DNA of 52,992 nucleotides from Octopus sinensis (lineage: Eukaryota): contig NW_021834296.1 in NCBI RefSeq assembly GCF_006345805.1, forward strand, positions 1 to 52,992, given 5' to 3'. The translations under genes and the position numbers were made by a program. Positions 1 through 52,992 of this stretch are shown here, piece by piece; positions within the stretch are counted from its first letter, which is position 1, and every line of letters begins with the position of its first letter. Below the pieces are notes generated by a model. The model had not been told where the DNA came from. It made no database searches and was given only the letters and a program-made list of their open reading frames with translations.

Positions 1-151
1 TATGCGTATCAGTGAGTGAGTTTGTGTGTGTGTGTGTGTAAACAAACTCGTTTTTCGACTTCATTTGCATTGAAACAATATCGATGCTGTTCAACTATAT
101 TACAATGTTTTCGTGGAAATGTATGTTGCCGCCTCTGTGTGTGTGTGGTGT

Positions 152-450
152 AGGCGCAATGGCCAAGTGGTTAGGGCAGTGGATTCGCGGTTTCGATTCC
201 CAGACTGGGCGTTGTGTGTGTTTATTGGGCGAGAACACCTTAAAAGCCAGACGAGGCTCCAGCGGGGGCTGGTGGCGATCCCTCTTATACTCTTTCGCTC
301 CAACTTTCTCTCATTCTTTCTTCCTGTTTCTTGAGTAACGCTGCCATTGACTCACGTCCCGTCCATCTGGGGGAACACATACGACATAGAAACCGGGAAA
401 CCGGGCCCATGAGCCAGGCTACGCTTGAAAAGGGCGACGGTTATCGTGTT
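152..450 (+). mobile_element. tRNA-derived SINE (internally deleted copy)
   Basis: A-box-like tggccaagtgg and B-box-like ggtttcgattcc; same family as 15475-15861; inverted copy at about 3240-3512. Confidence 0.75.
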
Positions 451-616
451 TTGTGTGTGTGTGTGTATATGCTATATATAATTTCTTTTATTCTTTTACT
501 TGTTTCAGTCATTTGTAGAACACACTTGCACAAGTTGCCTGGCAGTGGGACTGAACCCGGAACCATATGGTTATGAAGCAAGCTCCTTACCACACAGCCA
601 CTCCTGCGTCTATGAT

Positions 617-648
<32 letters not shown>

Positions 649-674
649 ATATATATATTATATTATATAGAAGG

Positions 675-724
675 AGCTTCTACAGGACTAGAACTGTTTC
701 ATTCAAGAGAATCTTCAGGAAGCT
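675..724 (-). ncRNA. Type I hammerhead ribozyme motif (left arm)
   Basis: Reverse complement reads agcttc CTGAAGA ttc tctt gaa t GAAA cag ttctagtc ctg TA gaagct. Confidence 0.65.
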
Positions 725-1022
725 AGTTAACAAGAATTGTATTGGCATTTATATACATTTAGGCAGGTTTAAAGGGGTGGTGGTGGGACTTTTTGGGGGT
801 AGGCATAGCGCAAAAAAATCATACTTGGGGGAGTGGTCAAGGAGTCAGTGGTAAATTAGATAGAAGAATAAATAAAAGAATAAAAAAAGGGGGGGAATAA
901 AAAAATATATAGAAGAATAGTTTTAGGTAAATAAGGAAAATCTCACTTATACCTATACACATATGTATACATATATATACACACACACACATATACATAC
1001 ACACATACATACACACACACCC

Positions 1023-1055
<33 letters not shown>

Positions 1056-1096
1056 TACACACATACATATACATACATATATCTACATATATATAT

Positions 1097-1135
<39 letters not shown>

Positions 1136-2204
1136 CACATATACATGCATATACATATACACATACACATGTATATATACACACACACGACCACACATAC
1201 ACATACACACAAAAAAAATATATACATACACACACATACACATACACACATACACACACATATATATCCACATACACACATGCACACACAACACAGAAGT
1301 CCCTATATACTCATATATACATATACACATATATGTATATATACATATATATATATGTATATATATATACATACATATGTGTACCTATTCATACCTACAC
1401 ATACACACATATATACATACAAATACAAACCCATTCCCTAATTTTAATTTTATTATCTTCATTTATTACTTTTGTTATCTTTGACCGCTGGTCACAAGCA
1501 TCTTGGCTACGACAGCTAGTCCCTTTTATCTTTCTACTTGTGCACAAGCACTCACTCACGCACGCACACTCATTTGCACGCACACTCACTCATTCGTACA
1601 CTCATACACATACACGCACGCACGCGTTATATTCATACATACATACATCTACATACATACACGTATATACACATACGTACGCGAGTGAGTGCTTGTGCTC
1701 AAGTAGAAAGATAAAAGGGACTAGCTGTCGTAGCCAAGATGCTTGTGACCAGCGGTCAAAGATAACAAAAGTAATAAATGAAGATAATAAAATTAAAATT
1801 AGGGAATGGGTTTGTATTTGTATGTATATATGTGTGTATGTGTAGGTATGAATAGGTACACATATGTATGTATATATATATATACATATATATATATGTA
1901 TATATACATATATGTGTATATGTATATATGAGTATATAGGGACTTGTGTGTTGTGTGTGCATGTGTGTATGTGGGTATATATGTGTGTGTATGTGTGTAT
2001 GTGTATGTGTGTGTATGTGTGTATGTGTATGTGTGTGTATGTATATATTTTTTTTGTGTGTATGTGTATGTGTGGGTCCGTGTGTGTGTATATATACATG
2101 TGTATGTGTATATGTATATGCATGTATATGTGTATGTATATATATATATATATATATATGTGTATATATATATGTAGATATATGTATGTATATGTATGTG
2201 TGCA

Positions 2205-2235
<31 letters not shown>

Positions 2236-2528
2236 GGGTGTGTGTGTATGTATGTGTGTATGTATATGTGTGTGTGTGTATATATGTATACATATGTGTA
2301 TAGGTATAAGTGAGATTTTCCTTATTTACCTAAAACTCTATTCTTCTATATATTTTTTATTCCCCCCTTTTTTTATTCTTTTATTTATTCTTCTATCTAA
2401 TTTACCACTGACTCCTTGACCACTCCCAAGTATGATTTTTTTGCGCTATGCCTACCCCCAAAAAGTCCCCCACCACCACCCCTTAAACCTGCCTAAATGT
2501 ATAAATGCCAATACAATTCTTGTTAACT

Positions 2529-2579
2529 AGCTTCCTGAAGATTTCTCTTGAATGAAACAGTTCTAGTCCTGTAGAAGCT
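2529..2579 (+). ncRNA. Type I hammerhead ribozyme motif (right arm)
   Basis: Stem I agcttc/gaagct; core CTGAAGA 2535-2541; stem II ttc/gaa closed by U-U; GAAA 2554-2557; stem III cag/ctg; GUA cleavage triplet ending 2573. Confidence 0.72.
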
Positions 2580-2673
2580 CCTTCTATATAATAAATTAAT
2601 TTTACTCTGCTATGTATTGAGTACCTTTTTACTGTGGTTAACCCGAATCAACCCGGGACCTACATATATATAT

Positions 2674-2725
<52 letters not shown>

Positions 2726-2927
2726 TACATACATAGATATATACATATATATATACTATATATATACATATATATTACATACATATATATACACACATAT
2801 ATATATTATATATATACACATATATATATATACATATATATATACACGTATATATATATACAATATATATACATATATATACACACATATATATATACAC
2901 ATATATATATACACACATATTATACAT

Positions 2928-2962
<35 letters not shown>

Positions 2963-2987
2963 CTTTATATACACACACACATAGATA

Positions 2988-3019
<32 letters not shown>

Positions 3020-3512
3020 GATACATATATACATATACAAATATATATACATACACACACACACACATATATATATATATAATATTAAAGTTTTTAGTTG
3101 AACTCCTTTCGTAACCATATGGTTCCGGGTTCAGTCCCACTGCTAGGCAACTTGTGCAAGTGTGTTCTACAAATGACTGAAACAAGTAAAAGAATAAAAG
3201 AACTTATATATAGCGTATACACACACACACACACAAAACACGATAACCGTCGCCCTTTTCAAGCCTGGCCAGGCTCATGGGCCCGGTTTCCCGGTTTCTA
3301 TGGCGTATGTGTTCCCCCAGATGGACGGGACGTGAGTCAATGGCAGCCTTACTCAAGAAACAGGAAGAAAGAATGAGAGAAAGTTGGAGCGAAAGAGTAT
3401 AACAGGGATCGCCACCAGCCCCCGCTGGAGCTTCGTCTGGCTTTTAAGGTGTTCTCGCCCAATAAACACACACAACGCCCAGTCTGGGAATCGAAACCGC
3501 GATCCACCGACC

Positions 3513-5435
3513 GCTGAAGAGGCCTGAGCCATTGAGAAGATCAAACTCAATCCCAAAGTGTTCTTTTCATTTGCAAAAAAACACAGAGTCACTGGTTCTA
3601 CTGTTGGCCCTCTGATTGATGAAAATGGTACTCTTCAAGACAATGCCAAAACCATGGGAGAGATATTGCAGAAACAATATTGCTCTGTTTTCAGCAATCC
3701 TGATATGACTGATCTGGGCTGTATCAGTGATGTTACTCCCCAATACACTTTATCGGACATAACCTTTGGGGCTCCTGATGTCTTAGCAGCAATAAAGGAA
3801 ATGAAGCATAATTCAGCAGTAGGTCCCGATAGGTTCCCTGCTTGTGTCTTGAAGATGTGTCAAAACCAACTTGCACCCCTCTAGCCAAACTGTGGCGGAA
3901 CTCACTGGATGCTGGATATATACCAGAAGACCTTCTATCCCAGTCTGTTGTCCTAGTTTTCAAAAAAGGAAACAAATCGCTTGCCGTGAATTACCGTCCA
4001 ATCTCACTCACCTCTCATATCATTAAGGTATTTGAGAGAGTGCTGAGATCACGCATGACTCACTTCCTTGAGAGTCATAATATGCTGAACTCCAACCAGG
4101 ATGGATTCCGTAATGGGAGAGATTGCCTGACGCAGCTACTGCATCATTTTGATGACATTTTGAGAGCCTTGGGAGAGGGTTCCAACACTAATGTCATCTA
4201 CTTTGATTTCAGCAAGGCCTTTGACAGGGTTGATCATAAGATCCTTCTGAGAAAGCTGTCCAATATTGGTGTCACTGGAAAGCTTCTGCAGTGGATCAAG
4301 TGCTTCCTGTCTAACAGAACCCAACATGTTGTAGTCGAAGGAGCCAAATCCAGCCCAGCCAAAGTCAGCAGTGGTGTCCCACAAGGCACTGTGTTGGGCC
4401 CACTTCTCTTCATCATCTACATAAGTGATATTACTGACACCATCAAACACAGTAACATCAGAACCTTCGCTGATGATTCCAAGCTCCAGAAGGTCATCAA
4501 TGGCGTGGATGATCGAATAACCTTCAGTCAGACCTACTGGCTGTGTCCAATGGGCGGAAAAGAATAACATGTTGCTAAATGAAGACAAATTCGAACTGAT
4601 CCACTTTGGAAGGGAGGACGCTCTGAAACTCCCCTACTCTCTTCCTTCTGGAGAAATTTTCATGGCATCCAACAACATCAGAGACTTGGGAGTAACAGTG
4701 GACAACAACATAAGCTGGGCTACACATATAAGCAGCAAAGTTGACATGGCCCGCAGAATGTGTTCCTGGATTCTCGGAACCTTCCAGACGAACATTCCCA
4801 CACTATTATCCTTCTCTTCTCCACTTTTGCCCGACCCCACCTTGAATGCTGCTGTCCACTGTCGTCTCCCTACACAAAACAAAATATTATGAGAATTGAA
4901 GCTCCCCAAAGGTCAATCACAAAAATGATAGATGGCATGTCAGACCTTGACTACTGGGGTAGACTAGAGAAGCTGAAACCGTATTCACTCCAACGACGCC
5001 GTGAACGCTACATTATCTGTATGATGTGGAAAATAACCATCAGCACTGTCCGAATGATGTTGGCATCACCTTCAAAATACATCCCAGGCTTGGACCACGT
5101 GCCATCCGTCCACAACAAAAATCTAAATCGCATCACATAACGACAATAGGGCACAACTATTTCACCTCAATTGGACCCGCTCTCTTCAACATTACACCAG
5201 GACACGTCAAAACAGAAACTGACCACACAAAATTCAAGAAGTCTTTGGACAAATTCCTTCAAACAGTCTCGGACAAACCACCCACACCCGGATATGTCTC
5301 CGCAAACAATAACTCTCTGCTCGAATCGGCCTTGGTGCCCAAATCCTGAATTGAAAGACTTCGCCAGGTAGTGCTAATAAGTTAGACATGGCCTGGGCCA
5401 ATACTGGCCAAAACCTTTCTAAGTTATTCTAAGTT
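3513..5435 (+). mobile_element. 5'-truncated CR1/Jockey-group LINE, reverse transcriptase pseudogene
   Basis: Motifs YRPISLTSHIIKVFERV, YFDFSKAFD, GVPQGTVLGPLLF and FADDSK spread over frameshifted ORFs; repeated ttctaagtta tail. Confidence 0.92.
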
Positions 5436-5911
5436 ATATATATGTGTATATTAATATGTGTATATATATATATGTACATATATATGTGAGTATGTATATA
5501 TATAAATGTGTGCATATATATATATGTGTATATATATATATATGTATATATATGTGTATATATAAATGAGTGTGTATATATATTGGTGTATATATATATG
5601 CGTATATATATATATATGTGTATATATATGTGTATATATATATGTATATATATATATGTCTGTGTATATATATATATGTATACATATATGTGTATATATA
5701 TGTGTGTATATAGATATATATGTATATATATACGTGTGTGTATATATATATATGTATATATATCTGTATATATATCTCTATTTGTATATATATATATGTG
5801 TGTATATATATATGTATATATATATGTGTACATATATATATATTTATATATGTATGTATGTATATATATATATATGTGTGTGTGTATATATATATATATT
5901 TTATATGTATG

Positions 5912-5969
<58 letters not shown>

Positions 5970-6529
5970 CACATATTTATAAATGACTCGCTCGTTTCAG
6001 CTTCCGTCAGAAAATGACTGTCAAGGTTTTCGTCAGCCCGAGACAGTCTTTGAAGGCAATTGAACAAGTTACCGCTCTATGGGAACTCACCTTGCAACAA
6101 TGCACCTACACACACACACGCACAGAGAGAGAGAGAGGCGGAAACACCCTTTCCCAAGAAAACATTGTAATATAGTTGAAGAGCATCGATATTGTTTCAA
6201 TGCAAATGAAGTCGAAAAACGAGTTTGTTTACACACACACACACACACACACAAACTCACTCACTGATACGCGTACACACACATATTTATTTGTATTCGT
6301 TTATACGTGTGTGTGTGTAATGGACACACACACATAAACGTGATGGTCGTGGTTGTGGTTCCTGTTTTGTGCAGTTGTTTTGCATAAGTGATAGTCTGTT
6401 CTCACCGGCCATCTTTTACATGACAATGGATTAGTTTTGCTTCCTTATTGCTGGACAATAGAAGCTAAAGGACCTCCGTCGTTTTCGATTTCACCTCCCG
6501 GATTCGATGACATCAACACTTCTTTGGTG

Positions 6530-6572
6530 CCAATGGAATTGCAGAGGAGGGGGCAGGTTATTTGTTATAAAT
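6530..6572 (+). promoter_or_regulatory. Possible CCAAT and TATA boxes of the EMI/EGF gene
   Basis: CCAAT at 6530 and TATAAAT at 6566, about 250 bp upstream of the ATG, in non-repetitive sequence. Confidence 0.3.
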
Positions 6573-6815
6573 GCGAGTGTCTTGGTCGAGATGTGACAGA
6601 GCCAGGCCGATTGTGCAACGGGACTCTGCTGCTGTGACTCCCGCTACTGAAGACTTTTTTGCGCTGCAGGAACCACCACAAGACAAGACAACTCAAACAA
6701 GAAGTTTTAGACATTTATACTCTGTGTTCTGCACTAACCAAATCTGTTTCTTCTGATATTAGAAGCTGTCTGTGTGTCAGTAAACAGGCGAAGCACCGAA
6801 AAGAAAACAACAGCC

Positions 6816-7447
6816 ATGAAGAATCTCGTTCTTTTCTTATTTCTTTTCGTCGTTGGTCTTTGGGTGACTGAAGGACAACGGGTGACTAACGGGTCAGTGG
6901 TGACTAAAGGACCGTCAGTGAATAGTGGAGGACAGAATGTCACATTAGGGGACAAAGACCCGTCGGTAAATGATGTTTCATCGGATAATGAAGAGCCAGA
7001 AGAGAGTGGAGCAGAATCAGATGACGAAGGAGAGTTAGAGGGTGGAGAGGAATCAGAGGAGGACGGAGTCCCGGTGGATGACGAGTCGTCAGAGGACGGT
7101 GAAGACGAGTCAGTGGATGGAGAGGAGTCAGTGAATGAAGACGAGTCAGAGGGTGAAGACTCAGACAATGGAGGACTATGGGTGGACGATGACGAGTCAG
7201 TGGACGGAGACGAGTCAGTGGATGAAGGCGAGTCAGTGGATGAAGACTCAAACGATGGAGGACTATCAGTGGGTGACGACGAGTCAGTGGACGAAGAGGA
7301 GTCAGCGGATGAAGCAGATTCCGAGAGTGAAGATGAAGCAGCGACTGAGAGTCTCTTACTGAATAATGGAACGTCGGTTTCTAGCGAAACGCTTGATTCT
7401 GGAAACTCAACAACCGAAGGAGAAAGCCTTGCTGTGTCCAGTTCTCG
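6816..7447 (+). CDS. Secreted EMI/EGF protein, exon 1: signal peptide and acidic D/E/S-rich domain
   Basis: gccATG; MKNLVLFLFLFVVGLWVTEG; ~190 aa acidic region with DESVD repeats; donor CG|gtaagt (phase 2). Confidence 0.88.
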
Positions 7448-7869
7448 GTAAGTTAATGCTTCATTCCACCCGGTTTCACATCGCCACTTTCCTCTTCGGG
7501 GCTTCTTGTGGTTTTTTACTTTTTTCTTATTAAATAATCGGACCGTGTCTATCTTCGTGTGAATGTTTTAAGTGTTTTAGTGAAAAGAGAGGAGTTGAGC
7601 CCGTAGCTCTGTTCAGGGCCCCTGGCATATGTGGGAAGCAATGGGTGAGGTGGGGCTTGGCCCTAACAATTGCAACAGAAGGGACTCAGTGTACCTGAAT
7701 TACACCAGCATTTGTAGTTTTTATGTCGATCTGTTTTTACTTAGCCCAGTGCATCTCTGTCAGTAGGTAGAAATGAAAACCCATAGCCTGTATATCATAA
7801 CTGTATTTTTTCAAACAGTCCTCCATAGATCCCTCTTTTTCTTTAATATATGATGAGATATTCTTTTCT

Positions 7870-8260
7870 ACTTGAGGCACAAGGCCCGAAATTTGGAGGG
7901 AGGGGGCCAGTCGATTATATCGACCCTAGTGCGTAACTGGTACATATTTAATCGACTCCGAAAGGAAGAAAGGCAAAGTCGACCTCGGCGTAAATTGAAC
8001 TCAGAACCTAACGGCAGACGAAATACCTATTTCTTTACTACTCACAAGGAGCTAAACACAGAGAGGACAAACAAGAACAGACAAAGGGATTAAGTCGATT
8101 TTATCGACCCCAGTGTGTAACTGGCACTTAATTTATTGACCGCGAAAGGATGAAAGGCAAAGTCGACCTCGGCGGAATTTGAACTCTGAACGTAACGGCA
8201 GACGAAATACCGCTAAGCATCTCGCCCGGCGTGCTAACGTTTCTGCCAGCTCGCTTCTTT
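7870..8260 (-). mobile_element. Dimeric tRNA-derived SINE
   Basis: Two tandem copies of gaaaggcaaagtcgacctcggc; same family as 9605-9780 and 34818-35468. Confidence 0.75.
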
Positions 8261-8957
8261 AATACGATGAGATATTGACATACGACTGGGCAGACGATCT
8301 CTCCTAAAAGTACTTGACTTGTTTTCCTGATCCTTGCATCAATATAGGGTCCGCTGTATTTAATCCTGTTTGCTGATTCTATTGGGATGTTCCACCAACT
8401 TTCTGGATATATTCTGGTTCTGTTGCGCCAATCTTCAACAAGCCAGATTCCTGTAACGGAGCGACGAACCTGAAGGGGCCCAAATAAAACTGTTTCAAAT
8501 AATAATGATAATTAGTGTGATTTCAAATTTCTGCCACAAGAGCAGCTTGGGGTGAGGTGAGGGCGAGTCGATTACATAGAGCCTAGTCTGTTATTTTCTC
8601 GACGTTGAAAGGAAGAAAGCAAAGTGCACTTTGGGGAATTCGAAATCAGAACGGAGCGACGGGTCAAATATAGCTTAAACAACCCTTATTCAACATCCTT
8701 AAACAACCCTTATTCAGTGAACTTTGGAGTGGGATGGGCTTCTCGACCAGAAGAAAATTCTAACTGGTCCCCACCTGCAAGATCATGCGCTATTTATCTT
8801 GATATGAGATCACCATGTCCCGCACATATGGTTGTGATGCATGTGCCTGGGGTACCCTTATCAGACGGGTAGTCATGATGGGTATACTGAGCTTCGTATA
8901 TTTTACCACGGTGTCACTTTGATGGCATGCACTGCTCTCTCACTCAATAATAATAAT

Positions 8958-10830
8958 TTCTTTTTTCGCCACTAAGGGTTTACACAAAAGGGGCTGCTCA
9001 TTGAAACCCCACAAAAACAACGATCACTCTGACATCTAGGGTGTATGCTCTCTTCACTTCATGTGCCCTTAATGTACAGGCGCGTACTTCTAGAAAGACC
9101 ATTCACTAGGGCCATTCGAGCTACATTCACCCATCTTTTAACAAAATTGCTAGGTGGCAGCACTTCCCTCTTTACCCTCACTTTGAGATTCTGGGTAAAG
9201 AGGAAAGTGTCTGTCTTCAGCCCTTTCAGCAAGGTCCACCAGGCAACCTCTTTCGCTATGGCCACTAGACTAAGCAAAGATGCCTGTCCCTCCCGGTTGG
9301 AAGAAAGCAGCGGGCTGATACTTACCAATAACTTAGCTGAAATCCGAATCCGTCCTCCAAGTGGGAGCAGTTCTTCGATGTCAGTTCTTCGATGATAAGC
9401 GCCGACCCCTTTGCTAACAGCCTGCTCAAAAGTTTGATGTCTGTGTTCAGCAGCGTTATGAACCTAGCTTTCTATTTCATCTCCCTTGTTTGGGTCCATT
9501 TTTAGCAGTGCCACCGCTCCTAGACTCACAGAATTGGGAAATAGCCTGTTCTGGTACCAGTTACGGTAGCAGTTCTGGCAGATCTGCTAGAAGGCTGTCA
9601 AACAAAGGCGGATCGTTAGCACGACGGGAGAAATGCTTAGCGGTATTTCGACTGCCGTTACGTTGTGAGTTCAAATTCCGCCGAGGTCGACTTTGCCTTT
9701 CATCTTTTCGGGATCGATTAAATAAGTACCAGTAACACACTGGGATCGATATAATCGACTTAATCCGTTTGTCCATCCTACGTTCTGGATATCTTTACGT
9801 TCCACACATTTGCCAAAGGGATGTTGAAATACCTCACACATCTTCTCCGGTTGGAGTTCCTTGCGCCCATTTTGGTCCACCAAAGACTGAATAGTGACTT
9901 TGCTTTGACGTTGTGCGTCTGTCATTCGACCCCCATTATGGGGCTTTCCTTCCCTCTTCTCTTACAGAGTGCACCTTAGATCTGACAAGGCAACCTTCGT
10001 GTTTATCTTTGAGCAAATGGTCCAGAGCTAATCTTGCAGCAAGCAGGTCAGCTGCAATGTTCTTCCAAAGCGCCATTTCGAAGTTACTGACTAAATTCCC
10101 TTCTGTTTTATCCATCTCTACCACTAATGCTTTAATAAACCTACCTAACGCCAACCATCATTTGTTGTTGACGATTAGCCCCATCAACGCCATCTTAGTT
10201 AATTGTCTAATTCGGTCTCTGTTGGATTGGCACTTTGGGAGCAACGCTTTCAGCCTCCAGTAACCGGATCCCTGCCTTCTAAGCCTATCTAGGTTAACAA
10301 CTTCTACTAACGTTAATCTACTTGCCTATAGAACCCCGTTCCTCATCAAAATACGACCTGGTTGACCCCATACAGGCTTTTACCATCCGCTTTCTATTCG
10401 CTAGACCCACACAGTCCAATTGTATCTCTAAGGCACCGTACCAGTTGCCCACTAACTCTAAATTTCGAGGCATTCCTAGGAATACCTCTCGATGTCTGAA
10501 GATATACGGCTTCCCTGCTTCTATCGGAGTATAAACAGGTACCTGTCTGTAAGTACCCCCGTCACTACAATTCGCATCCAGGACCATCATCTCTCCTTCT
10601 GGATCCAGGAAGATAGTCCTTATGTTGAGATCCATGCCCCTACGGATCAACGCCGCCGTTCAACCTCCGATTCCCGGTTGACATGGAGATAAATACTTCT
10701 CGTATCCCGCGAAAGATGGCAAGAAAGCATGTCGGTCGGAAAGTCTAGTTTCACTGATGGCGATTACATCGACACTTAGTGATCTAATGTCGTTGAGTAG
10801 TGGCCTTGTTTCCAAGGCGATCGCAAGTCA
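8958..10830 (-). mobile_element. Internally deleted Tx1/L1-like LINE relic with a SINE inserted at about 9605-9780
   Basis: APE endonuclease-like LLNDIRSLSVDVIAISETRL near 10745-10800; C-terminal KRWVNVARM; many stops; no RT core seen. Confidence 0.65.
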
Positions 10831-10984
10831 GTTCTTTGTATATTCGTCTTTTTATATCTCTGGAACCCCCCACCCATTCCTTCAAGGGATTTTATTTTTA
10901 TAGTGTTATATGCGTTTATATGTATATGTATATATATTTATACACACACACACACTTATATATTCCTTCTTTCTTTTTTTCCAG

Positions 10985-11077
10985 GGGAATATGTCGAGTG
11001 AGATGTTATAAAACCGTGACCTACAAAAGGGCCCGAAGAAGCTGGTGCTGGTTTTTGAGACGGTGTACAAAATACCG
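10985..11077 (+). CDS. Exon 2: EMI domain, N-terminal half
   Basis: ttttccag| GICRVRCYKTVTYKRARRSWCWFLRRCTKYR |gtaaat; 93 nt, phase 2-2, matches exon 1. Confidence 0.85.
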
Positions 11078-11333
11078 GTAAATACGAAGCCACCTTTCCG
11101 GATTTTCTATACAGAGTAAACTTTCAATATTACGGCATCCACCGATGACAAAGTATTCATTACCCTCGCACATTAATATCTTAATATTTCGCTTGGGCAT
11201 AGCGAAAATAACAATATGGTGTAGAACTCAATCTAGGTGTGATCCAGAATTCAATTGTAGATAAGTGTAAAATGGTAAGAGAAAGCAAAGAAATGGCACC
11301 GGCAAAAACAAAGGTTATGTAACGCACTTCATT

Positions 11334-11414
11334 GGCTAACAGCTGTTTCTGATGTAGGTTGTGGTGGAGGATTAGTTGAGTACCAGGATATCATGCTCTA
11401 GCTTCATCAGAGCC
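11334..11414 (-). ncRNA. Degenerate hammerhead-like motif
   Basis: Reverse complement ggct CTGATGA ... GAAA c agct g TT agcc; stems I and III are good, stem II is poorly paired. Confidence 0.35.
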
Positions 11415-11597
11415 TTCAATGTGAAAAGCACTTTATTTAGGATAATCGCATTTTCAGACTACACAGTCGTATATTCTGAAAGTGTAACTTGTATGTGTGT
11501 ATGTATGTGTTTGTGTGGTTGTCTGAACTTACCATCATTGTGTTATATATCCTTCTGGTTATATATCCTTTTATTCTATCCTTCTCTCATTTAACAG

Positions 11598-11674
11598 TAC
11601 AGCTTCCAGGAGAATCCTTACAACCTGTCGCAGATGCTGCAGAGGATGGACCGGCACGCCTGGAAGGTGCAGAG
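11598..11674 (+). CDS. Exon 3: EMI domain, C-terminal half
   Basis: ttaacag| TASRRILTTCRRCCRGWTGTPGRCR |gtaaga; CCxGW motif; phase 2-1. Confidence 0.87.
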
Positions 11675-12481
11675 GTAAGAACATGTGTTCAGTTCTCTCC
11701 GGATGTTATGTGTAGATAAGGCCTAATATTTTCTTGATATTTTCTATTTTATATCCAAATATGACATCCAATGGTCTCGTTTCAAATTTCCTTTTTCTTT
11801 CGTATCACAATCCTTTGAAGAAAGACATCGCTATTTCTTCCATTTTATTTTTCCTGTTTTATATTGTAATATATGCAAATGAGCGTCGTATCGTCCCGTC
11901 TTCTTTCCACCATATTTGATCAGATGGAGTGCATTTTGATGTATGTAATCCCTTTGCCACAGCAACTGAGCTGAGAAAGGTCTGACTTCTGTTAAAAGAA
12001 CATGGTGCATCAAACTTATTCTACAATAGGCAAAAGGCCTGATATTTTGTGGTCAGGTGGGGGTCAGTCGATTACATTGAGCCTAATATTTCAATGGCGC
12101 TCATTTCATCGACTCCGAAACGATGGATTCCAACGTCGACATTGGCAGATTTTGAACTTGTTACGACGAAATAACGCTAAGAACTTTGTCCGGCGTTTTC
12201 ACGACTCTGCCAGCTCACCGCCTTAATAATAACAACCACAATGTTGATGACGATGATGACGATGATGATGATGATGATGAGGATGGTACAAAAATTTCTA
12301 ACTGGGCCCCACCTGCAAGGTCATGTGCTGTTTATCTTGATATGAGATCCCCATGTCGCACACATATGGTTGTGATGCATGTGCCTGGTGTACCCTTGTG
12401 AGACGGGTTCTCATGAGCAGTATACTGGGCTTCGTATATTATATCCCAGTGTCACTTTGATGACATGCACTGCTCTCTCAC

Positions 12482-12534
<53 letters not shown>

Positions 12535-12789
12535 TTCACTAAATTTTGGAGAAGGGGACTAGTCGATTACATCGACCTCAGTGTATAACTGGTGCTTATT
12601 ACATTGACCCAACCCCAAATAATGCATCTGTTTTATATACATGCAATTAAGCGCAATAAATTTGTTTTCTTGACCCTGAAAGAAAGGCGGATTTGAACAC
12701 AGAATGTAAAGACGGACAAAATGCCGCCAAACATTTTTACCGTCGTGCAAACGATTCTGCTAACGACGACGACGACCACGATGATAATT

Positions 12790-12827
<38 letters not shown>

Positions 12828-12892
12828 AATGATGATGTTGAAAGGATTCTGATTGTTATATATAATTGTGTTATTTCTGTTCTGCTTTCCAG

Positions 12893-13012
12893 CCGTCGGA
12901 GGAGCGTGCAGATGGAATCGGTGCGGGAAGAATGGTAGATGCGTCAGGAGAGGAACCTCTTTTACTTGTTACTGCAGACGGGGCTATTATTTCAATAGAA
13001 GAACATGTGTTT
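12893..13012 (+). CDS. EGF-like exon, type A (copy 1)
   Basis: ttccag| AVGGACRWNRCGKNGRCVRRGTSFTCYCRRGYYFNRRTCV |gtaagt; 120 nt, phase 1-1, six Cys. Confidence 0.9.
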
Positions 13013-13091
13013 GTAAGTAAAGGACAAACAGCAGCTACAAGAACAATATACACACGTATATCTATAAGCAATTGGCTGGGAGATAATAATA

Positions 13092-13127
<36 letters not shown>

Positions 13128-13161
13128 CAACTACAACAGCAACAACAACAACAACAACAAC

Positions 13162-13214
<53 letters not shown>

Positions 13215-13763
13215 TAACAATAATAATAATAATGATAACAATTATAATAATAAATGCCCCACAGTGGCTTTCATGGTTTCTGATCTTAACTGATTCGAAG
13301 TTTTGGGCTGCAGCACATATTCTGCTCAGTACAACAGATTTGCTTGTCATTTGTTTGACCTTAACCAGTTTGAGCATGTCCCTTAGTGGCTGACGATTTG
13401 TGCATCTCTGATCATGAGCAGAAGTAGTGGGGGAGCATCATAGCCACGTGTTGAGAGGCATTCTTGGAGGTTTGGATAATTCACCTTTGGAAACATGGGT
13501 GGTTTGTTCAACATCCTTAAACAATTTATTTAGGGACGTTTTGAGCGGGATGGGCTACTCCAACTGAAGACATTTCCAACTGGGCCCCACCTGCAAGGTC
13601 ATGTGCTGTTTATCTTGAAATGAGATCATCATGTGGCACACATGTGGTTGTGAAACATGTGCCTAGTATACCCTTATCAAACGGGTAGTCATGATGGGTA
13701 TACTGGGCTTCGTATATTTTACCCTAGTGTCACTTTGATGACAAGTACTGTTCTCTCTCTCTC

Positions 13764-13818
<55 letters not shown>

Positions 13819-14540
13819 TTAATCCCTTTTACTGTAGGCAGAAGGCCTGAAATTTTAGCGGTGGGGGATAGTCGATCACATCGCTCCCCTCCCGCCACTG
13901 TTTCAGTGGTTTTTGTTACAATCCTCCCAGCGTACCACCTGAAGAATAACACCAACCAAAACATCAATATCAATAATGATGGTGGTGATGCTGCTGCTGA
14001 TGATGATGATAATTATGATGATGAAGATGATGGTGGTGATGGTTATGATGAGGATGATGATGATGATGAGATGATGATGATGATGATGATGATGATAATG
14101 ATGATGAAGATGATGGTGATGATGATGATGATGATGATAATGATGAAGATGATGATGATGGTTATGATGAGGATGATGATGATGATGATAATGGTGGTGA
14201 TGATGATGATGGTGGTGATGGTGGTGGTGATGATGATGATGACGACGATGATGATGATGGTAATGATGAGGATGTTGATGATGATGATGATAATGATGAT
14301 GAAGATGATGATGGTGGTGGTGGTGATGATGATGATGATGACGAAGACGATGATGATGGTTATGATGATGATGATTATGATGATTATGATGATGAAGATG
14401 ATGATGGTGGTGGTAGTGGTGATGATGATGATGATTATGATGATGACGACGATGATGATGATGATGGTTATGATGAGGATGGTGATGATGATGATACATA
14501 AGTGTTACATCCATGCAATGAATTTGTTTTACTTTTCCAG

Positions 14541-14660
14541 ACAGAAACGAGTGCAGATGGAAGTATGTGTGCGGAAGATACGGGAGATGCATCAACACCC
14601 CAGGATCCTACAGATGTTTCTGTCGTCGAGGTTTCCGTTTCAATGGGAGAACATGCGTTG
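14541..14660 (+). CDS. Calcium-binding EGF exon, type B (copy 1)
   Basis: ttccag| [39 protein letters not shown] |gtaagt; NEC and CxNTxGSY consensus. Confidence 0.9.
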
Positions 14661-14989
14661 GTAAGTGAAGCAGAATAGACAACAACAACAACAACACACG
14701 TTTATGTATAAGTAATAATCTTTTCTACTCTAGACAGAAGGCCTGGAATTTTGGTGTGTGGTAAGTCGATTACGTCGACCCCACTACTCACCTGGTACTC
14801 AATTTATCGACCCCAAAACGATGGAAGGCAAAGTCGACCTCTGTGAAATTTGAACTCAGAACGTAGCGACATACGAAATACCGCAAAGATTTCGCCCCGC
14901 ACGCTAACGACTCTGCCAGCTCGAGACCTTAATAAAAATAATAATAATAATAATAATAATAATATAATAATAATAATAATAATAATAAC

Positions 14990-16140
14990 TGAGACATGGC
15001 TACGGTTGCATAAAGGAAGTTTAAAATGGGAGAAATTTTTTAGTAGCAGCACGGGATCAAGTTTTAAGGACTAATTGGATAAACACCAAGATATACAAAA
15101 ACCAATTAGATTCCAAATGTAGCCTATGCAAATCAAAGGAAGAAGGCATTTCTCATATAGTAATTGAATATAGCATGACGTCACAGAAAGAATTCAAGAA
15201 AATATATGACATCTTCGGTAGAGTAATCCACTGGGATTTGTGTGGACATCTAGGATTTTTAACATGCTGACAAATGGTATGAACACGAACCTGGAAAAGT
15301 ATTAGAAAGTAAGAAATATAAGATGTTGTGGGAGTTCGTCATTCAGACTGACAGTAATAGAAGCTAGAAGGCCTGATTTGGTAGCAGAAGATAAAGAGAA
15401 TAGAAAGTGCCAGATAACCGACTTTACGGTCCCAAATGATGAAAACATTAATATGGGAAGTATAGAAAAAAAATGAGGCCCAATGGCCCACTGGTTAGGG
15501 CAGCGGACTCGCGGTCATAGGATCGCGGTTTCGATTCCCAGACCGGGCGTTGTGAGTGTTTATTGAGCGAAAACACCTAAAAAGCTCCACGATGCTCTGG
15601 CAGGGGATGGTGGTGATCCCTGCTGTGCTCTTTCACCACAACTTTCTCTCACTCTTACTTCCTGTTTCTGTTGTACCTGTATTTCAAGGGGCCGGCCTTG
15701 TCACTCTCAGTGTCACACTGAATTTCCCCGAGAACTACGTTAAGGGTGCACGTGTCAGTGGAGTGCTCAGCCACTTACACGTTAATTTCACGAGCAGGCT
15801 GTTCCATTGATTCGGATCAACCGGAACCATCATCGTCGTAACCAACGGAGTGCTTCCATCCATAGAAAAAATAGCAGAGTACCAGGACGTAGCCATTGAA
15901 TTACCGAAACTATGGAAAGTGCGGGTAAAATGCGTCCCAGTAGTTATAGGAGCATTGGAAACTATCCCTAAAGGTCTGAACAGATGGAGAGAGGACATAG
16001 GCAGAAAACCCAGTTTCGTACAGCTCCAGAAAACAGTGTTATTATGGACAGCTAAGAAGCTTAGGAGGGATCTTGGCATCTAAGGTTACTTGCTGCAACC
16101 CAATAGGTGGGTTCTTGATATTTAAGGCGGCTTGTAGACC
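14990..16140 (+). mobile_element. 3' fragment of an R4/Dong-like non-LTR element (restriction-like endonuclease); duplicate at about 19185-20340
   Basis: HWDLC, WYEHEP, RRPDLV, VPVVIGAL and LQKTVLL motifs; frameshifted; interrupted by a SINE. Confidence 0.75.
15475..15861 (+). mobile_element. Full-length tRNA-derived SINE with target-site duplication; duplicate at 19672-20057
   Basis: A and B boxes; flanked on both sides by atagaaaaaa, splitting the host coding sequence at IEK. Confidence 0.85.
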
Positions 16141-16203
16141 CCTGTTTGGGTCTTTTCTTTTCTAACAGTCTGGCTGGTTGTGTGTATATGAATAATAATA
16201 ATA

Positions 16204-16260
<57 letters not shown>

Positions 16261-16381
16261 TAATAATGATGGTGATGATGATGATGATTGATGATGATGA
16301 TGATAATAATAATAATAATGATGATGATGATGATGTGTGATGATGATGATGATGATGAGATGATGATGATGATGATGATGT

Positions 16382-16433
<52 letters not shown>

Positions 16434-16717
16434 AATGATGATTTCCAAATTGCCACAGAGGGCAAGTAATTCTGGGTCGGGGATAAGTCGATTACATCGA
16501 CCCCAGTGAACATCTGTTACTTATTCAATCGACCCGGAAGCGATGAAAGGCAAAGTTGACGTCTGTGGTGTTTGAACTTAGAAAGAACAGACGCTGTCGA
16601 AATGACACCCGGTGTGGTAACTATCTGTCATTATGATGATGATCATGATGATGATGATGATGATGAAAGAATTCTGATTGTTATATATAATTGTGTTATT
16701 TCTGTTCTGCTTTCCAG

Positions 16718-16837
16718 CCGTCGGAGGACCGTGCAGATGGAATCGGTGCGGGAGAAATGGTAGATGCGTCAAGAGAGGAACCTCTTTCACTTGTTACTGC
16801 AGACGGGGCTATTATTTCAATAGAAGAACATGTGTTG
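16718..16837 (+). CDS. EGF-like exon, type A (copy 2)
   Basis: AVGGPCRWNRCGRNGRCVKRGTSFTCYCRRGYYFNRRTCV; canonical splice sites, 120 nt. Confidence 0.88.
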
Positions 16838-16907
16838 GTAAGTAAAGGACAAACAGCAGCTACAAGAACAATATACACACGTATATCTATAAGCAATTGG
16901 CTGGGAG

Positions 16908-16999
<92 letters not shown>

Positions 17000-17304
17000 A
17001 AGAAGAAAAAAGATAATAATAATTAATTCGCTTATTCGCCACAAGGGCTAACAAAAATCAATTATACCATAAAGGGACAAAACACAGGACTAAAGTTACA
17101 AAGTGTTTTTCCGTTTGAAAAATCCGTGTAAAAATCAGTGTAACAACGAACATATTTAATGTCACAAACTTTTGGGGGAATCGGTCTAGTCGATTACATC
17201 GACCCCAGAGTATAACTGGTGCTTATTACATTGACCCAACCCCAAATAATGCATCTGTTTTATATACATGCAATTAAGTGCAATAAATTTGTTTTCATTT
17301 GCAG

Positions 17305-17424
17305 ATGTAAACGAGTGTAGAAGGAGTTTTCGATGCGGTAGATACGGGAAATGCGTCAACACAATAGGGTCCTACAAATGTTTGTGTAAACCAGGGTTCC
17401 GTTTCAATGGGAGAACATGTGTTC
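17305..17424 (+). CDS. Calcium-binding EGF exon, type C (copy 1)
   Basis: ttgcag| [40 protein letters not shown]; weak donor gtagat, read-through gives RR-stop at 17432. Confidence 0.82.
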
Positions 17425-17798
17425 GTAGATAAAGCACACAACAACAACAAAACGTGTAAGTATAAGTAATTGGGTTGAATTCTTCGGGGTTTGGATAATT
17501 CACCTTTGGAATCGTGGGTGTTTCGTTCAACATCCTTAAACAACCCTTATTCAGGAAATTTTTTAAAGGGATAGGCTACTCGACCAAAAGAAAATTCTAA
17601 CTGGGCCCTCCCCTCCCCAGAAAGGTCAGGTGCTATTTATCTTCATATGAGGTCACCATGTCGCGCACATATGGTTGTGATGCATATGCCTGGTCTACCC
17701 TTATCAGACGGGTATTCATGATGGGTATACTTGGCTTCTTATATTTTACCCCAGTGTCACTTTGATGGCATGCACTGCTCTCTAACTCAATAATAATA

Positions 17799-17851
<53 letters not shown>

Positions 17852-18736
17852 TTAATCCCTTTTACTATAGGCAGAAGGCCTGAAATTTTAGCGGTGGGGG
17901 TTAGTCGATCACATCGCTCCCCTCCCGCCACTGTTTCAGTGGTTTTTGTTTACAATCCTCCCAGCGTACCACCTGAAGAATAACACCAACCAAAACATCA
18001 ATATCAATAATGATGGTGGTGATGGTGGGGGTGATGCTGCTGCTGATGATGATGATAATTATGATGATGAAGATGATGGTGGTGATGGTTATGATGAGGA
18101 TGATGATGATGATGATGATGATGATGGTGGTGATGATGATGGTGGTGATGGTGGTGGTGATGATGATGATGACGACGATGATGATGATGGTTATGATGAG
18201 GATGGTTATGATGAGGATGGTTATGATGAGGATGGTGAAGATGATGAAGATGATGATGATGGTGGTGGTGGTGATGATGATGATGATGATGATATGATGA
18301 TGAAGATGATGGTGATGATGATGATAATGACGACGATGATGATGATGGTTATGATGAGGATGGTGATGATGATGATGATGATGATGGTGGTGATGATGAT
18401 GGTGGTGGTGATGATGATGGTGATGATGATGATGACGACGATGATGATGATGGTAATGATGAGGATGTTGATGATGATGATGATAATGATGATGAAGATG
18501 ATGATGGTGGTGGTGGTGATGATGATGATGATGACGAAGACGATGATGATGGTTATGATGATGATGATGATGATGATGATTATGATGATGAAGATGATGA
18601 TGGTGGTGGTAGTGGTGATGATGATGATGATGATTATGATGATGACGACGATGATGATGATGGTTATGATGAGGATGATGATGATGATGATACATAAGTG
18701 TTACATCCATGCAATGAATTTGTTTTACTTTTCCAG

Positions 18737-18856
18737 ACAGAAACGAGTGCAGACGGAAGTATGTGTGCGGAAGATACGGGAGATGCATCAACACCCCAGG
18801 ATCCTACAGATGTTTCTGTCGTCGAGGTTTCCGTTTCAATGGGAGAACATGCGTTG
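18737..18856 (+). CDS. Calcium-binding EGF exon, type B (copy 2)
   Basis: [39 protein letters not shown]; one W>R change from copy 1. Confidence 0.82.
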
Positions 18857-19124
18857 GTAAGTGAAGCAGAATAGACAACAACAACAACAACACACGTTTA
18901 TGTATAAGTAATAATCTTTTCTACTCTAGACAGAAGGCCTGGAATTTTGGTGTGTGGTAAGTCGATTACATCGACCCCACTACTCACCTGGTACTCAATT
19001 TATCGACCCCAAAACGATGGAAGGCAAAGTCGACCTCTGTGAAATTTGAACTCAGAACGTAGCGACATACGAAATACCGCAAAGATTTCGCCCCGCACGC
19101 TAACGACTCTGCCAGCTCGACACC

Positions 19125-19186
<62 letters not shown>

Positions 19187-20403
19187 TGAGACATGGCTAC
19201 GGTTGCATAAAGGAAGTTTGAAATGGGAGAAATTTTTTAGTAGCAGCACGGGATCAAGTTTTAAGGACTAATTGGATAAACACCAAGATAGACAAAAACC
19301 AATTAGATTCCAAATGTAGCCTATGCAAATCAAAGGAAGAAGGCATTTCTCATATAGTAATTGAATATAGCATGACGTCACAGAAAGAATTCAAGAAAAT
19401 ATATGACATCTTCGGTAGAGTAATCCACTGGGATTTGTGTGGACATCTAGGATTTTTAACATGCTGACAAATGGTATGAACACGAACCTGGAAAAGTATT
19501 AGAAAGTAAGAAATATAAGATGTTGTGGGAGTTCGTCATTCAGACTGACAGTAATAGAAGCTAGAAGGCCTGATTTGGTAGCAGAAGATAAAGAGAATAG
19601 AAAGTGCCAGATAACCGACTTTACGGTCCCAAATGATGAAAACATTAATATGGGAAGTATAGAAAAAAAATGAGGCCCAATGGCCCACTGGTTAGGGCAG
19701 CGGACTCGCGGTCATAGGATCGCGGTTTCGATTCCAGACCGGGCGTTGTGAGTGTTTATTGAGCGAAAACACCTAAAAAGCTCCACGATGCTCTGGCAGG
19801 GGATGGTGGTGATCCCTGCTGTGCTCTTTCACCACAACTTTCTCTCACTCTTACTTCCTGTTTCTGTTGTACCTGTATTTCAAGGGGCCGGCCTTGTCAC
19901 TCTCAGTGTCACACTGAATTTCCCCGAGAACTACGTTAAGGGTGCACGTGTCAGTGGAGTGCTCAGCCACTTACACGTTAATTTCACGAGCAGGCTGTTC
20001 CATTGATTCGGATCAACCGGAACCATCATCGTCGTAACCAACGGAGTGCTTCCATCCATAGAAAAAATAGCAGAGTACCAGGACGTAGCCATTGAATTAC
20101 CGAAACTATGGAAAGTGCGGGTAAAATGCGTCCCAGTAGTTATAGGAGCATTGGAAACTATCCCTAAAGGTCTGAACAGATGGAGAGAGGACATAGGCAG
20201 AAAACCCAGTTTCGTACAGCTCCAGAAAACAGTGTTATTATGGACAGCTAAGAAGCTTAGGAGGGATCTTGGCATCTAAGGTTACTTGCTGCAACCCAAT
20301 AGGTGGGTTCTTGATATTTAAGGCGGCTTGTAGACCCCTGTTGGGTCTTTTCTTTTCTAACAGTCTGGCTGGTTGTGTGTATATGAATAATAATAATAAT
20401 AAT

Positions 20404-20463
<60 letters not shown>

Positions 20464-20569
20464 TAATAATGATGGTGATGATGATGATGATGATGTTGGT
20501 GTTGATGATCATAATGATGATAATGATGATGATGATGATGTGTGATGATGATGATGATGATGATGATGT

Positions 20570-20633
<64 letters not shown>

Positions 20634-20917
20634 AATGATGATTTCCAAATTGCCACAGAGGGCAAGTAATTCTGGGTCGGGGATAAGTCGATTACATCGA
20701 CCCCAGTGAACATCTGTTACTTATTCAATCGACCCGGAAGCGATGAAAGGCAAAGTTGACGTCTGTGGTGTTTGAACTTAGAAAGAACAGACGCTGTCGA
20801 AATGACACCCGGTGTGGTAACTATCTGTCATTATGATGATGATCATGATGATGATGATGATGATGAAAGAATTCTGATTGTTATATATAATTGTGTTATT
20901 TCTGTTCTGCTTTCCAG

Positions 20918-21037
20918 CCGTCGGAGGAGCGTGCAGATGGAATCGGTGCGGGAGAAATGGTAGATGCGTCAAGAGAGGAACCTCTTTCACTTGTTACTGC
21001 AGACGGGGCTATTATTTCAATAGAAGAACATGTGTTG
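20918..21037 (+). CDS. EGF-like exon, type A (copy 3)
   Basis: AVGGACRWNRCGRNGRCVKRGTSFTCYCRRGYYFNRRTCV; canonical splice sites. Confidence 0.82.
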
Positions 21038-21107
21038 GTAAGTAAAGGACAAACAGCAGCTACAAGAACAATATACACACGTATATCTATAAGCAATTGG
21101 CTGGGAG

Positions 21108-21145
<38 letters not shown>

Positions 21146-21154
21146 TAATAATAA

Positions 21155-21185
<31 letters not shown>

Positions 21186-21472
21186 AAGAAGAAGAAGAAG
21201 AAGAAAAAAGATAATAATAATTAATTCGCTTATTCGCCACAAGGGCTAACAAAAATCAATTATACCATAAAGGGACAAAACACAGGACTAAAGTTACAAA
21301 GTGTTTTTCCGTTTGAAAAATCCGTGTAAAAATCAGTGTAACAACGAATCGGTCTAGTCGATTACATCGACCCCAGAGTATAACTGGTGCTTATTACATT
21401 GACCCAACCCCAAATAATGCATCTGTTTTATATACATGCAATTAAGTGCAATAAATTTGTTTTCATTTGCAG

Positions 21473-21592
21473 ATGTAAACGAGTGCAGAAGGAGTTTTCG
21501 ATGCGGTAGATACGGGAAATGCGTCAACACAATAGGGTCCTACAAATGTTTGTGTAAACCAGGGTTCCGTTTCAATGGGAGAACATGTGTTC
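21473..21592 (+). CDS. Calcium-binding EGF exon, type C (copy 2)
   Basis: Same peptide as copy 1; weak donor gtagat; read-through stop at 21600. Confidence 0.8.
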
Positions 21593-21995
21593 GTAGATAA
21601 AGCACACAACAACAACAAAACGTGTAAGTATAAGTAATTGGCTTGAATTCTTCGGGGTTTGGATAATTCACCTTTGGAATCGTGGGTGTTTCGTTCAACA
21701 TCCTTAAACAACCCTTATTCAGGAAATTTTTTAAAGGGATAGGCTACTCGACCAAAAGAAAATTCTAACTGGGCCCTCCCCTCCCCAGAAAGGTCAGGTG
21801 CTATTTATCTTCATATGAGGTCACCATGTCGCGCACATATGGTTGTGATGCATATGCCTGGTCTACCCTTATCAGACGGGTATTCATGATGGGTATACTT
21901 GGCTTCTTATATTTTACCCCAGTGTCACTTTGATGGCATGCACTGCTCTCTAACTCAATAATAATAATAATAATAATATAATAATAATAATAATG

Positions 21996-22049
<54 letters not shown>

Positions 22050-22064
22050 TAATAATAATAATAG

Positions 22065-22146
<82 letters not shown>

Positions 22147-22511
22147 GTAATAAGCCATTCTACTATGGGAACAAGGCTTGAACTTTGTGGAGGAGGTGGT
22201 GAAGTGGATTACATAGACCCCAGTCTAGAACTAGTTCTTAATTCATCGATCCCGAAGGACGAAAGGCAAAGTTGATCTCGGCGGGATTTTAACCCAAAAC
22301 ATTAATACGGTCGACTTGCCTCCAAGCATTTTGTCCGGCGTGTTAACGATTCGTCCGTCCTTGACTGGTACTTATTTTATCGACCGCGGAGGGATGAAAG
22401 GAAAAGTCGACCTCGGTGGAATTTGGAATCAGAACGTTAAATGAACGGGCAAAATGTCGCCAAGCATTTTACCCAGCGTGTTAATGACTCTGCCATCTCA
22501 CCGCCTTCACC

Positions 22512-22548
<37 letters not shown>

Positions 22549-22575
22549 TGATGGTTCTAAGTTTTGACGTTTCAG

Positions 22576-22706
22576 TATATCTACTAAAATTTTCTTCTCA
22601 AGTAATATGCAGGAGAGATATCATCACCACTGCTTTGGCAAGATATGTATGGATCCTGAAAGAACCCACCGCACAATATTACATTAAGTGGAGTCTGTCA
22701 GAGTAG
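22576..22706 (+). CDS. Possible terminal coding exon of the EMI/EGF gene
   Basis: tttcag| open in phase 1 (YLLKFSSQVICRRDIITTALARYVWILKEPTAQYYIKWSLSE*); AATAAA near 22838 and 23205; no recognisable domain. Confidence 0.3.
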
Positions 22707-23362
22707 AACAGACTTAGCTGAACATCAGAAGGATCTGAAAATTCTGTTTACCAGGGAAAGGAAACAGTAACATATCCCGCCACCCCTGAACTATTCAAAT
22801 GAGCGTTTCTTATCTTGACCTCCTGAACGCAAGATTATAATAAACCCTTTTGTGGGATGCTCCATTAGTATAGCGTTCGCTTCTTACATTTTTGTATATT
22901 GTTACATATTTTTTAAATTTTTGCTTATATTTATTTATTTGTGTCTTATTTTCAGGTATCGGCTAATTTTAACGAATTTTAAAATATTCCCAGCAGGAAA
23001 TATCTGTCGGTCACATTCCTAGCAAGACATCTCCCGCCTGATTTATCTCCGTATGACCTACATCGCCAGTTATTACCAGGTTATCTTCGATGAAGTTTAC
23101 AGAGAAGACTATCCCCTCATCCAAATATCTCAATTATATCTTAGTACTATATTAACGTAATTTAGCTTTCTCTGATCATTATATTAATTGAATATATTAA
23201 TTAATAAATAAAAGGTTATTTTAATCAAAAAATCGTTTGGCTCTCTGACTTTTATTGAGTAACATTTCGGCGTTTGTTCTACTTTAATTTCAAACACACA
23301 CACACACACACACAAACATATATATATGTCTGTGTGTTTGTGTGTGTGCGTGTGCGCGCCCG

Positions 23363-23396
<34 letters not shown>

Positions 23397-23497
23397 CGTG
23401 ACTGTCTTTTTATGTGCTTGAATGTGTTTATATAGATAGATATATACAATGATGTGTACACACAGACAGAAATATTTCAGTTCCGATATGCAAATTC

Positions 23498-23584
<87 letters not shown>

Positions 23585-24297
23585 CAACCAAATTGTTTTG
23601 CTATTAGTGCCTTATTTTTAGTGTAACCACCTTTGAAAGACATCGACTTACCTTTAGAATGAAAAAAGGGGTTTAAATAACGGTTATCTCCCTTCCTCTG
23701 TTTGGTGTTGGTGTATAAATTAAAACTGATATCGTTTATATCCTTACAGCTAGATTTCATGTCTCCCTTACTAAAGGTAGAATAAGATTGAATGCAATCA
23801 ATGTAGATAACTTTATCTGTATAAACTGCTTTAAGTAAGGCAGGGGTACAAAATTGAGCCTTGTCGTTAAAAGTGCCTACATTCGCAGAGAACTTAGAAA
23901 ATCTAAATGAAATATTCTTAACTAAGTTCTTAGTGATCGCCCTAGAATGATTATTTAATTGGCTAATATACTTAAGGTTGGTCGATGGCTTGTGGTATGG
24001 GACGTAAGAATTATTGTGTAAGTTAAGTTGGCTTTCGTTACATCATCCTAAAGACAATGCCTAAACCCATTCTACGGAAAAAAAAACTTAACTGAAGTAT
24101 TCTTAACATTTTGTACTTTTTGGTCAGAAACATTTTTGAGGTAAAGTAAACAATCAACAAGATATAGACCTCTGTTGATGTTTGGGAACTGGTCTGCCAT
24201 TTCAGAAAGTATATATATTCAGACCAAATCAGCTACTTGTGCTGAAGCAGATCTTCCCATCGTGATATCAAAACCATCGGGTGTGTCTTTATGGACC

Positions 24298-24353
<56 letters not shown>

Positions 24354-24372
24354 CACGCGCATACGTTCATGA

Positions 24373-24418
<46 letters not shown>

Positions 24419-24796
24419 TTTATATATATATATCTCAGAGGCGATTCAGTGTCACACGGGCTCATCACAGATTTCGTACAAGACACATTTCTACTCGAAG
24501 AATTTCACGTTTTCCCGCTTTATTTCTAGCCCCAAATGGCTTATTTTTTCACATCTAACGCTATGACTTTCTCCGTTTCTAAGTTAAGGATTACAAGAAA
24601 GCAACCCTGCAAAACACAACTGATTTTTGCGCACAAATGCACAGAATAACAGCAATCAAATTACGACAGCAGAGTGCACAAGCAAACACCAGCGATCTGA
24701 CTGTCGCTTGTAATCTTGACAAGAGATGCCAGTTTCTCTTTTACACCTTCCAGGCTCGTTCCTATTAGCCCGAGTTGCTGGATAAATTTTCGTTCC

Positions 24797-25211
24797 GGGT
24801 CTTTTCTGTTTGAACGGCAGTTTTTTAAAATAATTTCCACGTAACTAAACACTTTTAAACTTCGTATACTGATAGAATGTGTTTATCAAACATCTTTTTC
24901 TCTTGGCTTTATTGAGAAAATTCTATAGTATGTAAGATATTTGTTGTTGTTTTTTTCTTCAATTTCTGCAATTTCAACCAATCAGTGACCTCTATTGAGG
25001 TAAAAAAACATTCTGTGCCGTATGAATATGTCCCTCGTTTAAGAAACAGATTGGGTTTATTTACATTTCTGAAGAAAAACAGATACCCTTCCCTCACCCC
25101 TAACCCTAAAACAGATTGAAATGCAATAGATCGATACTAGGGTCATAACTATGGGTGACAATTTCATATGCCATCGCTAGAAAAAAACTGCCGTTCAAAC
25201 CGAAAAGATCC
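24797..25211. mobile_element. MITE with ~30-bp TIRs and 8-bp TSD (Merlin- or hAT-like)
   Basis: gggtcttttctgtttgaacggcagtttttt ... aaaaaactgccgttcaaaccgaaaagatcc; TSD ttcgttcc at 24789-24796 and 25212-25219. Confidence 0.88.
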
Positions 25212-25606
25212 TTCGTTCCTTTAAGAATATTACAGAACGGAAACTTTTCATGGATTTTAATTTAAATATTAATCTCTCTAAAAATTTATAGTTTCAAGAA
25301 AACATTGCATTTGAATTAATTTTAATTTTTACGATTATTGATAAGAACTCGGGATGTAACTTCTGAGACCGAGTCAGGCGCGTGTGAACGATGTCGAGAG
25401 AACGTCTGCTACGAATGATATTTTGACACAGACGGTGAACGAAAATAAACCAACAGCGACCAGGCTCAATAAAAGGAGCACGAGTTATTGGCTGCAATTA
25501 CATACTTGAAGTCAGTGTTGGCAGAAATGAAATCAGCTTATAAATACACGTCCACCTTATTACATTTATATTCGGGCTAAGCTCGAACAGCCCGAGTGCC
25601 GGAGTC

Positions 25607-25648
<42 letters not shown>

Positions 25649-25862
25649 CAATATAAGCAACGAGAATATCCAAAGGTAGTGTAGTTTACTCGTTTCATGC
25701 TACTTCATTTAATTAAACAATGTAAATATTACGTCAGTTTTAAAATGTAGAGCACGCTTCAGCCACATATGGACATTTTAAATTAAATCGACAATATTCA
25801 TTTTTATACTTATTCCATTTTCCAACATTACAAAGAGGGTAGATATATAGACAGAGAGATGA

Positions 25863-25956
<94 letters not shown>

Positions 25957-25988
25957 ATCTATCTATCTATCTTTCTATATACCTATAT

Positions 25989-26075
<87 letters not shown>

Positions 26076-26086
26076 ATATATATAAT

Positions 26087-26980
26087 TAGTGAATGGAATA
26101 AAGGATATGTAATCTTTGTAACTCTGAGCTTTTCCACATATTGTTCGCCAGAGGCCGTTTGGTAAACGGGCTTTTACAGACTGCTTTTCGATGTCCCCAT
26201 TGGCGGCGTCATACGTTTCTTACATATAAATGATACCTAAGACAATTAACACCTTGATATCCTAATAAAAGGAAATAAATTTTGAAAAAATTTTTTTTGA
26301 AAAAAATCTCTGAACAATTTTTGCAAGGGGAAATTACTCCCCTTGGGCGATTGGTCGGTTTTTAGAAGCAAGGGCAGGAGTTATATACCCCTCTGATTTT
26401 TGGCGATGTTAATTTAGATAAGCAGGCCACTGACGGACACACGAACACAGAATTATTTCAGCCGCCTGACCGGCTATTTTCAGCAGTGCTCACTATCTCG
26501 CGCCCCACGCATACACAGGCTAGCATACACACACATGCATGTAGGTAGGTAGTGTCTCGCACCTAAATAATACACCCTGAATTCTTAAAATATTCAGAGC
26601 TTTAATTTTGGTTACACAGAATATCTTCACACCCCTTGTTTTCATTAATTCCTCACCTACTAGATTTGACCGCGGCCTGACCTTGATTTATTCCAACGGA
26701 CCTTTTTGTCGGCCTCCACCAACCCCCCGATTTCAACGTATATTGAGAAACAGTTTGCCCCAATACATGGGCTCTTAAGGAGCGTTATTGTTCGAATTGC
26801 TTGCTGCGCCTTTGTTTTTGTTTGGACATCGTAATTCCTGGATTTTCCTGAAGAGAAAGCTGCAATATGGTATCCTTATTCAATCAGAATTTGGAAAATT
26901 GTGGCCTTTGAAACATGTGTAGAATGTAATAAAAGGAATTCTGTACAGTCTTCGTTCAACTCCATTTCTTCCATTCACTA
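26087..26980. mobile_element. Non-autonomous element next to (TA)n with short inverted termini and a hammerhead near its right end
   Basis: tagtgaatggaa ... ttccattcacta; hammerhead motif followed by aataaa. Confidence 0.5.
26842..26927 (+). ncRNA. Type I hammerhead ribozyme motif with long stem II
   Basis: ttc CTGAAGA gaaa gctgcaat ... attgtggc cttt GAAA c atgt g TA gaa; stem I is short and imperfect. Confidence 0.6.
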
Positions 26981-27137
26981 ATTATATTAAACTTCAATTA
27001 CCCGCACAAACGCACGGTTGCAACACCCTATGGTCATAACTCCAACCATGTTTTTTCTGCTGTGATTTTTGCTACCCAGGTATCGGTTAAACTTTTAAAT
27101 AATCTGTAACAAGATAATTCATCTTTCCATTTCAACA

Positions 27138-27183
<46 letters not shown>

Positions 27184-27238
27184 CGGTGCCCCAGCATGGC
27201 CACAGCTCGTGAGATGAAACTAGATAAAATAAAAATAA

Positions 27239-27304
<66 letters not shown>

Positions 27305-28787
27305 ATAAATATTAGGGAATAAATCCAAATTTACAGGGAAAAAAATCAGATTTAGGATTAAATCCAATTTTATAGTAAAATATTATAAAATATTATAAAA
27401 TATTATAAAATATTATTTATAATATAGGAGCTAATTGTTGTTATTTATGCTCTAATGAGTTTAAAGAAATTTTATTTTATAAGTATGATAATTTACTTAA
27501 TACTGGTGAAGAGCGCAAAATAAAATGCAGACACAAGTTACTTTACCTATATAATAAGTTTCATGATAAATAGCAATAATAGTTCCCTTTTAGGTTACTT
27601 TAGTTTAGTTTAAATTAGTTTAGATAATATATTTTTGGTTATGTTGTCTAGGCTTTAATTATAGTTAGTCTTTATTGATATTTCTTTGTTTTAATTAGTT
27701 CATTTTTAATGTATATTAATTTAACAGTTTATGGTACGTTAAAACTTTAATAATTTATATTAGATTTTTTTATTTTTTTATTTTTATTTTTATTTTATTT
27801 TATTATGTATTTTTATTTTGCATTTGTTATATGTATTGGAGGATATATTTATATGTTTTGGGTGTTATTTAGTGGTGTTTTTATTGAGTTTTGTATGTAT
27901 GTGTGAATGTTTAAGATCCCTTTGTATTTTGTTTTTTATTGTATGTTGAATTGACAGATTTTATTTGGGTATTGTCTTTTATAATAAAGTACACACACCC
28001 ATAACAAATATAAGTGCCCACTTCATTCGTTGTACTTGGGATTGCATGTGAGCCTCAGCATATGCACCTAACGGCCACTCCCGCCCCACATGGATAAATA
28101 AACACATACATCCCCAAAAATGGGAGTAATCCCATTCACACCAATTATATGTATACAATTATACACACTAGAATAATATATAACTAACCCAAATATACAG
28201 AACATACTAATAATCACCAACTAACCACCATCATAAATGAAACCCACACCCATACAATGACAAAACTCCCCCCCATACCCTATTTACACCCACATAGTAA
28301 TCCCAATATATTCATCCATACATGGACGCAAGTGCGTGAAGCACATGCACATAATTAGTACGTACAACCCCTAATACACACTAATATATACGTATCAAGC
28401 TCGACCTCCACAGCGATACGTTTACACCCACTCACACCCAGATGGGTGAATTGCACAACCAGTGAATGCTCACACACACGGGCGCGATTACATTGTTGCA
28501 TATATCGAGCCAAAATAGTATGCATATGTACATGTGAGGGGTACACGCAAATGAAGTGAGCGTGTACCCCCTGCATTTATACCCGTGCGTGAATATACAC
28601 ATGGAGACTACCACACAGGTACAAATTGTTTAGAAATGGGAGCCCCATCACTACACTTAATGTATACTCTCACCCATCCGCACGGATGTGTAAGTGTATC
28701 TCCGGTGTATATGTTGAGGCTTATATGTAGCGTTGTGGAAGGGAACGTCGTTTAAATTGTGAATGAATAGGTGGAGTTGGGAATTGT

Positions 28788-31624
28788 AACCGGGTGGTGG
28801 ACTAGCGTTGCTTGGAATTGTGAATGGATTAGTGTGGTAGTGAGGTATGCATCGAGAATAGTTATGGGTTACTGTAAGTTGTTTGTTAGAGCTGCTAGGG
28901 TGAGCTAAAGCTCATAAATGTATATAATGATTTTCATGGTAGTTTTTATAGAATCCATTCATAATAAATTTTTTTAAGTAGCGTTGGTTTGCTACGTGAT
29001 ATAGTTTTTAGTTCCATTTATTATATTTCTCCATTCATATTTTGAATGACGTTTACTTTCTATGGCGCGTATTCTTTTTTTACATAAGTTATTTCTATGG
29101 TAACGTAATTTTTGTTTGGTTTTTTAACGGCTAAGAATTTAATTTCACTTCATAATTTGTAACTGAATTGTAAGTATGTATTTGATTTATCCTTATGTCA
29201 TATTGTTATTTTTGATATTCTGGTTAATTACGATGTATTTAATGTTGTTTTCATAGGAGTGTTTATGTATATGAGATTGGTTGTGAGTTTTTAGTTGTAT
29301 AATTAATTTATTTATCTGTATGAGTGTGGGTGTGTAAATATTGTTGTATATATCGAGTTTAGTGAGTATGTATATGCGTATATGTGAGGGAGTATATGTA
29401 TCTGTTGTGTGTGTGTGTTTTGCGTGTGTGTGTGTTTGTGTGTGAATGTGTATTTGGGTTTGTTATTTAGGTTTTGGGATGTATGTGTTAATTTGTCTGT
29501 GTGGGAGGGAGTGGGTTTTGGTGTATTTTGAGGTTTATAAGTTAGTATAGGTTTGTGTATAAGTCTTGGGTCTGTGGTTTACGTGTGTGTATTTGTGTGT
29601 GAATGTTTAGGTTAGGGGGATTGCTATATAAGTTTGTTATAGGGTTTAGCAAAGGGAGATTTTATCGTTATATGCTTTTATGAGTTTTGGTTTATCATGG
29701 TTTTTTTTAGGTAATTCGTGGTAATTTGTCTATTTTCGATGTTGGTTATTTTTTTACATTGTTTCATTCATAATTTTTGAGTGGTGTTCGTTTTGCCACG
29801 TGCATAACCGGGTGGTGGACTAGCGTTGCTTGGAATGTGAATGGAATAGTGTAGTAGTGAGGTAGGCATAGAGAATGGGATTGGGTTACTGCAAGTTGTT
29901 TGTTAGAGCTGCTAAGCTGAGTTAAAGCTCATAAATGTATTTAATGATTTTTGTGGGTGTGTAAGTATTGTTGTATATGTCGAGTTTAGTGAGTATGTAT
30001 ATGCGTATATGTGAGGGAGTATATGTATCTGTTGTGTGTGCGTGTTTTGCGTGTGTGTGTGTGTTTGTGTGTGAATGTGTATATGGGTTTGTTATTTAGG
30101 TTTTGGGATGTATGTGTTAATTTGTCTGTGTGGGGAGGGAGTGGGTTTTGGTGTATATTGAGGTTTATAAGTTAGTATAGGTATGTGTATAAGTCGTGGG
30201 TCTGTGGTTTACGTGTGTGTATTTGTGTGTGAATGTTTAGGTTAGGGGGATTACTATATAGGTTTGTTTTAGAATTTAGCAAAGGGAGATTTTATCGTTA
30301 TATGTTTTTAAGAGTTTTGTTTTATCATGGTTTTTTTTAGGTAATTCGTGGTAATTTGTCTATTTTCGATGTTGGTTATTTTTTTACATTGTTTCATTCA
30401 TAATTTTTGAGTGGTGTTCGTTTTGCCACGTGCATAACCGGGTGGTGGACTAGCGTTGCTTGGAATTGTGAATGGAATAGTGTAGTAGTGAGGTAGGCAT
30501 AGAGAATGGGATTGGGTTACTGCAAGTTGTTTGTTAGAGCTGCTAAGCTGAGTTAAAGCTCATAAATGTATTTAATGATTTTTGTGGGTGTGTAAGTATT
30601 GTTGTATATGTCGAGTTTAGTGAGTATGTATATGCGTATATGTGAGGGAGTATATGTATCTGTTGTGTGTGCGTGTTTTGCGTGTGTGTGTGTGTTTGTG
30701 TGTGAATGTGTATATGGGTTTGTTATTTAGGTTTTGGGATGTATGTGTTAATTTGTCTGTGTGGGGAGGGAGTGGGTTTTGGTGTATATTGAGGTTTATA
30801 AGTTAGTATAGGTATGTGTATAAGTCGTGGGTCTGTGGTTTACGTGTGTGTATTTGTGTGTGAATGTTTAGGTTAGGGGGATTACTATATAGGTTTGTTT
30901 TAGAATTTAGCAAAGGGAGATTTTATCGTTATATGTTTTTAAGAGTTTTGTTTTATCATGGTTTTTTTTAGGGAATTCGTGGTAATTTGTCTATTTTCGA
31001 TGTTGGTTATTTTTTTACATTGTTTCATTCATAATTTTTGAGTGGTGTTCGTTTTGCCACGTGCATAACCGGGTGGTGGACTAGCGTTGCTTGGAATTGT
31101 GAATGGAATAGTGTAGTAGTGAGGTAGGCATAGAGAATGGGATTGGGTTACTGCAAGTTGTTTGTTAGAGCTGCTAAGCTGAGTTAAAGCTCATAAATGT
31201 ATTTAATGATTTTTGTGGGTGTGTAAGTATTGTTGTATATGTCGAGTTTAGTGAGTATGTATATGCGTATATGTGAGGGAGTATATGTATCTGTTGTGTG
31301 TGCGTGTTTTGCGTGTGTGTGTGTGTTTGTGTGTGAATGTGTATATGGGTTTGTTATTTAGGTTTTGGGATGTATGTGTTAATTTGTCTGTGTGGGGAGG
31401 GAGTGGGTTTTGGTGTATATTGAGGTTTATAAGTTAGTATAGGTATGTGTATAAGTCGTGGGTCTGTGGTTTACGTGTGTGTATTTGTGTGTGAATGTTT
31501 AGGTTAGGGGGATTACTATATAGGTTTGTTTTAGAATTTAGCAAAGGGAGATTTTATCGTTATATGTTTTTAAGAGTTTTGTTTTATCATGGTTTTTTTT
31601 AGGGAATTCGTGGTAATTTGTCTA
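28788..31624. repeat. G/T-rich tandem array, ~631-bp unit, about four copies (the first has an extra ~390 bp)
   Basis: aaccgggtggtggactagcgttgcttgga at 28788, 29806, 30436 and 31067. Confidence 0.92.
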
Positions 31625-31749
31625 TATTTTCGATATGGATTATATATAGGTTATATATGGATTATATACTTATATTTTTTCATTTATACTTTAATTATTT
31701 AAAATTATTATTTTTATATTTTAAAATTTTGATTTTTTAGATTGGAAGT

Positions 31750-31792
31750 CCACCTGAAGATTGTCGATCAAGACAAGAAACGATTGTAGTGG
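31750..31792 (+). ncRNA. Minimal type I hammerhead ribozyme
   Basis: ccac CTGAAGA ttgtc gatcaa gacaa GAAA c gatt g TA gtgg; all three stems Watson-Crick paired, core intact. Confidence 0.82.
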
Positions 31793-31885
31793 CGGTTTTT
31801 TTGACTATTTATTAAAATTTTATGTATTGATTAAGTCTTTCCTTGTTTGCTTTGCAAAATAGTGGTTTTGTCTCTAATAATATTT

Positions 31886-31917
<32 letters not shown>

Positions 31918-32148
31918 TATAATTAATCAATATAGGGTGGCAAAAAAAATTTTGTAGAATTCCTTTTGCCACCAGCGGCCTAGTGGGAAAAAATTAAATA
32001 GTCACAGACCATTTTTAAGTTCAACATCAACAATCAAGGAACGGCCATAATAGGCCATTCACCCACTAGAAATAACAGCCAAAGCTTCAACCGCAAATAA
32101 AGATTAATTCCGTAAACAGGAGAAAATTTAAAAAACATTTACCCTGTA

Positions 32149-32255
32149 ATTTCTTGTACGATGTACCGTTTCATCTGCTGTTTAATGGTAAACTAACCTG
32201 ATTAAATTAAATCAAGCCAATCTTCCATAGGCCCTCAGATTCTTCAGCAAGAAAT
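32149..32255 (-). ncRNA. Type I hammerhead ribozyme, extended stem II (unit 1)
   Basis: Reverse complement of the motif at 33185-33291. Confidence 0.8.
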
Positions 32256-32639
32256 AGCCAAGTCGGAACAGATATTTTCACGAGGCATTTCCGACCCTGC
32301 CAAGGCAATATCTGACCTAAAATTTTCAAATCGTCGCACTCGCGCCAAATTTATCGGCAGCAAATAAATATAAGCCGCCGATTCCATTACGGAATTAACC
32401 AGAAAATCCATAATTAATCAATATAGGGTGGCAAAAAAAATTTTGTAGAATTCCTTTTGCCACCAGCGGCCTAGTGGGAAAAAATTAAATAGTCACAGAC
32501 CATTTTTAAGTTCAACATCAACAATCAAGGAACGGCCATAATAGGCCATTCACCCACTAGAAATAACAGCCAAAGCTTCAACCGCAAATAAAGATTAATT
32601 CCGTAAACAGGAGAAAATTTAAAAAACATTTACCCTGTA

Positions 32640-32746
32640 ATTTCTTGTACGATGTACCGTTTCATCTGCTGTTTAATGGTAAACTAACCTGATTAAATTA
32701 AATCAAGCCAATCTTCCATAGGCCCTCAGATTCTTCAGCAAGAAAT
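32640..32746 (-). ncRNA. Type I hammerhead ribozyme, extended stem II (unit 2)
   Basis: Identical copy 491 bp downstream of unit 1. Confidence 0.8.
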
Positions 32747-33184
32747 AGCCAAGTCGGAACAGATATTTTCACGAGGCATTTCCGACCCTGCCAAGGCAAT
32801 ATCTGACCTAAAATTTTCAAATCGTCGCACTCGCGCCAAATTTATCGGCAGCAAATAAATATAAGCCGCCGATTCCATTACGGAATTAACCAGAAAATCC
32901 ATAATTAATCAATATAGGGTGGCAAAAAAAATTTTGTAGAATTCCTTTTGCCACCAGCGACCTAGTGGGAAAAAATTAAATAGTCACAGACCATTTTTAA
33001 GTTCAACATCAACAATCAAGGAACGGCCATAATAGGCCATTCACCCACTAGAAATAACAGCCAAAGCTTCAACCGCAAATAAAGATTAATTCCGTAAACA
33101 GTGCGACGATTTGAAAATTTTAGGTCAGATATTGCCTTGGCAGGGTCGGAAATGCCTCGTGAAAATATCTGTTCCGACTTGGCT

Positions 33185-33291
33185 ATTTCTTGCTGAAGAA
33201 TCTGAGGGCCTATGGAAGATTGGCTTGATTTAATTTAATCAGGTTAGTTTACCATTAAACAGCAGATGAAACGGTACATCGTACAAGAAAT
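33185..33291 (+). ncRNA. Type I hammerhead ribozyme, extended stem II (inverted copy)
   Basis: atttcttg CTGAAGA atctg [insert] cagat GAAA cg gtacat cg TA caagaaat; 8-bp stem I, 5-bp stem II base. Confidence 0.8.
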
Positions 33292-33410
33292 TACAGGGTA
33301 AATGTTTTTTAAATTTTCTCCTGTTTACGGAATTAATCTTTATTTGCGGTTGAAGCTTTGGCTGTTATTTCTAGTGGGTGAATGGCCTATTATGGTCGTT
33401 CCTTGATTGT

Positions 33411-33444
<34 letters not shown>

Positions 33445-33450
<6 letters not shown>

Positions 33451-34078
33451 AATGCTGGACATAACAAGCATCGGATGTGGCAGGCAAGAAAGATGTTTGC
33501 GCTGGTATAGTCATGTTCTCCGGATGGATGAGAAGAGATGTGCGAAAAAGTGCCACTCCCAAACAGTTGAAGGAATCCGGGGTAGAGGTAGACCCAGGAA
33601 GACATGGAATGAGGTGATTAAGCATGACCTTCGAGCGTTGGGCCTCACAGAGGCAATGACGAAAGACCGAGACATCTGGAGATATGCTGTAACTGCGATG
33701 ACCCGACAAATAACGTGAGGCTGTTTCCTGCAGCAGCTTCACATAACAGCCCCAACCCATCGGAAATACCTTGGATCGCAGGACGGCCTGCTGTGGTTAC
33801 CTTGGATCGTGGGGTGACCTGCTGTGCTTGAGGAGACCTATTGAGTCAAGTACATCAACATCAAATGGAAATTGTAGTTCTGATACCCGCGCCAATGGCA
33901 CTTTCAAAACACCATCTCAACGTGACTGATGCCACCGCCGTCTTGACTGGCTTCCGTGCTGGGGGCACATAAAAAACACCATTCGATCGTGGCCGTTGCC
34001 AGCCTCCTGGCTTCCCAGACCCCGGTCGAACCGTCCAACCCATGCTAGCATGGAAAACGGACGTTAAACGATGATGAT
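33445..34078 (+). mobile_element. RTE-clade LINE 3' end and 3' UTR
   Basis: LRWYSHVLRM ... RGRGRPRKTW; ends in ggacgttaaacgatgatgat. Confidence 0.85.
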
Positions 34079-34817
34079 ATATATATTTATATACATATAT
34101 ATATATATATATATACACACATACATTTCTGTGTGTATGTATGTGGTATGTATGTACGTACGTACGTATGTATGTATTATGTATGTATGTATGTACGTGT
34201 ATGTGTGTATGTATGTACGTACGTAAATATGTACGTATGTATGTATGTATATATGTATGTATGTATATATGTATTATGCATGTATTACGTATGTATGTAT
34301 GTATGTATGTATGTACATATGTACGTCTGTATATACGTATGTATGTACGTATGTATGTATGTATGTGTGTGTGTGTGCGTGCGTGTATAGTGGCTTTGTG
34401 TGTATGTCTGTCGTTTACGTTTATCTCCATGTGACTTAGCGGTTCGCTATAAGAGGCCAATAAAATCTACCAGACAGAAGTAAGAAATAACTTGTGTCAA
34501 TTTCTTAGATTACAATTCTTCAATGCGGTGCCCCAGCGTGGCCGCAGTCTAGTAACTGAAAAATGTGAAAAAAACTACAAAATTCCTCAGTAACACCTTA
34601 AGCTAAGGGACGTAACTCTTGTACCTCACACTGGCTTTACCTGCTAGAAATAGCAGCCAAAATGGTTTTAAGCCAGATCCCAATGCTGGATCGTCAAGAA
34701 CCAAATGTAGAGCAGAGTTTCAATCCTGGGATCATCCTGATTCCAAAAAGGTAGAATATGTCTATGTAGACTGAGGGACAGGGGTCACAGGCACATGGGA
34801 ATTTCGCTTTTATTAAT

Positions 34818-35468
34818 GTGGCGAGCTGGCAGAAACGTTAGCACGCCGGGCGAAATGCTTAGCAGTATTTCGTCTGCCGTTACGTTCTGGGTTCAAATTC
34901 CGCCGAGGTCGACTTTGCCTTTCATCCTTTCGAGGCCCATTAAATAAGTACCTGTTACGCACTGGGCTCGATATAATCGACTTAATATGTTTGTCTGTCC
35001 TTGCTTGTTCCCTCTGTGTTTAGCCCCTTGTGGGTACTAAAGAAATAGGTATTTCGTCTGCCGTTACGTTCTGAGTTCAAATTCCTTTCATCCTTTCAGG
35101 GTCGATAAATTAAGTACCAGTTACGCACTGGGCTCGATATAATCGACTTAATCCGCTTTTCTGTCCTTGTTTGTCCCGTCTGTGTTTAGCCTCTTGTGGG
35201 CAGTAAAGAAATAGGTATTTCGTCTGCCGTTACATTCTGGTTTCAAATTCCACCGATGTCGACTTTGCCTTTCATCCTTCCGAGGTCCATAAAATATGTA
35301 CCAGTTATGCACTGGGGTCGATATAAACGACTTAATCCGTTTGTCTGTCCTTGTTTGTCTCCTCTGTGTTTAGCCCCTTGTGGGTAGTAAAGAAATAGGT
35401 ATTTCGTCTGCCGTTACGTTCTGAGTTCAAATTCCGCCGAGGTCGACTTTGCCTTTCATCCTTTCGGA
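34818..35468 (+). mobile_element. Tandem multimer of a tRNA-derived SINE
   Basis: One 5' head followed by about 3.5 repeats of ggtatttcgtctgccgttacgttctgagttcaaattcc ... gtaaagaaata. Confidence 0.8.
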
Positions 35469-35493
35469 TGTTATAATATAACACATTCACCGG

Positions 35494-35579
<86 letters not shown>

Positions 35580-35829
35580 TGCAAGACGCAACGAAAATTT
35601 TAGGACAATAAAAATAAGAAAAAAGTGGGAATTTTACCGGTGAGTGTTTTACATAATAAGGCACAAAACGAAAAGGATTCTCTCCAGAAACAACAGAATT
35701 ATTGAACTTAAGTATTACAACAACCAAAAAATAGAAATACATTTTCTTATGCGAATATAGTGTTGCGTTGACAATTTCAATTCAAAGTTTTTATTCATTC
35801 TGCAAATCTTGTTCGTTGATCCCATGCTA

Positions 35830-36325
35830 AAAACGTCCTAACAGACATTGGTTTGAGTTTTACCTGTAGGGGTGAAAATGATAAAATTGTCTTTGCTCCC
35901 CACTCTGGAACCCCAGGATATGTCTGTGTGAAAAACAACCCTTCTCTAATTGCAAAGCAGTAACTTTGAAAGTCTGATCTTGGTACTTATCAATGGACAT
36001 CGCAAGAGACTGACGTATTGGAAATTGAAGTCGTTTGAATTCGATGCGAATATTTGAAGGTGTTAAACTTAAGTGAGGCATAAATATATCTTCACCTTTT
36101 CCAAAGACAAAAATTATTGTGGCTTCTATGATATTTCTCGTTAATTTCTTCACAACAATTCTTGTACCACTGCACAGCTTCGGTTGGGAAAAGGTCTGCA
36201 GAGGCATGATTGGAGCGCTCATTTTCAATCGAAGGCAACGAGGGGGAGCTCGTTGTGGATCCAGTGAGTTTAAGAACTCAACCAGATAATCGGCAATTCC
36301 CATGTCTTCAACAACAGAGTTTACA
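35830..36325 (-). mobile_element. Helitron Pif1-type helicase C-terminal relic
   Basis: EFLNSL ... LRLK ... LCSGTR ... FKRLQFPIRQSLAMSIDKYQDQT ... CFSH; degenerate motifs. Confidence 0.85.
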
Positions 36326-36570
36326 GATTTGTGGCGAACTGGCAGAATCGTTAGCACGCCGGGCGAAATGCTTTGCGGTATTTCGTTTGTCGTTACGTTG
36401 TGAGTTCGGGGACGTAAACATACCAGCATCAGTTGTCAAGCGATGTTGGGGGGACAAACACAGACACACACATATACATATACATATACGACAGGCTTCT
36501 TTCAGTTTCCGTCTGGTCTGGGGATCGAAACCGCGAGTCCGCTGCCCTAACCACTGGGCCATTGCGTCTC

Positions 36571-36668
<98 letters not shown>

Positions 36669-36669
36669 G

Positions 36670-36701
<32 letters not shown>

Positions 36702-36703
36702 AT

Positions 36704-36736
<33 letters not shown>

Positions 36737-37255
36737 CACATATCGTACGCTTCTTTCACTGACCATCTCTGAAACCCACAAACAGGTATTTGGTTATGGC
36801 AAAAAAAAACGGAAAAAAATCGCTCTAGGTGTCACGCAGTGGAACTGAACCTGAAATCTCTATCACACAGTCACACCTATATCTATAAAGCTTGTCTATG
36901 TGTGTGTATAGACAGATAATTCGACTGAATGTTAAGGTGTCGGACGATGTCAGGCAGAGAGATTATGACGTCATAAGGAAAAATTGATTTAAAATGAGTG
37001 TTAGTCATTTTCACCTCTTTTCTTCTTCTCTCTCTCTCTCTCTCTCTCTCACCCCAAACCTTTCTTCGCTCAGTCTTTCTTTTCCGTAACCCTCCCCTTC
37101 TCACTCTATCTCGCTCTCGCTCACTTTCTCTCTTTCTTTCCCCCTCTCTCTCTTTCTCTTCGTTTATGTCTGTGCTTATGTAGGCTTGTGTTGTTGCCTG
37201 CTACTTATGTAGGACCTCAGAAATGTAGGAATATACACATTTCTCGTCTTTATGC

Positions 37256-37353
<98 letters not shown>

Positions 37354-37747
37354 CTATCTATCTATCTATCTATCTATCTAATCTATCTATCTATCTATCT
37401 ATCTATTTGTATATATACATATATGTGAGCGAGTAGAGAGAGAGAGAGAGTGAGAGAGTGAAAGAGAGAGAGAGAGAGAAATATAACTCTAGATACAGGT
37501 ACATATAAATGCTGTCATCAGCATGGCCGTAGCTCTGGGCTGAAACTTTAACATATATATATATATATATATAATATATATAAAGATAATAATAATAATA
37601 ATAATAATAATGATAATAATAATAATAATAATAATGATGATGATGATAATAATAATAATAATAATAATGATGATGATGATAATAATAATAACAACAACAT
37701 TGAAAAATACCTTAGGAATGTGAACTCAGGTTTCAAATTCCCCCAAG

Positions 37748-37791
37748 ACACCTGAAGAAGGCTGGAGGGTATATCAGCCGAAATGTTGTGT
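37748..37791 (+). ncRNA. Hammerhead variant with vestigial stem III (dimer type), probably mutated
   Basis: acac CTGAAGA a ggctg gagggtatat cagcc GAAA tg TT gtgt; AATGTT is one change from the palindrome AACGTT. Confidence 0.55.
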
Positions 37792-37849
37792 TAACAACAA
37801 ACCAGATGAGGACAAATATCCGTCAAATGTAAATGATGTAAATAATGGA

Positions 37850-38530
37850 GAGTACGTAGTTGATTCTAAGAAAAGTGAGCCAAGCTTGTTTAATCAAGAA
37901 GATTTGAATGATTTAGTAAAAGACCTACCATTGTCAAAGGAGAAGGCAGAAGTTTTGGGATCCAGACTACAGCAACGGAATCTCCAACAGTAAGGTGCGA
38001 AAATTTCTATTTTCCATTCTCGCCATGAAGGCTTATCTGTCTTTTTCAAGCAAGAAAATAATGCTTGTTTCTGCACTAACGTTAATGCACTTATGCAAAA
38101 ACTACGACAAGTGTATGTGACTAACGAATGGAGAATGTTTAAAGACTCGAGTAAGGTTAGCCTCGAAGCTGTGCTGTTACATAATGGTAATGAAAAACCT
38201 TCCATTCCTGTGGGTCATGCTATCGGTATGGAAGAAACTTATGAATCGATGGAACTCATTCTGAAAGGAGTTAATTACTCAGTTCATAAGTGAAATATTT
38301 CTGGTGATTTAAAGATGATTTTCCTCCTCCTAGGACTGCAGCTGGAATACATAAAAAATATGCACTTCTTGTATTTTTGGAACAGTCGTGATGACAGCAA
38401 CCATTGCACTGTAAAAGACTGCTCTAAAAGAGATGAGCGCATAATTGGTCCCTACAATGTGCAGCATGTGCCGCTGGTAAACCCAGAAAAAATCTTCCTT
38501 CCATACCTTCACATCAAACTTGCCTTGTAA
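37850..38530 (+). mobile_element. Chapaev3-like (CMC) DNA transposase pseudogene fragment
   Basis: LNDLVKDLPLSKEKAEVLGSRL, WRMFKDSSKVSLEAVLLHNGN, GDLKM and LHIKL motifs; stops and frameshifts. Confidence 0.75.
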
Positions 38531-39082
38531 AAGCAACGCCACACGATGCAACTTAGCGGTTCAGCAAAAGACACCGATAGAATGAGTACTAGGCTTACAA
38601 AGAATAAGTCCTGGGGTAGATTTGCTCGACTAAAGGTGGTGCACCAGCATGGCCGCAGTCAAACGACTGAAACAAGTGAGAGATTAAAAGAGCAAATAGT
38701 GCCAAAAGTGTATATTCTTTAATTAAGGGAGATAACTAAAAAATAACATCTTAGTCATATAAAACCGACGTGACAGTTTCGAATTGAAACGGGCTCGTTT
38801 TTCGCTTGCGAAGGGGACACGAGCATTGGCGCACCAACAGACACACATACGCATGCAAGCTTTCTGCTGATACCTTTAACAAATAAACATTGACTAGCTT
38901 ATATTTTACATTTAATTACACGCCACAACTATATAAAGTAATAACAATATCTAGTACAAACCTTTGGACTTGATCAGGTGATTATTTTGTTTTAGATAGT
39001 ATATATGCGTGTGTGGGTATATACACCTATATATGTATGTATTTATGTATGTATGTACGTATGTATGTATATATATATATAT

Positions 39083-41380
39083 GGAATTGTATCTTTGTGG
39101 TACCAGTGACGGTGGCACACAAGAAAACCACCCGAACGTGGCCGTAGCCAGTACCGCATCGACTGGCCTCCGTGCTGTGGGCACAACAAACACCATCCGA
39201 TCGTGGCCGTTCGCCAGCCTCATCTTGCACCTGTGTCGGTGGCACATAAAAACACCATCCGAAGACCCGGCGACGTAGTCAGTCCACCTGTGCATACCTT
39301 CCTTCTTATGACACTTGTGAAGACCTGTTGAGGCAAGTGTGTGACACTTGTGAAGACCTGTTGAGGCAGAGGCAAGTGTGTGACACTTTGTGAAGACCTG
39401 TTGAGGCAGAGGCAAGTGTGTGACACTTGTGAAGACCTGTTGAGGCAAGTGAAAATCAAACCAAATCAAAATAGATGAACATCAATGGAATTTGTATCTT
39501 TGTGGTACCAGTATCGGTGGCACACAAGAAAACCATCCGAACGTGGCTGTAGCCAGTACCGCATCGACTGGCCTCCGTGCTGTGGGCACATAACAAACGC
39601 CATCCGATCGTGGCCGTTCGCCAGCCTCATCTGGCACCTGTCCGAAGACCCGGCAAGACTAGTCAGGCCATAGCCCGTGGCCCCTTCCTGGGATGTAGTC
39701 AGTCCACCTGTGCATACCTTCCATCTTATGACACTTGTGAAGTCCTGTTGAGGCAAGTGCTAATCTAATCAAATCAAATGACACTTGTGAAGACCTGTTG
39801 AGGCAAGTGATAATCATAATCATAATCAAATCAAATCAAAACAAATCAAAATAGATGAACATCAATGGAATTTGTATCTTTGTGGTACCAATGCCGGTGG
39901 CACACAAGAAAACCATCCGAACGTGGTGGTAGCCAGTACCACATCGACTGACCTCCGTGCTGTGGGCACGTAACAAACACCATCCGATCGTGGCCGTTCG
40001 CCAGCCTCATCTGGCACCTGTGTCGGTGGCACATAAAAACACCATCCAAAGACCCGGCAAGACTAGTCAGGCCATAACCCGTGGCCCCTACCTGGGACGT
40101 AGTCAGTCCACCTGTGCATACCTTCCTTCTTATGACACTTGTGAAGACCTGTTGAGGCAAGTGAAAATCAAACCAAATCAAAATAGATGAACATCAATGG
40201 AATTTGTATCTTTATGGTACCAGTGCCGGTGGCACACAAGAAAACCATCCGAACGTGGCTGTAGCCAGTACCGCATCGACTGGCCTCCGTGCTGTGGGCA
40301 CATAACAAACGCCATCCGATCGTGGCCGTTCGCCAGCCTCATCTGGCACCTGTCCGAAGACCCGGCAAGACTAGTCAGGCCATAGCCCGTGGCCCCTTCC
40401 TGGGATGTAGTCAGTCCACCTGTGCATACCTTCCATCTTATGACACTTGTGAAGTCCTGTTGAGGCAAGTGCTAATCTAATCAAATCAAATGACACTTGT
40501 GAAGACCTGTTGAGGCAAGTGATAATCATAATCATAATCAAATCAAATCAAAACAAATCAAAATAGATGAACATCAATGGAATTTGTATCTTTGTGGTAC
40601 CAATGCCGGTGGCACACAAGAAAACCATCCGAACGTGGTGGTAGCCAGTACCACATCGACTGACCTCCGTGCTGTGGGCACGTAACAAACACCATCCGAT
40701 CGTGGCCGTTCGCCAGCCTCATCTGGCACCTGTGTTGGTGGCACATAAAAACACCATCCAAAGACCCGGCAAGACTAGTCAGGCCATAACCCGTGGCCCC
40801 TACCTGGGACGTAGTCAGTCCACCTGTGCATACCTTCCTTCTTATGACACTTGTGAAGACCTGTTGAGGCAAGTGAAAATCAAACCAAATCAAAATAGAT
40901 GAACATCAATGGAATTTGTATCTTTATGGTACCAGTGCCGGTGGCACACAAGAAAACCATCCGAACGTGGCCGTAGCCAGTACCGCATCGACTGGCCTCC
41001 GTGCTGTGGGCACGTAACAAACACCATCCGATCGTGGCCGTTCGCCAGCCTCATCTGGCACTTGTGTCGGTGGCACATAAAAACACCATCCGAGCGTGGC
41101 CGTCTGCCAGCCTCGTCTGGCACCTGTGTCGGTGGCACATAAAAAACACCATTTGAGCGTGGCCGTTCGCCAGCCTCGCCTGGCACCTGTGTCGGTGGCA
41201 CATAAAATCACCCACTACACTCTCGGAGTGGTTGGCGTTAGGAAGGGCATCCAGCTGTAGAAACACTGCCAGATATGACTGGCCTGGTGCAGCCTTCGGG
41301 CTCCCCAGACTCCAGTTGAACCGTCCAACCCATGCTAGCATGGAAAGCGGACGTTAAATGATGATGATGATGATGATGAT
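39083..41380 (+). repeat. Tandemly amplified RTE-related 3' UTR with alternating 380/332-bp units (712-bp higher-order repeat)
   Basis: aatagatgaacatcaatggaatttg near 39470, 39850, 40182, 40562 and 40894; ends in the same tail as 34030-34078. Confidence 0.85.
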
Positions 41381-41544
41381 ATATATATATATATATATAT
41401 ATAAAGATAGATAGATATAGATATATATAATGATAGATATAGACATATATAAAGGTATATATATATATATATTATATATAAAGATATATATATATATATA
41501 TATAATATAATATATATATACATATATAATATATATATATAAAG

Positions 41545-41576
<32 letters not shown>

Positions 41577-41839
41577 TATATATAAAGATATATATACATA
41601 TATATATATATATAAAGATATATATACATATACATATATATATATAAAGATATATATACATATACATATATATATACATATACATATACATATATATAAA
41701 GATATATATACATATACATATATATATATATATATATAGATATATATATATATATATATATACATACATATATATATACATACATATATATATACATACA
41801 TACATATATATATACATACATATATATATACATACATAC

Positions 41840-41872
<33 letters not shown>

Positions 41873-41955
41873 CATTATATATATATATATATATATACAT
41901 ATATATTATATATATATATATATTACATATATATATATATATGTATATACATATA
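41380..41955. repeat. Complex (TA)n microsatellite; similar tracts at 2660-3085, 5435-5975, 23500-23582, 25860-26085 and 36585-36740
   Basis: Direct inspection. Confidence 0.95.
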
Positions 41956-44619
41956 TGGTTGTATGCTGGGGCACCGACTTTTGTCGAGTAAATCGACCCG
42001 AGGACCTATTCTTTGTAAACCTAGTACTTATTCTATCGGTCTCCTTTGCCGAACCGCTAAGTTACAGGGACGTAAACACACCAGCATCGGTTGTGGAACT
42101 ATGTTGGGCGGACAAACACAGACACAGAAACATACATATATATATTCATATATACGACGGGCTTCCTTCTGTTTCCGTGTACAAAATCCACTGACAAAGC
42201 TTTGGTCGGTCCAAGGCTATGGTAGAAAACATTTGCCCATGGTGCCATGTAGTGGGATTGAACCTGGAATCATGTGGTTTGTAAGCGAGCTACTTCCCAT
42301 ACAGACACTCCTGTTTGTTAACCTGACAACAAGTTGAAGGTGAGCTCTGACTGGTTGTATGCAAATGAGTTCATTAATGGGATGCGGAACACTCGTGGCT
42401 GGGTCACATGAGACGATGCGACCACCTTGGGTATGGGTGGACTGTGCTCAAACACCCACCCGTCCTATCACCCACACATATAGATACATGCAAAGACGCA
42501 CACTCGTAGCTATTTATGCTTTAAAAATGTTGACCATAAAACTGTGACATTCTGAAGAAAGTGTATGAGTGTGTGTGTGTGTGCTTTCATTTCTGCTTCG
42601 CTGAATTTGTGAAAGAGCGACGGGAACTTGTTGACATCGATGACAATTTTCGTATATTGCCTCTTTTTTTTTTCTTTTGTCAGTCATTGAATTGTGGCCA
42701 TGCTGGGTTACCGCCTTGCAGGATTTTAGTCGAACCAATTGACCTCATTAAAGTAATTTTTTCAGCCTGGTAAGTATCCGCTCAGTTTATATATATATAT
42801 ACATACACAGTCCTTAAATCGTAGTCTTCGTTTCTGCTGGGGGCTCTCTCCATACAGAAGTTTAGCATATAGCATCTGTTTAAGGATCCTCTGATCATTA
42901 ACCTAAAGAAAATGTCCAGTCCATCATTATTCTCTGTGCTTTTATAATTTGACAAATTCAACCTCTCTTCTCTGGGCAACATATTTTCCTTTTGATGCTT
43001 TTAAAATATGAAAATTACTTTGACAGTCATTGACCAAAACAAGACGAATATCTCCGTCAGTAAAGGAATTTGTCTGGGGTCACCAAAGTTTGAAGAAGTT
43101 ACTCTTTTAGTTTTATAAAGTCACTAAAAGTCTTACGTTTTCTCAATTTATAGAAAACTAACACTTATATAAATGAGTTTATTGCTACGCATTAAATGTT
43201 AAAACTAAATTTTCTCCAGCTGGTCTATATAAACAGTAACCTATAGCTTTGGACAGCTTTATTATTTTGTTGTGTAGTTACATTGCATATAATGTGTGAA
43301 AAGCATTTCTCCCCCAGTTATCCAAGAAAAAAGATCAGAAACTTATGTTATCAATTTATTTGGAATAATTTTGTACAAAGTTTGATACAAAATAATTTTG
43401 TTGTGTCTGGGGAGAGTCATTCTCTTTTAGTGCCTTATTATTTAACACACTCACCGGTAAAATTTCGGTTTGCTTTAAAAGTAATTATCAATTTCTGAAT
43501 AAAGTTTCTTTTTATCTAATTTAAATATCTTGATTATTTAATTTAAAAACAATCAGGTTTGTTCACTTCTATCACAAAAGAATCCAATAAAAAGTGGAGA
43601 ATACTTATGAGTCTTCTTTCCAATTCCACAAAAGTCTGCTCGGTAGAGCTTCCTGTCACATCTTATAATGTACATAAAGGTCTCATGTATTTTACTTATT
43701 TAATCTTGGTCTCTGCTGTAAGAACTTGAAATCTAATTTCAATTAAAATAACATGTAATAACAGTGGAGTAATATGAAGGTAAATATTGTAGGGAAGAAT
43801 TGTACTCTTCCTTTATCTGAAGTTATTTAAAAAGAGGGAGACACTGTGGCTTTTCCACAATCACATGCAATTAAAACAACAAATGTTGTGTCATTATTTT
43901 ATTATCTCACAATTTTTCAGCACAGCTATTGTTTAATTATAATTTTTTGGATTTATTTTCATATGTATAATAGTGAAGTTTTATTTTTACTGACGAAAAT
44001 TGCAGTCATTAGTAAATAACGAAGGTCATAAAGTAAGAATATAAAATTAAAATATTGTATATTGCACTCAAAACCCCCTGAATTTTTATTCAACCACCGC
44101 CACTTTGGAGAGGCCTGTCTTAAACCACAACAGGACAAAGTGAGATATATCCTTAGATACATCATGTATTATATAGAAATACTATCTCTATAGGATATAT
44201 AAAGGAAAAAGACATCAATATATATATCCAGGCATTCTACTCTCAGCTAAAATGAAGGTAGATAACTATCAATATAGGAGAAGATATTAAAGCTGTCTAT
44301 ATAACAATATAGGGATGGGATTAGATAGATATACAACAGCAACAACAATAAATGAACATTTCAAAGTTTGTCTTTATTTTAAAAGTGAATTTTTAACAAA
44401 GGAACAAAACCAGTGATGGGATCACAATGAGGTTGATATACCTGCTAGAATTAGCAGCTAAATTCACACGATATCACTGTACAGAAGGGCATATTGGACG
44501 AGATGGTTGGGGTTCTCTTTGGAAATAGGCATGATGGTCCTGGCTGGAATGCGTTTGATCAAAAGACTCTGTTTGGTCAAGGTTAATCTGAAGCTAAACA
44601 ACAACAGTTACATGGAAAT

Positions 44620-44818
44620 TCACTTTGCGTCTAATGACAGACATTCCATCGCAGTGAAACATTCAGCTTCTTCAAGAGCTGCACTTAATGTTGCGTGTGT
44701 CCGTGTTTCTGGGTCGCAATTTTTGAACCATTCGCGAAGCATCAGGTAGCCTTGTTTTACAGTGTCAATAGACTCATCATCAATTTTCAGTTCAGTTGTA
44801 TCAACTCCTAAAAAATAG
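44620..44818 (-). CDS. Death-domain protein, terminal exon
   Basis: FLGVDTTELKIDDESIDTVKQGYLMLREWFKNCDPETRTHATLSAALEEAECFTAMECL; the MLxxW...ATLxxAL pattern; acceptor at 44818 or 44807. Confidence 0.75.
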
Positions 44819-45169
44819 CTGCAAAAGACACAACAATAAGAAATAAATGCAACAACATTGACAATAACATAAAACGCTGTGTACTGTAGGTTGTTATGAA
44901 TATAACAAACAAACTTTATCAATAGAGAAGTAAAAAAAGAAATAGCTAAGAAACATGAAAAATATAAGACAATGTTTTCTATTGACAAAAATAACAAAGA
45001 GTTTGAATTAAACGAGATTTTTAAAGAAAATTAATTGAAAATTATACTTGAGAAAATATATGGTAAACGAGGGCAGGAAAACTTTTGTGAAGGCAAAAGT
45101 ATATCAGAACCTCAAGAATTAACATTGACCTCCAACAGTGAAGAAAGCATATGATCCATCCATTTCCTC

Positions 45170-45480
45170 TGCTCAATATTCTTGAAAGGGCTGTGGGGAA
45201 AGAGTCCTCAGGCACCTCCTCCATAGGGTCCTATCAGAAGCATCCATCATTAGACATTCTGCTTGTATTCTATGATGTGAAGAACTAAGACTATGGATAT
45301 CATCCAACCATTTCTTTCTTGGCCTCCCCCTCGGTATCCTGTTCCATTGGTTTGACTTTGAGAACATGTCCTGTAATTCATTCCTGCAACACCCTGATCA
45401 CATGTCCGAGGTACCACAGATGTGGAGGAGACGTGGCTCAACCTGGAGAGACTCCCAGATCCTGAACTATAAATCCTATT
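45170..45480 (-). mobile_element. RTE-like LINE 3' relic
   Basis: PRGRPRKKWLDDI ... DRTLWR. Confidence 0.65.
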
Positions 45481-46385
45481 GAGTAACATTACTCCAAAGA
45501 CCCTTTAGAGGAATCCCATATATCTGTCTTATTCTGGTAGATTTCAGACCTGGTATTCAAAGGGTCATGAAAGTACTGTCCCTCTGTGCCATCTACTACT
45601 TTGCAAAGTTCCCAAGAGGACACTAGAAATCGAATGATCAGTGATTGTCCAACAGTCGATAATTCTAAGTCAAATTCAACCCATTTCAAACTCTCCAATG
45701 AACTCCAGGTTCAATCAATTCTACAGAGCCTATTCAGTTATTATTATGTCAGTCTCAATGAGAGATGCCACCTCCAGTTCGGCTTGACTTGTGAATGTTC
45801 ATTTTCTGGTAAATTCCCTTAAAGGAATTCTCTGTTTTCGCCTGAGGAGTATGATAGGATTTCGCTGTGTCACCTTTATTAAATCTCTTTTTATTGAAGC
45901 ATTTACAGACATATGTCATGTGGTAAAGTCATTGCAAAATGACAAATCTAAATTGGAATTATCAGCTTCCAACACAATAATCCAATAAATAATGGCTGCA
46001 AGAAGAACCAAACTCAAAGTCTTCTGTTTGAAGAAAGATGCTTTGTTTTAGATGTTAACTTTGGTACTTGTCCTTCATTACAATAACCTAACAGTGAACC
46101 TAAAGAAAATGTAAAACAAATTCACTCATCTGTTTACCCTTAAACAATATATTTAGTTCCTCTTCCAAAAGATAATATTAAACGCCATTTTATTTTCTAG
46201 TTTATCCATTATTACCAACCATGCTAACCTCAGTGGATATTTTATGAAATATCAGGAATATCGTAATAAAAATTGTCATACAGATAACCTATCAATGGGA
46301 TGAGGAATGTAACTTGTTCTCATTCATTCTGACAAATAAAATAGATGGGTGAAAGTAAATATATAGAGAAATCAAATATACTCAC

Positions 46386-46456
46386 CCACTTGCCACCAAT
46401 CACTTCCTAACCTCTTAGCCACTCTCAGAAGATCCTCTCCTTCAGAACTGGACTCT
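46386..46456 (-). CDS. Death-domain helices 1-2 exon (apparent 1-nt deletion)
   Basis: tttcag| ... DLLRVAKRLGSDWWQV |gtgagt; 71 nt where 72 would give phase 1-1. Confidence 0.7.
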
Positions 46457-47639
46457 CTGAAATAAATATTTCCAAGTTATATAATTATTGTAAAACTTAT
46501 TTATCTCTATAAATATTCTGTAGTTTATTGTTGTGGGACATTGTTATCATCAGTGGTTGGCTGGTGACCACTAGGGTTTTGCTCAGTATTTTTATACTTT
46601 CCATTGTGGGACCAGGTAATAGCTCAATATTTAGGCCCGCAACAAAATAGACTAACTTTCCGAAACTTTGTTTCTCTTTAAAGAGACATCCTACATAATC
46701 TAACAATGTTGCAATTATTTATTTAATTATCATTTCATGAGACTGTTTCTTCTCATAGTTCTCTCTCTCCTTTGATATATCTCTGAACCAATCTATGACA
46801 TGCGACTGTCCTCTAAACTCTAGACTTCACTAACCACCATTCTCCTCATCTTCTGCTAAAGTCCAATATCATCCAATGTGGTCTCCAAAGATCTCGTCAC
46901 AAATGCATGACACACCACTTCAAGTAAAATAAACATAATACCAGTTCTCTTTGCTGTTGGAAATCTTGAATTTTATCATCCTACATCCCAGATCACCTGG
47001 TCATTATCTGGTGCAGGGAATATTTTAAGACTCTTTAATAAAGGTGAGCAATGATCAGTTCTCCACAGATGAAACAAAAAGTGATATCAGGTGTCCTAAA
47101 ACACTGCACACTTGTACAAAACCCCATTAACTACATACAACTGGACATCTACACATTAATGCAGTGAAGACATCTGAAATGGTACAAAAGGACTGATACT
47201 CAAAAATATATAAGAAACACGGGAATACAAAGTGCGAGCTCCAAATCTTTTATTTTCCAGAATGTTTGGCAATTTATTTCTTTTAACCCATCTTCGTTCT
47301 GTGACGTGATCTCAATGCCTTTACTATTATTGCAAAATAGGTAGTTTACCATCGTCGTAATAGTTTTTCAAGTTCCCTTTAAACTTCATCAGGGTTTCTC
47401 CTGCTATTTTGACCTTCACTTGTTTCTGCTGACCTTTCACAAATGACGGGTCATTACCCATTTGCATTGAAGCACATTCTTCACCAAGTTCCTCAGTCTA
47501 CCCAGTTAATCCAGAACTATTTGCATATCCTTTATTTGTTGTTACTATTGTTATGTAATCCATTAATGTCTTCTCGAGTGGTTTTCCTTTGAGCCATTTC
47601 TTATCAATCTGCTGATTTAAGTAACATCTCCATAACAAT

Positions 47640-47990
47640 CACAAACCAAATGACTGATTTGTAGAAAACTACAGCAATTCCCGTTTCAAAATGATACCAG
47701 TCTATCGAGAAAGTTTTCCTCATGAACTGCATATTGAAATTGTTATAGCAGCTCCTCATCAGATCCTTAATCTTTTCTCATATATAAAACAGGTCCACTG
47801 CTTCCATCAACAATTTGTTTGCTAGAGAACCATAAACCAGATCAAATCACACAACATTCAATCCCTTTTATTCTTCTTTCCGTCTTGTATCACATCCTAG
47901 ATTTAAGACACATGTTCCACCCAGCAGGAATGCCAGAGGATTCCAGTCTTCGAGATACTTTTAGTCCCATATTCATTATTCTGTAGATTT
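47640..47990 (-). mobile_element. Decayed Hero/R2/NeSL-like reverse transcriptase fragment
   Basis: VEHVS*I*DVIQDGKKNKRD ... DLVYGSLANKLLMEAVDLFYI*EKIKDLMRSCYNNFNMQF, with stops and frameshifts. Confidence 0.55.
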
Positions 47991-48965
47991 ACAGTTGATC
48001 TCTTTGTGAATACAACCTTGTAAATCTTGCCATTTATATTCAAGTTGAAATTAGTCTGAACTAATCAATAGGTATTTGATTGCTGGTTTCAATGGACATT
48101 TCAAACTGTCTATGAATGGGAATCATTGCTTTTGCTTTGGATCTCTGCATATATCCATCCAGTTCATCTTTATTGTATTTAGCTTTGTTCTCAGTATCTG
48201 CAAACAGAATTTCCTGTAGAAGTTAAAGAGGAGCGTTTAATTTTGTTGACAACATGATCATTTTTCTAGTGCTTTTGGAGCAAAATTGTGCCCAAGGACT
48301 TTTTAAAGCGGTTGATGTTAGGAAAGGCACATCACCATAGAAAAGCCGGAATGTGTTCCTCATCCAATCAAGGCGGACAGTATTTGTTAATAAGAACTGA
48401 CATGGATAGGAATCATCTATCCAATCGATCGGAGCATAGACATCAGATGATGAAGGATGAGGGTCATCAGTGTCTATCTTGGAGAGAGAGGGAGAGAGAG
48501 AACGGTTGTCTCAACATCAAACCTAATACTTTTACATGGATAAAGACAATGTTTAGGGGATGTAATGATAAATTTATTATCAGTGAAAACAAAAAGGCAG
48601 GGTGTTCACATAAGGAACACATTTCATTGTAAATCTGTCACATTATGAGAGATATTTGCTTAAATAGCAACAACAGCAATAACCTATCAGTAAACTTAGT
48701 AACTACAAATTTTAGTCCTCCGTTTCAAAATACAGTATTAATTCTATTGTCTTCTAAATTATCTATTTTCCAAACCATGCCATCCCCGTTGGATATTTTG
48801 TGAAATTTCATTGATATCAAAATGTCTAATAGAATTATTTTACAGTTAATATTTCAGATGTAAATTAGGAATGGATCTTGTCCTCAGTCATTCTGATAAA
48901 CTACAAATGCTCAGGTGAAGGTTAAATTTATAGAAATCCATGAGGTACTGTTATTTGCTACTCAC

Positions 48966-49013
48966 CAACTGGCTGTGATGTTGTCAAGGCATCCTTCACA
49001 GAAGTTGGAGTCT
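48966..49013 (-). pseudogene. Mini-exon cassette (TPTSVKDALTTSQPV) with mutated acceptor
   Basis: Flanks homologous to the 46386 exon; donor gtgagt intact; CAG changed to CAA. Confidence 0.45.
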
Positions 49014-51046
49014 TTGAAATGAAATTTTTCAAGCTTTACGTTTTATAGTATAATTTCATTATAGTTATTGATAATCAACACTTTATTATGTGTGGGAAGG
49101 GCATACAGCTGTAAAAACTAGTTCGTAGGGATGTGGTTGTGTACCCATGTAAAAGTTATGTTTACTTTGAGGGTAAAAGGTGTAAAATATCAGATGAGGG
49201 TACAAGATAATGCTATGAAACTTTCAGACAGACAAGTTTAAGAGAGTTAATGAATGATAGCTGATTAATTATCATGTTAATGCAGCATAAAAACACTAAC
49301 TATCAATATAGATTGTATAAAATCTGTGTGGAAGAACATGTGACATTTGTTACAATTAATATGGTTGTGTCTCAGCACAGTTGATATTATGGTAGTTCCA
49401 TGAGAAACCATAGAAAAATGTAACCATTTCCAGTACCGAATACTAATGATGAATTCTTTTCTTGGTCAGATAACAATGACCAGGTTCCATGATCTAATTT
49501 CAACAGAACAATCAAGTCGGAAGTAAAACCAAAATGTGGAAGACTGAAAACAGTGACTCTCTTACAATTGAAACCATCTCAAAGCCAACAATTGTCAGTA
49601 TAACGATGTCTATATGGACAGTAAACGTTATTCAAACATCGTAACAGGCGATAATTATATATATATAGTTAGAAAAGCGTTGTAAGTTCAAGTCACACTG
49701 GAATCTCATACGTTCATTCCTTTCCATGTATTGCATATGCTAGCATCAATGTTTTGTTCAAATGTGAACATATGTTCTCTGTTCAATATGAATGTTATCA
49801 AAATCACTGAACCGGTTTTCTCAATCAATATTATTATACTGAGCTAATATGTTATACCAGACAGGAAACTACTGTAACAATCTAAGACAAAGAATTATGA
49901 TGAGTTACTGGAAGACAGCATCATCATCATCATCATCAACATTCAAAGTTTGTTTTCCATGCTGGAATGGGTTGGAAATCTTGACAGGATCTGACAAGCC
50001 AGACAACTGCACCAGGCCCCAGATGGTTTCTTTTGCATGGTTTTCTACTGTAGGATGCTCTTACTGATGCCAACCACCTCACAGAGTGTACGTGGCCCCT
50101 TTTTATAAAGCACAAGTACTGGCGTATTTAGCCAAAAGACATGTAAGACAAAGACCCCACAGCCGAGAGAGGGGGTATTGCAAATTTCTCTCCCCGCATC
50201 CTGATACTTTTGTCATCACATTCCCTTCTCACCTCCTGAAATGTCATCAGCTTCAGTGAACCAAAACATCATAGAATAGTGAGGACCGTCTAATTATATA
50301 GAATGTAACACAACTTGATTACTACTTGTGCTATAATTAAATGCTCCCAGAACACACTAGGAAGTGGTTGGTGGAAACTAGGAAAGATGACACCACAAGT
50401 TTGAAAGGAACGTTTGATATTGTTGGGGAATTGATGATCATTTCTAATGCTTGTGCGACAATAAAATATACCCAGGACCCTTTATAAAGTGGTTGGGGTT
50501 AGAAAGGGTCTACCACCTTAGAAAAGCTGCAATGTTTAAGTGAGATGTTTTCCTCAACAAATGACGGTTGGCAGTTAATTTCAGATACAACTGACTTGGA
50601 CAGTGATGACCCACATAGTGTATGGGAGCATGGAGAGGAGAGCAGATGAGAAAAGATGAAGATGATATCATTTATTGTATTGAAAACTTTTAACCAGCAT
50701 CTTTCTTGAAAAGACGGAGAGAAAGAGCATGAGAGAGAGAGAGAGAATGAATGAGTACAAATGAGATGACAAACAGGGCGAATATTCTCCTTAACGGGAG
50801 AGAACGGTTCAGGGTTATATTTAATTTTTGTATCTTTCTTTCTGCGAGTGAATGAGTAACAGATGTTTGCATAAAGTACATTTATTGGATATTCATGTTG
50901 TTGTAGAAGAACAGAATTTCTTTATAGCTAAGCATTCAAATGAAATGTAGCAGTGGTATCTGTTCTCGGTCATTCTATTGACCAAAAAGCTCAGTAAAAG
51001 CTAAAACTTTATAGAAATCAATTATGTAATGTCATTCTATACTCAG

Positions 51047-51097
51047 CACGTGGCTCTTCTACTGTCTGGACCTCTTTGTCTCCCAAAATTGGCCTTG
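51047..51097 (-). pseudogene. Mini-exon cassette (RPILGDKEVQTVEEPR) with mutated donor
   Basis: atttatttcag acceptor; 51 nt, phase 1-1; donor reads ctgagt. Confidence 0.5.
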
Positions 51098-51380
51098 CTG
51101 AAATAAATATTTCCAAGATTATACTTGATTATACTTGTGACCAAATGACAAATTTACTCTATTGTGTCTTCTAATTTGAACATTATTACCAACAGCATTA
51201 ACCTCAATGGGTATTTCATAAACTCACAGTAAATGATATCTTTAATTCAAATTATTATACAGATAATCGTTAATTAGAAAATAGGAATGAAGCTGTTTCA
51301 GTATTCTTTCAAGCACAATATACTCGGGGAAGAAAGAAAACATTATAGAAATTCATTGGGAACTATTATTTTATACTCAC

Positions 51381-51459
51381 CAATTGCCTGAGATGAAACC
51401 TCTAATTCCTGACATGTAGCCTCTGTTTGTACCACACATGTCCTCAAAGTTTGGAGCCT
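51381..51459 (-). pseudogene. Mini-exon cassette (TLRTCVVQTEATCQELEVSSQAI) with apparent +1 frameshift
   Basis: ttttacag| ... |gtgagt; 79 nt; flanks homologous to the other cassettes. Confidence 0.5.
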
Positions 51460-52992
51460 CTGTAAAAAATATTTCCAAGTTTTACATTTAAAAATAAACT
51501 ACTTTATCTTTATTTTTATTAAGCACTACTTGTTATTGTGAGACATTCAATTCCTGTCGGTACTGGTCAAATGTTGACCATTATGGTTTGGTCAATATTT
51601 CGTACTTTCTACAGTGGTCTCATGTAATCTCCAAATGTCCACAATAAAACAGACTAACATCCTATATCCACCCTCTCCCTCTCTTTCTTTTTTCACTCTG
51701 TCTGTCTGTCTGTATGTCTGTCTCTCTCTCTCTCTCTAGAAACACATTAAATATTCTAACAATGTACCAATTATCTCATTTAATTAACACTTGATAAGAG
51801 TTTTCTCTTAGCTTTGTCTTTCTCTTTTTGTAACTGTGCCAAATCTATGGCATGGCACTGTCCTCTCATCTCTAGAATTCACTAATCAACATTCCTCTCT
51901 AATTAAGTAAAACTGAGCCCATAAAGACATGTCCTTTATGTGCATACCCTCCACCCCGCACACAATCTGTCCCCTACAAAACATCTCCACAAGCCAAATT
52001 CCATACACCCTTCCCCAACATGATCCCTAACAAGATATAAAATGTAATGTGATGGTACACGATGTCCCTATGACAAAATAAGTTTACATTTCAGACATAC
52101 AACTGTAAGAGAGTTAATGAATTATAGCTTATTAATTATCATGATAATTGGGTATATATGTGATACAATGTCACTGTGCCTGACGGTGCAATACTAGATA
52201 TCAATATAGATTGTATATAATCTGAGTAAAGAACATATAACCTTCATTACAATGAATATGATTGTGTCTCAGCACAGCTAATATTATGGTAGTTCCATGA
52301 GCAAACGAAGAAAGATATAACCAAGTCCACTGCCAAATACTAATGATTAATTCATTTCCTGGTCAAATAACAATGACTATCTTTCATTAAATAATTTGAA
52401 CGCAACAATCAAGACCAAAGGGTGAAACACTCAGAAAACTGTGCCTCTTTTAGCATTAATATCATCTAAAATCTAACAAGAGTGAGAAAAAGAATGACTA
52501 TATGGATGGTAAATGTTGTTCAAACAATGTAATAAGTGTATATTATATATAGTTACAAACAGGGATTTGTGTTTTCATATTATATTCAATTTCCGTTTGT
52601 ATATTTTGTATAAACACCAATAATTTGTTTAAATGCAAACAGATGTTCACGGTTCAATACCAAATTTAACATTTAATAAAATTAAGTTCATGATGAATAT
52701 TCTTATACAGAGTTAATATTTAATTAGAATTTTCTAATTTGCAACAACAAAATGTATTCTTACCACAGACATTCAGGGTACACAGCCCCAGAAAATACAA
52801 CATATTACGACAGACATCTGGCTACATAACAACATCAAGAATAACCTATCAGAAAACTTACGAAAGATCTTAGTAGAAAAACAAACAACTATCTTAACTC
52901 ACGAGTTTACACCTAAAAATAATAATAAATTATAGTTCCCTCTTCCAGAAGACAATATTAACTCTATTGTGGCTTTTAATTTATCCATTTTA

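What the first reader, a model, noticed from the sequence alone, without database searches (positions are those of the whole stretch)
6816..21600. Secreted bipolar protein: polyanionic N-terminus plus EMI and Arg-rich EGF repeats, missed by the ORF track
Seen: phase-consistent exons give a signal peptide, ~190 acidic aa, an EMI domain and up to seven EGF modules, each with roughly 8-9 Arg/Lys, many aromatics and at most two acidic residues. Established: EMI plus EGF occurs in EGFL7/8, MEGF10/Draper and Nimrod proteins; mussel Mfp-2 is a basic EGF-repeat adhesive with acidic ends. Inference: a lineage-specific self-coacervating adhesive or matrix protein, or a cationic microbe-binding protein masked by an acidic pro-region.
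Basis: partly seen in the sequence, partly recalled or inferred. Interest (0 to 1): 0.72.

Follow-up and report, generated by a model that had tools for sequence, protein, structure and literature searches.

The report
Charge-split secreted octopus EMI-EGF protein
This spliced octopus gene encodes a likely secreted protein with a strongly acidic front half and an almost equally basic back half of probably four (not seven) EGF repeats; it belongs to an unstudied, fast-changing octopus gene family and likely binds negatively charged surfaces such as microbes, with the acidic half predicted to mask it until needed.

Summary
The gene is real, but shorter than claimed. Public contigs join exons 2-3 and 3-4 at GT..AG. 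The fourth EGF exon ends in an in-frame stop (9 of 9 copies). Five of 7 near-identical genomic copies carry only four EGFs; the window's extra three are a 97% tandem duplicate behind the stop.

The model is 429 aa with no transmembrane segment: signal peptide, 190-aa linker (net -67), EMI-like head and four EGFs (net +57). The head misses the Pfam EMI cut-off but has EMI intron phases and an EMI-like predicted fold.

The gene belongs to a family found only in Octopus records, with at least ten divergent loci. Linker length, EGF number (2 to over 30) and EGF charge vary widely. Head exons of some paralogs diverge faster than their introns.

Best reading (0.4): a secreted cationic recognition or defence protein masked by its acidic linker, as in proMBP. 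Rival (0.3): a matrix or adhesive protein. Tissue and function are untested. The scan earlier noted a probable long-array relative in another octopus genome.

The parts
6623..6815 (+). 5' untranslated part of exon 1 (true start not known)
   Evidence: contigs of runs X1, X4 and X6 run without a break from 6623-6636 into the coding part
6816..6875 (+). Predicted signal peptide (about 20 aa), the most conserved part of the family
   Evidence: sequence; alignment A1; only hydrophobic stretch of the model; no signal-peptide program was run
6876..7447 (+). Acidic low-complexity linker, residues 21-210, net -67, 34 Ser, four N-glycosylation sequons, three Ser-Gly; ends in a motif conserved across the family
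   Evidence: no Pfam match
10985..11077 (+). Exon 2, first half of the EMI-like head (phase 2-2)
11598..11674 (+). Exon 3, second half of the EMI-like head with the CC-x-G-W motif (phase 2-1)
12893..13012 (+). EGF 1 (type A, calcium-binding consensus lost), net +10
   Evidence: PF00008 22 bits vs cut-off 21.5
14541..14660 (+). EGF 2 (type B, cbEGF-like; first ligand is Tyr when spliced to EGF 1), net +9
   Evidence: PF07645 31.9 bits vs cut-off 27
16718..16837 (+). EGF 3 (type A), net +10
17305..17432 (+). EGF 4 (type C, full cbEGF consensus) with in-frame stop TAA 17430-17432; decayed donor at 17425; possible 3'-UTR donor at 17456
   Evidence: PF07645 39.2 bits
18177..22024 (+). Tandem duplicate (97%) of 13999-17856, lying behind the first stop; present in 2 of 7 gene copies
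18737..18856 (+). Duplicate type-B EGF exon (usable only if exon C1 is skipped or its weak donor is used)
20918..21037 (+). Duplicate type-A EGF exon
21473..21600 (+). Duplicate type-C EGF exon with its own in-frame stop

Best explanation
This spliced gene encodes a likely secreted 429-residue protein whose arginine-rich EMI-like head and probably four EGF repeats would grip negatively charged surfaces, most likely of microbes or damaged cells, while a charge-matched acidic linker is predicted to mask that grip during storage and secretion. Shown: exon structure, splicing up to the first EGF exon, the charges (-67 and +57), absence of a membrane anchor, and membership of a multigene family found only in Octopus records. 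Strongly inferred: the protein stops after EGF 4, the gene being a truncated offshoot of paralogs that end in further conserved exons. Inferred: secretion; a long disulfide-closed hairpin head whose variable tip sets ligand preference; binding to polyanions (teichoic acid, LPS, sulfated glycans, phosphatidylserine); intramolecular masking that is released by proteolysis or by competition from the target surface.
For: Splicing and model. Stop in 9 of 9 type-C exons, and four-EGF layout in 5 of 7 copies. The family's terminal exon has 8 matches in G000, none on C27 or on the contigs of these 7 copies. EGF charge lies far outside background. The three genes with linkers of -67 to -69 have the most basic EGFs (mean +7.4 to +9.2); the four genes with neutral or acidic EGFs have linkers of -4 to -17 (Spearman -0.68, n=9, p=0.045, genes not independent). 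Head exons diverge faster at codon positions 1+2 than flanking introns in 4 of 6 paralog comparisons (C10 vs C9588: 22/104 vs 92/1490, p=1e-6; window vs C9588: 16/50 vs 178/1011, p=0.012). The differences appear to cluster at the hairpin tip (by eye). Precedents: acidic propiece neutralising basic MBP-1 (PMC11483036, passages); secreted NimB2 opsonin binding a lipoteichoic-acid-dependent determinant (10.64898/2026.08.28.747790, abstract); EMI domain predicted to bind phosphatidylserine (PMC13751773, passages).
Against: No tissue, protein or functional data. There is no R-x-x-R site at the linker/head junction; the first is at residue 226, inside the head, so cleavage is unsupported. Two paralogs (C26a, C26b) have basic EGFs with short linkers (-13, -11), so masking is not required across the family. 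Two of 6 head comparisons (window vs C10, p=0.23; C1 vs C5, p=0.13) and the one EGF comparison (p=0.41) show no acceleration. pN/pS in exon 2 is about 1 (0.219/0.233), so dN/dS above 1 is not shown; intron conversion or alignment bias could explain the gap. The head is identical in protein in all 7 close copies. Seawater-level salt would weaken purely electrostatic masking (general knowledge). Tandem-EGF proteins known from octopus and mussels are structural.
Confidence: 0.4

Rival explanations
1. A structural matrix, mucus or cement protein: the acidic and basic halves pair between molecules or with sulfated glycans and chitin, condense, and set into a cuticle, mucus or egg-string cement.
For: Near-zero net charge with 51 Arg and 32 aromatic residues in the basic half. 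An octopus tandem-EGF structural protein exists (octovafibrin, PMC10336842, parts 1-4 of 6 read). Basic mussel mefp-2 adheres to GlcNAc polymers through EGF domains (PMC11697411, passages). EMI domains occur in multimer-forming matrix proteins (PMC2901201, passages). Long-array paralogs with 9 to more than 30 EGFs look like fibres or stalks.
Against: No cross-linking or oligomerising end domain; every Cys is accounted for by the head and EGFs (8 + 24). Fast head divergence among paralogs is not expected of a bulk material. No localisation data.
Confidence: 0.3
2. A fast-evolving reproductive secretion (spermatophore, oviducal or egg-coat protein) in which the variable head mediates gamete or egg-surface recognition and the charges package it in granules.
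For: Rapid divergence, copy-number turnover and secretion are typical of reproductive proteins (general knowledge). Octopus egg cases use a tandem-EGF protein.
Against: An oviducal gland transcriptome paper does not mention EGF, fibrillin or fibulin proteins in its main text (PMC8976471, term search; weak). Exon 1 is held at half or more of its words by 14 listed runs, tissues unknown.
Confidence: 0.12
3. An ordinary EGFL7/fibulin-like extracellular-matrix paralog. The acidic linker grew by slippage of GA-rich repeats and the charge balance is coincidental or only aids solubility; the recent amplification has no special function.
For: The linker is built of short repeats and differs in length even between near-identical copies (210 vs 245 codons). 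The charge correlation rests on 9 related genes. Substitutions among close copies are about neutral in kind (about 10 amino-acid-changing to 3 silent codons).
Against: Long acidic linkers occur with the most basic EGFs in both the C8 pair and this subfamily, whose introns are closer to those of the neutral C10/C9588 genes. EGF charge is extreme.
Confidence: 0.18

Closest known systems
Octopus records annotated by similarity: CAI9741403.1 (P0014, 'fibulin-1-like'), XP_014783437.1 (P0013, 'adhesion GPCR E2'), XP_029651374.2 (P0011, 'LTBP2-like'), XP_036361583.1 (P0016, 'fibrillin-2-like')
   Same: Same family: signal peptide, linker-end motif and cbEGF repeats in all four, the 8-Cys head (7 Cys in some) in P0011, P0013 and P0014
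   Different: Short linkers. Their names are automatic and misleading (no 7TM, TB or fibulin domain in Pfam). No paper found for the six accessions searched. The window's own protein was not seen among the hits.
EGFL7/EGFL8 (PMC2901201, passages)
   Same: Signal peptide, EMI, a non-calcium EGF followed by a calcium-binding EGF; secreted
   Different: No C-terminal coiled coil; a 190-aa acidic linker; EGF pair doubled; head shorter with an extra Cys pair; canonical EMI exons exist elsewhere in G000
Pro-eosinophil major basic protein, PRG2 (PMC11483036, passages)
   Same: Acidic N-terminal piece in front of a very basic, disulfide-rich extracellular domain that has lost calcium ligands (works-like comparison)
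   Different: Unrelated fold (C-type lectin vs EMI-EGF); cleavage and toxicity untested here
Secreted Nimrod B opsonins, e.g. NimB2 (10.64898/2026.08.28.747790, abstract)
   Same: Secreted Nimrod protein that coats anionic bacterial surfaces; EGF-like repeats (recalled)
   Different: EGF class differs (cbEGF here; no PEAR1-like EGF hit); no sequence link found
Mussel Mfp-2 (PMC9999432 and PMC11697411, passages) and octovafibrin (PMC10336842)
   Same: Secreted molluscan tandem-EGF proteins; Mfp-2 is basic (pI 9.1-9.5, 45 kDa, 11 EGF)
   Different: Octovafibrin has C-type lectin ends and 29 non-calcium EGFs. Mfp-2 carries DOPA and, as recalled, is Lys-rich with no EMI; this protein is Arg-rich (51 R, 9 K in the basic half).

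Membership tests
EMI domain (PF07546) | HMM score above the curated cut-off (25 bits) | tested here: not met
   0 of 8 database family proteins at E<=1; 1 of 4 isolated heads at E=0.26; the window's exons are not among 5 genome matches
EMI domain (PF07546) | C-terminal CC-x-G-aromatic ... C motif (consensus quoted in PMC13751773) | tested here: met
   CC-x-G-W and the last Cys are invariant in 9 of 9 aligned heads; spacing two residues longer than the quoted consensus
EMI domain (PF07546) | Six or seven cysteines | tested here: not met
   Eight Cys in the window's head; C4 and C8 of a C-x3-C pair plus a further Cys are conserved
EMI domain (PF07546) | EMI fold | tested here: inconclusive
   Atlas structure search with paralog P0013 55-114: 7 of 10 rows align to PF07546 parts, 2 more to MEGF10/11 N-termini, TM 0.55-0.78, each under the naming bar, predicted models only; own model is a long hairpin, pLDDT 77.5; no PDB match above Z 2.6
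EMI domain (PF07546) | Shared exon layout with canonical EMI exons of the same genome | tested here: met
   One first-half exon is phase 2-2 and two second-half exons are phase 2-1, as in window exons 2 and 3; one further exon could not be delimited
Calcium-binding EGF (PF07645) | Score above 27 bits and calcium consensus | tested here: met
   Met for type B (31.9) and type C (39.2); type A scores 12.8-13.2 and is not calcium-binding
EGFL7/EGFL8 | C-terminal coiled-coil region after two EGFs | tested here: not met
   Model ends two residues after EGF 4
MEGF10/Draper/Nimrod receptors | Transmembrane segment and cytoplasmic tail | tested here: not met
   Maximum 19-residue hydropathy after the signal peptide is 0.25; 0 candidate downstream phase-1 exons with a hydrophobic stretch
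Mfp-2-type adhesive | DOPA modification and presence in a cured adhesive | not testable with these tools
   15 Tyr available; no proteomic data
Octovafibrin | N- and C-terminal C-type lectin domains | tested here: not met
   No lectin domain in any exon or family protein
proMBP-type masked cationic effector (works-like) | Acidic pro-piece that matches a basic domain in charge | tested here: met
   -67 vs +57
proMBP-type masked cationic effector (works-like) | Proteolytic removal of the pro-piece and cytotoxic activity | not testable with these tools
   No furin-type site at the junction, only a single Arg

The most novel reading that the evidence does not exclude
Octopuses have built their own diversified family of soluble recognition and defence proteins from EMI and EGF modules. 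A variable hairpin head picks the target, the EGF rod is tuned from acidic to extremely basic, and the most basic members have, possibly twice independently, grown a charge-matched acidic safety catch: a convergent octopus counterpart of pro-major basic protein.
Probability: 0.25. Interest if true: 0.72.

Novelty: new variant of a known kind. Interest (0 to 1): 0.45.

Why it matters
Cephalopod immune effectors and secreted materials are poorly catalogued. This family is hidden under wrong automatic names (fibrillin, fibulin, LTBP, adhesion GPCR). It offers a natural series in which one scaffold varies head sequence, rod length and charge. That makes both the masking and the coacervation ideas directly testable with small recombinant proteins, and could yield salt-tolerant cationic binders or antimicrobials.

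Tried and rejected
Seven-EGF protein: rejected as unlikely (stop in 9 of 9 C exons, decayed donor, 5 of 7 copies lack the second block). Receptor: rejected (no hydrophobic exon). Pure assembly artefact for the second B-A-C block: not favoured, since contig C11577 has the same block with different variants, but not excluded. The true number of gene copies is unresolved: 7 assembled, 0-17 mismatches in about 4,100 intron bases, two placed on C27.

No RNA holder listed on record (kinds are guesses). Reads over the 3' part of the gene were not obtained, so the last splice and 3' UTR are unconfirmed. A word-index search with exon 1 found nothing; one with EGF C gave only generic fibrillins. PDB sequence search with the head: 0 hits. 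Foldseek and VIA-align with the head model gave only weak hairpin matches, uninformative. Atlas feature scores of 0.75-0.84 are leads only. A tree from signal peptide, linker end and exon 3 left the window's gene unresolved (the protein-tree part of that script failed), so independent origin of the long linkers is not shown. No EGF exons were found for C11, C27c- and C10758 in the charge table, so these 3 of 12 rows were dropped; C9 was not in it.

Literature: ten searches found no paper on this family. Supplements of the skin-mucus and ink proteomes gave no hit even for 'fibrillin', so they are uninformative. The supplement of PMC11431876 could not be read; its text names an 'EGF-containing fibulin-like' mucus protein that may or may not be a family member. 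Term searches in PMC9712504, 10.1101/2021.07.10.451900, PMC13252362, PMC12607849 and PMC8976471 showed nothing on the family.
Full report
OBSERVATION. The window is contig C10767 of G000, a 2.7-Gb genome; database relatives of the gene are named only from the genus Octopus. Exon 1 (6816-7447) encodes a hydrophobic N-terminus and an acidic low-complexity region. Exons 2 and 3 (10985-11077, 11598-11674) encode a 57-residue, 8-Cys head. Seven 120-nt phase-1 EGF exons follow in the order A1 B1 A2 C1 B2 A3 C2. A six-frame pattern scan found no other EGF exon in the window.

SPLICING. Contigs of four public runs (kind 'RNA?' is the tool's guess) were laid on 6600-13075. The exon 2-3 joint is listed in 4 of 4 runs and the exon 3-A joint in 3 of 4, both GT..AG. 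The exon 1-2 joint is not among the rows shown (85 hidden). However, the contigs that end at the exon 1 donor have lengths of 412, 377, 427 and 439 nt, equal to their exon 1 part plus 93 plus 77, with remainders 0, 0, 17 and 29. Their depths reproduce the exon 2 bin exactly in 3 runs and equal the depths of the exon 2-3 joint in all 4. One loose end in X6 continues from an A exon into the start of a C exon. Reads over the 3' part were not obtained.

NUMBER OF EGFs. Exon C reads into TAA at 17430-17432. Its donor is C|GTAGAT, while the other 8 donors are GTAA..; the sequence behind it resembles the intron start behind exon B, so an internal exon has lost its donor. The block 13999-17856 is repeated at 18177-22024 with 97% identity. 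G000 holds 7 near-identical copies of the gene. Five have only A-B-A-C, two (this window and C11577) have the extra B-A-C, and all 9 C exons end in the stop. The family's usual terminal exon has 8 matches in G000, none near these copies. The likely product is 429 aa; a 509-aa six-EGF form by skipping C1 is open.

COMPOSITION. Residues 21-210 carry 70 D/E and 3 K/R (net -67). Residues 211-429 carry 60 K/R (51 Arg), 3 D/E and 32 aromatic residues (net +57, pI 10.9). The four EGFs are net +10, +9, +10 and +7, against -3.3 +/- 2.4 (maximum +4) for 106 EGFs from 8 fibrillin-like proteins. Types B and C pass Pfam cbEGF; type A does not. There is no transmembrane stretch and no furin-type site at the linker end.

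THE HEAD. It fails Pfam EMI and has eight Cys. It keeps the CC-x-G-aromatic motif described for EMI (PMC13751773, passages). It has the same intron phases as three Pfam-EMI-scoring exons of G000. A paralog head is modelled as a long beta-hairpin. In the Atlas structure search, 9 of 10 rows are EMI-containing or MEGF10/11-type proteins at TM 0.55-0.78, each under the naming bar. I call it EMI-like: probably homologous, but not a Pfam member.

THE FAMILY. Exon 1 searches and 58 further stretches of G000 showed 13 further exon-1 loci, three of them with identical exon 1. They share the signal peptide and a linker-end motif, with linkers of 41-190 residues in the genes tabulated. EGF number runs from 2 to at least 32 and mean EGF charge from -2.8 to +9.2. 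A profile of exon 1 found 7 proteins among 1.84 billion representatives; the 6 with names are Octopus records under automatic names. This shows only that exon 1 has no detectable relative elsewhere in that library. The three genes with linkers of -67 to -69 have the most basic EGFs, and the four genes with neutral or acidic EGFs have short linkers. Two basic genes with short linkers are exceptions (rho -0.68, n=9, related genes). By intron homology the window's gene is closest to the neutral C10/C9588 genes (about 80% over 1.1 kb), but the tree is unresolved. Head exons exceed intron divergence at codon positions 1+2 in 4 of 6 comparisons, strongest between C10 and C9588 (22/104 vs 92/1490). 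They do not for window vs C10, C1 vs C5, or the first EGF. pN/pS is near 1, so this is a sign of fast change, not proof of positive selection.

MECHANISM. Best reading (0.4): a secreted cationic binder for anionic microbial or cell surfaces, masked by its own acidic linker. It would work like proMBP (PMC11483036, passages) and recognise targets like soluble Nimrod opsonins (10.64898/2026.08.28.747790, abstract). Rivals: matrix or adhesive protein (0.3), with octovafibrin (PMC10336842, parts 1-4 of 6) and mefp-2 (PMC11697411 and PMC9999432, passages) as precedents; ordinary EGFL7-like matrix paralog with incidental charge balance (0.18; PMC2901201, passages); reproductive secretion (0.12). Everything beyond gene structure, composition and family pattern is inference.

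NOVELTY. EMI plus EGF is a known architecture, and related Octopus proteins are in databases, though misnamed. Ten literature searches found no study of the family; subscription journals and some supplements were not seen. An earlier scan note describes a probable long-array relative in another octopus genome. The verdict is a new variant of a known kind, interest 0.45.

Noticed in passing
G000:C10:4109000-4157000 (L051-L053, L079, L080) and C9588: Paralogs with at least 32 and 13 near-identical neutral or acidic EGF exons, each preceded by a (GAT)n tract, behind a basic variable head; array ends not reached.
   Followed up: partly
G000:C8:72621062 and 72628172 (L035, L036): Head-to-head paralog pair 7 kb apart with nearly identical exon 1 but very different head and EGF exons, suggesting conversion or exon shuffling.
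   Followed up: partly
G000:C27:21185356-21195838 and 21327306-21316623: Two copies of the window's gene lie tail to tail about 120 kb apart near the end of C27; in all 7 copies the DNA downstream is 97-100% alike as far as window 27100.
   Followed up: partly
window 1-3500: Long fold-back: arms 185-480/3207-3502 (96%) and 829-1564/1676-2427; may be a real palindrome or a long-read artefact.
   Followed up: no
window 31919-33414: 491-bp tandem repeat (2.4 copies, 99%) that turns into a 100% inverted copy at 33100.
   Followed up: no
window 3540-5350, 9900-10850, 15000-16080 and 19200-20280: Decayed non-LTR retroelement pieces; RVT_1 at 3884-4537 (E=1e-26) and weak zf-RVT at 15025-15270; the 9900-10850 piece is judged by eye only.
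   Followed up: partly
window 29800-31600 and 39080-41300: GT-rich satellite of about 630 bp and a repeat of about 700 bp, seen by eye.
   Followed up: no
G000:C26 (L041, L042), C8 (L033): Several paralog exons carry single-base frameshifts as assembled; pseudo-exons or consensus errors.
   Followed up: no

What the first reader, a model, noticed from the sequence alone, without database searches (positions are those of the whole stretch)
33185..33291. Hammerhead stem II carries a long G-U-rich hairpin, indicating strand-specific RNA structure
Seen: inside stem II, agattggcttgatt pairs with aatcaggttagttt (14 bp, five G-U). A second 16-bp hairpin at 31936-31973 has two G-U pairs only on the ribozyme strand. 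Inference: G-U pairs become A-C mismatches on the other strand, so the structure is probably selected as RNA. The ~60-nt insert is far longer than in minimal hammerheads and may be a protein-binding or tertiary-contact module. The stem III palindrome GUAC could support dimeric cleavage.
Basis: partly seen in the sequence, partly recalled or inferred. Interest (0 to 1): 0.72.

Follow-up and report, generated by a model that had tools for sequence, protein, structure and literature searches.

The report
Pseudoknotted long-arm hammerhead in a retrozyme
This is a hammerhead ribozyme motif with an unusually long side hairpin, inside a protein-less 491-base repeat that has thousands of copies in this animal genome; related copies keep the hairpin paired while changing its letters, the motif likely locks its fold through a short pseudoknot at the hairpin's base, it is predicted to cut its RNA as a dimer, and the repeat is likely spread by Penelope-type retrotransposons.

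Summary
The hairpin has 14 bp with five G-U (18 of 19 positions with its extension) and folds only on the ribozyme strand (z -4.2 vs -0.4). The motif is a type I hammerhead in a 491-nt tandem, protein-less repeat (3,589 genome matches, control 0) inserted head-to-head in (TA)n: a Penelope-derived retrozyme. The interpretation needs three corrections. (1) The '60-nt insert' is loop 2 split by a distal helix of variable length and sequence, shared by many families here. (2) The likely tertiary contact is a 3-bp pseudoknot at its base (GGC/GCC, swapped to AGC/GCU), not the G-U helix. (3) GUAC is out of register; 61 of 62 loci carry in-register UGCA or UAUA, and this copy is the exception. G-U pairs are tolerated rather than required. 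75 of 78 two-armed insertions have one long and one short 3' end. Cleavage, circles and the helper element are not shown. The scan has noted similar elements before, here and in other genomes.

The parts
31886..31921 (.). (TA)n microsatellite, left target flank
31919..33101 (-). Long-ended arm: partial unit (u291-491) plus two full 491-nt units, 3' end at u491 against (TA)n
33100..33414 (+). Short-ended inverted arm (u70-384), 3' end against (AT)n; 2-nt overlap with the other arm at 33100-33101
33413..33444 (.). (AT)n microsatellite, right target flank
33185..33291 (+). Type I hammerhead: stem I 33185-33192 / 33284-33291, core CUGAAGA 33193-33199, GAAA 33268-33271, predicted cut after GUA between 33283 and 33284
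   Evidence: cleavage inferred from the consensus core, not assayed
33200..33267 (+). Stem II: basal helix 33200-33204 / 33263-33267, 7x7 internal loop 33205-33211 / 33256-33262, distal helix 33212-33230 / 33237-33255, apical loop 33231-33236
33181..33183 (+). GGC in the stem I internal loop, 5' side of the predicted pseudoknot
33208..33210 (+). GCC in the stem II internal loop, 3' side of the predicted pseudoknot
33271..33282 (+). Stem III and loop; window allele UACA breaks the in-register palindrome of most copies (UGCA, UAUA)
32640..32746 (-). Second copy of the same hammerhead
32149..32255 (-). Third copy of the same hammerhead
31919..32025 (-). 107-nt 'tail' (u385-491) between the two recurrent 3' ends
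31936..31973 (-). 16-bp hairpin inside the tail (repeated at 32427-32464 and 32918-32955)

Best explanation
The stretch is a type I hammerhead in a non-coding 491-nt tandem repeat, with loop 2 opened into an internal loop and capped by an 18-bp helix; the internal loop likely supplies the stem I-stem II contact as a 3-bp pseudoknot, and the G-U-rich helix is likely a shape-conserved, sequence-flexible cap. Shown: anatomy, copy number, covariation of stems I, II and III, complementarity of the two loops, in-register palindromic stem III in most copies, (TA)n targets, and one long plus one short 3' end per two-armed insertion. Inferred: read-through RNA of a tandem array would fold two hammerheads into a dimer through stem III, cut after GUA, and give 491-nt monomers that likely circularise. 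A Penelope-like RT/endonuclease would then nick (TA)n on both strands and prime at two fixed internal sites 107 nt apart, each arm running round the template a variable number of times before the two cDNAs join. This window's own copy is predicted to dimerise poorly.
For: Core pattern 3,589 matches, reversed control 0. Distal helix in 12 relatives: 89.9% of cells paired, 6 of 19 pairs with double changes, slid controls 20-47%; the MAFFT alignment was gapless and fixed by two anchors. Basal helix II and stem I swap pairs together across loci (G-C 38 / A-U 18; U-A 47 / C-G 9; G-C 27 / A-U 28). All 4 distal-helix alleles found in 3 or more loci keep or add a pair. Loop I / loop II complementarity of 3 or more Watson-Crick pairs in 53 of 67 combinations (partner-shuffled mean 33.9, 0 of 2000 reach it), with GGC/GCC in 74 and AGC/GCU in 13 locus-allele counts and GGUG/CACC in two other families. 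Loop III is self-complementary at 93% of positions in register vs 21-44% when shifted; 31 of 39 clusters fully so. Stem II spans 33-83 nt across 39 clusters. 75 of 78 two-armed insertions have one long and one short end, 176 of 179 3' ends touch (TA)n, 17 single-locus alleles lie on both arms, and in 34 of 75 neither arm fits inside the other. A protein-coding PLE family here has the same basal-helix / loop / hairpin stem II in 23 of 30 loci, two 3' ends and (TA)n targets. Two RT start sites bounding the tail were shown in vitro for a Poseidon element (PMC11167929).
Against: No cleavage, circle or strand of transcription was shown. Pair 10.1-11.1 is A-U rather than the usual G-C. Relatives are related by descent, so cells are not independent events: the AGC/GCU swap may be a single event, and 2 locus-allele counts show AGC with GCC. 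Within the family only 7 of 11 distal alleles keep pairing, against 40% expected (p 0.10). Several other long-stem-II families show no such pseudoknot (14 of 67 below 3 pairs). Only 24 of 39 clusters fold with z below -2 on the ribozyme strand, and 18 also do on the other strand. Neither PLE family tested matches the unit in sequence, so the helper is not identified.
Confidence: 0.75

Rival explanations
1. The distal helix is a specific binding handle for the Penelope RT or a host protein, and its wobble pairs are part of the recognition surface.
For: The helix carries few alleles within the family and its apical loop has none; the apical UUUAAUUUAAU is shared with sister families; a protein-assisted PLE hammerhead is described (PMC11167929).
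Against: G-U positions are Watson-Crick in sister families; helix length and sequence vary widely among families with the same insertion pattern; the recurrent priming sites lie 130 and 237 nt downstream of the cut, not at stem II.
Confidence: 0.15
2. The helix has no role in the ribozyme. It is part of the general self-pairing that retrozyme circles need for stability, and G-U richness reflects the G+U-rich strand.
For: The whole monomer folds as a 64%-paired circle, -153.6 vs -112.5 kcal/mol for shuffles; G-U excess is not significant against composition; retrozyme circles are described as highly self-paired (PMC7229834).
Against: Does not explain the fixed position of the internal loop and its complementarity to loop I. 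It is compatible with the best explanation for the distal part alone.
Confidence: 0.25
3. The G-U pairs are A-to-I edits of the RNA template that were fixed by retrotransposition.
For: Three of the five G-U positions are A-U in sister families. A first count gave A>G 7 vs T>C 2 among locus-fixed single alleles in 43 loci (p 0.04). Contigs of guessed-RNA runs show excess A>G.
Against: With 101 loci the skew vanished: 3 vs 3; minor alleles overall 24 vs 21, p 0.13. Direction of change between families was not established.
Confidence: 0.07
4. The hairpins are DNA-level inverted repeats or decayed satellite with no RNA function.
For: The tail hairpin folds on both strands; Rfam finds no hammerhead.
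Against: Invariant catalytic core with free position 7, pair swaps in three stems, strand-specific folding of stem II, 12 G-U vs 2 A-C types.
Confidence: 0.03

Closest known systems
Metazoan non-LTR retrozymes (Cervera and de la Pena 2020, PMC7229834, passages and section 14 read; Li, Clavereau and Pollet 2026, bioRxiv 10.64898/2026.07.22.740005, part 1 of 5 and passages read)
   Same: Tandem, protein-less, low-GC units with one type I hammerhead each; thousands of copies; self-paired monomer; co-existence with PLEs.
   Different: Unit of 491 nt (170-400 nt in the 2020 text; 51-972 bp among families in the 2026 text); stem II of 68 nt with an internal loop and distal helix; predicted loop-loop pseudoknot; regular two-armed insertions in (TA)n. 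Circles were shown there, not here.
Hammerheads of Penelope-like elements (Cervera and de la Pena 2014, PMC4209133, parts 1-2 of 4 read; review PMC6765202, passages)
   Same: Type I, palindromic stem III / loop 3 suited to dimers, high family diversity within one genome.
   Different: Helix II there is 4-8 bp with conserved G10.1-C11.1; here 5 bp plus a 7x7 loop plus 18 bp, with A10.1-U11.1, and no ORF.
Pseudoknotted natural hammerheads (Perreault et al. 2011, PMC3088659, passages read)
   Same: Base-paired contact between stems I and II in all three topologies; palindromic loop III in repeat-type hammerheads.
   Different: Here both partners are internal loops, and loop 2 carries a long distal helix. 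Their supplementary figures were not seen.
Insertion architecture of endonuclease-bearing PLEs (Craig et al. 2021, PMC8557442, passages; Frangieh et al. 2024, PMC11167929, parts 1-2 of 4)
   Same: 5'-truncated tandems, inverted 5' copy, a tail often at one end only, (TA)n bias, two RT start sites bounding the tail.
   Different: Tail is 107 nt rather than 30-40; one-long-one-short holds in 75 of 78 two-armed insertions and never long-long or short-short, whereas the in vitro work saw no start-site difference between strands.

Membership tests
Type I hammerhead ribozyme | Core CUGANGA...GAAA...UH with position 7 free | tested here: met
   position 7 is A, U or C across copies
Type I hammerhead ribozyme | Three helices, stem I open, supported by covariation | tested here: met
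Type I hammerhead ribozyme | Usual G10.1-C11.1 pair | tested here: not met
   A-U in 48 of 56 loci; G-C or G-U occurs in sister families; natural variation at this pair is reported (PMC3088659)
Type I hammerhead ribozyme | Stem I-stem II tertiary contact | tested here: inconclusive
   3-bp complementarity with a compensatory swap; few independent events, no structural data
Type I hammerhead ribozyme | Match to an Rfam hammerhead model | tested here: not met
   No hit at gathering score or at E up to 5; likely due to the 68-nt stem II (inference)
Type I hammerhead ribozyme | Self-cleavage at the predicted site | not testable with these tools
   Only contigs were available
Non-LTR retrozyme | Tandem units each with a type I hammerhead | tested here: met
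Non-LTR retrozyme | No protein coding | tested here: met
   No ORF of 100 aa or more inside 31919-33370; no PLE protein match in the unit
Non-LTR retrozyme | Dispersed high copy number | tested here: met
   3,589 core matches; 457 long and 717 short ends on the forward strand alone
Non-LTR retrozyme | Accumulation as circular RNA | not testable with these tools
   Tandem DNA holds the same junction as a circle; no raw reads
PLE-mobilised element | 5' truncation, inverted arm, one-sided tail, microsatellite target | tested here: met
PLE-mobilised element | Sequence homology to the pLTR of an autonomous PLE | tested here: not met
   Two families tested, 30 loci each: best E 0.5, no hit at E 1; other PLE families not tested

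The most novel reading that the evidence does not exclude
This genome holds a radiation of split-loop-2, pseudoknotted hammerheads that Rfam misses, and the hammerhead dimer is also the transposition substrate: two sister monomers held by palindromic stem III are copied by a Penelope RT dimer, one from the long start and one from the short start, with the stem II helix as the protein handle. That would explain why two-armed insertions always have one end of each kind.
Probability: 0.12. Interest if true: 0.72.

Novelty: new variant of a known kind. Interest (0 to 1): 0.42.

Why it matters
It gives a natural hammerhead architecture, loop 2 split by a helix of free length with the tertiary contact kept at its base, that standard models miss although thousands of copies exist in one genome. 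Hammerhead and retrozyme counts in animal genomes may therefore be underestimates. The families form a ready natural series for testing what the helix and pseudoknot do. The strict one-long-one-short rule and the shared alleles of both arms make a poorly understood step of Penelope transposition testable in vitro. The class itself (retrozyme, PLE-type insertion, dimeric hammerhead) is known.

Tried and rejected
Rfam at two thresholds: no hammerhead. Upstream CA-rich region translated for a PLE ORF: none. pattern was mis-specified (one base too many at the cut site) and is disregarded. No RNA holder listed; contigs cannot show ends, strand or circles. GUAC as the dimer palindrome: rejected, out of register. 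G-U pairs as fixed A-to-I edits: initial skew not reproduced; a tree-based polarisation was not obtained, so direction of change stays open. General G-U excess over whole stem II in 39 clusters: none. One arm as a DNA fold-back copy of the other: impossible in 34 of 75 insertions. Junction microhomology: median 1 nt, 30 of 78 with inserted or unmatched bases, no clear rule. Helper search: a Neptune-like family (RT, CxxC linker, GIY-YIG) and a Hydra-like family, neither homologous to the unit; the clade names are my reading of motifs, no tree was built. A genome-wide G-U versus A-C count was not obtained; the test rests on fetched loci. Lunse et al. on dimeric PLE hammerheads was not held and is cited only through PMC6765202. 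Literature searches listed no paper describing this split-loop-2 form; 'octopus' and 'cephalopod' were my guessed search terms, no call names the organism. PMC13282606 has no occurrence of ribozyme, hammerhead or retrozyme in its main text. Supplementary figures of PMC4209133, PMC7229834, PMC3088659 and PMC8557442 were not seen and may show similar forms.

Full report
Observation. The sequence is as described. 33217-33230 pairs with 33237-33250 (14 bp, five G-U), and four more pairs follow an A.A mismatch. The 58-nt segment folds only on the ribozyme strand: z -4.20 against -0.40. The hairpin at 31936-31973 is real but folds on both strands (z -4.22 and -3.08), and its two G's are minor alleles among the copies. 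Rfam finds no hammerhead at either threshold, but the core CUGAAGA...GAAA...GUA with three helices is plain.

Context. The motif lies in one insertion, 31919-33414, inside a (TA)n run: a minus-strand arm of 2.4 units of 491 nt and a plus-strand arm of 315 nt, joined head-to-head with a 2-nt overlap. It has no ORF. The genome (2.72 Gb) has 3,589 matches to the core pattern, reversed control 0. I examined 101 insertions: 43 chosen for having the long end and 6 more; three are copies of one insertion. Of these, 78 are two-armed. 75 of the 78 have one arm ending near u491 and the other near u384, none has two ends of one kind, and the three exceptions are cut by my fetch window (2) or truncated (1). 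176 of 179 3' ends touch (TA)n. The arms share non-majority alleles at 598 positions against 11 discordant, and 17 of 33 single-locus alleles are seen on both arms. In 34 of 75 neither arm fits inside the other, so one is not a DNA copy of the other. This matches Penelope-type insertions with an inverted 5' copy and a one-sided tail (PMC8557442, passages), and the two RT start sites that bound the tail in vitro (PMC11167929).

Is the helix selected as RNA? Within the family, stem I and basal helix II swap whole pairs between subfamilies. In the distal helix all four alleles found in three or more loci keep or add a pair; over all 11 alleles, 7 do (40% expected, p 0.10). Sister families, 71-75% identical downstream of the ribozyme, give more depth. 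Twelve distal regions (7 subfamily copies, 5 sister copies; copies with apparent indel errors or a shorter arm left out) align without gaps and show 89.9% paired cells and 6 of 19 pairs changed on both sides, against 20-47% paired when slid. An 18-sequence alignment gives the same picture for stems I, II and III. These relatives share ancestry, so the counts overstate independent events. Distinct G-U pair types outnumber A-C 12 to 2 (p 0.013 against strand symmetry), but the arms are G+U-rich and the excess over composition is not significant (p 0.16). Over whole stem II regions of 39 clusters there is no excess. The strand argument is therefore right for this family, while the G-U pairs themselves are interchangeable with Watson-Crick pairs.

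What the insert is. Pattern searches with shorter spacers gave 1,334 and 1,761 further matches (controls 30 and 13). Among those I fetched, stem II runs from 33 to 83 nt in 39 clusters and mostly folds as basal helix, internal loop, distal hairpin; 24 of 39 have z below -2. So the insert is loop 2 opened and capped, not a module peculiar to this copy. After reading an earlier scan note about a pseudoknot in another genome, I tested loop-loop pairing. GGC (33181-33183) in the stem I internal loop is complementary to GCC (33208-33210). One subfamily has AGC with GCU, and two other families have GGUG with CACC. Of 67 combinations kept (35 of 102 dropped as single-unit variants), 53 have three or more Watson-Crick pairs, against 33.9 with shuffled partners. 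Fourteen do not, mostly in more distant families. Pseudoknots between stems I and II are known in natural hammerheads (PMC3088659, passages). The likely tertiary contact is thus at the base of the insert.

Dimer. A dimeric hammerhead needs self-complementarity centred between A15.1 and U16.1. GUAC is one base off that axis. Of 62 loci, 51 have UGCA and 10 UAUA, both in register; only the window's locus has UACA, which gives two A.C mismatches and a predicted duplex of -7.1 against -17.5 and -18.8 kcal/mol. Eighteen of the 20 genome matches to the GUAC form come from six near-identical copies of this locus. Across 39 clusters loop III is 93% self-complementary in register and 21-44% when shifted. 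Palindromic helix III and dimer cleavage are established for PLE hammerheads (PMC4209133; PMC6765202).

Helper. A young Neptune-like family with intact ORFs has a short-stem-II hammerhead variant and no match to the unit. The helper is not identified; clade names rest on my reading of motifs.

Mechanism. Shown: anatomy, covariation, complementarity, insertion pattern. Inferred: dimer cleavage after GUA, monomer circles, and priming of both target strands at two fixed sites by a PLE protein. Not shown: transcription, cleavage, circles, protein binding. The idea that the G-U pairs are fixed A-to-I edits was tested and lost its support with more loci.

Verdict. A new variant of a known kind: a non-LTR retrozyme (PMC7229834; bioRxiv 10.64898/2026.07.22.740005) with an elaborated, probably pseudoknotted stem II. 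My searches listed no description of this form, but supplements were not seen and one key paper was not held. The scan has noted similar elements in this and other genomes; nothing was on record for this sequence or place. Interest 0.42.

Noticed in passing
window 33120-33410, laid contigs: Contigs of three guessed-RNA runs labelled organism B (three studies) show A>G at 12, 17 and 15 places (G>A 2, 1, 1), against 5 A>G in the large run of the same label. Two runs also show T>C at 13 and 16 places. This looks like A-to-I hyper-editing of both strands, as expected if head-to-head arms fold back, but RNA status is a guess and no matched DNA exists.
   Followed up: partly
window 31650-34900: The whole locus with flanks recurs at 99.7-100% on five other places (C11577, C11362, C11170, C27 twice): segmental duplication or redundant assembly.
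   Followed up: partly
window 29325-31634: A strongly G+T-skewed tandem repeat of about 630 nt, 3.7 copies, 95-99% identical, next to the element; no ORF seen.
   Followed up: no
window 13999-22024: A direct duplication of about 3.9 kb at 97% identity, rich in ATG and AAT triplet runs.
   Followed up: no
window 23803-24299 (-): Decayed fragments of a PLE-type reverse transcriptase.
   Followed up: no
L229-L258: Hydra-like PLE family whose hammerhead-like motif has C instead of U at core position 4 (CCGAAGA) in all 23 hits, with a tail of about 70 nt.
   Followed up: partly
L127 (G000:C1665): Tandem Neptune-like elements with open frames of 811 and 923 aa; pLTR hammerhead variant starts with U at core position 3.
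   Followed up: partly
L105: A family with an 83-nt stem II (59 nt in one copy), the longest seen, many near-identical copies.
   Followed up: no
L095 minus strand, about 3620-3830: A GIY-YIG endonuclease fragment directly abuts the 5' end of a sister retrozyme array in the same orientation, with no (TA)n between: a template switch or a chance insertion.
   Followed up: no
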